Notes under the pieces: model-generated | What the model was told of the DNA's origin: nothing | Seen by the model: the letters and a program-made list of their open reading frames with translations, nothing else | Databases searched by the model: none | Position numbers and translations under genes: made by a program | Source of the DNA: an uncultured Candidatus Rokubacteria bacterium | GTDB lineage: Bacteria > Methylomirabilota > Methylomirabilia > Rokubacteriales > CSP1-6 | NCBI GenBank assembly: GCA_963789955.1 | Contig: CAWBMV010000022.1 | Span: forward strand, 160,001 to 224,000 | Direction: 5' to 3' | Length of the DNA: 64,000 nt | Shown here: in pieces, positions 1 to 64,000 of the stretch | How the letters are laid out: each line of letters starts with the position of its first letter | How positions within the stretch are numbered: position 1 is the first letter of the stretch

Positions 1-696
1 CGTCTCCTGCAGATGGTATCTCGACGCGAAGGCTTCGGTGACGTGCTCGCCGAGGGCGTCAAGCGCGCCGCCGAGAAGCTCGGCGGACCCGCCAAGGACT
101 GCGCGGTCTACATCGAGAAGGGCGCGACGCCCCGCGGCCACGACCACCGCGCGCGATGGGAGGAGATGCTCGATACGTGCACCTCGTCCACCGCGACGAT
201 GGAGACGGGCAATCCCGTGCACCCGACGGAGATCGGCCAGCCCGCGCGGATCAATCCCTTCGACGGCGAGCAGGTCGCGAAGTACGTCGCCGGGCTCCGC
301 GGGCGGCGCAGCTTCGAGGATTCGCTCGGCATCTGCATCTTCACGTCGCGTACCCGGCTCGAGAACATCTGCCGCGCGCTCTCGGCGGCGACGGGCTGGA
401 CCTTCACGGTCGAGGAAGCGCAGCGCTTCGGGCGGCGCACCGCGATCATCAATCGAGCGACCGCGCTCCGGTGCGGCCACACCGGCGCGATGGAATACCC
501 GTCGGCCCGGTACGGCTCGACCCCGGTCGACGGGCCCGCGAAGGGGCAGGCCATCCGCGCGCAGTGGGAAAAGATGCTCGACACCTGGTACGCCGAGGTC
601 GGTTTCGATCGCAAGACGGGCAAGCCGTGGCCGAAAACCCTGAAGGATCTGGGTCTCGACTGGCTCTCGAAGGACCTCTGGGGCAAGAAGTCGTAG
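1..696 (+). CDS. Aldehyde:ferredoxin oxidoreductase, C-terminal part (5' truncated by window edge)
   Basis: RREGFGDVLAEGVKRAAEKLG, DSLGICIF and a C-terminal MLDTWYAEVGFDRKTGKP..TLKDLGL segment typical of AOR C-terminal domains. Confidence 0.85.
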   Translation, partial: RLLQMVSRREGFGDVLAEGVKRAAEKLGGPAKDCAVYIEKGATPRGHDHRARWEEMLDTCTSSTATMETGNPVHPTEIGQPARINPFDGEQVAKYVAGLRGRRSFEDSLGICIFTSRTRLENICRALSAATGWTFTVEEAQRFGRRTAIINRATALRCGHTGAMEYPSARYGSTPVDGPAKGQAIRAQWEKMLDTWYAEVGFDRKTGKPWPKTLKDLGLDWLSKDLWGKKS

Positions 697-802
697 CGCG
701 CTAGAGCCGTCCCGCGAAGCCCTCCGAGCGGTCGTCCTTGACCCTCTCCGGGTCGGTGTGCTATTTGTTGGCACTTCTTTCGACACGGATCACGGGGGTC
801 CT

Positions 803-1688
803 ATGGCGCAAGTGATTGGATTTATTGGGCTCGGCATCATGGGACGCCCGATGGCCCGTAACCTATTGAAGGCCGGCTACTCCCTGGTGGTCCACAGCCG
901 GAGCCGGGGGCCGGTCGACGAGATCGCCGGGGCCGGCGCCAAAGCAGGCACCTCGCCGCGGGACGTCGCCGCCCAATGCGACGTGCTGATCACGATGCTG
1001 CCGAACTCACCCGACGTCGAGCAGGTCGTGCTCGGCCGTGACGGCGTGATCGAAGGCGCTCGGCCCGGCATGATCCTCGCTGGACATGTCCACGATCTCT
1101 CCGCTCGTCTCCCAGAAGGTCGGCGCGGCGCTCGCGGCCAAGTCCGTGAAGATGCTCGACGCGCCCGTGTCCGGCGGTGAGAAGGGCGCGATCGACGGCG
1201 CGCTGTCGATCATGGTCGGCGGTGACAAGGCGGTCTTCGACAAGGCCTTGCCGATCTTCCAGGCGATGGGGAAGACGATCACCCACCTCGGGCCGCTCGG
1301 CGCCGGCGGGTTCACCAAGCTCGCGAACCAGATCATCGTCGCGGTCAACCTGACTGCGCTCGGCGAGGCGCTGACCCTGGCCAAGAAAGCGGGGCTCGAC
1401 CGGGAGCTCACCTTGACCGCGCTGGCCGGAGGACTGGCCGGGTCGAAGTGCCTCGACCAGAAGAAGCCGAACTACCTCGCGGACACCTACAACCCGGGCT
1501 TCAAGATCGACCTGCACTACAAGGACCTCGGGCTCATCATGGAATCCGCCCGCGCGCTCGGCGTGCCGTTGCCGACGACGGCGGCGGTCCAGGAGTTGTT
1601 CAGCGCGCTCCGCGTGAAGGGGCGCGGAGGCCTCGATCACTCGGGTGTGATCACCTTGCTGGAAGACCTCGCGGGCCTCTCGAAGTGA
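803..1688 (+). CDS. garR: 2-hydroxy-3-oxopropionate (tartronate semialdehyde) reductase / 3-hydroxyisobutyrate dehydrogenase family; frameshift near 1080
   Basis: IGFIGLGIMGRPMA Rossmann motif, DAPVSGG, TKLANQ, PGFKIDLHYKDL; halves lie in ORFs 758-1180 and 1086-1688. Confidence 0.8.
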
Positions 1689-2722
1689 GGGCCACCGTCG
1701 ATCGTGCCGGGCTGGACCCTCAGGGCCGGCTTCCCAAGGTGCAGATCCGTCGAGTTCGCAAGGGCGACCTGTCGAAGGTCCGCGACGTCATGGAGCAGAC
1801 CTTCGGCGATTTCCTCGAGCGCCAGCTGGGCACGCGGCCGCGCCAGGCGTTCGGCGGCGCGCAGTACGTCCACCATCGCTGGCTCATGGAGCCGTGGGGC
1901 TGCTTCGTCGCCGAGGAAGACAGCTCGAAGATCGTCGGCGCCGCGCTCGCGGTGACGTGGGGGACCGTCGGCGTGCTCGGCCCGGTCGCCGTACTGACGA
2001 ACTATCACAATCAGACGATCGGGCAACAGCTCATCCGGGCGGCGCAGGATTTCTTCGACGAGAACAAGGCGACGCTCCACGGCTGCGTGACGTACCCGAC
2101 GAGCCCGAAGCATCTGTACCTCTACCACAAGTTCGGCTACCGGCCCAAGCAGCTGACCGCGATCATGAGCCGGGCGATCGACCGCGGACCGGCCCGCGTG
2201 GCGGCGCTGGCGAAGGCCGGGGTGAAGACGTCGCTGACGGCGCGTCGCTACTCGACGCTCGAAGAAGCGAAGAAGAAAGCCGCGCTCGCCCGGATTCACA
2301 AGATCACCAATGCGGTCTGCCGCGGCATGGATCTGGCCAAGGAGATCGAGATCGTCGAAGGCCTGGCGCTGGGCGACACCTTGCTGCTCGAGCGCGGGCG
2401 CGACCTCATCGGCTTCGCGATCTGCCACACCCCCGGTGTCAGCGAGGCGCCGGTCGGCGCCCTGTACGTGAAGTACCTCGCGATCGATCCGCCGCATCGA
2501 AAGCCCGAGCACCTCGAGCAGTTCGTGACGATCATCGAGGGATTCGGCCAGGAGCTGGGTGTGCAACGGGTGATCCTGCCCGTGTATGCTCGCTACTGGA
2601 CCGCGTACAACGTCCTCATCCAATGCGGATATCAGATCGACTTCACCATGATCCGGATGCAGCGGGGCAAGCAGGAGGACTACGAGGACCCCTCGGACCT
2701 CGTGCTCGACGACTGGCGCTGA
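1685..2722 (+). CDS. GNAT-family N-acetyltransferase (probably two domains)
   Basis: GTG overlaps the upstream TGA; GPVAVLTNYHNQTIGQQLI acetyl-CoA motif, LYHKFGYRP. Confidence 0.75.
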   Translation: MRATVDRAGLDPQGRLPKVQIRRVRKGDLSKVRDVMEQTFGDFLERQLGTRPRQAFGGAQYVHHRWLMEPWGCFVAEEDSSKIVGAALAVTWGTVGVLGPVAVLTNYHNQTIGQQLIRAAQDFFDENKATLHGCVTYPTSPKHLYLYHKFGYRPKQLTAIMSRAIDRGPARVAALAKAGVKTSLTARRYSTLEEAKKKAALARIHKITNAVCRGMDLAKEIEIVEGLALGDTLLLERGRDLIGFAICHTPGVSEAPVGALYVKYLAIDPPHRKPEHLEQFVTIIEGFGQELGVQRVILPVYARYWTAYNVLIQCGYQIDFTMIRMQRGKQEDYEDPSDLVLDDWR

Positions 2723-3097
2723 CCCGCGTCCTGGCGCGGGCGGCCGCCGCCGCTGCCCTCGTGCTGCTTCTGGCGGCGAGTACCTGAAGCGCACTCACTG
2801 CTCCTCGAGTCGTCGCCCGCCGCGGGCGCGACCCTGAGCGAAGGGCCGCCGCAGATCTCACTGCGCTTCAACAACCGCATCGAGAAGAAGCTCTCGAGCA
2901 TCCGCGTGCTCGACGAGCGGGGCGCATCGCGGCCGGCTACCGTGCTGGCGAGTGACGGCGCCGCCGACCGGCTGACCGCCGCGGTGTCCGCGCTGACGGC
3001 CGGCGCCTGGCGTGTCGAGTGGCAGGTGCTCTCGACGGACGGCCACATCGTCAGCGGTAACTTTTCGTTCCGCGTCGCGCCCTCGGCCAGGCGATGA
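2719..3097 (+). CDS. copC: CopC-like copper resistance protein; frameshift near 2785
   Basis: Signal peptide, then HSLLLESSPAAGATL...LRFNNRIE...WRVEWQVLSTDGHIVSGNFSFRV. Confidence 0.8.
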
Positions 3098-4228
3098 GTC
3101 CGGCCAGCCAGCGCCTCGCCGGCCGGGCCACCGTCGAAGGAACGCGGCGCTACGCGGACAAGCTCGCCGGACGACTGGCCGCCGGGCATTTCCGTGAGCT
3201 CGCGGGCGGAGTCGCCGCCTCGACGCTCGGCCTCGGCACCTACCTCGGCCCCGAGGACGGCGCCACGGACGTCCTCTACCAGGACGCCGCGGTTCGCGCC
3301 CTCGAGCTCGGCGTCAACCTCCTCGACACCGCGGTGAACTATCGCCACCAGCGCAGCGAGCGCGCGATCAGGACCGCGCTCGGTATCGCGATCAGTCGAG
3401 GCGTGATCCGTCGCGACGAAGTCGTGGTGGCGACGAAGGGCGGCTTCATTCCATTCGACGGGGCGGTCCCGCGCGATCCGCGCGCCTATTTCGCGGCGAC
3501 ATACGTCGAGACGGGGATCGTCAAGCCGGGCGACGTGGCGAAGGGCGGACACTGCATGACTCCGCGGTACCTTCGCGACCAGATCGACCGTAGCCGCGCC
3601 AATCTCGGCCTCGAGACGCTCGACGTCTACTACATCCACAATCCCGAGACGCAGCTCGGCGAGGTCAGCCGCGCGGAGTTCATGACCCGCATGCGCGCCG
3701 GCGTTCGGCGCGCTCGAGGAGGCGGTCGCGGCGGGGAGCATCGCGCAGTACGGGACCGCGACGTGGACCGGCTATCGCGTGGATCCAGACGATCCCGGCT
3801 ACCTCTCGCTGTCCGATCTCGTCGCCGTCGCCCAGGACGCCGGCGGAGCCGATCACCACTTCAAGGTGATCCAGCTGCCGTACAACCTCGGGATGACCGA
3901 AGCCTTCACCCGCGCGAACCAGCGAGTGAAGGACCGCGTGGTGCCGGTGCTCGAAGCCGCCCGCGAGCACGCGATCGCCGTGGTCGCCTCGGCGTCGCTC
4001 CACCAGGGGCAGCTCACGCGGTTGCCGCCGATGATGGCGGAGTACGTTCCGGGGCTCACGACCGACGCGCAGCGCGCGCTCCAGTTCGTGCGCTCGACGC
4101 CCGGCATCACCGCGGCGCTCGTCGGAATGAAAACACCGGCCCATGTCGACGAAAACGCGACGGTCGGCACGCTCGCGCCGATGGGCTGGGAGCAGTTCCA
4201 GCGCCTGTTCAGCGCGGCGGGCGGCTGA
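3094..4228 (+). CDS. Aldo/keto reductase; frameshift near 3700
   Basis: LGLGTYLG, DTAVNY, VVATKGG, LDVYYIHNPE, IQLPYNL, ALQFVRS..ALVGMKT..HVDEN. Confidence 0.85.
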
Positions 4229-4314
4229 TTCCCCGGCCTCGCCGGCCGAGGCGGCGGTGCCCGGTCGTGCCGCAAAACATTGCACAGGGCAACTGCGTCG
4301 GGTAGGGTGAACGG

Positions 4315-4774
4315 GTGATCACGCTCGAGCGTGACCCCACGCGCGCCATCGGAATCCGCCCCGCTGTCTCCGCCGTCATCTTCGACCGACGCGGCCGTCT
4401 CCTGCTCCAGCAGCGCTCCGACGGCGGACAGTGGGGCTTGCCCGGCGGCTCGGTCGAGATCGGGGAGTCGGTGCGCGAGGCCGTCGTGCGTGAAGTGCGC
4501 GAGGAGACCGGATTGACCGTCGCGGCGCGACGGCTGGTCGGCGTGTATTCCGCGCCCGCCCTCCAGCTCGTGCGCTATCCGGATGGCAACGTCTGGCACT
4601 ACGTGAGCATGTGCTTCGAGTGCACGGTGCGCAGCGGGACCTTGCAAATCGTGCGACGAGACCCTGGCGCTCGAGTATTTCCCGTTGCGGCGGCTACCGT
4701 CCACGCTCTTGGCGTACCATCGGGTTCGTATCCGCGACGCGTCCGCTCGCAAGGCCGCGCCGTTCATTCGTTGA
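4315..4774 (+). CDS. NUDIX hydrolase; frameshift near 4650
   Basis: Nudix box GGSVEIGESVREAVVREVREETG; C-terminus RDASARKAAPFIR* lies in the shifted frame. Confidence 0.85.
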
Positions 4775-4790
4775 GGGGGAAAGACGCCTG

Positions 4791-5538
4791 ATGCGACGCA
4801 TCCACCACGTCGGCATCGTCGTGAACCGGCTGCAGGACGCCTACCGTTTCTACCGCGACACGCTGGGGCTTCCGCTCATCAAGGAAGCGACGATCTCCGA
4901 CCAGCACGTGCGCGCCGCGCTGCTCGGCGCCGGCGAGAGCGAGATCGAGCTTCTCGAGCCCCTGGACTCCACGTCGGGCATCGGACGTTTTCTGGCGCGG
5001 CGAGGTGAAGGGCTCCATCACCTCTGCTTCGATACACCCGACATCGTCAAGACGCTGACCTCGCTCAAGGAAATGCGGCGTCGAGCTGCTCGACGCGGCG
5101 CCGCGGGCCGGACTCGCCGGCCAGATCGCGTTCGTCCACCCGAAGGCGTGCTGCGGCGTCCTCGTCGAGCTGGCCACGCCGTCGGCGACCACGGCTGACG
5201 TGCCGTCACCGGTCCGGCTCAAGCGCCTCGTGGTCGGCGCGGCCGACGTCCGTCGCGCCAGCGACGTGCTGCGCTCGCTGTTCGGGCTCGAGGAGGTCGC
5301 GATGAACGGCGGTCCGCGCTCGATGCTCGCGGTCGGTCGCGGCGCGGTGCTGGTGGTCCCGGCCGAGGAAGTCGGCGGGATGGAGGGGCTGGTCGCGCTC
5401 TCGATGCTGGCGGAGGATTTCCCCGCGCTGATCGAGGCGTTCACGCGCGCCGGGACCTCGGTGCTGCGCGGCACCGGCGAAGTCACGGTGCAGCCGAGCT
5501 CGAGCCACGGCGTGAACCTGCACATCAGCCGCTACTAG
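4791..5538 (+). CDS. mce: Methylmalonyl-CoA epimerase-like VOC protein with a second VOC-like domain; frameshift near 5075
   Basis: RIHHVGIVV, EIELLEP, RFLARRGEGLHHLCF, IAFVHPKACCGVLVEL. Confidence 0.75.
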
Positions 5539-5674
5539 GCGCGGCAGGCGGTCGATAACGGCCCATCTGCTTCGTTGGCGACTTCGGCTCTCGCTGCGAC
5601 GTATGCGACATACGCCTCGCGCGCGGCCTCAGCCGCTGCCTCGCATCTGAGCCCTTCTCGACCGCCTGCTGCGT
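5539..5674. repeat. REP/MITE-like intergenic element with ~17-bp terminal inverted repeats
   Basis: GCGGCAGGCGGTCGA (5541-5555) and TCGACCGCCTGCTGC (5658-5672), between convergent genes. Confidence 0.6.
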
Positions 5675-5751
5675 GCCACCTTCCGAAGAAGCAGGCTCGA
5701 TTCGCGAGAAACAGGCTCGATTCGAGGCGAATCTTGCTCTCGAAGCTCGCG

Positions 5752-7432
5752 TTAGTCGGGACGGCGGATGGCGGCGACCGGGGTGGGGAACTCGTCGGGA
5801 TCGATCGGGATCTCGATGATCGCGGGCGAGTTCTCGGATAGCGCTTTCTGGACGGTATCGCCGACCTGGTCGGGGTGCTCGACGTAGTAGCCGGCGGCAC
5901 CGAACAGGCGAGCGAACTGGTCGTAGCGCGGATTGCCGATGTCGCAGCCGATGTAGCGGCCGGCGTAGAAATGTTTCTGGTACGCCTTCTCCGATCCCCA
6001 GCAGTTGTTGTTCATCACGATCGTCACGACGCCGATGCGGTGCCTGACCGCGGTCTCGATCTCTTGTGAGTTCATCAGGTAGCCGCCGTCGCCGTGGATG
6101 GCGACCACCGGAGCGTCCGGGCGGCCGAGCTTGGCGCCCAGCGCCACCGGAAACGCGAAGCCGAGCCCGCCGAGATCGAGCGGCGTCAGGAACGTGCGCG
6201 GCCGCGCGAAGCTCAGGCGGTCGTATCCGTAGGCCGGCGCGGCCCCCGCGTCGAGCGCCACGATCGTCTCCGGCGGGAGCGCGCGACGCAGCTCCGCGTA
6301 GACTCGCTGCGGCTTCATCGGCGTGACCGAGAGCGCTTCCTCGGACGCGAGCCGCGCCTGGCGCTGCGCGCGGAGCGTCTCGGCTTCCTGAATCCAGGAC
6401 TCATGGCGCGCCGGACCGCCCTCCCGAGCCAGCGCGCCCAGCAGGGCCTGACACGTCTCGCGCGCGTCGGCGTGGATGCCCACGGCCACCGGATAGTAGC
6501 GTCCGATGTCGCGCGCCTCGATGTCGACCTGGATGAGCGCCGTGCCGGCGCGGATGTAGCGGTCGTCGAACTGCGTCGTGAACTGAGCGAGGCGCGAGCC
6601 GATGGCCACGATCACGTCCGCTCTGCGGCACGCCGCGGCCGCCTCGGGCGCGCCGGCGCGGCCGAGCGGGCCGAGATACCAGGGATGCGTGTTGGGAACG
6701 GCGTCGTTCCGGCCGTACGCCGTGATCATGGGGATCCCGTAGCGCTCGCTGAGCTCGACCACCAGCTCGTTGGCGCCGGCGCGGTTCGCGCCTCCGCCGA
6801 CGAGCAGAAGCGGACGCTCGGCCTGCCGGAGGCAGTCGTGCCGCTTCGCGGACGGCATCCGGATGCGGCGGCTGCGCGTGAGTGACCCGGTAGCTTCCGG
6901 GCGACAGGGCCGCCGCCGCCGGGAGCTTGCCGCTCAGCACGTCGCGTGGGATCTCGACGAAGACCGGGCCCGGGCGACCGCTCATCGCCGCGCGGAGCGC
7001 GCCTCGCAGGAGCTCCGGGATGCGCGCCGACTTGTTGATCTGGATCGCCTGCTTCGTCACCGGCCGGAACATGCCGACCAGGTCGTACTCCTGGAACGCG
7101 TCTTTCTGATAGTGATCGAGCGCGATCCCGCCGACGATGACGACGACCGGCGAGTGGGCGACGTGTGCCGCGGCCACGCCGGTGAGGAGATTGGTGGCAC
7201 CGGGTCCGCTCGTCACCAGGCACACGCCGGGCAGGTCGGTGACGCGCGCCAGGCCATCGGCCATGAAGGCCGCGGCCTGCTCGTGGCGGACATTGATGTA
7301 CTCGACGCTCGTGTCGTCGTAGAGCCTGTCGAGGACGTCCAGAAACGTCGAGCCCACAATTCCGAAAATGTGACGAACGCCCTCGGCCTTCAGCAGCTCT
7401 ACGACCGCCCGCCCACCGGTCCAGTCGTCCAT
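5752..7432 (-). CDS. Thiamine-pyrophosphate-dependent enzyme (acetolactate synthase family, Xsc-like); frameshift near 6835
   Basis: FGIVGS, VRHEQAAAFMADG, TSGPGATN, TPP motif HGDGGYLM...NNNCWGSEK. Confidence 0.85.
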
Positions 7433-7568
7433 GTGCCCGCGCCTCCTGTGCGTCTCCGCGCCGCCTCGTCCGGCGGGCGCGCCACAGGATACCGGCTCAC
7501 CCGCCGTAAACAAAGTCAGACGGCGGGTCGTCGTACGGCCAGATAGTTTCGCAAGGAGGCTTTCCAAT

Positions 7569-8090
7569 ATGAGACGCCTGCAGCGCACGATTGGCATGAT
7601 GGCTTTGCTCCTGCTCGGGATCGGCGTGTCCGCCGCCCAGGCGGAGCCCCAGTTCGCCGGCTCCTGGGTCCTCGACCGTTCCCAGAGCCAGTTTCCCAAG
7701 CACGAGGGCCGGACGCAGACGGCGCCTGACGCTCAGCGTCAACCGCCCCAGGTCACGCTCGTGGTCGCCCAGCAGGGCAATACGCTGAAGGTCACACGGA
7801 CCTTCGTCATGGGTACGCACGAGCGCTCGTCGACCGACCTCGTCGTCGCCGACGGCTCCGACAAGATCGAAACGGGCTACCGCGGTACCGCGACAGTCCG
7901 TTCGGCCTTCGACGGCGACCGCCTGGTCATCACCCATACCCGCACGAAGAAGACCGACCAGGGCGACCAGACCAGGACCCGGCAGTCCGTGTGGACGCTC
8001 TCGCCCGACGGTCGAGTCCTGACGATCGACACCACCATGCACAGCCCGCGTGGCGACCACGCGATGAAGACCGTGTACCAGCGCAGCTGA
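7569..8090 (+). CDS. Secreted hypothetical protein, probable lipocalin-like beta-barrel
   Basis: AAGGAGG RBS, signal peptide, FAGSWVLDRSQS, WTLSPDGRVLTI. Confidence 0.65.
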   Translation: MRRLQRTIGMMALLLLGIGVSAAQAEPQFAGSWVLDRSQSQFPKHEGRTQTAPDAQRQPPQVTLVVAQQGNTLKVTRTFVMGTHERSSTDLVVADGSDKIETGYRGTATVRSAFDGDRLVITHTRTKKTDQGDQTRTRQSVWTLSPDGRVLTIDTTMHSPRGDHAMKTVYQRS

Positions 8091-8107
8091 TTCCACAACG
8101 ACCCACC

Positions 8108-8140
8108 AGAGCCGCCCTCCCTCGGGGGCGGCTCTTTCTT
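8108..8140 (+). terminator. Intrinsic terminator
   Basis: AGAGCCGCCC-loop-GGGCGGCTCT hairpin followed by TTCTT. Confidence 0.7.
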
Positions 8141-8190
8141 GCTCGCGATCGTCTCCATGAGTTTCTTGTCGCCGATGCCCCGCGACGACT

Positions 8191-9789
8191 ATGCTGCGCT
8201 GGGCGATGATGTCGATCCGGACGGCGGCAACCTCGGGTATTCGGCGACGAGATTTCGTGGCCGGCGGGCTCGCGCTCGGTGTCACGCACGCCGCGCCATC
8301 GTTCGTCCGCCGCCTCGCGGCCCAGCCGCGACTGCCGGGTCCGCCGTTCACGCTCGGTGTCGCCTCCGGCTATCCCACCGCGACAGGCGTGGTGCTCTGG
8401 ACACGCCTGGCTCCGTCGCCGCTCATGCCCGGAGGCGGCATGCCGCCCGAGGTCGTGCCGTGCGAATGGGAAGTGGCGACCGACGAGCGTATGGCGAAAG
8501 TCGTCCAGCGCGGCGTCGCCGCCGCCACACCCGCGTTCGCACACGCGGTCCACGTCGAGGTGGAGAGCCTCGAGCCGGCGCGCTGGTACTGGTATCGATT
8601 TCGCGCCGGCGGTGAGGTGAGTCCGGTCGGCCGGACGCGCACCGCGCCCGTCGCGAGCGAGAACAACGAGCGCCTGCGGTTCGCCTTCGCCTCCTGCCAG
8701 CAATACGAGCAGGGCTACTTCACCGCGTACCGGCACATGGTCGCCGACGACCTCGACCTGATCGTGCACCTCGGCGACTACATCTACGAAGCGTCGTGGG
8801 GTCAAGACCACGTGCGCAAGCACGGCGCCCCGGAGCCGCACACGCTCGACGACTACCGGATCCGGCACGCGCTCTACAAGACCGATCCCGACCTTCGCGC
8901 CGCGCACGCGGCCTGTCCATGGCTCCTCACGTGGGACGATCACGAGGTCCAGAACGACTACGCGAACGACCGCTCGGAGCATCTGGACACGCCGCAGTGG
9001 TTCCTCGAGCGTCGCGCCGCCGCCTACCGTGCGTACTACGAGCACATGCCGTTGCGCCGGCAGATGGTGCCGTACGGGCCGCACATGCGCCTGTTCACCC
9101 GGGCCACGTTCGGCCGGCTGGTGCAATTTCACATGCTCGACGATCGGCAATACCGCTCGCATCAGCCGTGTGCTCCGCCGGGCCGCGGCGGAGCCAACGT
9201 CGTCGAAGATTGCCCGGCGCGGCTCGACCCGCGTCTCACGATGCTCGGCGACGCCCAGGAGCAATGGCTCTCGGCGGGCCTCGACCGGTCGCCGGCGCGC
9301 TGGAACGTGATCGGGCAGCAAACGCTGATGGCCCAGCTCGACCGCAAGCCCGGACCCGGCCAGCAGTTCTGGACCGACGGTTGGGACGGCTATCCCGCGC
9401 CTCGACGGCGCCTGCTCGACTATCTCGGGCAGCGCAAGCCGGCCAATCCGATCGTCATCGGCGGTGACGTGCACTCGTTCTGGGTGGCCGATCTCAAGCC
9501 GGACTTCGACGATCCACGCTCGCCGGTGGTGGCCTCGGAGTTCGTCGGCACCTCGATCACGTCACAGTTCAGGACCCGCCAGGAAAACGTCGACGCGCTG
9601 CTGCCCGACAACCCGCACATTCGACTCGGCAATGGCTCTCGGCGCGGCTACGTGCGCATGGAGATCACGCCGCAGCGGCTGCGCGCCGACCTGCGCACGG
9701 TGCGGAGCGTCACCCGGCCGGGCGCCGAGGCCGACACGCTGGCCACCTTCGTAGTCGAGGACGGACGGCCCGGCGCGGTCCGCGGGTAG
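8191..9789 (+). CDS. phoD: Alkaline phosphatase D, Tat-exported
   Basis: RRRDFV Tat motif, FTLGVASG, FASCQ, HLGDYIYE, WDDHEVQNDY, DGWDGY, GGDVH. Confidence 0.95.
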   Translation: MLRWAMMSIRTAATSGIRRRDFVAGGLALGVTHAAPSFVRRLAAQPRLPGPPFTLGVASGYPTATGVVLWTRLAPSPLMPGGGMPPEVVPCEWEVATDERMAKVVQRGVAAATPAFAHAVHVEVESLEPARWYWYRFRAGGEVSPVGRTRTAPVASENNERLRFAFASCQQYEQGYFTAYRHMVADDLDLIVHLGDYIYEASWGQDHVRKHGAPEPHTLDDYRIRHALYKTDPDLRAAHAACPWLLTWDDHEVQNDYANDRSEHLDTPQWFLERRAAAYRAYYEHMPLRRQMVPYGPHMRLFTRATFGRLVQFHMLDDRQYRSHQPCAPPGRGGANVVEDCPARLDPRLTMLGDAQEQWLSAGLDRSPARWNVIGQQTLMAQLDRKPGPGQQFWTDGWDGYPAPRRRLLDYLGQRKPANPIVIGGDVHSFWVADLKPDFDDPRSPVVASEFVGTSITSQFRTRQENVDALLPDNPHIRLGNGSRRGYVRMEITPQRLRADLRTVRSVTRPGAEADTLATFVVEDGRPGAVRG

Positions 9790-9838
9790 CCTCCGATGGC
9801 CCACGCGGGACAATAGGGGTACTCTGAAGCCCCGAGCC

Positions 9839-11383
9839 ATGCGATTCCTCGCGGTCCACCCCGGCCCCCTGATGTACACGAAGATCTTTCTCCGCCTGGA
9901 GCCGCTCGGGCTCGAGCTGGTCGCCGCGGCCGTCCGCCACGCCGGTCACGAAGCGCGGCTCATCGACCTGCAGGCCGCGACACACAAGGATTACTTCAGG
10001 CTCGTCGACGACTGGCAGCCGGACGTCGTGGCGTTTTCGTGCAATTACCTGGCGAACGTTCCTGAAGTCGTCGATCTGGCCAAGCTGACTCGCGCTCGAC
10101 GTCCCGACACGTTCATCTTCGTCGGCGGCCACAGCGCGTCCTTCACGGCGCAGGAGCTGCTCGAGCACGCGGGCGGCGCCATCGATTGCATCCTCAAGGG
10201 CGAGGGCGAGGCGTCCGTCGCCGAGCTCCTCGAAGCCGTCGAGCACGACCGGCGAGCGATCGCCCAGGTGCCCGGCGTCGTCAGCCTCGACGGAGAGGGG
10301 CCGCCTCCCCGCCTGGTCGAGAACCTCGATGCGCTCGTCCCGGCCCGCGACCTCCTCAAGCGCCGGCGGAAGTACTTCCTGGGCACGCTCGATCCCTGCG
10401 CCTCGATCGAGTTCGCCCGCGGCTGTCCGTGGGACTGTTCTTTCTGCAGCGCGTGGACGTTCTACGGACGGAGCTACCGCGTGATCAGTCCCGAGCGGGC
10501 AGTGGAAGATCTGGCCTCGATCCGGGAGCCCGGCGTCTTCATCGTGGACGACGTGGCGTTCGTGCAGGCCAAGCACGGTTTCGAGATCGGCGAGGCCATC
10601 GCGCGCCGTGGGATTCGCAAGCAGTACTACCTCGAGACGCGCGGCGACGTGCTGCTCCGCAACAAGGACGTGTTCAAGATGTGGACGCGTCTGGGCCTGC
10701 AGTACATGTTCCTCGGACTGGAGGCGATCGACGAGGAGGGGCTGCGCAAGTACCGCAAGCGGATCTCGCTCGGCCACGCCTTCGAGGCGCTCGAGTTCGC
10801 GCGCTCGCTCGGCATCCAGGTGGCCATCAACCTGATCGCCGATCCCGACTGGGACCGCGAGCGTTTCGCCGTGGTCCGCCAATGGTGCCTGGAGATTCCG
10901 GAGATCGTGAACATCTCCGTCAACACGCCGTATCCGGGCACCGAGACCTGGCGCACCGAGGCGCGCAGAATTCACTCGCGCGACTACCGACTCTACGACA
11001 TCCAGCACTCGGTGCTCCCGACGCGGCTGCCGCTCGCCGACTTCTACGAAGAGCTGGTCCGCACCCAGCGCGTGCTGGCGATGAAGCACATGGGGTGGAC
11101 GGCGTTCCGGGATCTGACGTCGATCGTGCTCGGCCATCTCGTGCGCGGGCAGACGAACTTCGTCCGGAGCCTCTGGAAGTTCGACCGTGTGTTCGATCCC
11201 AAGCTCCTGCTGGCCGATCATCACCGCCCAGTCTCCTATGAGATGAAGCTGCCGCCGCCCGTGCAGGAGAAGGTCGATCCACGGCTGCTCTACGTGCTGC
11301 AGGCGCCGGGCCGCAAGGGCCGCGCGATCGACGAGGCGACCGAGCAGTTCGTCGACGCCACGCGGATGGGAACGAGCGAATAG
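9839..11383 (+). CDS. hpnR: Cobalamin-dependent radical SAM methyltransferase, hopanoid C-3 methylase
   Basis: N-terminal VHPGPLMYTKIFLRLEPLGLE, B12-binding domain, CPWDCSFC cluster motif, TPYPGTE, DYRLYDIQHSVLPT and a C-terminal FVDATRMG, all matching HpnR as I recall it. Confidence 0.85.
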   Translation: MRFLAVHPGPLMYTKIFLRLEPLGLELVAAAVRHAGHEARLIDLQAATHKDYFRLVDDWQPDVVAFSCNYLANVPEVVDLAKLTRARRPDTFIFVGGHSASFTAQELLEHAGGAIDCILKGEGEASVAELLEAVEHDRRAIAQVPGVVSLDGEGPPPRLVENLDALVPARDLLKRRRKYFLGTLDPCASIEFARGCPWDCSFCSAWTFYGRSYRVISPERAVEDLASIREPGVFIVDDVAFVQAKHGFEIGEAIARRGIRKQYYLETRGDVLLRNKDVFKMWTRLGLQYMFLGLEAIDEEGLRKYRKRISLGHAFEALEFARSLGIQVAINLIADPDWDRERFAVVRQWCLEIPEIVNISVNTPYPGTETWRTEARRIHSRDYRLYDIQHSVLPTRLPLADFYEELVRTQRVLAMKHMGWTAFRDLTSIVLGHLVRGQTNFVRSLWKFDRVFDPKLLLADHHRPVSYEMKLPPPVQEKVDPRLLYVLQAPGRKGRAIDEATEQFVDATRMGTSE

Positions 11384-11441
11384 CGCCTAATGTTCTCCCC
11401 GGTGGAATCTGCTGAATCAAATCTGAGAAGGAGGCGGCATC

Positions 11442-11786
11442 GTGAGCGCTAAGCCGTGTGTGCTGGAGTTCGGGATGGGTGTCGACGTGCACGGGCGTGA
11501 CGCGACCAAGGCGGCGTGCCGCGCCGTGTCGGACGCGATCCGCCATTCGAGCCTGCCCCTGTTCCAGGAGGTCCGGGAGCGCGGCGGGCGCATGCTGGTG
11601 GACGTGACCATCGGCGTCCCTGACCCTGATTCGGTGAAGCTCGACGTGGTCCGGCAGGAGCTTCCGCACGGCGAGGTGACCGTCCATGCCGTCAACGGCG
11701 GGCTTCGCTCGCCGAGCTCCGACACCCTGATCGCCTGCGCCGCCATCACGGTGAGCGTCGAGTATCCCGCGGGCGCCTCGCGATGA
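11442..11786 (+). CDS. Lin0512-family protein
   Basis: LEFGMGVDVHGRDATKAACRAVSDAIRHSSL signature. Confidence 0.85.
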   Translation: MSAKPCVLEFGMGVDVHGRDATKAACRAVSDAIRHSSLPLFQEVRERGGRMLVDVTIGVPDPDSVKLDVVRQELPHGEVTVHAVNGGLRSPSSDTLIACAAITVSVEYPAGASR

Positions 11787-12253
11787 GCGTCACCAGGACG
11801 GGCACCGGGCTCAAGCGGCTCCAGCACCTGGTCCTGTGGGTTGCAAATGTCGACCGCAGCGTGCGTTTCTACTGCGACGTGGTGGGCTTCGAGACCCAGC
11901 GGCGCTACCCGAACGCGGCGTTCTTGAAGATCCCGGGCACGCCCGACGATCACAACCTCGGCCTGTTCGAGCAGACGGGCGTGCCGCGCCCCGACGAGCG
12001 CGTGGCACGCATGTATCACTCGGCGTGGGAGGTCGAGGATCTCGCCGACCTTGCCCGAGCGCGTCAGCGCCTGATCGACGCCGGGGCTCTGGTCGGATCG
12101 TCGAATCACGGCGTGAGCCTGTCGCTCTACGCCAAGGATCCGGACGGCCTCGAGTTCGAGATCTTCTGGACGGTCCCTGGTGGGGTGTCCGCCCGCACCA
12201 CCGAGCTTGATCTCGAGGGCGAGCTCGCGCACCGAAGCCCAGCGATACCCTGA
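11783..12253 (+). CDS. VOC/glyoxalase family protein
   Basis: LQHLVLWV, DHNLGLF, MYHSAWEV, HGVSLSLYAKDPDGLEFE. Confidence 0.85.
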   Translation: MSVTRTGTGLKRLQHLVLWVANVDRSVRFYCDVVGFETQRRYPNAAFLKIPGTPDDHNLGLFEQTGVPRPDERVARMYHSAWEVEDLADLARARQRLIDAGALVGSSNHGVSLSLYAKDPDGLEFEIFWTVPGGVSARTTELDLEGELAHRSPAIP

Positions 12254-12260
12254 CGTGAGA

Positions 12261-12288
12261 GCCGGGGCGCCCCGAAGGGCGCCCCGGC
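12261..12288. terminator. GC-rich hairpin between convergent genes
   Basis: GCCGGGGCGCCC-CGAA-GGGCGCCCCGGC perfect 12-bp stem. Confidence 0.65.
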
Positions 12289-12302
12289 CGAACACCGAAC
12301 GG

Positions 12303-13646
12303 CTACAAAGAGCGCAGGAAGTTCAGCAAGTCCTGCGTGTCGTCGTCCCTGAGATTGTTGAAGTTGTCGATCACCTTGTTGGCCTCGGACGGCCCGAATC
12401 TCGAGTTGCCGCCGCTCTGGTGGGCCCGGATCGCTGTCACGAGGTCGGTCGTACGACCGTCGTGAAGGAAGAAGATCCGCTGGCCGAGGCCCCACAGCGG
12501 GGCAGTCCTGAACTCGTCGCCACGGGCTGCGCCCTGGAGGATGTCGTCGGCGAGCCCGGGCCCCATCTGGTGCAAGGCTATGTCGGAGAACAGATTCGCG
12601 TTCTGCTTGCTCAGGGCCGCCACCGTGGTGTTGTCGGGGGTCCTCAGCGTCGGGGTGTGGCAGAGGGCGCAGCCGACGTCGGTGAAGCGCTGCCGGCCCC
12701 TGGCGATCGAGAACGACGATGCGCCGTTGAAGCTCGTCACGGGAGTCGGCGGCGCCAGGAAGCGCTGGAAGTTGGCGAAGTTGATGATGGCGGGGATCGC
12801 GCGCACACTCGGTGTCACGTCGTTAGGAACCGTCGCGGTCTGGCAGCCCGGCGTCTCATCGCGCTCCTGCTGGAACGCTTCGTTGGTGATCCCCATCTCG
12901 ACGTTGTATGCCTCGCCCGAGAAGATCAGGAGCGATTTGTTCTGAGCCTTCCACCCGAACCGGGTGACGGTCCCGTCATTGCCGTTGCGGTTGACGCGCC
13001 CGCTGATCCCGAAATTCGCTTTGGTGGTCGAGTTGGAGCTCAGATTGGCGAGGATCGCGCTGTCGGTGATCTGCTCCATCAGCCCGGTGCCGAAGGTCGG
13101 CGTAGGAATGCGGAAGGCGATGTTGTTGTTGCGGACCTGCCTCTCGAAATCCTCCTGCTGAATGTTGCAGTTTGGCGCAGCCGTGTGCCCGGCGATCACG
13201 AAGAGGGCATGGACACCACCGTCGCGGGAACCGTCGGAATTGAACTGGAAGCGAGCCTCGCGAATGGGGCCGTTCGGCGTGATGAAGGACGGAATCCGGT
13301 TTCTTGCCCCGAAGCCGAGGGCTCCCACCACGTCGAATAGGGGATTCTGTGCCGGGCTCGTGCCACCGATGTCCGGCTGGGAATGACAGCCCCCGCACCC
13401 ATTGAAGTTGAACCGCGGGCCGAGGCCATCACCGACTTCTTCCACCTCGTTAAAGTCGGCCCGCCCATCCGTGAACATGTCCCGCTCGTCAGCGTTCAAG
13501 CCGGCGAGCATGCCACCTGCTCCCGCGGCGCCCCCCCGTACACCCGGGTCGCGGGGCCCTCGAAATTGCGCCGGCAGGTTCTGAGCCACTCCGAGCAACA
13601 CGATGGTTATCACCGCGAACAGGATCCGCACTCTCACTTTGCTCAT
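12303..13646 (-). CDS. Secreted di-heme oxidoreductase (DHOR/thiol oxidoreductase-like)
   Basis: Signal peptide; GLGPRFN..CGGCH, RFGWKA, CALCHTP, FRTAPLWGLG..FLHDGR, FLRSL C-terminus. Confidence 0.85.
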   Translation of the reverse strand: MSKVRVRILFAVITIVLLGVAQNLPAQFRGPRDPGVRGGAAGAGGMLAGLNADERDMFTDGRADFNEVEEVGDGLGPRFNFNGCGGCHSQPDIGGTSPAQNPLFDVVGALGFGARNRIPSFITPNGPIREARFQFNSDGSRDGGVHALFVIAGHTAAPNCNIQQEDFERQVRNNNIAFRIPTPTFGTGLMEQITDSAILANLSSNSTTKANFGISGRVNRNGNDGTVTRFGWKAQNKSLLIFSGEAYNVEMGITNEAFQQERDETPGCQTATVPNDVTPSVRAIPAIINFANFQRFLAPPTPVTSFNGASSFSIARGRQRFTDVGCALCHTPTLRTPDNTTVAALSKQNANLFSDIALHQMGPGLADDILQGAARGDEFRTAPLWGLGQRIFFLHDGRTTDLVTAIRAHQSGGNSRFGPSEANKVIDNFNNLRDDDTQDLLNFLRSL

Positions 13647-13705
13647 TGTTGCTCCTTGCGCAAAATGCACGGCTCGCACCCTTTGAAGAGCGGGCCAGAG
13701 CGAGC

Positions 13706-13720
13706 GCAAGCAGTGTGCCA
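13706..13720 (-). promoter_or_regulatory. Sigma-54 (-24/-12) promoter for the di-heme oxidoreductase gene
   Basis: Minus strand TGGCAC-ACTGC-TTGC, perfect consensus about 60 bp upstream of the ATG. Confidence 0.8.
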
Positions 13721-14022
13721 GACCCTTCAATGTCCATAAGTACCGGAAATCCATACGATATCTGGAAATGTCTCAACATGAAGAGGTCTTTGGTTTCTCA
13801 AGCGTGCGACGGCAAAGACCGCGGATTCCCAGGTGAGAGAACCTTCAGGCCCGACCTTGTTCCAAGATGACGGGACAAGCTATTGTGGTAGAGTCGCGCC
13901 CGGCGGGGCTTCCGCACGGATGCGAATCGCGGTGGCTCCCTCGCCGCGCGGAGCGTGTCCGCCAGCGACCGGCAGTTTCGCAGCATCAGGGCTGCGTCAG
14001 GGTAATCAGAGGTGATCCGCGT

Positions 14023-15384
14023 ATGACCGCGTCGATACTCGTCGTCGACGACGAGCCCGCGATCCAGGACATCCTGACCTGGGCACTCTCGGCTGAGGGA
14101 TATCGGGTCGCCACGGCCGGAAACGGCGAGGAAGCGCTGGCCCGCGTCGAGGGAGAGGAATTCGACATCATCGTCACCGACATCGTGATGCCGGGGATCG
14201 ATGGTCTGGAAGTGCTCGAGCGGTCCCGCGTGCTCAACCCGCGCGCCGCCGTGATCGTGATGACCGCGTACGCCGCGCTGGAGACCGCGATCGCCGCGCT
14301 CCGCCGGGGCGCCAGCGACTATCTCGAGAAGCCGTTCTCGGTCGACCTCCTGAAGGAGCGGGTCCAGCGCCTGCTCCAGTATCGCGAAACGATCTGGAAG
14401 GACCGGCTCGTCCAGCGCGCGATGCAGCCGCGCGCGGTCGGGCACTCGCTGGTCGGCGAGAGCGATGCGATCCGCTCGCTCCGCGAGCAGATCGCACTCG
14501 CGGCCCGCACGCCGAGCAACGTGTTGATCACGGGCGAGAGCGGCGTGGGCAAGGAACTGGTCGCGCATGCCGTCCACGACGAAGGCGTGCGCCACGACGC
14601 CGCGTTCGTGGCGATCAACTGCGGCGCGATCCCGGAGGCCCTGCTCGAGAGCCAGCTGTTCGGCCACCTGCGCGGCGCGTTCACCACGGCGGTGCAGGCG
14701 AATCAAGGCCTGTTCGTCGCGGCGAGCCAGGGCACGCTGTTTCTCGACGAGATCGGCGAGATGCCGCTGCCGCTGCAGGTCAAGCTCCTGCGCGTCATCG
14801 AGGACAAGTGCGTCCTGCCGGTCGGGGGGACCAAGGCCGTGCCGGTGGACACGCGCATCATCGCCAGCACGAACCGTGATCTCGAGCGTGAAGTCGAGGC
14901 CGGGCGCTTCCGCGAGGATCTGTTCTACCGGCTCAACGTCGTGCACCTCGTCGTGCCGCCGCTGCGGGACCGGCGCGGCGACATCCCGGTCCTCGTCGAT
15001 CACCTGGTCGACCGGCTGAACACCAAGCTCGGCACGCACTGCCTCGGCGTCGAGCGCGATGCGCTGTGGTCGCTGATCGGCCGGCCGTGGAAGGGCAACG
15101 TGCGGGAGCTCGAGAACGTCCTCGAGCGGGCCATCGTCCTCGGCGGCAGCGATCTCATCTCGCTGCGCGACCTGTCCGCGGAGCCCGTGACCGGCCAGGG
15201 TTCACCGCCTCAGGATCTCCGTGGCGCGGTTCGTCGGTTCGAGCGCCAGCACCTGAAAGAGGTCCTGGCCACGACGCAGTCCGACAAGCGCAAGGCGGCC
15301 CGCATGCTGGGGATCAGCCTGGCCTCGCTCTACCGCAAGCTCCGCGGCGAGGAAGACGAGGCCCCGCCGGCGTTCTCGAAGTAG
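14023..15384 (+). CDS. Sigma-54-dependent response regulator (NtrC/AtoC family; REC-AAA+-Fis HTH)
   Basis: VVDDE..DIVMP receiver, [58 protein letters not shown]. Confidence 0.95.
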
Positions 15385-15403
15385 CGAACGCGCGAATGAG
15401 GCG

Positions 15404-16261
15404 CTAGAGCGCGGACGCCGTCTTCAGACGGACCAGCACGTCCGCCTCGAAGTCGGTGAGGCTCTCGCCGAACGCGGCGTCGAAGTTCTTCCGGCGATCG
15501 CTCGCGCGCCTGAACGACGCGAAGTACGTCCGTATCGCCTCGAACCCTCGACGCTCGACCAGGTAGTCCGTCATGAGAAATGCGAGCTGGTAGACGGGAA
15601 TCGAGCCCTCCTGCAGATGCCAGGCGGTAAAGCCCCGCGGAGTTCCGCGCGCCTCGAGATCGAGCTTTCCCTGGAGCAGGGTCACGTGGCTGCGAATGCC
15701 GGTCATCGCCGCCTGCCGACGGTGCTCCAGGGTGTCCAGCCCGAGGTGCTCGAGCGTGGAGAACGCGACCCACTCGGCCACGCCTTCGGCGAGCCACTGC
15801 TCGCCGCGCCCCTCGCCGCCGGTGAGCTCGATCTGCGACACATGGGTGAGCTCGTGGGCGATCAAGCGTAGCCACTCGCGCTGCGTACGATCCGTCGGCT
15901 GGTCGTTGAGGAGCATCTGGCCGCGCGCGCCCACGCCGATGGCGAAATCGCTCAGCTGCGCGGCCTGCACCGGCGAGACCCGCGCATCTCGCATCAGCCC
16001 CTGCTCGAAGGCGCGGCGGCCACCGTAGACCAGCACGGTCACGCGGTCAGGAACCGGGAGCCCGAAGCTCTTTGCCATGATCGCGGCGATCCCGCGGACG
16101 GCGTCGTCGGTCGTGCGCAACGCGCGCGCATCGGTTGGCGCCGCCAGGGAGGGGTCGAGCTGCAACGGTACGACGACCCGACCGTCGGTGCCACCCGCGA
16201 GTACGGTGACGACACACAGCAGGCATGCCGTGATCACGACTCGACGCAGTACGAGCAGCAC
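15404..16261 (-). CDS. Putative secreted zinc metallopeptidase (peptidase MA/gluzincin-like)
   Basis: AGGAGA RBS, signal-like N-terminus, IAHELTH followed by WLAEGVAEW. Confidence 0.65.
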   Translation of the reverse strand: MLLVLRRVVITACLLCVVTVLAGGTDGRVVVPLQLDPSLAAPTDARALRTTDDAVRGIAAIMAKSFGLPVPDRVTVLVYGGRRAFEQGLMRDARVSPVQAAQLSDFAIGVGARGQMLLNDQPTDRTQREWLRLIAHELTHVSQIELTGGEGRGEQWLAEGVAEWVAFSTLEHLGLDTLEHRRQAAMTGIRSHVTLLQGKLDLEARGTPRGFTAWHLQEGSIPVYQLAFLMTDYLVERRGFEAIRTYFASFRRASDRRKNFDAAFGESLTDFEADVLVRLKTASAL

Positions 16262-16455
16262 GGTTCTCCTTCGAGGGAGAAGGATCGAGGGCGATTCCCT
16301 ACGTCGAGCGGATTGTGACACACCGTTGACGAACTGAAAAGATGCGCGGGCTGGTGCCGGAAGGGCGTCGCCAGCCTCGCGACCCGGACCGTCGCGAGGC
16401 TGGCGCTCGAAGGCGAGACTACCGGTTGGGCATCGCCGGCGTGCTCTTGGGAGCC

Positions 16456-16659
16456 TCACTGCCGGGAGCCGGGCTGCCGCTCGGCGGGGAGCCCATGGTG
16501 CCGCCGGTGTCTGGGTGAAGTCGGCGGCGCGGTAGGCGGCGAGGCCGACGGCGTCCGGTCGCGGGTCGGGTTCTCCCCGACGCGATTCGAATCGTTGCAC
16601 GCAGCCGTGAGCCCGGTCAGCAGTACGAGCGCACAAAGTCCAGATAGAACTTTTCTCAT
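16456..16659 (-). CDS. Small lipoprotein
   Basis: MRK + hydrophobic stretch + LTAAC lipobox, Pro/Thr-rich tail. Confidence 0.6.
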   Translation of the reverse strand: MRKVLSGLCALVLLTGLTAACNDSNRVGENPTRDRTPSASPPTAPPTSPRHRRHHGLPAERQPGSRQ

Positions 16660-16689
16660 GGTGTGCAGTCCCTCCGGGAAGGGGTGTCC

Positions 16690-17007
16690 CTATCCCTTGA
16701 TTTCGATCGACTTGGCGACCTTCTGGCCTGCCCTGTCTTCGTACTCGGCGGTGATCTGTGTTCCCGGCTTCAACTGGTCCTTCGCGACCTTGACCGTGCT
16801 CGGAATCGAGAGCTCGGTGCCGTCCTCGAGCGTCACCAAGCTGCCGCGGACGGACTTGATCCTGCCTTCCACCCTCTGGCCCATCCGATCGGACTTCTGG
16901 CCCATCTTGGGTTGGGCCGGATCGGTCTTCATCTGAGCATTCGTCACGGTCGTGCCGAACGTTGCCATCAGAAGCGCCGCGACTCCGACTGCCAGTACTC
17001 GCTTCAT
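16690..17007 (-). CDS. Small secreted OB-fold protein (DUF1344-like)
   Basis: Signal peptide; EGRIKSV..VTLEDGT..LKPGTQITAEYEDRAGQKVAKSI. Confidence 0.65.
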   Translation of the reverse strand: MKRVLAVGVAALLMATFGTTVTNAQMKTDPAQPKMGQKSDRMGQRVEGRIKSVRGSLVTLEDGTELSIPSTVKVAKDQLKPGTQITAEYEDRAGQKVAKSIEIKG

Positions 17008-17064
17008 CGAGCCCTCCTGATCATCGCGCCCTCCTTTTGAGTGGGGAGATCAGAGGCAAGTCGA

Positions 17065-17079
17065 GCAAGGCCAGTGCCA
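17065..17079 (-). promoter_or_regulatory. Sigma-54 promoter
   Basis: Minus strand TGGCAC-TGGCC-TTGC, perfect consensus. Confidence 0.8.
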
Positions 17080-17217
17080 CGCGACTCGCGTCGAATGAAG
17101 GCAGCGTGGACTGTGTAGCCGTTACATGACGGCGTCGCCCAACCCAGGAGAGCCCTGGCGATTTCGATGGGTGCTTTCCTGCAACGCGGCCGCTGGAAGG
17201 CACCGAGTAGAGATGAC

Positions 17218-17252
17218 CGGCGTGTAGAACTTTCGACGAACGGCGTGTAGAA
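17218..17252. promoter_or_regulatory. Direct repeat CGGCGTGTAGAA x2 (23-bp period), candidate activator-binding site
   Basis: Exact 12-mers at 17218-17229 and 17241-17252, between two divergent sigma-54 promoters. Confidence 0.5.
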
Positions 17253-17332
17253 ATTGCCGCGGTCTCGCCGCCACGCGCGTCTTCAGGTACTCACCACGCT
17301 GGAAATCCTCGACTGACCCGCGAGTACGGCTC

Positions 17333-17348
17333 TGGCACGGACTTAGCA
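17333..17348 (+). promoter_or_regulatory. Sigma-54 promoter
   Basis: TGGCAC-GGACT-TAGCA with correct GG-N10-GC spacing, upstream of GGAGG and the ATG at 17373. Confidence 0.7.
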
Positions 17349-17372
17349 CCCATTTCGTGTGGAGGTGAAAGG

Positions 17373-17876
17373 ATGAAGACGATCAAGGGAACGCGTGCGG
17401 CTCTGATCACCTCTGCGCTCACACTCATGGCATCGCCCGCGAGGGCTTGGGCTCAGAGCGTGGTCGCACCTCAGGTGCCCACCAATGCCACCAGCGATGC
17501 GACTCAGTCGGGCGCGGTGACGACGGTCGTGGTGGTCGGTTCGCTGCTGGCCGTCCTGGTAGTGCTCGGAGCTCTCATCAAGATCCTCGACCTCAAGCGC
17601 AAGCGGGACGGCGAAGCCGTCGTCGTGCAGGCGCGAATCTCGGACGCGGTGCTGCGTGACCCCAGGCTGTTCAGTCTGCCGATCACGCCGACGGCGCACG
17701 TGCCGCTGTGGAAGGGCACGCCGGTGACCGTCGAGGTGGCCGGTCAGGTTCCGTCCGAAGATCTTCGCGAGGCGGCGATCAGCCTCGTCGAGCGCGAAGC
17801 CTCGCAGCTGGGTCCAGAGGTCCACGTCGAGTCGAGGATCGGGATCGTGCCCACCATGGCTCGGCGGTCGGCGTGA
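17373..17876 (+). CDS. Membrane protein with a possible BON-like C-terminal domain
   Basis: Signal peptide, one TM helix, QARISDAVLRDPRL...VEVAGQVPSEDLREAA. Confidence 0.55.
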   Translation: MKTIKGTRAALITSALTLMASPARAWAQSVVAPQVPTNATSDATQSGAVTTVVVVGSLLAVLVVLGALIKILDLKRKRDGEAVVVQARISDAVLRDPRLFSLPITPTAHVPLWKGTPVTVEVAGQVPSEDLREAAISLVEREASQLGPEVHVESRIGIVPTMARRSA

Positions 17877-18130
17877 TGGTCGGGCGGCCCCCCGCGGAGC
17901 GGAGACCGGCGTTGCCGACGATGCCTCTCGCCGACGTCGAGGGGGTCGCCCAACTCTGTCGTTGCGCGGGCGATACTCCGGCGGCTCAGTTCGGTTGCCT
18001 CGACTGCGGCGCGCCCTGCTGCTCGGCCTGCGCGGTTCCGCTGGAATCGGTCGCCTACTGCCGTCGTTGCGCGACGGAGCTACTGGGCGCGACCGCGATG
18101 CCGAAGTCCGTATCGTTCGAGCTCTACTGA
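17876..18130 (+). CDS. Small Cys-rich zinc-finger-like protein
   Basis: TGATG coupling to the upstream gene; CRC..CLDC..CCSAC..YCRRC. Confidence 0.6.
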   Translation: MVGRPPAERRPALPTMPLADVEGVAQLCRCAGDTPAAQFGCLDCGAPCCSACAVPLESVAYCRRCATELLGATAMPKSVSFELY

Positions 18131-18205
18131 ACCGGCGTCGAGAAACCCGATGACCGCCGAAGACCATCGGACGTTGGTCGAGGCGGAGAGGAGCGAGCGG
18201 ATCAG

Positions 18206-18561
18206 ATGCAAACCATGTGGAGCGCGTCACTGTGGAGCTCGACGATGATCGGTGTGCGGGGTGACGGCGGCCTCACTCCGCGGCGGCGGTCGGACGCGAC
18301 CGCGCCTGCTGCGGGCGGGAGCGCGCCCGCGCGGGACGCCCAGGCGCAGCGGCCTCCGTTCGTGCGCGAGGCCCAGCGCGCGCTTCGGGACCTCGGATAT
18401 CACCCCGGCCCGATCGATGGGATGTTCGGTCCGAGATGCGGATGGCGCTGGAGAAGTATCAGCTCGCCGAGAAGCTGCCCGTCACCGGTCAGCTCGACGC
18501 GGAGACGATGGAGCGACTGGACGTCTACAAACGCCTGTTCAGCCCGGACCGCGCGCGGTAG
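18206..18561 (+). CDS. Peptidoglycan-binding domain protein; frameshift near 18435
   Basis: VREAQRALRDLGYHPGPIDGMFGP + ALEKYQLAEKLPVTGQLDAET (PG_binding_1). Confidence 0.75.
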
Positions 18562-18641
18562 TACGTCGACGGCCGCCCAAGCGACCGCCTGCCTGGTGCA
18601 ACGATGGCCCCTGCCGTACAATGCTCCTACTGGAGGGCACC

Positions 18642-19251
18642 ATGGCCAACGACCGTCGCGCCCGTCCCGCCGCAGGCTCTGCCGCCGCGCGGCATCAACC
18701 ACATGGTCCTCAACGTGCGCAACCTCGAGGTGTCGCACAAGTTCTGGACCGAGATCATCGGGTTCCACTGCGTAGCCGAGCTCAAGCCGATTCCAGGACG
18801 TCAGCGCCCCAAGATGCGCTTCTATAGCGGTCTCGACGCCAAGGGCGACGTGACTCACCACGACCTGGCGCTGGCCGAGGTTCAGCCGGGCAACAACGGC
18901 GGCGCGCCGGAGGAGTGGAACCTGATGTCGGGCCGGGTCGGGCTCAACCACGTCGCGATCGCGTGGCCGGACCGCGAGTCGTGGTTGAAGCAGCTGGCAT
19001 TTCTCCAGAGCAAGGGTGTGCCGTTCCTCCGGAGGGTCAACCACGGGATGACCCACAGCGTCTACATCGCCGACCCCGACGGACACGGCATCGAGGTCCT
19101 TTACGAGCTGCCGCGCGAGGTGTGGGAGGGCGATATCGACGGCGCGCAGAACTACGCCGAGATGCTCCCGACGGAAGGCCCCGAGTCGCTCGTCGATCGC
19201 ACGGCGAATCCCGTGTTCAGCGGGCAGGCGACTCCGGCCGCTCGAGCCTGA
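18642..19251 (+). CDS. VOC family protein; frameshift just after the start
   Basis: GINHMVLNV, HHDLAL, GLNHVAI, HGMTHSVYIADPDGHGIEVLY. Confidence 0.85.
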
Positions 19252-19312
19252 TCCCCGCAGCGCCTGACTTGATCGGCGCCGACCGCGCGCAGCCGGGCGC
19301 GGTCGCGCCGGA

Positions 19313-19622
19313 TCAGGTCGCTCTGGGCGTCGGCCACCCAAGCGATTCGCAGACGCCCCGCCCCATGATCCACTCCTGGTCGCCGGCGGATAACCACGGC
19401 AGCTCGTCGGTGAAGAACGTCACGGCCCGGCGCCATGTGCAAGGAAGCCGTGTCCAGTCTGTTCCCCAGAACATGCGCCGCGGACCAAACGTGTCGTACA
19501 CGCTCCGAATGTGCTGCTGGACGTCGCGACAGGGGTAGGCCTCGACCGAGTAGCAGGGCAGCGCGGAGGCCTTGACCGCGACGTTCGGGTGGCGCGCGAA
19601 TCTGGGCGTCGACGATCAGCAT
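19313..19622 (-). pseudogene. Amidohydrolase_2 remnant with a large internal deletion
   Basis: N-terminal MLIVDAQI joined out of frame to C-terminal ARHPNVAVKASALP...FGPRRMFWGTDW; the middle of the barrel is missing. Confidence 0.75.
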
Positions 19623-19642
19623 CGCGTGAGCCTGCGGGTTGC

Positions 19643-21354
19643 TTACGACGTCCGCGCGAGAGGCCCCCGCAGAAGCTGACCCGGCAGCGCGCCGGTGTGC
19701 TTGCCGTCGCGCAACAGGACCTCGCCGTTGACGACCGTCGCCGCGATCCCGCGCGTGCGCTGCACGAGGCGGCGCGCGCCCGACGGCAGATCGTCCACGA
19801 CTTCCGGCATCTCCGCGGCGATCGTCTCCGGGTCGAAGACGACCAGATCGGCCGCCATCCCTTCGCGGACGAGCCCGCGATTGGCGAAGCCCCACAAGGT
19901 CGCTGGCACGAGCGTGAGCATGCGGACGGCCTGCTCGAGCGTGAACGCCTGCTTGCGCCGGACCCAGTGGTAGAGCAGGTGCGTCTGCAGCGACGAATCC
20001 ATGAGCTGCGACACGTGCGCGCCCGAGTCGGAGAACGTGACGACGGCACGCGGGTGGCGCATCAGCTCGAGGGCGTAGTCCTGGTCCTCATTGGCGATCG
20101 GCTGCAGGAAGAACAGGTCGAGGTCCTTGGCCAGGGCCAGATCGATCATGGTCTCGGCCGGATGCTGGCCGCGCTCGCGCGCGACCTCGGCGACGGTGCG
20201 ATGCGGCCCTTCGACCGTATCGAAGACGAGCAGCCAATCGTAGTCGGGCGGCTTCGCCTCGGTTCCGACCGGCCGCCGGCCGTCCTTCTCACCGGAGGCC
20301 TCGATGAGTCGACGGCGCAGCTCGGGATCGCGCAGACGCCGGCGCTGCTCGGCGAGCGGCAGCGCGCGCAGCTCCTTCCACACCGGGAGCCGATCGAACG
20401 GCATTTGCGTCTTGAACGACAGCAGCGCGCTCAACGACCGGCTGTGGACCTGCGCGAACATCCGGCCGCCCGCCGCGGCCGTCTCGTCGAGTAGCGCGAG
20501 GTATTTACGCCACGCGTCCGGCACGCCCCGGCGGCTGAAGACGCCGAACGTGATCGGGCGCCCGGTCTCGACGGCGAGATCGCGCAGCCGCGTGTGATAC
20601 TCGCGGAGCCCGGGTCGTTCGCGGTGCGGTCGACGCCTTCGCCGGCGATCTCGAATAGCCCGGCGTTCAGATCGCCCATCACGCCGACCAGCCGGCGCAC
20701 TTCGTCCCACGTCGCCAGACGGCTGGCGACCGGCTGACCGTTCGGCGTCTCGTGGGCCGGCGAGCGCGACGTGGTGAAGCCGATCGCGCCGGCGCGGATC
20801 GCGTCGCGCACCTGACGCTCCATCGCCCTGAGATCGTCCTCGGTGGCCGCCTGCTCGAACGCGCGCTCGCCCATCACGAACGTGCGCACGGCCGAGTGGC
20901 CCACGTAGCCGCCGTAGTTGATGCCCTTGGGCAAGGCCTCGAGCGTGTCGAGGAACTCGGGGAACGTGGTCCAGCGCCACTTGATCCCGGCTTCCATCGC
21001 CGCCGGCGAAATGTCCTCGGCGCGCTGGAGATTGCGGACGACGAGGTGCTTGTTCTCCTCGGCGCAGGGAGCCAGGGTGAAGCCGCAGTTGCCCATCACG
21101 ACGCTGGTGATGCCGTGATAGCAGGACGAGGTTCCGAGCGGATCCCAGAAGATCTGCGCGTCCATGTGCGTGTGGCCGTCGACGAAGCCCGGCGTGACGA
21201 CGTGGCCTTCGGCGTCGATCACCTCGCGCGCGCGCTCGCGGATGCGCCCGATCGTGGTGATGCGGCCGTGCCGCACGCCGACGTCGGCCCGATACCGCGG
21301 AAGCCCGGATCCATCGATGACCGTGCCGTTCTTGATTACCAGGTCGTACGACAT
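19643..21354 (-). CDS. N-acyl-D-amino-acid deacylase (amidohydrolase family 3); frameshift near 20610
   Basis: YDLVIKNGTVIDGSG, PGFVDGHTHMD, GNCGFTLAP, SDSGAH, ADLVVFDP. Confidence 0.9.
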
Positions 21355-21399
21355 TCTCAGCTCTCCTCAGGACGCGTCGGGGTCAGTGACACCTTCCGA

Positions 21400-21611
21400 T
21401 TTCGAATTCATTGACTCGCGTCAGCGGAGGCCGCTTCGGCTTACTACCGCTTTCGAATCAATTGACTCGCCTCAGCGGAGGCCGCTTCGGCTCGTACTAC
21501 CGCTTTCGAATTGATAGACTCGCCTCAGCGGAGGCCGCTTCGGCTCGTACTACCGCTTTCGAATTCATTGACTCGCCTCAGCGGAGGCACCGCTTCGGCT
21601 CGTACTACCGC
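21400..21611. repeat. Tandem repeat, 4 copies of a ~53-bp unit
   Basis: Consensus TTTCGAATTCATTGACTCGCCTCAGCGGAGGCCGCTTCGGCTCGTACTACCGC at 21400, 21451, 21504 and 21557. Confidence 0.95.
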
Positions 21612-22165
21612 TGGCCCTGTGCCCGGTCGGCGATCTGGACCGACTTCTTCTCGGGGTCGAAGCGTAAGGTCTTCTTCGTCTCGACGTCGCCGCCCGTGAC
21701 GCGGAGGAAGAACGTGTCGTCGCCGTATTCGATCGAGTGGATGTCGCCGACCGCGAACACCGAGGCATGGCCGGCCTCGTTCATGAAGTCGCGTGAGACC
21801 TCGACCTCGGCGTAGCCGGGCTTGCTGCCGTCGTCCAGTCGGCGCCACCGGCGCATGCGCGTCGGGTTCTTGTAGTTGCCGTAGATCACCCAGCACGGGC
21901 CGTGGTCGTGGGGCACGGACTTGCCGCCTTTTTCACGCCCGTGCACCAGCACGTGCACGTCGGTCTCGGGATCGTGGCCGATCGTCGTGCGCTCGCGATA
22001 GGGCACCGGGTCGCCCAGGTGCTTCTTCAGGAGCTCGGGGTTGCGCAGGAGCTTCTCGAGGTGATCGCGGATCTCGGCGAGCCCTGACGGGACGCCCTTC
22101 GCCTTGATGGTGGCTCGAGTATCGGCGAGGAACTGATCGAGGGTGTACGCGGTTTCGCTGGCCAT
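21605..22165 (-). CDS. Cysteine dioxygenase-like cupin
   Basis: PHDHGPCWVIYG ... GDIHSI three-His cupin pattern. Confidence 0.7.
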   Translation of the reverse strand: MASETAYTLDQFLADTRATIKAKGVPSGLAEIRDHLEKLLRNPELLKKHLGDPVPYRERTTIGHDPETDVHVLVHGREKGGKSVPHDHGPCWVIYGNYKNPTRMRRWRRLDDGSKPGYAEVEVSRDFMNEAGHASVFAVGDIHSIEYGDDTFFLRVTGGDVETKKTLRFDPEKKSVQIADRAQGQR

Positions 22166-22257
22166 GGCAATCTCCTTTTGATCCGAACTCTCTGCCCTGG
22201 ATGATATCAGGTCACGGACGAGCGGAGGGCGGCAGCCTTGTAGCATACTTGGCGGCC

Positions 22258-23438
22258 ATGAAAGTCTTCGTCTTCGATCTTCTGCCGTACGCCGAGCATC
22301 TGGATCACCTGAAGGACGGCAAGGAGCTTCCGTGGCCGTTGCCGCGACGCCATTTCAAGCCCGAGGTCGCCGCGCGGACCTATGCCGAGCACCTCGACGC
22401 CTGGGAGGCCATGGACCGCCTCGGCTACGACGGGGTGGGATTCAACGAGCATCACACCTCGCCGTACGGCCTGATGAACTCGCCGAACTTATTGGCCGCG
22501 GCGGCCGCTCAGCGTACCCAGCGGCTCAAGCTCCTCGTGTACGGCAATCTGCTGCCGCTCCACGATCCGCTCCGGCTCGCCGAGGAGCTGGCGATGCTCG
22601 ACTGCATGTCGAACGGGCGCATCGTTTCCGGATTCGCCCGCGGCATTCCGCGCGAGCACAACGTCTACAACGTCTCGCTGGCCGACTCGCGCGCCCGCTT
22701 CGAAGAGGCCTGGGAGATCATCCGCCGCGCGTGGACGGAAGAGGTCTTCTCGTACGAGGGCCGTTTCTGGTCGTATCGCGACGTCGCCATCTGGCCGCGG
22801 CCCGTGCAGACGCCGCATCCGCCCGTGTGGGTGCCGGTCACCGGCAGCAAGGAGACGATCGAGTGGGCGGGACGCCACGACATTCCCATCACGCCCGGGC
22901 CTGGCGCCGATCCGCGGATTGCGTGAGGACATCATCCGCTACTACGAGCGCTGCCTCGCCCGAGCACGGTCATCGGCTCACGCCGGATCACCTGATCATC
23001 CAGGCGACCGCGTACGTGGCGGACAGCAAGGCCCAGGCGGTGCGGGAAGCCGGACCCTACGTGCTCTACTTCAACCGGACGCTCTTCAGCCACGGCAACA
23101 TCACGGAGTCCTCGCTCCAGCGCGACGCCGGCTATTTGAGCTCGGGGTCGTTCGACTACGTGAGACCCGAGAACATGCATGCCGTGTCGGGCTCGCGCGA
23201 GCGCTATCGCGACATGACGATGGCCGACGTCGAGCGCGAGGCCGAGCAGTGGCCCTGGGGCACCGCGGACGAGGTCATCGAGAAGATCATCGCGGCCGCC
23301 GACCACGCCGGGGCCTCGACCGTGCTGGTCAACATGAACCGCGGCGCCATGCCGCAGGAGATGTTCCTCGAGCAGGTGCACCGGTTCGGCAGCAAGGTGC
23401 TCCCCGCGCTGAGGTCCCATACCGTCACGGCTCGATGA
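22258..23438 (+). CDS. LLM-class flavin-dependent oxidoreductase; frameshifts at about 22900-22960
   Basis: GFNEHH, PLRLAEELAMLD, GFARG, IWPRPVQTPHPPVW. Confidence 0.9.
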
Positions 23439-24292
23439 TCGATCGCCGCGTCGCAGTGATCCTGGCGACGGTCGCCCTGATCCTCTGGCCGCGAGGCGTT
23501 CCGGCCGCCGAACCGACTCCCGAGCTCGTCGCCCGGGGGAAATATGTGTTCGGCGCCGCCGGCGGCTGCGCGTGCCACACGACCCCTGACGGAGCCGGCC
23601 TGAATGCCGGCGGCACGAAGTTCGACCTGTCCTTCTTCGGCGTCGTCTACACGCCGAACATCACGCCGGACGCCGAGACCGGGATCGGGAAGTGGACCGA
23701 CGCGCAGGTGATCAACGCCATTCGCCGCGGCGAGCGCCCGGACGGCGCGAAGCTGTTTCCGATCCATCCGTACAAGTACTTCAGCAACATCGCCGACGAC
23801 GAGATCGAAGCGCTGGTCGCCTATCTGAGATCCGTGAAGGCGATCACATCATCGGTGCCGGCACGATCTCTGAAGATTCCGGTTCCCACGAGAACGATCG
23901 TTCCCGCGGTGAAGATCGCGCCGCGAGACGGGCGGGCGCGTGGCGCGTATCTCGCGGGTGGGGCGGGGCACTGCGCCGAGTGCCACACGCCCAGGCGATT
24001 CGACGCGTCCACGGACGACACGAAATTCCTCGCGGGCGGGCCGGGACCGGAGCGAAGCCTGGCGGCCAACATCACGCCGCACAACGAGACCGGGATCGGC
24101 CGCTGGACCGAGGCTCAGATCGCGCGGTTCCTGCGAACCGGCGTGAAGCCCTCGGGGCAGGAAGCGTCCTCGCTGATGCGGACCGTCATCGTCGGCACGT
24201 CGGCCGGATTCAGGGACCTCACGGAGGCGGACGCCCTCGCGATCGCCCGGTACCTCAAGACCGTGCCGCCGATCGAGAACAAGGTCCGCTAG
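23435..24292 (+). CDS. Di-heme cytochrome c (gluconate/alcohol dehydrogenase cytochrome subunit-like)
   Basis: Signal peptide; ARGKYV..GCACHT, PNITPD.ETGIGKW, RGAYL..HCAECHTPR. Confidence 0.85.
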   Translation: MIDRRVAVILATVALILWPRGVPAAEPTPELVARGKYVFGAAGGCACHTTPDGAGLNAGGTKFDLSFFGVVYTPNITPDAETGIGKWTDAQVINAIRRGERPDGAKLFPIHPYKYFSNIADDEIEALVAYLRSVKAITSSVPARSLKIPVPTRTIVPAVKIAPRDGRARGAYLAGGAGHCAECHTPRRFDASTDDTKFLAGGPGPERSLAANITPHNETGIGRWTEAQIARFLRTGVKPSGQEASSLMRTVIVGTSAGFRDLTEADALAIARYLKTVPPIENKVR

Positions 24293-24298
24293 AGCCGG

Positions 24299-25496
24299 CT
24301 ACTCGTCGCGGGCGCCCGACGTTCTCTGCTTGAACTCCGCGGGGACGTCACGGCCCGCATCGGTGAACGCGCGGCGGATCGCCTCGACGTTCGGGCTGAA
24401 GATCGTCTTGCGGTTGTCGCGCGCCCACTCGTTCGAGCCGCGCGTCGTCTCGAGCGAGCCCTGGAAGCGCGGCATCACGTAACGGGCGAAGAGCTCGTAC
24501 GAGCGCAGGGTCTGCTCGCGCGTCGCCCACTCGTGGGCGCGGAAGAGCAGGCCGCCGAAGCCGCCGCCGCTCTGCTCGCTGCAGGTGCTCGATGCCCGCG
24601 CACGACCGTCTCGACCGAGCCGACCAGCGTGGTGCCCATCTTCACGCCCTCGGTCAGCGGATCGTCGGAGCGGCCCGGCGGCCGGCCGAGCGTTTCCTCG
24701 AAGTAGGTGACGGTCTCGTGGCGCTCGGCGTCGCTTCACCTGCCGCAGCGCTTCTTCGTCGTCCTCGGCCACGTGCACGTTGACGACGAGCCGCCATTCC
24801 TTCCGGTCCATCGTCTTGCCGTGCTTGGCGGCCGTCTCCTCGCCGAGCTTCCACTGATTCGCCAGCGCTTCGGGCCCACCCGGAAGTCCCGCGCCGAGCG
24901 AGAGCACGCCGAGGCCGTGACGGCCCGCGGCGATCACGCCGGCCGGCGTCATGACGCTCGCCACTGCGATCGGGAAGTGCGGCGCGGTATACGGCGCCAG
25001 GTGCAAACGCGCCTGCCGCAGCTCGAACCAGTCGGTCTTCATCGTCACCGGCTCCTCGCAGCGGAGGAGCTGCATGATCGCGTCGAGCGATTCGTCCATC
25101 CGTCGGACGCTGGGTCACCGGCTCGATGCCGAGCATGTACGCATCGGAAACGAGCGCGCCCGGGCCGCAGCCGAGCATCGAGCGGCCGCGCGTCATGTGA
25201 TCGAGCTGGACGAAGCGCTGCGCCACCAGCAGGGGGTGGTGGTAGGGCAGGCTCGTCACGCCCGAGCCGAGCATGATGTGACGCGTGCGCTCGGCGGCGG
25301 CGGCGATGAAGAGCTCGGGCGAGGCGATCAGCTCCCAGCCGGCGGAATGGTGCTCGCCGACCCACACCTCGTCGTAGCCGAGGTAATCCAGCCACTCGAT
25401 CAGCTCCATGTCGCGTCCGAGGGCCAGGGTGGGGTTCTCGCCGATCCGATGGAACGGGGCCAGGAAGATTCCGAAGCGCATTCCTTTGTGGGCCAT
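24299..25496 (-). CDS. LLM-class monooxygenase (limonene 1,2-monooxygenase-like); several frameshifts
   Basis: MRFGIFLAPFH.GENPT, WVGEHHSAGWE, SLPYHHP, GPGALVSDA, SYELFARYVMPRFQG. Confidence 0.85.
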
Positions 25497-25563
25497 GGTG
25501 AGGATCCTAGCACGGGGCCCGCTGAATCGCGCGCGAGGCCGCGCGGTGCTACCATGCCGCCCC

Positions 25564-26608
25564 ATGACAGATCGAACGATCCGCGTGGGGTTCGTGGGCG
25601 CCGGCGCCAATTCGCGCAAGCATCACATTCCAAAGCTCAAGGCTCAGCCGGGAGTCGAGCTGGCCGCGGTGGCGAACCGGTCGAAGGAATCCGGCGATCG
25701 GATCGCGCGCGAGTTCGGGATCGCGCGGGTCTATGCCGACTGGCGCGAGCTGGTGCGTGCCCCGGACATCGACGCGGTGTGTATCGGTACGTGGCCGAAC
25801 ACGCACAGCGAGATCACGCGCGCGGTGCTCGAGCACGGCAAGCACGTGCTCTGCGAGGCGCGCATGGCGATGAACGCCGCCGAGGCGCGCACCATGCTCG
25901 ACGCCGCGCGCCGAGCGCCGCAGCTCGTGACGCAGCTCGTGCCGGCGCCGAACACGCTCGAGGTCGATTCGACCCTGCAGGCGTTGCTGGCCGAGGGCTA
26001 CGTCGGCGACGTCCTGGCCGTCGAGATCCAGGCCAATCAGGGCCAGTTCGTCGACGCCGAGGCGCCGCTCCACTGGCGGCAGGATGCCGCCCTCAGCGGC
26101 CTCAACGTCATGACGATGGGCATCTGGTACGAGGCGCTGATGCGCTGGCTCGGTCCGGCGCGCCGTGTGATGGCGCTCACCAAGATCGCGGTGCCCCGGC
26201 GCAAGGACGCGGCGGGCGCCTGGCAGGACGTGCGCGTGCCCGATCACGTCGAGATTCTCGCGACTCTGGGGCGTGGTGCATCGGCGCACATGCGCTTCAG
26301 CACGGTCACGGCGCTGGCGCCGCCCAGCGAGGTGTGGATCTTCGGGACGGAGGGCACGCTCCGGGTCGAGTCCGACGCCAGGCGCGTCTCCGGCGGACGG
26401 CGCGGCGACAAGGCCCTGCGCGAGATCCCGATCCCCGCGCGAGCGCCGCATCGGCTGGCGCGTCGAGGAAGAGTTCGTCAACGCGATCCGCGGCCGCGAG
26501 AAGGTCACGCGCACGACCTTCGAGGACGGCGTGCGCTACATGGAGTTCACCGAGGCCGTCTGGAAGAGTGCCCAGAGCGGTCAGGCGGCCGACGTCGCCG
26601 AGCTGTGA
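25564..26608 (+). CDS. Gfo/Idh/MocA oxidoreductase; frameshift near 26440
   Basis: IRVGFVGAG, DAVCIGTWP..H, GKHVLCEARMA, TFEDGVRYMEF. Confidence 0.9.
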
Positions 26609-26615
26609 CGAGCGT

Positions 26616-26798
26616 CTAGCGCTCCTTCGTCAGCACGCGAACCACCACGATCACGACGGCGCCCACCAGGAGCGCCAGCCCGGCGAAGAGGAGCGCGGCC
26701 GTCAGCGGGCTCATCGGCGCGTCCCGCAGCGGGCCGCCGTGATCGGCCGCCGCCGGCGCCGCGGCGACGAGGCTCGCGAGCGCCGCGAAACGACGCAT
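26616..26798 (-). CDS. Small membrane protein
   Basis: Signal-like N-terminus, DHGG, one TM helix. Confidence 0.5.
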   Translation of the reverse strand: MRRFAALASLVAAAPAAADHGGPLRDAPMSPLTAALLFAGLALLVGAVVIVVVRVLTKER

Positions 26799-26806
26799 CG
26801 AGGCGA

Positions 26807-27277
26807 TCACCCGCCGGTCTTCGCCGCCGCCTGAAGCTCTCGCACGTGCTCGGCCCAGTGGCGCGCGAGTACCTCGAGCCGCTGCCGTCCCGTGATCGTC
26901 TCGCCGTTCGCGCGCCGGAAGCACGGCTTGTCGAGGTGCGTCGAGCTCCGCGCGGCCTGCACGAGCCGCGCGTGCGCCTGCCGGAGCTGGGTCAGGAGCT
27001 CGTCGAAGCTCTCGTGCGCGTGGAGCCGGCGGCACACCTCGTTGATCGTGTCGGCATCGCCCGGCAGCGGCCAGGGCGGCCCGCCGAGCGCGGCCGCCTG
27101 GATCCCCCAGGCGGTCGCATCGTGGAAGTAGAGGAAGTGCATCAACACGTCGCGCGCCTGCCAGCGATCGACCCTCGCGCTGGTCGTCCGGCCGGCGCCG
27201 TCGAAGTACCCCAGGGTTTCCTTGACGACGCGATCGAGCTCGCTCAGGAGCGCTTCGTTCGAGGGCGACGTGCTCAT
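26807..27277 (-). CDS. DinB-like hypothetical protein
   Basis: WQARDVLMH ... HWAEHVREL. Confidence 0.6.
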   Translation of the reverse strand: MSTSPSNEALLSELDRVVKETLGYFDGAGRTTSARVDRWQARDVLMHFLYFHDATAWGIQAAALGGPPWPLPGDADTINEVCRRLHAHESFDELLTQLRQAHARLVQAARSSTHLDKPCFRRANGETITGRQRLEVLARHWAEHVRELQAAAKTGG

Positions 27278-27290
27278 CCCGTGACTCCCT

Positions 27291-28841
27291 TCAGCGGGGT
27301 TTCTTCTTGAGGAAGAGATTGATGTCGTCCGGCGTGATCAGGTCGGGTGCGGTCCAGCCGTCGAGGTCGTACTCGGCCATGCATTGCTCGGCGAATCCTC
27401 TGAACTGCGCCGCCCGGCCGCTGTCATGCGCCATCTGCCACGCGATCAGCCGAACGGTCTCCGGCGCGCCCGCATAGTTCCGCTCGTACAGCTCGTGCCG
27501 GCTGCCGAACTCGGTGCCGATGGCGTCCCACAAGAGCTTCATCAGCTTGATCCGGTCCACCGCGTCGGTGCCGTCGGAGCCGCGCAGGTACTTCTCGAGC
27601 AACGGACGCAGCGCCGGCGACTTGAAGTCGACCGCGTGCGAGTTGAGATAGATCAGCCCGCTGGCCAGGATGCTCTCGGTCAGCTCCTTGATCCGCGGAT
27701 AGGCGACCGGCGCGAAGACCCGGTAGGCCTGCGCGGACTCTGGATTCGGCAGCACCGTCGCGCCCGACCACGGCACCGGGTTGCGCGTCATCGCGTCGGT
27801 GAGCCCCCAGAACAGGTTGCGCCAGGCGATCACCTCGCCGACCGTCGCCTGCACGTTCTTCGTGTCGGTCGAGCCGACGGCGTCGACCGCCTTCAGGAGC
27901 AGACCGGCGATGAAGTCGAGCTTCACGGCCAGGCGTGTGCAGCCGTGGAGCATCGCGCGCGGGAAGAACCCGGAGCCCTGGAAGAACGTGTTCGATTTCT
28001 GCACGTTCTCGTAGACGAAGACGTTCTCCCACGGGACCAGGGCGTGATCGAGGACCAGGATCGCGTCGTTCTCGTCCATCCGGCTCGAGAGCGGATAGTC
28101 GAACGGGCTGCCCATCACCTCGGCGGTCATCGTGTAGGACGGCCGGCAGATCAGCTTCACGCCCGGCGTGTTCATCGAGGCGATGAAGACCGCGGCGAAC
28201 TCCTTGGTCTTGATCGGGGTGGTCGAGGGATGCGCGATGAAGTTGGCGTGCGTCAGCGCCGAGCCGGTGGCGACGACCTTCGCGCCGCTGACGATCAGGC
28301 CGGCGTCGGTCTCCTTCTCGACGTGCACGTAGACGTCGGCCACCTGGTCCGGGGGCTTCTGCCGATCGACCGGCGGCTGGACGAGGGCGTGATTCAGGTA
28401 GAGGACGCGCTCCTGCGCCGCGCGATACCACCGGCGCGCGTTGTCCTGATACGGCGCGTAGAAGTCGGCGTTGGCGCCGAGCGTCGCCAGGAAGGCCGCC
28501 TTGTAGTCCGGCGAGCGCCCCATCCAGCCGTAGGTCAGGCGCGACCACGCGGCGATCGCGTCGCGCGCCGCGACCAGCTCGTCGGCGCTCGTCGGCGCGC
28601 GAAAGTAGCGGTGCGTGTAGCCGCCGGAGCCGGTATCGGTCGGACACGTCAAGGTGGCCTGCGACGCCGGATCGTGGAGCGCGTCGTAGAGCCGCGCCAG
28701 CATCCGCGCGGGATTGCGAAAGGCCGGGTGCGTCGTGACGTCGTCGACCCGCTCGCCGTAGATCCAGATCTCGCGGCCGTCGCGCAGGCTCTCGAGGAAC
28801 TCCTTGCCGGTGAACGGCCGTGTGGGGCCCGTGGTCATCAC
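27291..28841 (-). CDS. hpaB: 4-hydroxyphenylacetate 3-hydroxylase family oxygenase component
   Basis: [62 protein letters not shown]. Confidence 0.85.
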
Positions 28842-28848
28842 GGCTGCC

Positions 28849-29737
28849 TCAGGCGGCGACGGCCGGCCGAACCTTGGTGGCGACCAGGTCGAGCAGCTCG
28901 AGCATGCGCCCGAGATCGTCGCGGCGGAAGTCGACCATCAGATGCGCGAGGCCGAGTCGCTGGTACTCGCCGAAGAGGTCGGTGACCGCCTGCGCGCCCT
29001 GCCGAACGAGATCATCGCTGAGGGCGAGCCGCAGCGAGGTCGTCAGTGATTTCCACGGGCGCCCGGCGGCGTCGGCGGCGGCCCGCAGGCGCGCGATGCG
29101 GTCGCGCATCTCCGCGGGGGTCTTGCCCGACGCGTGCCATCCGTCGCCGAGCGTGACGACGCGGCGAAAGGCGCCGGCGCTGTCGCCGCCGACCCAGATG
29201 GGCGGATGCGGCTTCTGGACCGGCTTGGGGGCGAAGCCGATGTCGCTGAAGCGGTAGAACTCCCCGTCGAAGGCCGGCCGATCCGACGTCCACAGCTCCT
29301 TGAAGACGCGCAGCATCTCGTCCGCTTGCTGGCCGCGCACGATGGAACGGCGCGCCGAGGATCTCGAGCTCCTGCTTCCACCAGCCCACGCCGACACCGC
29401 AGATCAGCCGTCCGTTCGAGAGCGTGTCGATCGTGGTCAGCATCTTGGCCATGAGGACGGGGTGGCGATGACCGAGCACGAAGACCGAGGCGCCGAGACG
29501 CGCCTTGGTCGTGCACATCGCCGCCGCCGCGAGTAAGGTGACGGGCTCGAGATACGGCTTTTCGGGCGGATGGGGGAATCGGCCGCCCGGATAGCCGGAT
29601 GACGTATAGGGAAAGACGACGTGATCGCTGACCCAGAGAGAGGCCATCCCGAGCCCTTCGGCCTGACGGGCGAACGTCACGAGCGCGTCGCGGGTGGCGA
29701 CGGGGCCTTGCATGGGAAGCTGGCAGCCGATGTCCAT
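28849..29737 (-). CDS. LLM-class (probably F420-dependent, Rv2161c-like) oxidoreductase; frameshift near 29340
   Basis: [39 protein letters not shown]. Confidence 0.85.
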
Positions 29738-29779
29738 GGTGACTCCTTTCGACTCACGTGATCCGAGTGGCTCTCGGTG

Positions 29780-31304
29780 TCACCCCCGCCGCACGAGCTC
29801 GGCGGCCTCCACGATGGCCCTCAGCTTCGCCTCGGCGACGCTCGCGGAGCTGACCGGATTGTCGGCGAAGGTCGCGAAGCCGCAATCGGGCGTCAGCAGC
29901 ACGCGATCCGCGCCGAAGAGCTTCACGGCGCGCCGCGCGCGCTCGGCGATCTCCTCGACCGTCTCCACGCGATCGTGCTTCTGGTTGACGACGCCGACGC
30001 CGATGCGGACGTCTCGCGGCAGGTCGGCGAGCACGTCCAGCTCACCGGCGCGCGGCGTGCACAGCTCGAGAAAGAGCGTACCGACGTCGAGCGAGGACAG
30101 GAGCGAGACCAGCGGGCGGTAGTCGCCGGCCAGCGCCGCCTCCTCGTTCCGGGTCCAGTTGCCCCGGCACACGTGCAGCCCGAGCCTCGAGCGTGGCAGA
30201 CCGGCGACGACCCGATTGACGAGCCCGCGCGCGAACTCGAGCTCGCGCGCCCGCGTCGCCCTTCTCGCTGAGCGCGCCGCACATGAAGCTCCGCGTGTTC
30301 TTGGCGCCGGTGTAGACCACTTCGGCGAGCACCGGCTCGTCGAGCTGCACGAGCGCGACGCCGGCGGCGAGCAGGAAGTGGATCTCCTCGCGCAGGACCC
30401 GCACGACGTCGTCGGCCAGGTGCTCCCGTGATCGATAGAAGCGATCCGAGACGCACTCGAGCCACATCAATCGGGTGAGGAGATAGGGCCCGGGCAGCGC
30501 GATCTTCACCGGCTTGTCGGTCAGCCCGTGAACGAATGCGTGCTCGTGAGCGGCCAGCGGTCGACTCCGGCCGAGCGGGCCGAAGAGGGCGGGATGACGG
30601 ACCTCGGAGGCCGGAACGTCGAGCGAGCGCATCTCGCGCTCGAACTTCTCGGGATCGTCGACGAGCGGGAGCAGGTCCGTGAGCGGGATCAGCTGACAAT
30701 TGTCGAGCCGCCCGCCCACGAAGCTCGCGTAGTTGTCGCGCCGCTGCTCGCCGTCCGAGATGACGTCGGCGCCCGACCGGAGCTGCGCGTCGACCGCGAG
30801 GCGGACCGCGTCGTCGGCGGTCGCCTGGAACTCCGCCTCGCCGAGCCGGCCTTCGAGGTGCTCGTGGATCGCCTGGAGCATCCAGCGCGGGCGCGGCCAG
30901 CTCCCGATGCCCATCACGGACAGCGGGCGGATGGCGGACGCCGCGGCCGGCGCCGGAAGCGTGGCCGGGACGGTGACGGCGACCGCCTGGCGCGTCACGG
31001 GCGCCAGCGCCGCCGCGCTCGCGCGCCGTGAGGGCTTACGCTCGGCCAGCGTGCCCTTGCAGACGAGAAAGCTTCGCTCCTTGCCCCGCCGGACGAACGA
31101 CACGAGCTCGTTGCCGGTCATCCGGCACCAGGCGGGGAAGTCCTCTTCGACCGAAATCTCGGTGGAACGAAACTCGAGGAGCTGGCCGCGCTCCAGCGGG
31201 TCCATGTGCTGGCGGATCAGGAGAAGGAGCCCGTTGCCGCAGTCCAGATCTCCGCCGTCGAAGCTCAGGTCGGCTTCGTGCTGGTGACGGTCAACGGGCT
31301 CCAT
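29780..31304 (-). CDS. Fusion of a TusA/SirA-like domain to a cobalamin-independent methionine synthase (MetE C-terminal-like) domain; frameshift near 30250
   Basis: N-terminal DGGDLDCG...PAWCRMTG; GSWPRP, SDGEQRR, QLDEP, Zn ligands HVCRGN, ELCTP, PDCGF. Confidence 0.85.
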
Positions 31305-31313
31305 CGCCGAGGC

Positions 31314-31676
31314 TTAGTAGCTGACGCAGGGGCTGCCCTCGGACAGGAACTCCACGAGCTTCGCGCCGCCGACGATCGCGGCACCGGCCACCAGGTTGTT
31401 CTCGTCGAGCTTGCGCTTCTTGAAGCACGGCGAGCAGACGTAGATCGTGCCGCCGGCCTTCGCGAAGTTGTCCATCAGCTCGCGCAGCGGCGCGAACCCC
31501 TCCTCGCGGATGTCGTCGGCGTAGCCCTTCTGGGCGAGGCGCACGCCCTCGACGCTCAGGAACACCAGGGTCTCCTTGCCCGAGCCGACCGCGGCGTTGG
31601 CGACCACGAAGCCCACCGTGGCCTTGTCCTGGTTGTCCTTCGCGTGGGTGAGGCTGACACAGAATCGGTTGGCCAT
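31314..31676 (-). CDS. DsrE/DsrF-like protein
   Basis: KATVGFVVANAA, VFLSVEGVRL, IYVCSPCFKKR. Confidence 0.85.
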   Translation of the reverse strand: MANRFCVSLTHAKDNQDKATVGFVVANAAVGSGKETLVFLSVEGVRLAQKGYADDIREEGFAPLRELMDNFAKAGGTIYVCSPCFKKRKLDENNLVAGAAIVGGAKLVEFLSEGSPCVSY

Positions 31677-31679
31677 GAC

Positions 31680-31925
31680 TCAGTTCTCCTTTCGACGGAT
31701 CTGGTACACGGGATGCTGCTCTGCGATCAACGTGTGGCCGGTCATGCGGCACCAGGCCGGAATATCGGCCCGCGCGCCGGGGTCGCGCGCGGTGAGCTGC
31801 AGGAGCTGCCCCGGTTTCATTGCCTCCATGCGCAGGCGAAGCTCGAGCACGAGATCGCCGCAGCCGAGATCGCCCGCATCCCACTGGGTGTCGGCGGCTC
31901 GCGGAGCCGGCGTACTGGAGGTCAT
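31680..31925 (-). CDS. TusA/SirA-family sulfur carrier
   Basis: WDAGDLGCGDL...DPGARADIPAWCRMTGH. Confidence 0.85.
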   Translation of the reverse strand: MTSSTPAPRAADTQWDAGDLGCGDLVLELRLRMEAMKPGQLLQLTARDPGARADIPAWCRMTGHTLIAEQHPVYQIRRKEN

Positions 31926-32725
31926 GGGTCGCTGCGCTCCCCGTTGCGCTCGTAGATCTGCTCGATCCTTCGTGTGTCCAGGCGCGAGGCCGGCGTGTCC
32001 TCGACGATCCGTCCGTCGCGCAGCGCCACGATGCGATCAGCATACGCCCGTGCGAGGTGCACCTGGTGGAGGCTCGCGACGACTGCCACGCCCGTCGACA
32101 CGGCCGAGCGCAGCGACTCGAGCACCGTCGCCGAGGATTCCGGATCGAGGCTCGCCACCGGCTCGTCGGCCAGGATCACCTTCGCGCGCTGCGCGAGCGC
32201 CCGGGCGATCGCGACGCGCTGCTGCTGGCCGCCCGACAGCTCGTCCGCGCGTGTCCCGGCGCGATCGACGAGGCCGACGGTGTCCAGGCAGCCGAGCGCG
32301 AGCTGCCGGTCGGCGCGTGTGAATCGGTCGCAGGATCACCCGCCACGTCGGCACGTGGGCCAGCCGCCCGACCAGCACGTTTTCGAGTGCGGACAGCCGG
32401 CGGATGAGGTTGAACTGCTGGAAGATCAGCGCGACCTCGCGGCGCGCGAGCTGGAGCTCGCGCGGGCTATGCCAGATGTCGCGCCCGGCGACGGTCACCG
32501 TGCCGCGGTCGGGCCGCGTGAGCCCGGTGAGGCACCGGAACAGCGTGGTCTTGCCGGCACCGCTCGGACCGAGCACGGCCACGAACTCGCCGGGCCGCAC
32601 GGAGAACGAAACGTCGGCGAGGGCGGTGACCGCCGGGGGGATATCGCTTGGTCAGCCCCTCGGCGTGCGCGACCAGGCCGTTGCCGTTGGGCGCTTGAGG
32701 CTATTCGAGCTTCCGTCGCAGCCAT
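31922..32725 (-). CDS. phnC: PhnC-like ABC transporter ATPase; frameshifts
   Basis: GPSGAGKTT, FQQFNLIRRLSALENVL.GRL, LSGGQQQR, LADEPVASLDP, SLHQV. Confidence 0.85.
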
Positions 32726-33516
32726 TCGCTCGTGTGGTCGATGACGGTGACCGTCACCAGGATCAGGAGGATGATCGTCAGCAAGCGCGGGAACAGCAAG
32801 AGATCCATCGAGTTCTTGAGCTCCTGGCCGATGCCGCCCGCGCCCACCACGCCGAGGACCGTCGAGGCGCGGACGTTGAACTCCCACCAGAAGAGCCCGA
32901 CCGACACCATGCTCGGCGCCACGTCCGGCAACAGCGCGTACGCGATCACCTTCACGCGCGAGGCGCCCGTCGCCGCCGCGGCCTCGAGCGGGCCCGGCGG
33001 AATGTTCTCGATCGCCTCCGCCCACAGCTTGGCCGTGCTCCCCCAGGTGTGCAGCGCGATACCGAGCACACCCGCGAACGGTCCCAGACCGACCGCCGCG
33101 ACGAAGAGCAGCGCGAAGACGAACGAGTCGACGCCGCGGAGCGCGTTGAGGAACCAGCGGGCCGGGTAGTAGAGCGCCATGCTCGGCGTCACGTTGCGGG
33201 CCGCCACGACACAGAGCGGAAGCGCGAGCAGCGCTGCCGCCGTCGTGCCGATCGCCGCCATCGCGATCGTCTCGGCGGTGCGGAGCAGCAGCACCGGAAG
33301 CTCGTCGGTGGCGGGCGGCCACGCCTTCGCCGCCCAGCCCGCCATCTTCGGCAGGCCGCTGAGCAGCCGACCCGGGTCGACCTTCGCCAGCTGCCAGCTC
33401 GCGGAATAAAACGCGGCGAGCAGCACGAGCACGAGCACGAAGCGAAGCCGCCGCGCCGACCACCACGACGCGACCGGGTCTGGATACTCGACGGCCCGCT
33501 TCACCGCCGTCGCCAT
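32701..33516 (-). CDS. phnE: PhnE-like ABC permease
   Basis: ETIAMA, GLGPFAGVLGIALH, EFNVRASTVLGVVGAGGIG. Confidence 0.9.
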   Translation of the reverse strand: MATAVKRAVEYPDPVASWWSARRLRFVLVLVLLAAFYSASWQLAKVDPGRLLSGLPKMAGWAAKAWPPATDELPVLLLRTAETIAMAAIGTTAAALLALPLCVVAARNVTPSMALYYPARWFLNALRGVDSFVFALLFVAAVGLGPFAGVLGIALHTWGSTAKLWAEAIENIPPGPLEAAAATGASRVKVIAYALLPDVAPSMVSVGLFWWEFNVRASTVLGVVGAGGIGQELKNSMDLLLFPRLLTIILLILVTVTVIDHTSEWLRRKLE

Positions 33517-34392
33517 CTATTTTTTCTTGAGACGACCGACCAGGATCCCCGCGTCCTCGATCATGCGATAGCTGTCGTGGGTCGCTGCGACGAAGCCGGT
33601 GTAGTGGTTCGGCAGGATCGTCTTCGCCTGCGCGTCGGTGATGCCGACGAGGATCTTCTGGATCCGGCCGGCGAGCGCCCGGTCGAAGTCGCGCGGCACC
33701 GCGATGGCGTCGTTGGGCAGCGGGTCGGAAGTCCAGACGACCTCGGTCGCGTTCTTCTCCAGCTTGCCGCCCTCGATCATCGCATTGCGGTTCCGGTCGA
33801 AGTCGGTCGCGCAGTCGACCTGGCCGCTGGCGACGCCGATCTCGTTCGCGGCGTGCGTGGCGCCGTCGGAGTAGTTGAACAGCTGCTTGGGATCGACGCC
33901 CTGCCGCTTGAACCACGAGGTCGGGATGAGCCAGCCCGAGGTCGAGCCCACGTCGGCGAACGACACGCGCTTGCCCTTGGCGCCGTCCGGCCACTTCGTC
34001 ACGAGCCCCGGCTTGCACACGACGATCGCGTGGTAGATGGGCTTGCCGTCGTACTTGGCGGTCGCGATCGCGCGCACTCCGGAGTCGTCGTTGGCGAGGA
34101 CGTAGCCCCACGGGCCCATCCACGCGAGGTCGACCTGCTTGTTCGCGAGCGCGACCGAGATGCCGGCCCAGTCGGTCGTGGCGGTGAGATCGAAGTCCCG
34201 GCCGAGCTCCTTCGCCAGGTAGGCGAAGAACGGCTCGTAGGCCTTCTTCGTCTCCGACGGCGTCGGCTGCAGAGGGCCGACGCCGAAGCGCAGCTTGCCG
34301 CCCTGCGCGTCGGCGGTGGTCGAGAGCGCGCTCGCGCCGGTCAGCGCGAGACCGAGTATCGAGAGCCCGAGCAACGTTCGTGCGGATCGCAT
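33517..34392 (-). CDS. phnD: Phosphate/phosphite/phosphonate-binding protein, HtxB-like
   Basis: PTPSETKK, DWAGISVA, MGPWGYVLAN, STSGWLIP, DFDRNRN, LPNDAIAVP. Confidence 0.85.
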   Translation of the reverse strand: MRSARTLLGLSILGLALTGASALSTTADAQGGKLRFGVGPLQPTPSETKKAYEPFFAYLAKELGRDFDLTATTDWAGISVALANKQVDLAWMGPWGYVLANDDSGVRAIATAKYDGKPIYHAIVVCKPGLVTKWPDGAKGKRVSFADVGSTSGWLIPTSWFKRQGVDPKQLFNYSDGATHAANEIGVASGQVDCATDFDRNRNAMIEGGKLEKNATEVVWTSDPLPNDAIAVPRDFDRALAGRIQKILVGITDAQAKTILPNHYTGFVAATHDSYRMIEDAGILVGRLKKK

Positions 34393-34471
34393 GGTCGTGG
34401 TCTATCTCCTCTGATGTCGGTGTACTTGGCAGGGACAGCGCCGGAGGTCCCGCCGGGCGACAACAGGGAAG

Positions 34472-34512
34472 CCTATAGGTAAGCTGGCGTTTTGCAAATC
34501 GGGATTCCCGAT
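34472..34512 (-). promoter_or_regulatory. Putative sigma-70 promoter with an abutting palindromic operator
   Basis: Minus strand TTGCAA-N16-TAGGCT; perfect palindrome ATCGGGA-T-TCCCGAT at 34498-34512. Confidence 0.5.
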
Positions 34513-34564
34513 GGGTAGGGCTGGGGGTATCGCCGGGTCGCACGGGACGAACCGACGACTTCAC

Positions 34565-35674
34565 TCAGCCGCGCTTGAGCTCGGGCAGGACCTTCTCGCC
34601 GAAGAGCCGGATGTTCTTCACGGCCAGGGCGTGCGGAAGGGAGCCGAACTGGAAGAGGCCGACGAGGACGCCGACGCCGAGCTCGCGCGCCTGGGCGCGG
34701 ATCTCACGCACGACGTAGTCCGGATCACCCACGATCGACAACCCTTCCTTTTGACACAGGTCGAAGTCGAACTCGTAGAGCGGGAGGTCCTCGGCCTTCT
34801 CGATCCGCGCCGGTCGCGGTGGCGGCGACTGCCCCATCAGGGCCATCGAGCCGCGGTGATAGCTCAGGAGCTTCTGCCAGAAATAGTCGAGGTGCGGCTC
34901 GGCCTCTTCGCGGGCACGCGCGTTCGTCTCGGCGACATACACATGCCGCACCAGGTGGCAGTGCTCTGGGCCCGGCGTCCATCCGTGCTTTCGGGCCAGC
35001 TCGCGGTAGCGATCAAACACGGCGCGCGCCCGGCCGAGCGAGCGATACGCCGAGCCGGTCGGCACGCGGCGGCTCGCCGCGATCTCGAGTCCTTCGTCGC
35101 TGTCAGCCGGCAGGAGAATCGGCGGATGCGGCTGCTGGAGCGGGCGCGGCCAGATCGAGACACGGTCGTAGTCGAAGTACGTGCCGTGCCACGCGAACGG
35201 CTCGCGCTCCGTCCAGGCTTTCACCACGAGATCCCACGCCTCGGTCATGCGGGCGCGCGCGTCGGCCAGCGGGATGCTGTAGGCGAGGAACTCCTGCGGC
35301 ACGCCGCGGACGAAGCCCGAGATGACGCGGCCGCCGGACATGACGTCGAGCATCGCGACTTCCTCGGCGAGCCGAAGCGGGTGCGCGTGCAGCGCCGGCA
35401 GATTGCCGAAGATGCCGATCTTGATGCGCTTGGTCCGCTGGGTGAGCACCGCGGCGATCAGGTTCGGCGACGGCATCAGCCCATAAGGCTTCGCGTGGTG
35501 CTCGTTGATGCAGATCGCGTCGTAGCCGTGCTCTTCGTAGAGCTCCATCTGCCGGAAGTGCTCGTCGTACACCTGCCGGCCGAGCGCCGGATCGTAGAGC
35601 CGATTCGCGTCCGGGTAATAGGAGGCCTCTGCGAGATGCGGCCACGGCATCAGATCGAACGCGTAGACCTGCAT
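34565..35674 (-). CDS. LLM-class flavin-dependent oxidoreductase
   Basis: INEHH, PLRLAEEVAMLD, SIWPRPLQQPHPPI. Confidence 0.9.
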   Translation of the reverse strand: MQVYAFDLMPWPHLAEASYYPDANRLYDPALGRQVYDEHFRQMELYEEHGYDAICINEHHAKPYGLMPSPNLIAAVLTQRTKRIKIGIFGNLPALHAHPLRLAEEVAMLDVMSGGRVISGFVRGVPQEFLAYSIPLADARARMTEAWDLVVKAWTEREPFAWHGTYFDYDRVSIWPRPLQQPHPPILLPADSDEGLEIAASRRVPTGSAYRSLGRARAVFDRYRELARKHGWTPGPEHCHLVRHVYVAETNARAREEAEPHLDYFWQKLLSYHRGSMALMGQSPPPRPARIEKAEDLPLYEFDFDLCQKEGLSIVGDPDYVVREIRAQARELGVGVLVGLFQFGSLPHALAVKNIRLFGEKVLPELKRG

Positions 35675-35833
35675 CCTCAGCTCCCCGCCGGTGGATTGCG
35701 CGGGTGCGCTCCCGCGATGTGGGACACGATCGTGGAGCGTCCGGCCGCTGTCAAGGTGCTGTCCTTGAGCGCGGCGTTACCATCAGGGTGACGAACGCAG
35801 GCCGCGACTCCACTCTCACGAAGGAGGACCCCC

Positions 35834-36311
35834 ATGGCAGGCAAGGCCGAGGCGCTGGCGAAGCAGTATCGAGGCGAAGGTGCAGGAGGCGACCGGGGTG
35901 TTCGATCGCCTGAGCGATGCCGACTGGAAGAAGACGACCTCCGAGAAATGGACGGTCGGCGTCGTGGCGCACCACGTGGCCGGGGGGCACGAGGGGATCA
36001 GCGGGATCATCAAGACCGTCGCGGGCGGTCAGTCCATGCCGAACTTCACGATGGACATGCTCCACGACATGAACGCGAAACACGCCAAGGAGTTCGCGAA
36101 CGTCTCCAAGGCCGAGACGATCGCGTTGCACACGAAGAACGCCGCGGCGGCGGCCGCGGTCGTGCGCGGGCTGAGCGACGCCGATCTCGGCAAGAGCGCG
36201 ACCGTCCTCACCGGGATGCCGCCGATGAGCGTCGAGCAGATCATCCACGGCATTCTTCTCAACCACGTCGAGGAGCACCTCAAGAGCATCCGCGCCGCCG
36301 TCGGCGCCTGA
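35834..36311 (+). CDS. DinB-like protein; frameshift near 35868
   Basis: AAGGAGG RBS; WTVGVVAHH ... HVEEHLKSIR. Confidence 0.65.
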
Positions 36312-36334
36312 GGTACCGCCGGGCGCGGCTCCGG

Positions 36335-37603
36335 CTAGACCGGTAGCCGCGACCGCGCCCGGGCGTCGAGCACGAGCAGACCGAGCGCGATCAGCACGAC
36401 CGCCGCCGAGCTGAACGTCAGCGACCATCGCACGCCGATCAGCGCGCCGAGCACACCGACCGTGAGCCCGCTGCCCGCGCGCAGGCCGAGCATCGACGTG
36501 TTGAAGAGGCCGACCATGCTGCCGCGGAGATGGGCCGGAGCCACCAGCTGGATGATGGTCTGCGCCATCGACGTGAACGCGATGTTGAAGATGCCCGCCA
36601 GGATCAGCAGGGTCACCGCCGCCGGATAGTGCTGCGCGCCCGGAAAGAGGGCCATCAACCCGCCCCAGATCGCGGCGCACACGATCGCGGATCTGCCGCT
36701 GAGCCGGATGAACGTCGAGCTCTCGAGCAGCACCGCGCCGATGACCGCGCCGACCGCGTTGGCAGCGAGCAGCACGCTGTACCAGGCGCCGGCCTCGTCG
36801 GCACCGAGATGGTGCGCGTACTCCGGCATCTGGGCCTGAAACGCGTTGCCGACGAGAAACGATGTGGTCCCCCCCAGCGCGATCATCGAGAGCAGCCGCG
36901 GGTCGGATCGCGCCTCGGCCAGGAGCCGGCGGATCTCGGCGAGCCCGAAGCGGACCGAGCGTCGTCCCTCCGCCTCGCGGCGATGACCCGTGTACGGCAT
37001 GAACAGCAGATAGATCGTGAACGGGGCGTAGATCGCGATGTTGGCCAAGAGGCCGTAGCCGGGGCCGAGCAGGAGCATGAGCCCGCCGCCGACGGCCGGG
37101 CCGAGCAGGATCGCCAGGTAGCGGCTCGTGGCATTGAGCCGGATCGCGCTCGGCAGCCGCTCGGGTCCCACGATGTCGTAGACCAGGAGCTGCGAAGCCG
37201 GCAGGCCGATGACACCGGCGGCGCCGTGGATCAACAATATGACCGTGGCGTGCCAGATCTGGAGACTCCCGGTGAGGAACAGCAGGGCCCACGACAGCGA
37301 CGCGAGCGCGAACAGCCCCTGCGAGATCTGGATGAGCTTGCGGCAATCGTAGCGGTCGGCCAGGGCGCCGGCGTACACCGAGAAGAGCAAGAAGGGCACC
37401 CAGTGGCTGATGACGGCGAACCCGGCCAGCATCGGTGAATGAAAGGCCTGGAAGATGACCCAGTAGCTGATGACGTGCTCGATGTTGTCGGCGGTGGCGC
37501 TCAGGAGCACGAGCGCGAAGTAGCGGCGGTAGTCGCGGTGCTGCAGCGCCCCGAACTTCGTGCCCGGCGGGGGGCCAGGGGCGGCAAGCGGAGATCGAAT
37601 CAC
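36335..37603 (-). CDS. MFS transporter
   Basis: About 12 hydrophobic segments, GALADRYDCRKL motif A. Confidence 0.9.
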   Translation of the reverse strand: MIRSPLAAPGPPPGTKFGALQHRDYRRYFALVLLSATADNIEHVISYWVIFQAFHSPMLAGFAVISHWVPFLLFSVYAGALADRYDCRKLIQISQGLFALASLSWALLFLTGSLQIWHATVILLIHGAAGVIGLPASQLLVYDIVGPERLPSAIRLNATSRYLAILLGPAVGGGLMLLLGPGYGLLANIAIYAPFTIYLLFMPYTGHRREAEGRRSVRFGLAEIRRLLAEARSDPRLLSMIALGGTTSFLVGNAFQAQMPEYAHHLGADEAGAWYSVLLAANAVGAVIGAVLLESSTFIRLSGRSAIVCAAIWGGLMALFPGAQHYPAAVTLLILAGIFNIAFTSMAQTIIQLVAPAHLRGSMVGLFNTSMLGLRAGSGLTVGVLGALIGVRWSLTFSSAAVVLIALGLLVLDARARSRLPV

Positions 37604-37701
37604 CGTGACGATTATAATCCTTGTCGACGTGCGCGCCGCAGGGCCGTCGCGGGGCTGGGGCCCCGCCGGCCGGGGCGCAGCTGAGAGAAAGAGAGGGACC
37701 G

Positions 37702-38992
37702 ATGAAGGGCGTGACGTTGCCGACCGAGACCGTGTTCGTGATGGAGGCGTCGCCGATCAAGTTCGGACTCGGCGCCATGGACGAGATCGCGTACGACGCC
37801 CGGCGGCTCGGGCTCAAGCGCGTGCTGATCGTCACCGACCGCCACATCGGCGAGCTCGGGCTGCCCGATCGTGTTCGCGCCCTCCTCGAAGAGGAAGGCA
37901 TCAAGGCCGACGTCTACGACGGCGTCGAGATCGAGCCCACCGATCGGTCGATGGAAGAGGCCGCGGAGTACGCACGGCAGCGCGAGCTCGACGGGCTCAT
38001 CGCCGTCGGCGGCGGCAGCGCGCTGGACACGTGCAAGGCGGTCAATCTGCTCACGACGTATCCGGCGCCGCTGCTCGACTACATCAATCAGCCGGTCGGG
38101 CGCGGCCGCCCGGTGCCGGGTCCGCTCAAGCCTCTGATCGCGGTCCCGACGACGGCGGGCACCGGCAGCGAGACGACCGCGGTGGCGGTGACCCACGTCC
38201 TGGCGCAGCACGTGAAAGCCGGCGTGTCGAATCGGCTCCTGCGTCCGGCGCTCGGCATCGTCGACCCGCTCAACACGCTCACCGCGCCGCCGGAGGTGAC
38301 GGCCGCCGCGGGCTGCGACATCCTGACGCACGCGATCGAGTCGTACACGACGCGCCCGTACAACGCGCGCGCCAAGCATCATCCGCCCGATCGCCCGGCC
38401 TACATCGGCGCCAACCCGGCGAGCGACATCTGGTGTGAGAAGGCGATCGAGTACGTCGGCCGGTATTTGCGCCGCGCGGTCCTGAGCCCGCTCGACCTCG
38501 ACGCGCGCGTGAACCTGGCGCTGGCCGCCAACTACGCCGGCGTCGGCTTCGGCAACGCCGGAGTCCACATCCCGCACGCGCTCGCGTATCCCATCGCCGG
38601 CCTCGTGCGCGACTACGTGCCGAGCGGCTATCGCACCACCCATGCGCTGGTGCCGCACGGCGTCTCGGTCGTGGTGACGGCGCCGGCGACCTTTCGCTTC
38701 ACATATGCGACGTCGCCGGAGCGGCATCTGCGCGCCGCCGAGCTGATGGGCGTCTCGACCGCGGGACTCTCGGAGCGCGACGCGCGCGAGGCGCTACCGC
38801 GCGCGCTCCAGTCGCTGATGCGCGACGTCGGGATTCCCAACGGTATCAGCGCGCTCGGCTATGGCGAGGGCGACATTCCCGCGCTGGTCGAAGGCACCTT
38901 GAAGCAGCCGAGGCTCTTGAGCGGCGTCTCCGCGAGCCGTAGGCTCCGCCGAGCTCGCCGCGATTCTGCGCGACTCGCTCCGTCTCTGGTAG
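37702..38992 (+). CDS. Hydroxyacid-oxoacid transhydrogenase (Fe-ADH family, ADHFE1-like); frameshift near 38925
   Basis: GGGSALDTCKA, PTTAGTGSETT, HAIESYT, RPAYIGANP, GNAGVHIPH, PHG. Confidence 0.85.
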
Positions 38993-39000
38993 GCCACCGT

Positions 39001-39143
39001 CGGGGTCGGCGGCGGCCAGGCGGGCTGGGTCTTGTCAGCCCTGTGTAGGTACGGTTGCTGTTCGCGACGTGCGAGATTGGTCAGCAGGAGGGTCCGCGCG
39101 CAGGGCTCACGAGACCCAGCCCGCCTGGCCGCCGCCGACCCCG
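39001..39143. repeat. Long inverted repeat (46-bp arms), MITE-like element or bidirectional terminator
   Basis: 39001-39046 versus the reverse complement of 39098-39143: 42/46 identical, first 32 bp perfect. Confidence 0.85.
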
Positions 39144-39145
39144 TG

Positions 39146-40597
39146 CTACGCGTCGTGGCGGATCGGGTAGCTCGGCGGCACGATGTCGTCGAGCGGCTTC
39201 GCGGTCCAGTGCCACTGCGGAATGGCGTGCCACAGCCGTTCGCCCTCTGCTTGCACGTCGCGCAGCAGCGCGTGCTCGTCGATCACGCACGGCTCGGCCA
39301 CCCTCGACGAGCATCTGGCCGTCGACGATGACGGTGTCGACGTCGCGCCCGGCACCGCACTCGACCAGCGCCTTGATCGGATCGTGCACGGCGCCGTAGT
39401 GCAGGTGACGCAGATCGACGACGATGATGTCGGCCTTGGCCCCCGGGGCCAGCCGGCCGAGATCGTCGCGCCCGAGATGGCGCGCGCCGCCGAGCGTGGC
39501 GGCGTCGAAGACGTCCTGCGGGCTGGCCCACGCGGAAGCTGCCGTCGGCCATGCGGCACATCAAGGCGGCCCAGCGCATCTCGTGGATCAGATCTTGCGG
39601 GTACGTGTCGGTGCCGAGCGCGATGTTGATCCCGAGCGCGCGATAGCGCTCGAACGACTCGAACTGCACGCCCATCTTGGCGTACTTGTACGGCGCGTGG
39701 ACGACCGTGACGCCGCTGTCGGCCAGGAGCTTCAGGTCGTCGCGCGTAGGGGTAGTGGCACCAGGAGTGCTCGTTGTGGAATACGCAGTGGCCGAGGCCG
39801 GTGCGCGGCTTCAGGAAGCCGATCGAGTGCAGGAGCTGGATCGGCGTCTGCCCGTGCTGCTCGAGGATGTGGTGGAACTCGCGCTGGTTCATCGCGGCGT
39901 GCAGCTGTATCGGCACGCCGAGGTCGTCGGCCCACGCGCCGGGCCTGCCGCAGGAGATCCGGCGTGCACGTGTCGAGCTGGCCGGGATAGAGCATGGCCT
40001 TGATCCGGCCGTTGTACGCGCCGTCGTGCTCCTTGATGTAGGCGACCGCGCGCTCGAGCCCGGCCACGCCGGCGGCCTCATCCCACTCCCAGACGATGCG
40101 GCTGCCGTCGAAGGCGTAGCTCGCCGAGCGGAACGCCGGCCCCACGTACGCGCGCACGCCTAGCTCGCCCGCGATCTTCGTGAACGCGGCCGGGCCGCCG
40201 GGCATCGTGCCGACGTCCATGATCGTCGTGGCGCCCGCCCGCAGCGCCGACCAGAGACCGTAGGTGCCCGCCACGTCCGCGCGGTCGCCCGCTCGAGGCA
40301 CCGAGGCGCCCCGACGTGGCGCGACGTAGCCGACGAAGTTGCTCCCGAAGTAGTCGGCCTTGAGGCCGTCGAGGAACACGGCTTGCCCCGCGTTGGTGGC
40401 GGCGTGCAGGTGGCAATTGACCAGGCCGGGAGCCACGAGCTTGCCGGTGGCGTCGATACGGCGATCGACGGCCCGTCGAAGCGCGCGCCCACGTGAACGA
40501 CATGGTCGTCCTCGAATACGACGCAGCCATTCGGCCAGAGCTCGTGTCCGCGCCCGTCGTAGCCGACCACCCATCCGCCCTGAATCAGTGTTCGCAT
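39146..40597 (-). CDS. Amidohydrolase (chlorohydrolase/deaminase family); several frameshifts
   Basis: PGLVNCHLH, QLHAA, GHCVF, ALGTD, GAKADIIV, DTVIVDG. Confidence 0.85.
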
Positions 40598-40648
40598 CGT
40601 CGTGACTCTCCGGTGAAAGAAACGTTCATCGGCCGCGCGGCCAGCCGC

Positions 40649-40677
40649 ATGCTAGGCAACGCCGGTCGACGTGTCAA
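40649..40677 (-). promoter_or_regulatory. Sigma-70 promoter for the amidohydrolase
   Basis: TTGACA-N17-TAGCAT. Confidence 0.6.
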
Positions 40678-40691
40678 CGTTTCCGCCGGCG

Positions 40692-40721
40692 TTGACAGAG
40701 ACTCGGGTGCTGCACTACAGT
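40692..40721 (+). promoter_or_regulatory. Sigma-70 promoter for the ferritin-like gene (back-to-back with the previous promoter)
   Basis: TTGACA-N18-TACAGT. Confidence 0.6.
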
Positions 40722-40832
40722 CCGCTTCACTCTGATCGAAGGAGCCCTCGCGTTAGTACGCGCTCACCTCGTCATGGAGCGTGTACCCTTCTGTCCGTGG
40801 ACAGGCCGATCGCGGAAGGACCCGGCATAGGG

Positions 40833-41735
40833 ATGGCGTCCCTCCATCGGCCGGAGCGGTTGTCGATCTTCTCGCCCGCCACGAGCCGCGAGCGCGAGGA
40901 GAACTTCGAGAGCTACTGGCTCTACCAGCAGCGCCGCGACGGCGAGATTCTCGAGGACGCGAAGGATTTGTCGGAGAAGCGGAAGGGGCTCACGCGCTTT
41001 CAGGCCAACCCGGTCCGCACGCGCCGGCCGGTCCCGGAGGCGTTCCGCCGCAACTACGTCACGATGCGCGACGATCCACGCAGCCTCGACCGACGGACGT
41101 TGCTGCTGACCTTTCTCTACAAGTTCGCGCGCCACGAGTGGATCGGCATCTCGGCAGCCTGGGACGAGACTCCGACGCTGGCGCGCGCGGTGTACCTGAT
41201 CGACAAGATCAGCCGGTACCATCTCGCCGAGGAGTTCTGTCACATGCGGCTCTTCCAGGAGATGTTTCGGACCTTCGGCCTCGACGGCGTCGAGTGGGGG
41301 CCGCTGCCGAAGCGGACCAAGCAGCTCTACGGCGCGTTCGCCCGCTTGCCCGGCCCGATCGTGGCGCCGCCGGCCTTCGTGAGCGAGCTGATGGGGCTGA
41401 CCGTCTACCTGCAGCTCGACGCGATGCTCGACGACATCATCGGCGACGAGCCCGACGTGCGCGACCGGATCCGCGAGCTCCTGCGCATGATCATGACCGA
41501 CGAGCTGTCGCACGTCGGCGAGCGGCGCAACTTCATGGGACCGGTCGGGCTCCGCGCGGCCAAGCTGATGGTGCGACCGATGTTCCGCGCCTTCTTCGGA
41601 GGGATCCCGGAGGCCCCGTTGCTCTTCGACACGCGCCGGATGCGAAAAGACGCCGAGGCCTTCGACTACAGCACGATCAGGCCGGACATTCTCAAGGTGA
41701 GCTGGGCCCCGTCGTACTGCACTCCGCGTCCGTAG
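40833..41735 (+). CDS. Ferritin-like diiron protein
   Basis: Pattern E..ExxH..E..ExxH: RHEW, EEFCH, SELMG, DELSH. Confidence 0.7.
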   Translation: MASLHRPERLSIFSPATSREREENFESYWLYQQRRDGEILEDAKDLSEKRKGLTRFQANPVRTRRPVPEAFRRNYVTMRDDPRSLDRRTLLLTFLYKFARHEWIGISAAWDETPTLARAVYLIDKISRYHLAEEFCHMRLFQEMFRTFGLDGVEWGPLPKRTKQLYGAFARLPGPIVAPPAFVSELMGLTVYLQLDAMLDDIIGDEPDVRDRIRELLRMIMTDELSHVGERRNFMGPVGLRAAKLMVRPMFRAFFGGIPEAPLLFDTRRMRKDAEAFDYSTIRPDILKVSWAPSYCTPRP

Positions 41736-41770
41736 ACGGCGCGCACACCGCGCCTCGCCGCCGATGGAGC

Positions 41771-41802
41771 GCCGCGGCCCGGCACGAAAGCAGGGCCGCG
41801 GC
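41771..41802. terminator. Hairpin between convergent genes
   Basis: GCCGCGGCCC...GGGCCGCGGC 10-bp stem. Confidence 0.55.
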
Positions 41803-41812
41803 CCGGATGCGC

Positions 41813-42343
41813 CTACGCGGCGTAGCCCTGCGGGACGAGGTTCAACGCCTTGGCGAACTTACTGGCGAAGGTTTGAAAGCCCACGATGAAGGTCAGCTCG
41901 ACGACTTCGGCTTCGGTGAAGTGCTCGCGGAGCCGCGTCATGCACGCATCGGTCACTTCCAGATCGTCACGCGTGATGCGCTCGGCGTATTCGAGCGCCG
42001 CGTGTTCGCGCGGTGTGAACCGGGCACTGTCTCGGTAGCGCAGCAGGTCGTCGAGCTTCTCGCTCGGGATCCCCGCCTTCGCGCCGACGGCGCGGCGGAT
42101 ATCCATTCAATAGGCGCTGCCGTACAGCGCCGCGACCTGCACGTTGAGCAGCGCGCGCAAGGTCGATTCGACCCGACCGAACCATTCGATCGCGGCGTAG
42201 AGGCCGCCGAGCCCCATCATGAGCGGCACGCGGTGGGCCATGAGCCGTTCCGGCGTCGGCACCCGACCGTAGATCGCCCGTCCGATCCGATAGAAGGCGT
42301 GGACCGCCATCCCCGGACGTTCCACTTCGCTGATCCTCGTCAT
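41813..42343 (-). CDS. AhpD/carboxymuconolactone decarboxylase-family protein, probable selenoprotein (in-frame UGA at 42107-42109)
   Basis: Two abutting in-frame ORFs read VAALYGSAY-UGA-MDI...EKL..L..Y..S..F..RE.AAL.YAE..T..L..HF.EAE.VELT; the UGA falls at the second Cys of the usual CxxC. Confidence 0.8.
42067..42104 (-). promoter_or_regulatory. Candidate bacterial SECIS element
   Basis: GGAU-AU-CCGCC-GCGCC-[GUC]-GGCGC-GAA-GGCGG-GG-AUCC; G-starting loop 18 nt after the UGA. Confidence 0.65.
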
Positions 42344-42446
42344 GGGCATCCTCCTGTCTCGATGTACGGTTGTCTCCAACGCGTCACCCTCGCCACGGGC
42401 CCATGGTACCGTGGCGGTCCATGACGTCGCCCAAGCGCCCCTAGAC

Positions 42447-43344
42447 ATGGAGCAGCGCCAGCTCGGACGCACGGACATCGTCGCGAGCGTGCTCGGCTTC
42501 GGTGGCTCCGAGATCGGCTATCAGAGCGTCAGCGCGCGCACCGTGGCGCGGCTGCTCGGCAACGCGCTCGACGCCGGCCTCAACGTGATCGACACCGCGG
42601 AGTGCTACGACGACAGCGAGAGCCTCATCGGCAAGGCGATCGGGGCCCGCCGCCGCGACGTGTCGCTGTTCACGAAGTGCGGGCACGCCGGCGGCTGGTC
42701 GAGCGCCGACTGGCGACGCGCTCCGCTCCTGGGCAGCATCGAGCGCAGCCTGCGCCGCCTCGCGACCGACTACGTCGATCTCATCCAGCTCCACAGCTGC
42801 TCGCTCAGCGAGCTCAAGAAGGGCGAGGCCATCGAGGCGCTGGAGCGCGCGCGCGAGCGCGGTTGGGCGCGGTACATCGGCTACAGCGGTGACGGCGAGG
42901 CGGCGCGCTATGCCGTCGAGTGCGGGCGCTTCGACACCTTGCAGACGTCGGTCAGCATCGCGGACCAGGACGCGCTCGAGCGCACACTGCCGCTGGCGAT
43001 CGCCCGGCAGATGGGCGTGATCGCGAAACGGCCGCTGGCCAACGTGGCCTGGACGTACGAGCGAAAGCCGTCCGAGCCGTACTACCAGACCTACTGGTCT
43101 CGCCTTCGCAAGCTCGACTATCCGTTCTTGAAGTCGGCGCCCGACACGGCCGTGAGCACGGCGCTGCGCTTCACGCTGAGCGTGCCCGGCGTGCAGACCG
43201 CGATCGTCGGGACGACGAAGCCGGAGCGATGGCAGCAGAACGCCGGGCTCCTCGCGCGGGGGCGCGCTCTCACGCGGCGAGTTCGAGCGAATCCGCGCGC
43301 GCTGGAGCGAGGTCGCCGGCGCGTCGTGGGACGGTCAGGTCTGA
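42447..43344 (+). CDS. Aldo/keto reductase; frameshift near 43260
   Basis: LGFGG, IDTAECY, FTKCG, SLRRLATDYVDLIQLH, IAKRPLAN. Confidence 0.9.
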
Positions 43345-43365
43345 GCGTGCTGATTGCGACCAGGG

Positions 43366-44026
43366 ATGCGAACGGTAATCCGAAGCGTACGCTCTGAGAC
43401 CGTCGCCGCCGGGCTGTCGTTGATCGCCGTGGCTGTGCTGTCCGTGATCGCGCTCGTCGAGCCGGCTCTCGCCGGCTGGCTCACGGTGGAGAACGGCGTC
43501 GTCGAGTGGCTCCAGGTGCTGCTGGACGCCGGCGCGGCGCTGCTGTTCGGACGCGAGCTCGTGAGGAACGCCCGCCAGACCGGGCGCGTGTCCCCGCTCG
43601 ATCTCGTCATCGTCTCCTGCCTCATCGGATTGAACATCGGCGAGGTCGATCTCGATCGGATCCTGTTCGGCACCAAGGTCATCGCGACTCAGTTCTTCGT
43701 CAATATCAAGGTGGCGCTCTCCTGGCGCGTCCTCGCCATGCTGATCGTCGTGGGCGTGCCCGTGGCGATCGGCATCTTCGTCGTCCTTCGCGTTTCGCGA
43801 ATTCTGGTCCGAGGGGTGGGCCGCCGTCGCGCAACCGTGGGGACGCGCGCTGGCGGCGAGCGTCGCGCTCTCCGTGTTCACCGAAGTCTTCGAGCAGCAG
43901 CTCGGGCATGTGCCGGGAGTGCCGCGCTTCTTTCTCGAGGAGCTATTCGAGCTGGTGGCGGCGATCGGCTTCTTCGTGTCCGCCGTCGCCCGCTCCGGCG
44001 CGCGAGGCTCGTCGCCTTCCCCCTGA
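43366..44026 (+). CDS. Integral membrane hypothetical protein; frameshift near 43795
   Basis: ENGVVEWLQ, several TM segments, EELFEL. Confidence 0.6.
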
Positions 44027-44152
44027 CCGACGCAGGCGCCGGCCGCCCCCGGCCCCGGCGCGGTTGACAAATATGACAAGCCCCGTGACCTCGCTGCCGT
44101 TCGGGAACGCTCGAAGACTCCCCAAGTAGCTGTCTCTTCACGCATAAGTCCT

Positions 44153-44168
44153 TGGCTCGACCCTTGCA
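44153..44168 (+). promoter_or_regulatory. Sigma-54 promoter for the binding protein-kinase operon
   Basis: TGGCTC-GACCC-TTGCA, one mismatch to consensus, about 50 bp before the ATG at 44218. Confidence 0.65.
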
Positions 44169-44217
44169 TAATACGCGTTGGATCGCTATGCCATCTATCG
44201 ACATTTGGGGGAACCTC

Positions 44218-45073
44218 ATGAAGAAGTGGGTCGCCGCCGTCTCGCTTGGCGTCTGTGTCGCTCATCGGCTTCGGGGCGTCGGGCTGGTCTCAAAGTCAGC
44301 CCCTCTCCTTCGGAGTCATCATCTGGCGAAGCCCGACCTTGACCGCACAGTTCTGGAACCCGATCCTGCGTTACGTCTCGGACAAGAGCGGCGTGCCGCT
44401 CCACCTCAAAGTCGCCCAGACCGGCCCGGAGCACACCACGATGGTGCGCCGCGGCGAGTACGACTTCCTCTACTCCAACCACAACTTCATCAAGGAGAAC
44501 GAGGAGAGCGGGTACCGGGTCTTTGCGCGGCCCAAGGAAGATCCCGGGACCGGCGAGATCGTGGTCCTGAAGGACTCCCCGATCCACTCGCTGGCCGATC
44601 TCGAGGGACAGGAGGTGGTGTTCCCGCACATCGCGGCCTTCTTCGGCTATCACCTTCCGATGGACGCGCTGCTGCGCAAGGGGATCCAGGTCAAAGCCCA
44701 CTTCGCCGGCAACCAGGAAGGCGCGATGGGGCAGTTGAAGGCCGGCCGCGCGGTCGCCGCCGGCGTGAACGCGGACGTGATGCGCGCGTTCGCCCAGCGC
44801 GAGCACGTCGCCTACCGCACGCTGTGGAGCTCGGACAGGTACCTGAGCCTCGCCCTCTCGGCCCTGCCATCGATACCGGCCGACGTCGTCAAGGCGGTAC
44901 GCGACGCGTTTCTCAAGATGGCCGATGACCCGGAGGGCGCCAAGGTGCTGGCGTCGAGCGCCGAGGTCCTCAAGCAAGGAAAGCCGATGCGGTTCGTCGC
45001 GTCGAAGGATAGCGAGTACGACAACATGCGTCGGTTCTACCGGACGACCCTGGTGAAGGTCGAGCTCCAGTAG
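44218..45073 (+). CDS. PhnD-like periplasmic binding protein associated with a sensor kinase; frameshift in the signal peptide
   Basis: FGV..RS..LTAQFWNPILRY, DSPIHSLADLEG, FAGNQEGA; no permease or ATPase nearby. Confidence 0.75.
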
Positions 45074-48000
45074 TGAGGTTCACGCTCGCCGCGCTCGTGC
45101 GCGGCCAGTTGTCCCTCACGGCCCGGCTCGTGCTCGGCAGCGGGCTGGCGCTGGTCGGCTGCGGCGCCGCGCTGCTGTACTCGATCCTCCGCGGAGAGAT
45201 CATCGATCAGCGCACCACCTTGAGCGAGCAGCTCCACGAGGAGATGAGCTTCGCGCTGCCGGCGATGAGCGGCCCCGCGGTCGTCGGCGACTACGCGGTG
45301 ATCGAGCAGATGGTGAAGGCGCGCGCCCGCCAGCCCACCATCGCCCGGTTCGCGTGGACCGACAACTCCGGCCACCCGGTCGCGGCGCTCGGCCCGCCGA
45401 TTCGCGTGGAGGCTCCCGCCTGGTTCGTCCAGAGGCTCCACCTGCCGCCGCTCGAGGACTCTCAGCCCGTCGTGGTCGGCGGCGAGAAGTACGGCATGGT
45501 CTCGCTGCGGCTCAACCCGGCGCTGTCCGTCAACAAGCTGTGGCGCGGCTTCTGGGAGAAGCTCGGGATTCTGTTCCTGGGTACGGCCTTGTCGCTCGGG
45601 GTCACGCTCGTCCTGCTCCGGAGCGGAGTCCAGCCGCTGCGCACCCTGGCCGCGAGCGCGCGCCGCTTCGGCCAGGGCGACTACGCCGTCCGGATCCTGG
45701 CCGAGGGGCCGCCCGAGACCGCGCAATGCATCCAGGCGTTCAACAGCATGGCGGAGAACATCGAATCCTTGCTGGCGTCGTTGCATCGCAGCGAGGAGAA
45801 GAACCGCCTCCTCGCGCTGCAGGTCGAGCAGTCGAGCGACGCGATCTTCTCGCACGACCAGGGCGGCGTCGTGACCTCCTGGAACCGAGGCGCCACCCGA
45901 CTCTACGGCCACACCGCGGCCGACGCGATCGGGCGGCCGCTCCGCGACCTCGATCTCTGGGACACGCGAGGCGAGCGCGTCGAGGCGGTGACTCCGGCCT
46001 CGTTCGAAACGTGCGCCAAGACCAAGACCGGTCAGCTCGTCGAAGTGTCGGTGGTGGCCACACCGTTTCGCGACGAGGCCGGGCGGCCGATGGGTGAGCT
46101 CACGATCGTCCGCGACATCAGCGCGCTGAAGCAGAAGGAAGCCGCCGCCGAGGCGGCGAACCGCGCCAAGTCCGAGTTCCTGGCGACCATGAGCCACGAG
46201 ATCCGGACGCCGATGAACGGCGTGATCGGCATGACCGCGCTGCTGCTCGACACGCCGCTGACGCGCGAGCAGCGCGACTACGCCGAGACGGTCCACCGCT
46301 CGGGCGAGGCGCTGCTGGCCATCATCAACGACATCCTCGACTTCTCGAAGATCGAGGCCGGCCGGCTCGAGCTCGAGCCGGTGCCGTTCGCCCTGCGCGA
46401 GACCCTGGGCGAGACGATCAAGACCCTGGCATCGCTCGCTCACGCCAAGTCGCTCGAGCTGGCGTACGAGATCCGTCCGGACGTTCCCGACGATCTCGTC
46501 GGAGACACCGGCCGGCTCGGTCAGATCCTCGTCAACCTGGTCGGCAACGCGATCAAGTTCACCGAGCGCGGCGAAGTCGCGGTGCGCGTCGACACCGAGT
46601 CGGTGACCGCCGACCGCGTGACGTTGCGCGTCGCGGTCCAGGATACCGGCATCGGCATCGCGGCCGACAAGAGCCGGCTCATCTTCGACGCGTTCGCCCA
46701 GGCCGACGCGTCGACCACGCGTCGCTTCGGCGGAACCGGGCTGGGTCTCGCCATCTGCCGGCGCCTGGTCGAGCGGATGGGCGGCCGGATCTGGCTCGAC
46801 AGCGAGCCCGGGCGTGGCAGCACCTTCCATTTCACCCTGGCGCTCGAGCGGGCCCGCGTGCCGGTGCCCCGGCGCGTGGCGGCGCCGTCGCACTCCTTGC
46901 AGGGGTTGCCGGTCCTCGCCGCCGACGACAACGCGACCAACCGTCGGCTGCTCGAGGCGACCCTGACCGCGTGGGGCGTGGCCCCGACGATCGTGGAGGA
47001 CGGACGGGCGGCCATGGTCGAGCTCGAGCGGGCGCGCGCCGCCGGACGCACGTTCGATCTGGTGCTCCTCGACGCCCGGATGCCCGACCTCGACGGCTTC
47101 GCCGTCGCCGAGCGCATCCGTCAGGAGCCGGCACTGGCCGGCGTCACCGTGATGCTGCTGACGTCGGACGTGATGAGCGGTGACCTGGCCCGCTGCCGCG
47201 CGCTCGGCGTCGCGCGCCATCTCGTCAAGCCGTTCACGCCGTCGGAGCTACTGAACGCCGTGCTCCTGGCCCTCGGCCAGTCGGTCGAGCCGACGACGCC
47301 GCTGTCACGAGCCTCGCGCGAGGCGTCCACCAAGCGCCTGCACGTGCTGGTGGCCGAAGACAACGCCGTCAACCAGCGCGTGATCGTGCGGCTGCTCGAG
47401 AAGATGGGCCACATTCCAATCCTGGCGTACAACGGGCAGGAGGCGGTCGAAGCCTACGAGAGCCGTCCGTTCGATGTGGTGCTGATGGACGTTCAGATGC
47501 CCGTGATGGACGGGCTCGCGGCCACGCAGACGATCCGCCAGAGTGAGGCGCGCAACCCGGGCCGGCGCCGGCTGCCGATCATGGCGCTGACCGCGTATGC
47601 GATGCGCGGAGATCGCGAGCGATGCCTCGCGGCCGGGATGGACGAGTATCTGACGAAGCCGGTCAAGCCCGAAGAGCTCGCGGCCGCCCTGAACCGGCTC
47701 GTCCAGACCGGCCACGACGCCGACCCGGTGGACCACACCGCGGCCGCCGGGCCATCGAGCACTCCGCAACGTCCGAACGGAAGCGACGCCGTATCGGAGC
47801 CGCGCGACCGCGCGCCCGTTGGGAGCGAAGGCGCGCCGTCGGCGGGCGCGCCGGGTCCGGTCGTATCGAGCGATGCCTCGCCCGAAGCCGGATTCGATTT
47901 CTCCGCCGCGCTCAACTACGTCGGCGGGGACCGCGAGCTATTGGACGAGCTGCTCGGCATCTTCGTCGAGGACGCGCCGATCCGGATGAAGGCGCTTCGA

Positions 48001-48222
48001 CACGCCATCGGCAATGCCGACGCGACGGAGCTGACCCGCGAGGCCCACACGCTCAAGGGGGCGCTGAAGGTGATCGGCGCCACGACGGCGGCCGGCCTCG
48101 CTCAGGGGCTGGAGGCGCTCGGGCGTGACGGCAACATGAGCGAAGCCGACAAGCTGGCCGTCGCGCTCGAACGAGAGATGGACCGCCTGATGCAGTCCTT
48201 GATGGCGTCGAAGCGAGGCTGA
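45073..48222 (+). CDS. Hybrid sensor histidine kinase (TM-HAMP-PAS-HisKA-HATPase-REC-REC-Hpt)
   Basis: [54 protein letters not shown]. Confidence 0.95.
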
Positions 48223-48253
48223 GCCCGCCGCCGTCAGGCGACCGCGGCTCGGC

Positions 48254-51200
48254 TCACGACAACAGAATCAGCAGATCGCGCGGGCCCACGGCGTCGCCCG
48301 GCGCCACGTACACCTCGGCCACGATCGCGTCGCGCTCCGCGATGATGTGCGTCTCCATCTTCATCGCCTCGATCGCCAGGAGCGTCTCGCCCCTCGCGAC
48401 GACCTGACCGGGTCGCACCGCCACCGCGACCACCGTTCCGGCCAACCCGGCGCTCACGTGCGCGGAATTCCCGGTCTGGACCTGCGCGCGTGCGCCCTGG
48501 ACCGTCGCCGCGGGTGTGGCGACCGTGACCAGCTGGAGCTGGCCGTCGACGGTCGCGAACAAGGTCACGAAGCCGCCGTCGTCGGGCTCTGTCCTGGCGA
48601 GCAGGCCGATCACGTGGCGCTTCCCGGGCGCCACCTCGACCTCGATGTCTTCGCCTTCGCGAAGTCCGTAGAAAAACGCCGGCGTCGGCAGCGCCGACAC
48701 GTCGCCGAAGCGATCCCGGTGTCGCGCGTACTCGACGAAGAGCGCCGGGAACAGGAGCCACGACGACAGCTCGCGCTCGCTGACCGGACGGCGCACCGTG
48801 GCCTCGAGCTCGAGGCGCCGCGCCGCCAGATCGGCGGGGGGCAGATAGGCGGCCGCGCGGCCGTAGATCGCGGGCTGGCCCTTGAGCACCTTGCGCTGGA
48901 GATCGGCCGGGAAGCCTTCCGGAGGCGCCCCGACCTCGCCGCGAAACAGCGCCACGACGGATTTCGGGAACGCCAGGTCGCGCGCCGGATCGAGCACGTC
49001 GTCTCGGCTCAGGCCGTTGGCCACCATCGAGAGCGCCATATCGGCCACCGCCGTGGACGTCGGCGTGATCTTCACCAGGTCGCCGAACAGCAGATTCACC
49101 TCGGCGTAGCGCTGGCAGATCTCGTCCCAGCGGTGCTCGAGCCCCATGCCCCGGGCCTGAGCGCGGAGGTTCGTGTACTGTGGTCCCGGCATCTCGTGGC
49201 GATAGACGTCGGCGGTTCCGGCGCGCATGTCGGCCTCGAACGGCGCGTAGTAGCGGCGGACGATCTCCCAGTAGCGTGACAGCGATTGCAAGGTTTCGGG
49301 ATCGAGCCCCGGATCGAGCTCCGACCCGGCCAGCGCCGACGCCATGGCGCTGAGATTCGGCTGCGCGGTGAGCCCGCTCATCGCGTCGAGGGCGCCGTAC
49401 ACCGCATCGGCGCCCGCGTCGATGGCGGCCAGGACGCTGGCGCCGGCGATGCCGCTCGTATCGTGCGTGTCGAAGTGGATGGGAAGCCCGACCTCGCCTC
49501 GCAGCGCCTCCACCAGCGCGCGCGCCGCGCGCGGCCGGCATACCCCCGCCATGTCCTTGATGCCGAGGATCTGCGCGCCGGCCTTCTCGAGCTGCCGCGC
49601 CAGATCCACGTAGTAGCGCAGGTTCCATTTCGGGCGCGCCGTGTCGAACAGATCGCCCGTGTAGCACATCGCCGCCTCGCACAACGCCCCGGCGCCGCGC
49701 ACGGCGTCGATGGCGACGCGCATGTTGTCGACGCCGTTCAGCGAGTCGAAGACGCGGAAGAGGTCGATGCCGGCGTGCGTCGCCTGCGTGATGAAGTGCT
49801 GCACGACGTTGTCGGGGTAGCTCGTGTAGCCGACCGCGTTCGAGGCGCGCACCATCATCTGGAGGAGCAGGTTGGGGACGGCGTCCCGCAGCTGCGCCAG
49901 CCGCTCCCAGGGATCCTCGCGCAGGAATCGCAGCATGACGTCGAACGTCGCGCCGCCCCAGCACTCGAGCGAGAAGAGCTCGGGCGTGAGCCGCGCGTAC
50001 GCGGGGGCGACCGCCAGGATGTCGTGGGTCCTCACGCGCGTCGCCAGGAGCGACTGCTGCGCGTCTCGGATGGTCGTATCCGTGAACAGGATGCGCTTCT
50101 CTCGGCGCATCCAGCCGAGGAAGCGCTCGGGTCCGAGCTCGCGAAGCCGATCGCGGCTGCCCGGCGGGATCGGGCGATCGGCGTCGTAGCGAGGGACCGG
50201 CGCACGGGGCAGGGACGCCGCGGGGCGCGGCCGGCCGAGCATCTCCGGGTTGCCGTTGACGGTCACCTCACCGAGAAACTCCAGCAGGCCGAACGCGCCG
50301 TTCGGCGCCGCCGCGGACTCGACGAGCTCCGGTGTCTCGTCCACGAACCGCGTGGTGTAGGCCCCGGCGGCAAACGCCGGGTGCGCGATCACGTGCTCGA
50401 GGAATTCCAGATTCGAGGCGACGCCTTCGACCCGCGACTCGCCGAGCGCTCGCGCCATCCGTCCGATCGTCTCCTCGGGGGAGTCGCCCCGGGCGATGAT
50501 CTTCATGAGCAGGGAGTCGTAGAACGGCGAGACGACGGCGCCGGTGTGGGCGCTGCCCGCGTCCACCCGAATGCCGATGCCCGCGGGGATCTGGCAGGCG
50601 GTGAGGCGCCCATGCGCGGGCGCGAATCCGTGGGCCGGATCCTCGGTCGTCACGCGGCACTGGAGCGCGTGCCCCGACACGGTGATCGCCTCCTGTCGCG
50701 GCACGCCGGAATCCGGCTCGCCGATCCGGGCCCCGGCGGCGATCCGGAGCTGCGCCTTCACGATGTCGATCCCGGTGACTTCCTCGGTGACCGTGTGCTC
50801 GACTTGCAGCCGCGCGTTGACCTCGATGAAATAGAACGCCCGCGTGTCCGCGTCCACCAGGAACTCGACGGTCCCGGCGTGCGTGTAGCCGGCGGCCCGG
50901 GCCAGGGCGAGCGCGGCGTCGCACAAGGTCGCGCGCTCGGCCCCGGTCAGGAACGGCGCCGGCGCCCACTCGGCGATCTTTTGATGCCGCCGCTGGATGG
51001 AGCAGTCGCGCTCGAACAGGTGCACGAGCGTTCCGTGCAGGTCGCCGAGAACTTGGACCTCGACGTGGCGCGCCCGGCTCAGGAGCCGTTCGGCGTAGAC
51101 CTCGTCCTCGCCGAAGGCGCCGCGCGCCTCGCGCCGGGCCGCCTCGATGAGCGGCCCGAGCTCCGCCGGCGACTCCGCGACACGCAGGCCGCGACCGCCG

Positions 51201-51700
51201 CCGCCTCGGCTGGCCTTGACCATGAGCGGAAAGCCGATCGACGCGGCGAGCGCTTTGGCTTTCTCTAGGTCCCGGGGCAGGGGACCGGTGCCGGGCAAGG
51301 TCGGGACGCCCACGGCCCGCGCGAGGGTCCGGGCGGCGACCTTGTCGCCCAGGGCGCGCAGCACGTCCTCGCGCGGGCCGACGAAGGTGAGGCCGGCGCG
51401 GGCGCACGCGGCGGCCATCTCGGGCTTCGCGGCGAGAAAGCCGTAGCCCGGATGGATCGCGTCGACGCGCGCGCGGCGCGCCACGCGGATGACGTCGTCC
51501 ACGTCGAGATAGGCGTCGACCGCGGTGCGGCCGGCACCGACCCGATAGCTCTCGTCGGCGGCGAAGCGATGCCGGGCGGCTCGATCCTCCTCGGAGAAGA
51601 TCGCGACCGTCCGCATCTGCAGCTCACGGGCGGCGCGCACGATGCGGATGGCGATCTCGCCGCGATTGGCGACGAGAAGGCGCGCGATCTTCTGGCTCAC
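48254..51700 (-). CDS. pyc: Pyruvate carboxylase (divergent)
   Basis: ANRGEIA, RDCSIQRRHQK, RLQVEH, WGGATFD, IKDMAG, EAMKME biotinylation site; BC-CT-BCCP architecture. Confidence 0.85.
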   Translation of the reverse strand: MSQKIARLLVANRGEIAIRIVRAARELQMRTVAIFSEEDRAARHRFAADESYRVGAGRTAVDAYLDVDDVIRVARRARVDAIHPGYGFLAAKPEMAAACARAGLTFVGPREDVLRALGDKVAARTLARAVGVPTLPGTGPLPRDLEKAKALAASIGFPLMVKASRGGGGRGLRVAESPAELGPLIEAARREARGAFGEDEVYAERLLSRARHVEVQVLGDLHGTLVHLFERDCSIQRRHQKIAEWAPAPFLTGAERATLCDAALALARAAGYTHAGTVEFLVDADTRAFYFIEVNARLQVEHTVTEEVTGIDIVKAQLRIAAGARIGEPDSGVPRQEAITVSGHALQCRVTTEDPAHGFAPAHGRLTACQIPAGIGIRVDAGSAHTGAVVSPFYDSLLMKIIARGDSPEETIGRMARALGESRVEGVASNLEFLEHVIAHPAFAAGAYTTRFVDETPELVESAAAPNGAFGLLEFLGEVTVNGNPEMLGRPRPAASLPRAPVPRYDADRPIPPGSRDRLRELGPERFLGWMRREKRILFTDTTIRDAQQSLLATRVRTHDILAVAPAYARLTPELFSLECWGGATFDVMLRFLREDPWERLAQLRDAVPNLLLQMMVRASNAVGYTSYPDNVVQHFITQATHAGIDLFRVFDSLNGVDNMRVAIDAVRGAGALCEAAMCYTGDLFDTARPKWNLRYYVDLARQLEKAGAQILGIKDMAGVCRPRAARALVEALRGEVGLPIHFDTHDTSGIAGASVLAAIDAGADAVYGALDAMSGLTAQPNLSAMASALAGSELDPGLDPETLQSLSRYWEIVRRYYAPFEADMRAGTADVYRHEMPGPQYTNLRAQARGMGLEHRWDEICQRYAEVNLLFGDLVKITPTSTAVADMALSMVANGLSRDDVLDPARDLAFPKSVVALFRGEVGAPPEGFPADLQRKVLKGQPAIYGRAAAYLPPADLAARRLELEATVRRPVSERELSSWLLFPALFVEYARHRDRFGDVSALPTPAFFYGLREGEDIEVEVAPGKRHVIGLLARTEPDDGGFVTLFATVDGQLQLVTVATPAATVQGARAQVQTGNSAHVSAGLAGTVVAVAVRPGQVVARGETLLAIEAMKMETHIIAERDAIVAEVYVAPGDAVGPRDLLILLS

Positions 51701-51714
51701 GATCGTGTCCTCAT

Positions 51715-52512
51715 CTACGCCAGCGCGACCAGCATCTTGAGCCCGAGCGCGCCGATCACGATCGCGAAGATCCGCTTGAGCGAGCGCTCGGACGTGCGGT
51801 GCGCGAGCCGTGCGCCGAAGGGCGCCAGCACCATGCTCCCGACGGTGAACCCGATCAGCGCCGGAACGTAGATGTAGCCGACGCTGTGCGCCGGGAGTCC
51901 GGCGGAGCCCCAGCCGTTGATCAGATAGCCGATCGTTCCCACCACCGCGATCGGGAAGCCGATGGCCGAGGCCGTGCCGATCGCCGTGTGAAACGGCACG
52001 TTGCAGAAGACCAGGAACGGAATCGTCAGGGTGGCGCCGCCCATGGCCGCCAGCGCCGAGCAGACGCCGATCCCGGTGCCGACGAGCAGGAGCCCCGTCG
52101 TTCCCGGCAGCTGGCGCGTCGGCTTGGGCTTCCAGTTGAAGAGCATGCTCGAGGCCATGTAGAGCACGAAGACCACGAAGATCACCGCCAGCGGAAAGGT
52201 CGGGATGTGGCGCGCCAGCAGGGTTCCGAGGCCGGTGCCGATGACGATGCCGGGGAGCAAGCGCCGGAGCACCGCCCAGTTGACCGCGCCGTGGCGGTCG
52301 TGCGCGCGCAGGCTCGACAGCGACGTGAAGATCACGGTCGCCATCGCCGTCCCGAGTGCCACGTGCAGCATGTGCTCACGCGGAAAGCCCTGCGCCGCGA
52401 ATGCCATCGTCGTGAGCGGCACCTGGATGCCGCCGCCGCCCATCCCGAGCATGCCCGCGAAGAAGCCGATGAACGCGCCGATCGCCACGTACACGAGCAG
52501 CCACTGATCCAC
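51715..52512 (-). CDS. TauE/SafE-family transporter
   Basis: AGMLGMGGG, ALGTAMA, AIGTAS; about 8 TM segments. Confidence 0.85.
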   Translation of the reverse strand: MDQWLLVYVAIGAFIGFFAGMLGMGGGGIQVPLTTMAFAAQGFPREHMLHVALGTAMATVIFTSLSSLRAHDRHGAVNWAVLRRLLPGIVIGTGLGTLLARHIPTFPLAVIFVVFVLYMASSMLFNWKPKPTRQLPGTTGLLLVGTGIGVCSALAAMGGATLTIPFLVFCNVPFHTAIGTASAIGFPIAVVGTIGYLINGWGSAGLPAHSVGYIYVPALIGFTVGSMVLAPFGARLAHRTSERSLKRIFAIVIGALGLKMLVALA

Positions 52513-52749
52513 GCTCTCTTCTCCCCCTGTCGATGCGCTCGCATCGACGTGGCCACTCGCGAAGCGCGATTGGTGGTCGGAATCCGAGACCGGGACACCG
52601 CGCGCCGCGACGGTCGTGAGCCGATGTGAGAGTATCGGCGAACTTCGTCCCTCGAGACACGGGAATCGGTGTCCAGGGCTGCCGAATCTCTGTCTCGGGT
52701 TGCTAGGTGCCCACCCCGCGGGCAGCGCGGCGACCTTGCGCGGCGCGGG

Positions 52750-53982
52750 TCAGCGCGGCGCGCGTCGGTACGTGCTCGGCGCCCTTCCGGTCATGCGCTG
52801 GAACACGTGGGCGAGATGCGAGGTGTCGGCGAAACCCAGGCTCGCGGCGATCGACTCGAGCTTCTCGTCGGTGTGCGCCAGCAGGTCCTGGGCGATCGAC
52901 ACGCGGACACGGGTGAGATAGTCGCGCACGCTCATGCCGATCTCGGAGCGGAAGAGGTGTGCCAGGTGGCTCGCCGAGATGTCGGTGATCTCCGCGATGC
53001 TGTCGACGGTCAGGTCTTCGTCGTAATGCCGGCTCAGGTGGGCGATCGTGCGGGCCACCGATTCGCCGAGCCGCGGCCAGGGCCCGCTCAGCCCGTCACC
53101 CGGCGGGAGCACGGCGCCGATCCGGCTCAGCAGATCTTCGAATCCGACCGGCGGCCGCAGGACGCCGCGGATGTTCAACGTCTCCCACACCGGCGGCGCG
53201 CCCAGGTACACGTCGTCGCACACGACGAGCACCGGGCACGCGGGCAGCTGCGCGTTCAGCGCGCCGAGAAACCGCCCGGCCTCGGCCGTGGAGCGCTTGA
53301 CGTTCAGGACGACGCCGGTGGGACGGAAGCGGAGCATGTCGTTGAGACCGTCGACCAGGGTCGGGCTCGTCTCGACGCTGGTCGCCCGCGACAGCACGAC
53401 GGCGAGCGTCGCGCGCCAGCCCGGATCGCCGCCCACGAAGAGTAACCGGTGGGTCCGGGGCAGCCGCGCGTCGCGATCGGGGCGGTCGCGCTCGACCGAG
53501 GCGCCGAGCCGCCGGGCCCGCTGCTCGAGCGCCTGGCGAATCGAGGCGAGCAGCTCGTCTTCCTGGAACGGCTTCGTGACGTAGTCGGCGGCGCCGAGCT
53601 TCATCGCCGCGACGGTGGTCCGCACCGTCTTCACCGCGGTCATCATGATGACGGGGATGTCCGGCTCGACCGCCTTGAGCTCTTGCAAGATCTCGAGCCC
53701 GTCCACCTCGGGCATCAGGATGTCGAGCAGGACGAGATCGACGCGCTCGGCGCGCACGATGCCGAGGGCGCTCCGTCCGTGCGGCGCGTCGAGCACCGTG
53801 TAGTGCTCGTCGAGGGCGAAGCGCAACGCCTCGCGAACTCCGGCGTCGTCGTCGACGATGAGCACCACCGGGCGCTCGTTGACGGGCGAGTCGGGCGGCG
53901 ACGGCTCTGGCTCGCGCTGGTCGCTGCCGTTCCCCCCGTTCGAATTCGAGATATCGCGCGCTTCCTTAGAAACGACGGGCAC
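52750..53982 (-). CDS. Response regulator with a C-terminal AraC HTH (start uncertain)
   Basis: VDDD..LLDILMP..KPF receiver; ISASHLAHLFR, LGFADTSHL..F...G..PSTYR. Confidence 0.85.
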   Translation of the reverse strand: MPVVSKEARDISNSNGGNGSDQREPEPSPPDSPVNERPVVLIVDDDAGVREALRFALDEHYTVLDAPHGRSALGIVRAERVDLVLLDILMPEVDGLEILQELKAVEPDIPVIMMTAVKTVRTTVAAMKLGAADYVTKPFQEDELLASIRQALEQRARRLGASVERDRPDRDARLPRTHRLLFVGGDPGWRATLAVVLSRATSVETSPTLVDGLNDMLRFRPTGVVLNVKRSTAEAGRFLGALNAQLPACPVLVVCDDVYLGAPPVWETLNIRGVLRPPVGFEDLLSRIGAVLPPGDGLSGPWPRLGESVARTIAHLSRHYDEDLTVDSIAEITDISASHLAHLFRSEIGMSVRDYLTRVRVSIAQDLLAHTDEKLESIAASLGFADTSHLAHVFQRMTGRAPSTYRRAPR

Positions 53983-54184
53983 TTGCGAATGATCTCGGTG
54001 TGTCTTCACGCCCAGAGCCTGCCACAGGAAACCGCAGTCCCCTACAGAAATTCCACAGCCCTGGACATTGACTGCCGGGGCCGGGTCTCCGACTGTTGGG
54101 CCCACCGGCCGCGACCCGAGGGGAAGGGAAGAGTCCGCCTCGAGTTTTCGCGCGGCAGAGAGAGCGATCGGGAGAAAAAGGCGC

Positions 54185-55621
54185 ATGATCAAGCCGGGAA
54201 CGCCCGCCTCACTCGCCGGTCTCGTGGCCGGCCTGGTCTTCATGGCTGCCCCAGGCGCGGCGCAGGAGACCATCCGCATCGGGATCGGTCATCAGAGCCT
54301 GTGCACCGACACCTACTCGGGCGGCATCACGGTCAAGCAGCTCGGGCTCCTCGAGAAGCACCTTCCGCGCACGGGAAAATACGCGGGCGCGAAGTACGAC
54401 GTCGTGTGGGAGGACTACACCTCCGGGCCGCCCATCACGAGCCAGATGCTCGCCGGCAAGCTCGACATCGGAGTCATGGGTGACTATCCGCTGCTCGTCA
54501 ACATCGCCCGCTTCCAGGAGACGAACAGCCTGCGATCGGTGATCGTCTCGATGACCGGCTACAACGTGAACGGCTCCGGGAACTCGATCGTGGTGCCGTC
54601 CGACGCGCCGATCTATCGGTTCGAGGATCTCAAGGGAAAGAAAGTCTCGGTGCCCTTCGGCTCGGCCGCGCACGGGATGCTCCTGAAGGCCCTGGTCGAC
54701 CGCGGGCTCGGCCAGGAGTTCTTCACCTTGATCAACCAGGCTCCGCCGATCGGCGCCACCAGCGTCCAGGAGAAGAAGATCGACGCGCACGCGGACTTCT
54801 GTCCGTGGGGCGAGCTCATGGAGTTCAAGGGCTTCGCGCGGAAGATCTTCGACGGCAGCCAGGCGTCGGTCGCGTATCTGCACGGTCCCGTCGTCCGCAA
54901 GGACTTCCTGGAGAAGTACCCGGAGATCGTCGTGGCCTATCTGAAGGCGGTCGTCGAGGCCAACGAGTGGATCACCAGGAATCCCGAGGAGGCGACCACG
55001 AAGCAGGAGCAGTGGACGTCCATCCCCAAGGAAGTCCTCTACCTCTACTTCGGGCGCGGTGGCTTTCTCACGCTCGACGCGACGATCAAGCCGAAGTGGG
55101 TCGAGGTCCTCAAGTACGATGCGTCCGTGCTCCAGAAGATGGGAATCATCAAGGGCGCCGACGTCGAGGGCTTCATCGACGATCGCTTCGTCAAGCAGGC
55201 GTACCGTGAGCTCGGCCGCGACTACGCGCGCGAGCAGCGCTTGATGGTGGCCGGCACCTCGCCCATGGAGGGAAAGGACGCGAGCACGGGCGCCGCGATC
55301 AAGGATCCGCGCGCGGCGGCCGAGATGTGGCTCAAGGGCGAGCCGATCAAGCCCTACGCGTCGCTGGCGAGCTTGATGGGTGCCCTGCGGGAGGCCGAGC
55401 AGGCGGGCCGCGTCGTCAGCGCCGCGTACGTGTTCGACTACCCGACGGGCCTCAAGCTCTTCGCCCATCGGGCGTTCTACGTCGCGGGCGGCAGCGGCAA
55501 GGCCGCCACCGCGTCGCTCGTCGCGTTCGCCTGGAAGGAAGAAGCCGAGGCGTTCGCCACCAAGAACGGCGGCAAGGTCCTCTCGCTCGAGGAAGCGAAG
55601 AAGCTGGGGGCCGCCAAGTAG
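54185..55621 (+). CDS. NitT/TauT-family ABC substrate-binding protein with a NosL-like C-terminal extension
   Basis: TSGPPIT, LDIGVMGDYP, LKGKKVSVPFGSAAH; tail AFYV..VAF..KEEAEAFATKNGGKVLSLEE. Confidence 0.8.
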   Translation: MIKPGTPASLAGLVAGLVFMAAPGAAQETIRIGIGHQSLCTDTYSGGITVKQLGLLEKHLPRTGKYAGAKYDVVWEDYTSGPPITSQMLAGKLDIGVMGDYPLLVNIARFQETNSLRSVIVSMTGYNVNGSGNSIVVPSDAPIYRFEDLKGKKVSVPFGSAAHGMLLKALVDRGLGQEFFTLINQAPPIGATSVQEKKIDAHADFCPWGELMEFKGFARKIFDGSQASVAYLHGPVVRKDFLEKYPEIVVAYLKAVVEANEWITRNPEEATTKQEQWTSIPKEVLYLYFGRGGFLTLDATIKPKWVEVLKYDASVLQKMGIIKGADVEGFIDDRFVKQAYRELGRDYAREQRLMVAGTSPMEGKDASTGAAIKDPRAAAEMWLKGEPIKPYASLASLMGALREAEQAGRVVSAAYVFDYPTGLKLFAHRAFYVAGGSGKAATASLVAFAWKEEAEAFATKNGGKVLSLEEAKKLGAAK

Positions 55622-56466
55622 TGGCCACCGCGCCACTCGTCGGCGCGCCGGCCGCGCCGGCGGACGCCGCCGAACCCCTCCGACTGGTGGGCTGGCGGCG
55701 GCCCGCGCTGCGCGCGTTGTCCATCGGGCTCTTCCTTCTGGCGTGGCACGTCGCGACCCTGTGGGACCTCGACCTCTACGTGCGCTTCCAGAACATCCCC
55801 GCGCCCGGCGACGTCCTCGCGGAAGCGATCGCGCTCTTCAGCAGTGCGAGCTTCTACGTGCACATCCTGGCTAGCCTCGAGCGCATCTGGCTCGGCTTCG
55901 CCATCGCCACGGTGCTCGGCGTCGGGCTCGGGCTCGTCATCGGCTGGTTCGCGTTCGCCGAGGACCTCCTGTTTCCGCCCATCGAGCTGCTCCGTCCGAT
56001 CCCGGCGGTGGCATGGGTGCCCATCAGCATCATGCTCTGGCCCACCGAGCGGTCGAGCATCGTGTTCATCACGACCCTGGGCGCGTTCTTCCCGATCGTG
56101 CTCAACACGATCCACGGCGTCGAAGGCATCGACCGTCAGCTCGTGCGCGCCGCCACGAGCCTGGGCGCGGGACGCACCGCCATCTTCCGCGAGGTCGTCC
56201 TTCCGGGAGCGCTGCCGTCGATCGTGACAGGGCTGTCGGTCGGGATGGGCGTGTCGTGGATCTGCTTGATCTCGGCCGAGATGATCTCGGGACAGTTCGG
56301 CGTCGGCTACTTCACGTGGGTCGCCTACGGCATCGTGAAGTACTCGCAGATCGTCGTCGGCATGCTGACGATCGGCGTGCTCGGCATGCTGTCGAGCCTC
56401 GTCATCCGGCTGGTCGGCACGCGCTGCATGCCGTGGCTGCCTCGCCGCGACAAGGTCGGAGCGTGA
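55621..56466 (+). CDS. NitT/TauT ABC permease
   Basis: LRPIPAVAWVP, EAA-like loop, LPGALPSI, SAEMI. Confidence 0.9.
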   Translation: MATAPLVGAPAAPADAAEPLRLVGWRRPALRALSIGLFLLAWHVATLWDLDLYVRFQNIPAPGDVLAEAIALFSSASFYVHILASLERIWLGFAIATVLGVGLGLVIGWFAFAEDLLFPPIELLRPIPAVAWVPISIMLWPTERSSIVFITTLGAFFPIVLNTIHGVEGIDRQLVRAATSLGAGRTAIFREVVLPGALPSIVTGLSVGMGVSWICLISAEMISGQFGVGYFTWVAYGIVKYSQIVVGMLTIGVLGMLSSLVIRLVGTRCMPWLPRRDKVGA

Positions 56467-56471
56467 CGCCC

Positions 56472-57276
56472 ATGGGGAACGGCACGGGCACCGGACGCAT
56501 CGAGATCACCGACCTCAGCATCGTGTTCGGGCGCGACGACCGGCGGGTCGAGGCGGTCCGCCGGTTCACCCTGATGACGACGCCGGGCGAGTTCGTGGCG
56601 CTGCTGGGCCCGTCCGGCTGCGGCAAGACCACCGTGCTCAACGCGGTCGCGGGCTTCGTGCAGCCGACGGTCGGGCGGGTGATCGGTGGACGGCGAGCCG
56701 GTCGTGGAGCCGGGCGCGGATCGAGGGATGGTGTTTCAGCAGCACTCGCTGTTTCCGTGGAAGACGGTGCTCGCCAACGTCGAGTTCGGGCTCAAGATGC
56801 GCGGGATCGGATCGATCGAGCGGACCGCCCAGGCTCGGCGCTATCTGAATCTCGTCGGCCTCGCCGGCTTCGAGCGCGCCTACCCGGGCGAGCTCAGCGG
56901 CGGCATGCAGCAGCGGGTCGGCATCGCCCGCGTCCTCGTCAACCGGCCGCGCGTGATGCTCATGGACGAGCCGTTCGGCGCGCTCGACGCGCAGACGCGG
57001 CTGACGATGCAGGAGCTGCTGCTCGGCGTCTGGCGCGAAGTGCGCACGACGGTGCTCTTCGTCACCCACGACATCGACGAGGCGATCTTCCTCGCCGACC
57101 GCGTCGCGGTCATGACGGCGCGGCCCGGTCAGATCCGCGACCTGATGCCGGTGAAGCTGCCGCGGCCGCGCCCCGCCGAGGTCATCGCGACCGCGGAGTT
57201 CATGTCCCTGAAGGCGCGCGTGCTCGCCCAGGTTCGCGAGGAAAGCGGCCGCGCGTGGATCGAGCCGCGGCCGTGA
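56472..57276 (+). CDS. NitT/TauT ABC ATPase; frameshift near 56685
   Basis: GPSGCGKTT, LSGGMQQR, MDEPFGALD, VTHDIDEA. Confidence 0.9.
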
Positions 57277-57899
57277 GCGCGCTGCGGGCGCTGGGGACGC
57301 GAATCTCCGAGCGGCGCTGGATGGTGGCGGCGGCGACCCTGGCCGTCTTCGCCGTCTATCAAGCGTTGATCCTCGCCATCCTGGTCGGCGGTCTCGGCGG
57401 TGTGCCGAATTACGTGCGGCTCTACCCGGCGTGGGAGAACGCGCGCCGCATCGTCCGGCTCACCCCGTCGACGGCGGACGCCGTCACGCTCATCGGGCGC
57501 GAGCCGCTGCTCGAGTACGGGCGGCGTCATCCCGTCTTCGGTGTGGCCGTGTGGAGCTACGAGCTGACGTGGTCGAGCCTCGCGTTCTTCGTCTCGTTCT
57601 CGGCGCTCGTCGGCCTCTACCTGGGCATCGGCGGTCTGGCGACGCGCTGGGGTGCGGTGGGCTCGCTGAGCGGCGCCGGCATCGTCGGCCTGCTCGGCGC
57701 CAGCGTGTCCTCGCTCACGCACTGCGGCCTCGGCTCCTTCGGCGTGCTGCTCGCGGTGTCCGGCGTCTCGGCGACCACCCTCCTGTGGTTCCAGCGCCTC
57801 GAGCCCGTGCTGATCCCGACGGGATATGCGCTGATCGTGCTGGCGATTGTCGCCCGGGCGAGGGGCCTCGCTCCCGCGTGGCCGGTGGCGGCGGCGTGA
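57273..57899 (+). CDS. Hypothetical membrane protein
   Basis: GTGA overlaps at both ends; several TM helices; SLTHCG. Confidence 0.6.
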   Translation: MSALRALGTRISERRWMVAAATLAVFAVYQALILAILVGGLGGVPNYVRLYPAWENARRIVRLTPSTADAVTLIGREPLLEYGRRHPVFGVAVWSYELTWSSLAFFVSFSALVGLYLGIGGLATRWGAVGSLSGAGIVGLLGASVSSLTHCGLGSFGVLLAVSGVSATTLLWFQRLEPVLIPTGYALIVLAIVARARGLAPAWPVAAA

Positions 57900-58438
57900 G
57901 AGCCTCCGCGGCGCTGCTCGCGGCGCTCCTGCTCCTGTCCGCCTGCTCGAGGGGACGCGGGGAGATGATGCCGACGTTCGAGCTCGTGGATCAGTCCGGC
58001 TCGATCGTGAAGTCCGCCAATCTCCGGGGGCGCGTCCTCGTGGTCAGCTTCGTCTTCACGACGTGCGCGGAGGCGTGTCCGCTCATCACCGCGCAGCTCG
58101 CGCGAACGCAGAGCCGGGTCCGCACGGAGAAGCTCGCCGAGCGCGTGCGCTTCGTCTCGATCACGCTCGATCCCGCCACCGATCGCCCCGACGTGCTGCG
58201 GCGCTACGCCGATCGCTACGGCATCGATCTGACGAGCTGGGACTTCCTGACCGGCGCGGCGGACGACGTGGGCCGCGTGGTTCGCGCCTTCGGGCTCAGC
58301 GCCGTCGCGCGGGAGCGAATCGTCCACGGCAGCCTCGTGGTGCTGGTCGACGAGAAGGGCCGGATCGCCGAGCGGCGGACGGACCTCGAGCTCGACCCGG
58401 AGCGGCTGCTCGGCTCGCTTCGCAAGCTCCTCGGCTGA
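57896..58438 (+). CDS. SCO-family copper chaperone (lipoprotein)
   Basis: LSAC lipobox, FTTCAEACP (CxxxC), SITLDP, IVHGS. Confidence 0.9.
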   Translation: MRASAALLAALLLLSACSRGRGEMMPTFELVDQSGSIVKSANLRGRVLVVSFVFTTCAEACPLITAQLARTQSRVRTEKLAERVRFVSITLDPATDRPDVLRRYADRYGIDLTSWDFLTGAADDVGRVVRAFGLSAVARERIVHGSLVVLVDEKGRIAERRTDLELDPERLLGSLRKLLG

Positions 58439-58464
58439 GGAGCCGGAGTACACTAGCGCCCGGC

Positions 58465-59418
58465 ATGCGTCTCGGCGTCCTCATTCCGACCCGCGGTGTG
58501 GTCATGCAGTCGGCGCAGCGGCCTCCCGTGGAGGAGTGCTGGACGATGGCGCGCCACGCGGACCGGGCCGGCTACGACGCCGTATGGGTCGGTGACAGCA
58601 TCGTCGCGAAGCCACGGCTCGAGCCGCTCACGACCCTGGCCTATCTGGCCGGGATCACGACCCGCGTGCGGCTGGGGACGGCGGTTCTCTTGCCGGCGCT
58701 GCGCCACCCCGTCGTGCTCGCCCACCAGATCGCGAACGTCGATCAGATCTCGCGCGGACGTGTCGTCATGGGGCTCGGCGTGGGCTGGAGCCTGCCGTCG
58801 GCGGAGCGCGAGTGGGCGGCGTGCGGCGCCGACCACAAGCGGCGCGTCCGCCGGCTCGAGGAGCACGTCGAGATCTGGCGCATGCTCTGGCGCGGCGAGC
58901 CGGTCACCCATCGTCACGGCGACGTGGAGCTGACCGACCACACGATCGGCCCGCTTCCCTGGCATCCGGCCGGACCACCGGTCCTCATCACCGCGGCGAA
59001 CCGCGGAGAGATGCTCGCCGCCCAGTTCGAGCGCTTCGGCCGGCTCGGCGACGGGATCATCACGACCTACGTCCACGCCGAGGAGTGCCGGCTCGTGCGC
59101 GAGCGCGCCGAGGAAGCGCTGGCCCGGCACGGGCGCGCGGGGGCGCGCTTCGAGCTCTGCGTGTACACGACGGTCCGGATGGAGGACGATCCGCGCACGG
59201 CCGAGCGCGTGACGACCGAATTCCTGGCGACCTACTATGGCGGGGGCGTGCACTCGCGCGGCACGATGGGGCTCGGCCCCGCCGACGTGGTGATCGCCGC
59301 GCTCCGGCGGTACGCCGCGGCCGGCGTCAGCGATCTCTGCATCCGGTTCGTGGGCGACGACCAGCTCGCCCAGCTCGAGCGATTCACCGCCGAGGTCTTG
59401 CCCGCCCTTCGCGACTGA
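58465..59418 (+). CDS. LLM-class oxidoreductase
   Basis: VWVGDS, RVRLGTAVLL, DQISRGR..GLGVG. Confidence 0.9.
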   Translation: MRLGVLIPTRGVVMQSAQRPPVEECWTMARHADRAGYDAVWVGDSIVAKPRLEPLTTLAYLAGITTRVRLGTAVLLPALRHPVVLAHQIANVDQISRGRVVMGLGVGWSLPSAEREWAACGADHKRRVRRLEEHVEIWRMLWRGEPVTHRHGDVELTDHTIGPLPWHPAGPPVLITAANRGEMLAAQFERFGRLGDGIITTYVHAEECRLVRERAEEALARHGRAGARFELCVYTTVRMEDDPRTAERVTTEFLATYYGGGVHSRGTMGLGPADVVIAALRRYAAAGVSDLCIRFVGDDQLAQLERFTAEVLPALRD

Positions 59419-59452
59419 TGGAAGGTCCAGAACGACACCCGGGAGAGCATCG

Positions 59453-60346
59453 ATGAAAATTCGATTCGACCAGGCCGCCCCGTACGAAGTCGAGGAAGTG
59501 GACGCACCCTTCGCCAAACCCGACGGCCAGGAGCTCCTGGCGCGCATCTATCGGCCCACCGGCGACGCCGACGCGCCGCTGGCGGCGCTCGTCGACGTTC
59601 ACGGCGGCGCCTGGAGCCGCGGCGATCACCTGACCGGCGCGCTCCATTGCCGAGCCCTCGCGGCCTCCGGCCTCGTCGTCGTCTCGCTCGGCTTTCGCCA
59701 GGGCTCGGCCGCCAAGCACCCGGCGGCGAGCGCGGATGTCGCGGCGGGCGTGCGCTACGTGCGCGCGCACGCGCGACGGCTCGGCGTCGATCCCCGGCGC
59801 GTCGGGATCGTGGGGAGCTCGAGCGGAGGCCAGCTGGCGCTGCTCGCGGCGCTCAAGCCCGGCGCGCCCGAGTTCGCCGGCACGCCGATCGTCGCGCCCG
59901 ACGGCTCGCTCGACGCGGCTCCCGGCGACGAATCGGTGGCGTTCGTGCTGGCGCTCTACCCGGTCGCGGATCCGCTCGCGCGCTTCCGCTACGTGGTCGG
60001 CCGGCAGAACGACGGCTCGGGCTTCGACGCCGCTCGCTTGATCGCCGCCCACCACGGCTACTTCCTGAGCGAGGCGCAGATGGCGGAGGCGAGCGTGACG
60101 CGCATCGTGACGGCGCGCGAAGCGCGGACCTTGCCGCCGGTATGGCTCGCGCACCCGGGTCTCGACGACAACGTGCCGGCGGCGATCACCGACGCGTTCG
60201 TCCAGGCGTACCAGCAGGCGGGCGGCGCGATCGAGCGCGTGCATTTCCCGGGCGCCCGCCACGGCTTCATCGGGCAGGCGAGCGCCGACAACGACAAGGC
60301 CATTGCGCTCATGCGCGACTTCATCGGCCGCCAGCTCGCGCGATGA
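59453..60346 (+). CDS. Alpha/beta hydrolase (HSL-like esterase)
   Basis: HGGAW, GSSSG, DDNVP, HGF. Confidence 0.85.
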   Translation: MKIRFDQAAPYEVEEVDAPFAKPDGQELLARIYRPTGDADAPLAALVDVHGGAWSRGDHLTGALHCRALAASGLVVVSLGFRQGSAAKHPAASADVAAGVRYVRAHARRLGVDPRRVGIVGSSSGGQLALLAALKPGAPEFAGTPIVAPDGSLDAAPGDESVAFVLALYPVADPLARFRYVVGRQNDGSGFDAARLIAAHHGYFLSEAQMAEASVTRIVTAREARTLPPVWLAHPGLDDNVPAAITDAFVQAYQQAGGAIERVHFPGARHGFIGQASADNDKAIALMRDFIGRQLAR

Positions 60347-61869
60347 CACGCCTCGCGACCGTCGTCGTCGCGCTGCTCGTGCTGGCGCCGGCGCTCGCGG
60401 CCGGCGCCGGCCCTGACGCGCCGGACCAGATCACCTGGGCCGTGCACACGACGCTGGTGCCGACGTACTTCGATCCGGCCGAGACGACGATCATCACGTC
60501 GTTCATGGTGCTCTACGCGTTGCACGACGGCGTGGTGAAGCCGATGCCCGGCAAACCGCTCGCGCCGAGCCTGGCCGAATCGTGGTCCGTCTCGCCGGAC
60601 GGGCTCGTCTACGACTTCGTGCTGCGCCGCGGGGTGAAGTTCCACAACGGCGATCCGGTCACCGCCGACGACGTGAAGTTCTCCTTCGAGCGCTATCGCG
60701 GCATCTTCGCGCGCGGCCTCAAGGACAAGGTCGCGGCCGTCGAGACGCCGGATGCCGCGCGCGTGCGCTTCCGGCTCAAGCAGCCGTGGCCCGACTTCAT
60801 GACGTTCTACGGCACGCTCGCGACCGGCGCCGGCTGGGTCGTTCCCAGGAAGTACGTCGAGCGAGTGGGGGAGGACGGCTTTCGAAAGGCGCCGATCGGC
60901 GCCGGACCCTATCGGTTCGTCTCGTTCACGCCCGGGATCGAGCTGGTCCTGGAAGCGTTCGAGGGCTACTGGCGCAAGAGTCCGAGCGTGAAGCGGCTGG
61001 TGCTGAGAACGATCCCGGACCCGGCGACGCGGCTGGCGGCGCTCAAGCGCGGCGAAGCGGACATCGCCTTCTCGATGATCGGCGAGCTCGGCGACGAGGT
61101 GCGGCGCACGCCGGGGCTCACGTTGAAGGCCGTCTATCCGTCGACCCACTGGCTCTACTTCGTCGACCAGTGGGACGCGAAGTCGCCGTGGCACGATCGC
61201 CGCGTCCGGCTGGCGGCGAATCTCGCGATCGACCGGCGCGCGATCGACCAGGCCCGGACCTCCGGGCTCTCGAGGATCACGTTCAGCATCGTGCCGAGCT
61301 CGTTCGATTTCTTCTGGCAGCCGCCCGCGTACGCCTTCGATCCGGCCGGCGCCAAGCGGCTCCTCGCCGAGGCCGGGTATGCCGGCGGCTTCGATGCCGG
61401 CGAGTACTTCTGCGACATGACCTCGGCCGACGCGGCCGAGGCGATGATCGGCTACCTGCAAGGCGTCGGGATTCGCGCCAAGCTCCGTCCGCTCGAGCGC
61501 GCCGCGTTCAACAAGAGCATCGCCGACAAGAAGCTGAAGAACCTCGTCCAGATCATCGGCGGCGCCTTCGGCAACGCCGCCACGCGACTCGAGGCCTACG
61601 CGGTCTCGGGCGGCCAGTTCGCCTACGGCGGCTACCCGGACGTCGACGGCCTCTTCCGTGAGCAAGCGACCGAGCTCGATCGGGCCAAGCGCGAGGCGAT
61701 GCTCCACCGCGTCCAGCAGCTCGTCTCGGAGAAGGCGATGGTCGCGCCGATGTACGAGCTCGCGTTCGTGAACGGCGTCGGCCGGCGGGTCGACGAATCC
61801 GGGCTCGGGCTCATCGCGGGCTACGCGTTCTCGGCGCCCTACGAGGATCTGAAGCTCAAGGCGAAGTAG
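60343..61869 (+). CDS. ABC transporter substrate-binding protein, family 5
   Basis: PSLAESW, FHNGDPVTADDVKFSFER, PIGAGPY, RVRLAANLAIDR. Confidence 0.9.
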   Translation: MTRLATVVVALLVLAPALAAGAGPDAPDQITWAVHTTLVPTYFDPAETTIITSFMVLYALHDGVVKPMPGKPLAPSLAESWSVSPDGLVYDFVLRRGVKFHNGDPVTADDVKFSFERYRGIFARGLKDKVAAVETPDAARVRFRLKQPWPDFMTFYGTLATGAGWVVPRKYVERVGEDGFRKAPIGAGPYRFVSFTPGIELVLEAFEGYWRKSPSVKRLVLRTIPDPATRLAALKRGEADIAFSMIGELGDEVRRTPGLTLKAVYPSTHWLYFVDQWDAKSPWHDRRVRLAANLAIDRRAIDQARTSGLSRITFSIVPSSFDFFWQPPAYAFDPAGAKRLLAEAGYAGGFDAGEYFCDMTSADAAEAMIGYLQGVGIRAKLRPLERAAFNKSIADKKLKNLVQIIGGAFGNAATRLEAYAVSGGQFAYGGYPDVDGLFREQATELDRAKREAMLHRVQQLVSEKAMVAPMYELAFVNGVGRRVDESGLGLIAGYAFSAPYEDLKLKAK

Positions 61870-61891
61870 CGGAGCCGACCGCGGGCCCGCG

Positions 61892-61920
61892 TTGACCCGC
61901 GTCACGGCGCGCGCTACTCT
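61892..61920 (+). promoter_or_regulatory. Sigma-70 promoter
   Basis: TTGACC-N17-TACTCT upstream of AGGAG and the ATG at 61957. Confidence 0.6.
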
Positions 61921-61956
61921 CCCGGCACGACGCAACGTGAGCCAGGAGAACACACC

Positions 61957-62637
61957 ATGAGCACGACGAAAACTCCGTTGTCGCAGATCATCGCCCTCAG
62001 CGATCTGCCGTGGCAGGAGCGCCAGCCCGGCGTTCGCGGCAAGAGCATCTGGGAGCACGCCGAGAGCAAGCGCCGGGCCGCCATGACCCGGATCGCGCCG
62101 GGCGCCCAGCTGCCGCTTCATCGGCACGTCGGCGACGAGCTCGTGTTCGTCATCGAGGGCGCCATCTCGGACGAGTTCGGTACGATCACGGCCGGGAACA
62201 TGGGCTATCGCCCGAACGGCTGTGTCCACACCGTGTCGGCGCCGAACGGCGCGACGGTCCTGGCGATCATCACCGGGGGCGTGGAGCCGCTCGCGCAGCG
62301 GAGCAGCGGGCCCGCGTCCCAGGTCTTCGCGGTGAGCGAGCTGCCGTGGATCGAGGCGCGGCCGGGTGTGCGCCAGAAGCGGATCTGGGAGGACAAGACC
62401 GGCACCCCGGAGCGGCGCGCGATCATTGCCCAGTTCGAGCCCGGCGCCCAGCTGCCGCTGCACCGCCACGTGGGCGACGAGCTCATCTTCGTCATCGAGG
62501 GCGCGAACGCCGACGAATCGGGACCGGTGGCCACCGGCAACATGAACTACCGCCCGAACGGTTGCGTGCACTCGGTGACGACGAAGAACGGCGCCACGGT
62601 CCTGGCCGTCGTGTGGGGTCGGACCGAGCCGGTCTAG
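61957..62637 (+). CDS. Tandem ChrR-like (cupin_7) protein
   Basis: Two near-identical halves: PGAQLPLHRHVGDEL.FVIEGA..GNM.YRPNGCVH. Confidence 0.85.
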   Translation: MSTTKTPLSQIIALSDLPWQERQPGVRGKSIWEHAESKRRAAMTRIAPGAQLPLHRHVGDELVFVIEGAISDEFGTITAGNMGYRPNGCVHTVSAPNGATVLAIITGGVEPLAQRSSGPASQVFAVSELPWIEARPGVRQKRIWEDKTGTPERRAIIAQFEPGAQLPLHRHVGDELIFVIEGANADESGPVATGNMNYRPNGCVHSVTTKNGATVLAVVWGRTEPV

Positions 62638-62646
62638 GGCGCGGCC

Positions 62647-64000
62647 ATGCGCCGTTCGCTACCGCTGCTCGTGCTGTCTCATCGTGCTGGCCGTCGCGCC
62701 GCCCGCCGGCGCGGCGCCGGACGCCCCGCGGGGCAGATGACGTGGGCGGCGCACATCACGCTTGGCGCCCACATGGTTCGACCCGGCCGAGACGCCGGGG
62801 ATCGGCACGCCGTTCATGATCCTCTACGCGCTCCACGACGCGCTGGTGAAGCCGATGCCCGGCAACCCCATGGCCCCGAGCCTGGCCGAGTCGTGGAGCC
62901 TCTCGAAGGACGGCCTCGCCTATGAATTCGTGCTGCGTCAAGGGGCCAGGTTCCACAACGGCGATCCCGTCACGTCCGAGGACGTGAAGTTCTCGTTCGA
63001 GCGGTATCGGGGCGCCGCGTCCAAGCTCTTGCACGAGCGCGTGCCGGTCGGTGGAGGTCGTCGATCCGCACCGGGTTCGCTTCAAGCTCAAGGAGCCGTG
63101 GCCCGACTTCATGACCTACTACGGCAGCCTCACCACCGGAGCCGGCTGGGTCGTGCCCAAGAAATACCTCGAGAAGGTCGGCGACGACGGCTTCAAGAAG
63201 GCGCCGATCGGCGCCGGCCCCTATCGCTTCGTCGCGTTCAACCCGGGCATCGAGCTGGTGCTGGAGGCTCACGAGCAGTACTGGAGGAAGGTCCCGAGCG
63301 TGAAGCGCCTGGTCATCAAGTCCGTTCAGGACGAGGCCACGCGCCTGGCGATGCTCAAGCGCGGCGAGGCCGACGTCATCTACCTGCTCCAGGGTGAGCT
63401 CGCCGAGGAAGTCCGGCGGACGCCAGGGCTCACGCTCAAGCCGACGCCCATCGTGTCGACGCACTGGCTGGTGTTCCTCGACCAGTGGGATCCGAAGTCC
63501 CCGTGGGCCGACCGGCGGGTGCGACTGGCCGCCAACCACGCGATGAATCGCCAGGCCGTCAACGAGGCCCTCACGCTCGGGTTCTCGCGGATCACCTGGA
63601 GCATCATTCCCGCGAGCTTCGATTTCTTCTGGCAGCCGCCGGCCTATCCGTTCGATCCGGCCCGGGCGAAGCAGCTTCTCGCCGAGGCGGGCTATCCCAA
63701 CGGGTTCGACGCGGGTGATTTCTGGTGCGAGCCTCCGACCGCCACGATGAGCGAGGCGCTGATGGGCTATCTGCAGGCGGTCGGTATCCGCGTGAAGCTC
63801 CGTCCGCTCGAGCGCGCCGCCTTCTTCAAGGCCTACCAGGAGAAGAAGCTGAAGAATCTGGCCTACAGCATCAGCGGCGCCTTCGGTAACGCGGCCACGC
63901 GGCTCGAGGTGTTCACGGTTGGCGGAGGACCGTACGTCTACGGGAGCTACTCCGACATCGACGGGCTCTTTCGCGAGCAGGCCGGCGAGCTCGATCGCAA
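62647..64000 (+). CDS. ABC substrate-binding protein, family 5 (paralog of 60343-61869; frameshifted, 3' truncated)
   Basis: LYALHDALVKPMPG, PSLAESW, FHNGDPVT, WPDFMT, PIGAGPY. Confidence 0.85.

Follow-up and report, generated by a model that had tools for sequence, protein, structure and literature searches.

Here, we describe a six-gene operon in which an HtxB-like ABC importer is joined to two small sulfur-carrier proteins and a TusA-MetE fusion enzyme, and which is more likely to serve selenium uptake and recycling than phosphorus use. The operon lies in a 64,000-nucleotide stretch of Rokubacteria DNA (the window), and its module of tusA, dsrE and fusion gene, with or without the importer, recurs in other genomes. 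Selenium is favoured because selenium genes recur as neighbours of the module and because a cysteine of the enzyme is exchanged for selenocysteine in unfused orthologues. We therefore consider it probable that the module acts in selenium metabolism, and an operon for selenium acquisition and salvage is the best explanation that we can offer, held at about even confidence.

The six genes are real and fill the whole span of 29780-34392 (Table 1). The original prediction of same-strand genes with abutting or overlapping ends was borne out by the re-read coordinates: phnD and phnE abut, phnC and tusA have an ATGA in common (31922-31925), the remaining gaps measure 3 nt (tusA-dsrE) and 9 nt (dsrE-fusion), and the suspected overlap of phnE and phnC comes to about 25 nt when taken from the intact relative L001. 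The window copy contains four one-base insertions, of which three are in phnC (near 32695, 32635 and 32327) and one is in tusA-metE (near 30249). These bases are absent from three relatives (L001-L003) and from independent contigs, one of which lacks the tusA-metE insertion and has three other differences in the 342 nt there. Because the independent contigs lack the inserted bases, the insertions are assembly errors, and a pseudogene reading was rejected, L001-L003 being equally free of them. A scan of positions 29000-35000 gave no promoters or terminators. Contigs assembled from two RNA runs span every bin, or almost every bin, with identities of approximately 85-92%; as contigs, and coming from relatives, they allow neither co-transcription nor expression level to be read.

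Table 1. Features of the operon, with positions counted along the window.
Feature	Position	Strand	Remarks
phnD, periplasmic binding protein of the PhnD family, 'HtxB-like hybrid' subfamily	33517-34392	-	W52, R178, D206 kept; S128, H158, F176 (HtxB numbering)
phnE, PhnE-type ABC permease	32701-33516	-	TIGR01097 score over cut-off
phnC, PhnC-type ABC ATPase, start approximate	31922-32725	-	three one-base insertions; L001 copy intact, TIGR02315 over cut-off
tusA, TusA-like carrier, 81 aa	31680-31925	-	CG motif invariant in 51 homologues
dsrE, DsrE-family protein, 120 aa	31314-31676	-	conserved CxxC (C82, C85)
tusA-metE, TusA domain and single-barrel MetE-like zinc enzyme, 508 aa in L001	29780-31304	-	one one-base insertion
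TGC codon of extra invariant cysteine (FMC, C342)	30279-30281	-	position is UGA/selenocysteine in unfused orthologues

The gene linkage is far beyond chance, since it is seen again in Rokubacteria and in Betaproteobacteria, with the genes arranged in two different orders. In a survey of relatives with enough flanking DNA, tusA and dsrE adjoin the fusion gene in all cases (56/56), and linkage to the HtxB-like importer holds in part, with the importer present at 29 loci and missing at 27. In several phyla the module adjoins selA, selB, selD, YedE, YedF or a selenium LysR gene. Examples are a Paracoccus locus with the order tusA-dsrE-x-x-fusion-selA-trxB, loci with YedE (TIGR04112; L018), selenium LysR (L008) or selD (L013) as neighbours, and locus G519, in which selD, selB and selA lie 3-8 kb upstream and a UGA-containing fwdB downstream of the fused module; the same fwd genes are found in G532.

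Across genomes, selD or selA was detected in all 50 module genomes tested, a count not corrected for kinship, with selD in 45 and selA in each of the other five, and selU was present in the nine selA-negative module genomes tested. For Planctomycetales, selD or selA was found in 6/6 module genomes vs 67/231 (p=0.0005, or 0.006 when counted as four lineages). For the Burkholderiaceae sample, selD has too high a baseline to be informative (17/17 with the module vs 307/351, p=0.10), and selA is not enriched (5/17 vs 105/351, p=0.61). Among module genomes, those with the importer carry selA in 25/26 cases vs 16/24 without it (p=0.008, kinship not corrected for).

The HtxB-like identity originally assigned to the binding protein was upheld, its scores being 290 bits for HtxB and 82 bits for PtxB. 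Its pocket keeps the HtxB W52 cap and the R178-D206 salt bridge (W75, R200 and D228 in the window protein), and N128 and F158, which close the third-oxygen site in HtxB, are replaced by S150 and H180, a state common to every module-linked copy covering both sites. Altogether the pocket differs from that of HtxB by three changes (N128S, F158H, M176F), and hypophosphite selectivity is therefore not expected. The same three positions (N128S, F158H, M176Y/F), with W52 retained, define the HtxB-like hybrid subfamily, for which the modelling of Adams et al. 2019 (PMC6629693) predicted phosphite as the ligand. The arsenite-binding proteins AioX and ArrX belong to the same family, and the TIGR04553 model for a putative selenate-binding protein gives 88.8 bits, below its curated cut-off of 250. 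A Ciceribacter plasmid protein with the same 14 pocket residues adjoins an htxA-like dioxygenase gene and, in a quick 43-row tree that leaves out 19 near-duplicate rows, nests among the module-linked binding proteins. Related pockets adjoin arsenosugar-type radical SAM genes. Binding proteins with at least 75% identity are confined, within a sample of 351 genomes, to six module genomes.

TusA and DsrE are established sulfur carriers, and DsrE is 62-100% identical across the fused loci. The barrel of the fusion has the fold of MesD (PDB 3RPD) and of the MetE catalytic barrel (Foldseek E ~1e-19, 18-23% identity). The zinc ligands read from its HVC, EL and DCG motifs are indeed present: H377, C379, E413 and C474 (L001 numbering) are invariant in 74 intact homologues, as are S135, E186 and D322 of the predicted homocysteine-binding site, assigned by motif and by alignment to 3RPD. 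Databases label the fusion a methionine synthase; its scores against the methionine-synthase models are 141.5 vs a cut-off of 406, 98.9 vs 392 and, for MetE, 61 vs 930. In a structure model (pLDDT 82.8), C342 falls within a loop of lower confidence that follows the strand ending at D322. A cysteine occupies this position in 79/80 fused enzymes, the remaining one being unmatched, and the TGC of the window copy means that it has no UGA at the selenocysteine site. Selenocysteine in the fused loci was rejected, as TusA, DsrE and the fusion have no stop at any cysteine position in 80 loci.

The unfused enzymes sit in a tusA-dsrE-TusA/OsmC-metE module, and the selenocysteine form is 41% identical to the fused enzyme over 374 gap-free residues, with U221 aligning to C342. 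An in-frame TGA replaces the FMC cysteine codon in 73/78 loci covering the site, in a biased sample; each alignment has a single stop, past which the frame runs on. A SECIS-like hairpin follows the UGA in 70/71 cases, with 93% of cells paired vs 30-49% at slid positions; its covariation is weak, with only one compensatory change and with 32/500 shuffles scoring as high. Among 38 loci of at least 5 kb, dsrE lies directly upstream of the selenocysteine-form metE in 33, and seven have neighbours over the NCBIfam cut-off (selD, YedF, selA, selB, selenium LysR). No phnD or phnE was found in 80 loci of this clade. In a quick enzyme tree, fused, selenocysteine and unfused cysteine forms are distinct groups with the fused-unfused sister relation not resolved, and orthology is drawn from identity and shared gene order instead of from the tree. 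Proteins of a Tissierellia cluster (P0152, P0279), known here from proteins alone, also break at the same site. Databases carry the selenocysteine form as a 220-aa fragment, and term searches of a review (PMC13188914), of the main deep-Sep text and of BSepDB returned no MetE-fold selenoprotein.

A pathway in four steps may be proposed. The ABC importer would take up a small pyramidal anion of Se(IV), with selenite the likeliest candidate and methylseleninate a possible one; the chance that the cargo is a selenium oxyanion we put at about one in two. In other lineages YedE, or a secreted transglutaminase-like protein with or without a porin, apparently replaces the importer. Judging from the chemistry of the TusA, DsrE and YedF families, selenium could then be kept and reduced as cysteine-bound selenosulfides on TusA, DsrE and the TusA domain of the fusion. 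The MetE-like barrel, whose site is evident, would bind an amino acid of the homocysteine or methionine type at zinc, and the extra loop residue on its catalytic face (Cys here, Sec in the unfused clade) may carry a selenium intermediate. Its most likely reaction would be to move a methyl group from methyl-selenium onto homocysteine, or to demethylate selenomethionine, and so to release selenide, which would pass to SelD for selenocysteine or selenouridine synthesis. This specific methyl-transfer chemistry is tentative. The complete scheme, namely corrinoid-free selenium scavenging by a dedicated high-affinity Se(IV) ABC importer and a MetE-fold Cys/Sec enzyme that moves a methyl group from carrier-bound methyl-selenium to homocysteine, yielding methionine and selenide for SelD, is doubtful as a whole.

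Several observations count against selenium. Phosphite is predicted for the pocket, and an identical pocket lies beside the htxA-like gene of Ciceribacter, with related pockets beside the arsenosugar-type genes. The fused enzymes carry Cys, and Sec tells of a reactive site rather than of selenium as the substrate. The importer is missing from all loci of the selenocysteine clade, sulfur genes adjoin the module in L125 and L008, and Burkholderiaceae with the module are not enriched for selA, selD being uninformative there. These sulfur neighbours suit an unlikely sulfur route, in which the importer would take sulfite or thiosulfate, the carriers would hold persulfide and the zinc enzyme would make or methylate homocysteine, selenium genes lying nearby since both elements share carriers. 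The carrier families, the intact amino-acid site and the pyramidal shape that sulfite shares with selenite all fit, as do locus L125, where metY-metX-metW precede the module, locus L008, where cysM, cysG and a gene resembling sulfite reductase converge on it, and the cysteine desulfurases flanking four selenocysteine-clade loci and the Paracoccus locus. However, the recurring neighbours are selenium-specific markers (selA, selB, selD, YedE, YedF, selenium LysR), selD or selA occurs in every genome tested, and a riboswitch search of nine loci returned tRNAs as the only RNA matches. Metalloid detoxification or conversion, with selenite or arsenite captured and then methylated or sequestered instead of assimilated, would draw on the kinship with AioX and ArrX, the arsenosugar-type neighbours of related binding proteins and a methyltransferase fold that could methylate selenide; it is very unlikely, as a high-affinity importer suits scavenging more than defence and no ars genes are among the recurring neighbours of 80 fused loci.

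The original prediction favoured a new hypophosphite or phosphite route, and this part was not supported: besides the importer's absence from 27/56 fused loci and from all 80 loci of the selenocysteine clade, no htxA or ptxD orthologue was found in 80 fused loci (best matches 26-37% identity), nor a PtxD orthologue in five isolate genomes (best 37%). What holds is the HtxB-like identity, the linkage and the relay of carrier cysteines feeding a zinc enzyme, and selenium, listed there among possible cargos, is where the evidence points. Oxidation of imported phosphite or hypophosphite by a thiol relay (e.g. via thio- or selenophosphate), or an importer that serves phosphorus enzymes elsewhere and merely travels with the module, is quite unlikely, despite the W52-capped pocket with its predicted phosphite, the htxA-like neighbour of the same pocket, an upstream gene of the phosphodiesterase family (L016, L030 and L067), a Pit transporter (L035 and the L043 group), PhoX (L031), and two phnJ loci of the host genome, both on contigs other than the window's. 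Importer presence tracks selA, and no Pho-box-like repeat shared upstream of the loci is evident, as judged by eye without statistics. An ordinary folate-independent core methionine synthase of the MesA-D type, taking its methyl group from some unknown donor, would explain the single MetE barrel, its invariant zinc and homocysteine residues and the database name, but it is highly improbable: the enzyme falls far under all family cut-offs (best 141 vs 406 bits), the genome has a MetH over cut-off and many other single-barrel paralogues, neither corrinoid protein nor MesX is among the recurring fused-locus neighbours, and an extra Cys/Sec with obligate carrier genes is not described for MesA-D in the parts of the source available to us.

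Among known systems, YeeE-YeeD serves thiosulfate uptake. The YedE-YedF selenium system (Lin et al. 2015, PMC5322559) likewise combines a membrane transporter with TusA- and DsrE-like domains beside selD, and YedE, YedF and selenium LysR also adjoin the module studied here; the operon differs in having separate tusA and dsrE genes, a zinc enzyme in its core and an ABC system as the usual transporter. It resembles the hypophosphite importer HtxBCD of Pseudomonas stutzeri in family, W52 cap and salt bridge, but has no htxA or ptxD and is tied to carriers and a MetE-like enzyme. With MesA-D (Price et al. 2021, PMC7857596) and the MetE barrel the enzyme shares the fold, four zinc ligands and three amino-acid-binding residues, and it differs by its fused TusA (adjacent in relatives), by the inserted loop with an invariant Cys or Sec, and by having no MesX or corrinoid partner. 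The gene clusters SdmABC and type 1 mlp, which serve the use of methyl-selenide (PMC10418091; PMC11097638), also feature a zinc methyltransferase of the UroD/MetE superfamily in Sec-using genomes, with a proposed role in selenium recovery from methylated forms, but they need a corrinoid protein and an activase and are anaerobic, whereas the module occurs in aerobes and neither a corrinoid protein nor a reductive activase is among its recurring neighbours at fused and selenocysteine-clade loci. In line with the original view that no pathway of this composition is described, our literature searches found no paper on the module.

Both a 2026 review (PMC13188914) and a 2024 study (PMC11097638) state that a specific, high-affinity transporter for selenium has yet to be identified in prokaryotes, and the operon may hold this long-sought dedicated importer. 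It supplies a soluble binding protein that is directly testable, and hosts are culturable. The names 'methionine synthase' and 'phosphonate transporter' may be wrong for thousands of the proteins that bear them, and as HtxB-like proteins have been proposed for phosphite biocontainment, their true ligand is relevant there too.

The six genes of the operon, all on the minus strand, encode an HtxB-like ABC importer (phnD-phnE-phnC), the carriers TusA and DsrE and a TusA-MetE fusion, and re-examination of the window bore out the arrangement in the original prediction: phnD and phnE abut, phnE and phnC overlap, and phnC and tusA share an ATGA, followed by gaps of 3 nt and 9 nt. Compared with three close relatives (L001, L002 and L003; 88-92% DNA identity), the window copy carries four one-base insertions: phnC has three of them, and the fourth is in the fusion, near 30249. 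These are assembly errors, since the inserted bases are absent from contigs of independent runs and the genes flanking the operon are broken in the same manner. The intact L001 proteins stood in wherever a whole sequence was required. The nearest relatives are Rokubacteria/Methylomirabilota MAGs. Single-base frameshifts split many genes in the surrounding region (see table), which fits long-read assembly errors. The operon is bracketed by luciferase-like monooxygenase genes in the same orientation, one 172 nt upstream and one about 40 nt downstream, and an HpaB-like gene comes next; only close Rokubacteria relatives preserve this arrangement, which is reshuffled in L001.

A scan for relatives gave 233 loci. 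Of the best 80, 71 have dsrE close to the fusion and 69 have a separate tusA; both carriers are present in every one of the 56 loci with at least 3.6 kb upstream. Linkage to the importer recurs in 38 of the 80 (all three genes in 31) and is optional (29 of the 56 loci with enough flank). In Rokubacteria the importer genes come before tusA; in Betaproteobacteria they are found between dsrE and the fusion. Additionally, 19 of the 80 loci hold a second DsrE-like gene and nine a transglutaminase-like gene, the importer being found in none of the transglutaminase-bearing loci with enough flank. In a 351-genome sample of one family, binding proteins of at least 75% identity occur only in six genomes, all module-bearing, and 22 other genomes have binding proteins at 41-48% identity without the module. 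Because of these carrier and importer counts and the restriction of the closest binding proteins to module genomes, the three genes of the core are what stays constant, and the importer is a dedicated yet optional accessory. Three loci (L061, L077, L080) are titled Bordetella or Bifidobacterium yet resemble freshwater Burkholderiales, and these MAGs are probably mislabelled.

Pfam confirms TusA, DsrE and, in the fusion, TusA plus Meth_synt_2. The zinc ligands and the three residues that Price 2021 assigns to amino-acid binding do not vary among 74 intact fusions, and three more cysteines (C203, C284 and C342) are likewise invariant. A structure model of the fusion (pLDDT 82.8) resembles the MetE and MesD barrels; the fusion scores far under the cut-off of all methionine-synthase HMMs, and the window's own genome also encodes MetH. 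The same genome has two phnJ loci and, over many contigs, more than 12 single-barrel MetE-like paralogues (24-32% identity). In several Planctomycete loci, TusA is lengthened at its N-terminus by a cysteine-rich stretch (about 130 aa) without Pfam match. In two further loci, a Cys-form enzyme lies downstream of genes whose products look like Rv1679, an acyl-CoA dehydrogenase, and Rv1680, a PhnD-like binding protein (below cut-off); here a member of this enzyme family is again, and independently, paired with a PhnD-type protein.

Profile search recovered unfused homologues, including two clusters whose 220-aa members end just before the FMC cysteine (C342, L001 numbering). A metagenome scan seeded on these clusters, and thus skewed to their clade and including near-duplicates, gave 562 loci; among the best 80, 78 cover the FMC site, which is TGA in 73, with the frame continuing, and a Cys codon in five. 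A hairpin motif follows the UGA in 70 of 71 (mean -15.3 kcal/mol versus -8.1 for 4 Cys loci; covariation weak). The L111 protein aligns with the fused barrel at 41% identity without gaps, its Sec on C342. Such a Cys/Sec position is a sign of a reactive nucleophile, as established for selenoproteins. Gene order in this clade is tusA-dsrE-TusA/OsmC-metE, the TusA domain being 47% identical to the fused one; phnD/phnE were found in none of the best 80 of 562 loci, and, among 73 hand-picked ORFs, an above-cut-off selenium marker in seven of the 38 loci of at least 5 kb.

Selenium genes also neighbour the fused module: YedE (TIGR04112, above cut-off) directly precedes tusA in L018, and a selenium LysR regulator (NF040786, above cut-off) is divergent from the module in L008, with a clustered homologue in L009; Lin 2015 linked YedE, YedF and Se-LysR to selenium use. 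On Paracoccus ferrooxidans pFER4, tusA and dsrE are followed by two unknown genes and then by the fusion, selA and trxB; cysteine desulfurase, transglutaminase and selB genes are close by. In genome G519, selD, selB and selA lie 3-8 kb upstream of the module and fwdD-fwdB-fwdA after it, fwdB having an in-frame UGA; G532 carries the same fwd genes. On another contig of the window's own genome, a homologue of the transglutaminase comes after Se-LysR and selD. Some loci have P-related and S-related neighbours too. In L006 and L065, a transglutaminase-redoxin pair adjoins the module in divergent orientation.

Fifty module genomes were taken from the 80 loci; selD is present in 45 and selA in the other five. 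In Planctomycetales, selD occurs in 6 of 6 module genomes and in 67 of all 231 genomes (p=0.0005, rising to 0.002 when the centre genome is dropped and to 0.006 when the module genomes are counted as 4 lineages). In the Burkholderiaceae sample, selD is in 17/17 module genomes versus 307/351, a baseline too high to inform, and selA is not enriched with the module (5/17 versus 105/351). Importer presence tracks selA: importer-bearing genomes of that sample are selA-positive in 5 of 6 (p=0.01), and among the 50, selA occurs in 25/26 with the importer versus 16/24 without it (p=0.008). All nine selA-negative module genomes tested have selU. All of these are raw counts, uncorrected for relatedness, and the unpublished genome G034 is among those counted.

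The original prediction was that thiol/persulfide chemistry handles an imported small P (or As/S/Se) oxyanion, possibly as an undescribed route for hypophosphite/phosphite use. The binding protein matches HtxB at 290 bits and PtxB at 82, and the permease and ATPase exceed the PhnE and PhnC cut-offs. W52, R178 and D206 are retained, and HtxB positions 128, 158 and 176 are occupied by Ser, His and Phe; in HtxB, N128 and F158 keep out a third oxygen (Bisson 2017), and for the modelled 'HtxB-like' subfamily, exactly the window protein's type, phosphite binding was predicted, not measured (Adams 2019). Such a pocket would take a pyramidal anion with three oxygens, which suits phosphite, selenite, sulfite or arsenite. 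Pocket residues alone cannot identify the cargo, because a Ciceribacter protein, nested among the module-linked binding proteins, shares the same 14 pocket residues and its gene adjoins an htxA-like gene, and related pockets are found next to arsenosugar-type genes. The htxA-like dioxygenase on the Ciceribacter plasmid (46-48% to HtxA) has no adjacent ptxD. Hybrid-pocket importers adjoin radical SAM genes in L206, L209-L212 and L220, and arsenic is a possible cargo of this sister clade.

Coordinates of the operon surroundings and of features in related loci
Source	Position	Strand	Feature
Window	34565-35674	minus	luciferase-like monooxygenase gene
Window	28849-29737	minus	luciferase-like monooxygenase gene
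Window	22000-42000		frameshifted region
L018	6710-7297		extended TusA
L070	7005-7634		extended TusA
L015, L028, L041, L072			extended TusA
L178	1714-5276		Cys-form enzyme with Rv1679/Rv1680-like genes
L188	2421-6579		Cys-form enzyme with Rv1679/Rv1680-like genes
L219, Ciceribacter plasmid	7761-11584		htxA-like gene and hybrid-pocket importer
L220	3043-10003		hybrid-pocket importer, radical SAM and arsenosugar-type glycosyltransferase genes
L110, Paracoccus plasmid	9853-11937	plus	two unknown genes, no Pfam match, in other loci's importer slot
L110, Paracoccus plasmid	5496-6065	minus	split hypothetical gene reading through UGSC motif
L106, Planctomycete	18321-19655		fwdB with in-frame UGA, same orientation, directly after module
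L107, Planctomycete	11220-12560		fwdB with in-frame UGA, same orientation, directly after module
G000 (window's genome), C6	163200-167300 (L109 7200-11253)		FmdB zinc ribbon, Se-LysR, selD, transglutaminase-like and TlpA-like genes

The module itself was not met in literature searches, and term search found no MetE-like selenoprotein in a 2026 review, the deep-Sep main text, or the BSepDB main text and one supplement. The module works like carrier-coupled chalcogen uptake and like methyl-selenide salvage systems, yet is a member of neither. Our main reading is a selenium acquisition and salvage operon, to which, taken whole, we give an even chance. Against it count the pocket shared with the Ciceribacter protein, the related pockets next to arsenosugar-type genes, the P-related and S-related neighbours of some loci, and the MetH gene and two phnJ loci of the window's own genome. 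Methyl-selenium recycling is favoured for the corrinoid-free module because corrinoid-dependent relatives of this fold recycle methyl-selenium (PMC10418091, PMC11097638). The imported cargo would be Se(IV), with a selenosulfide relay among the carriers, methyl transfer by the fusion enzyme and, finally, selenium delivery to SelD.
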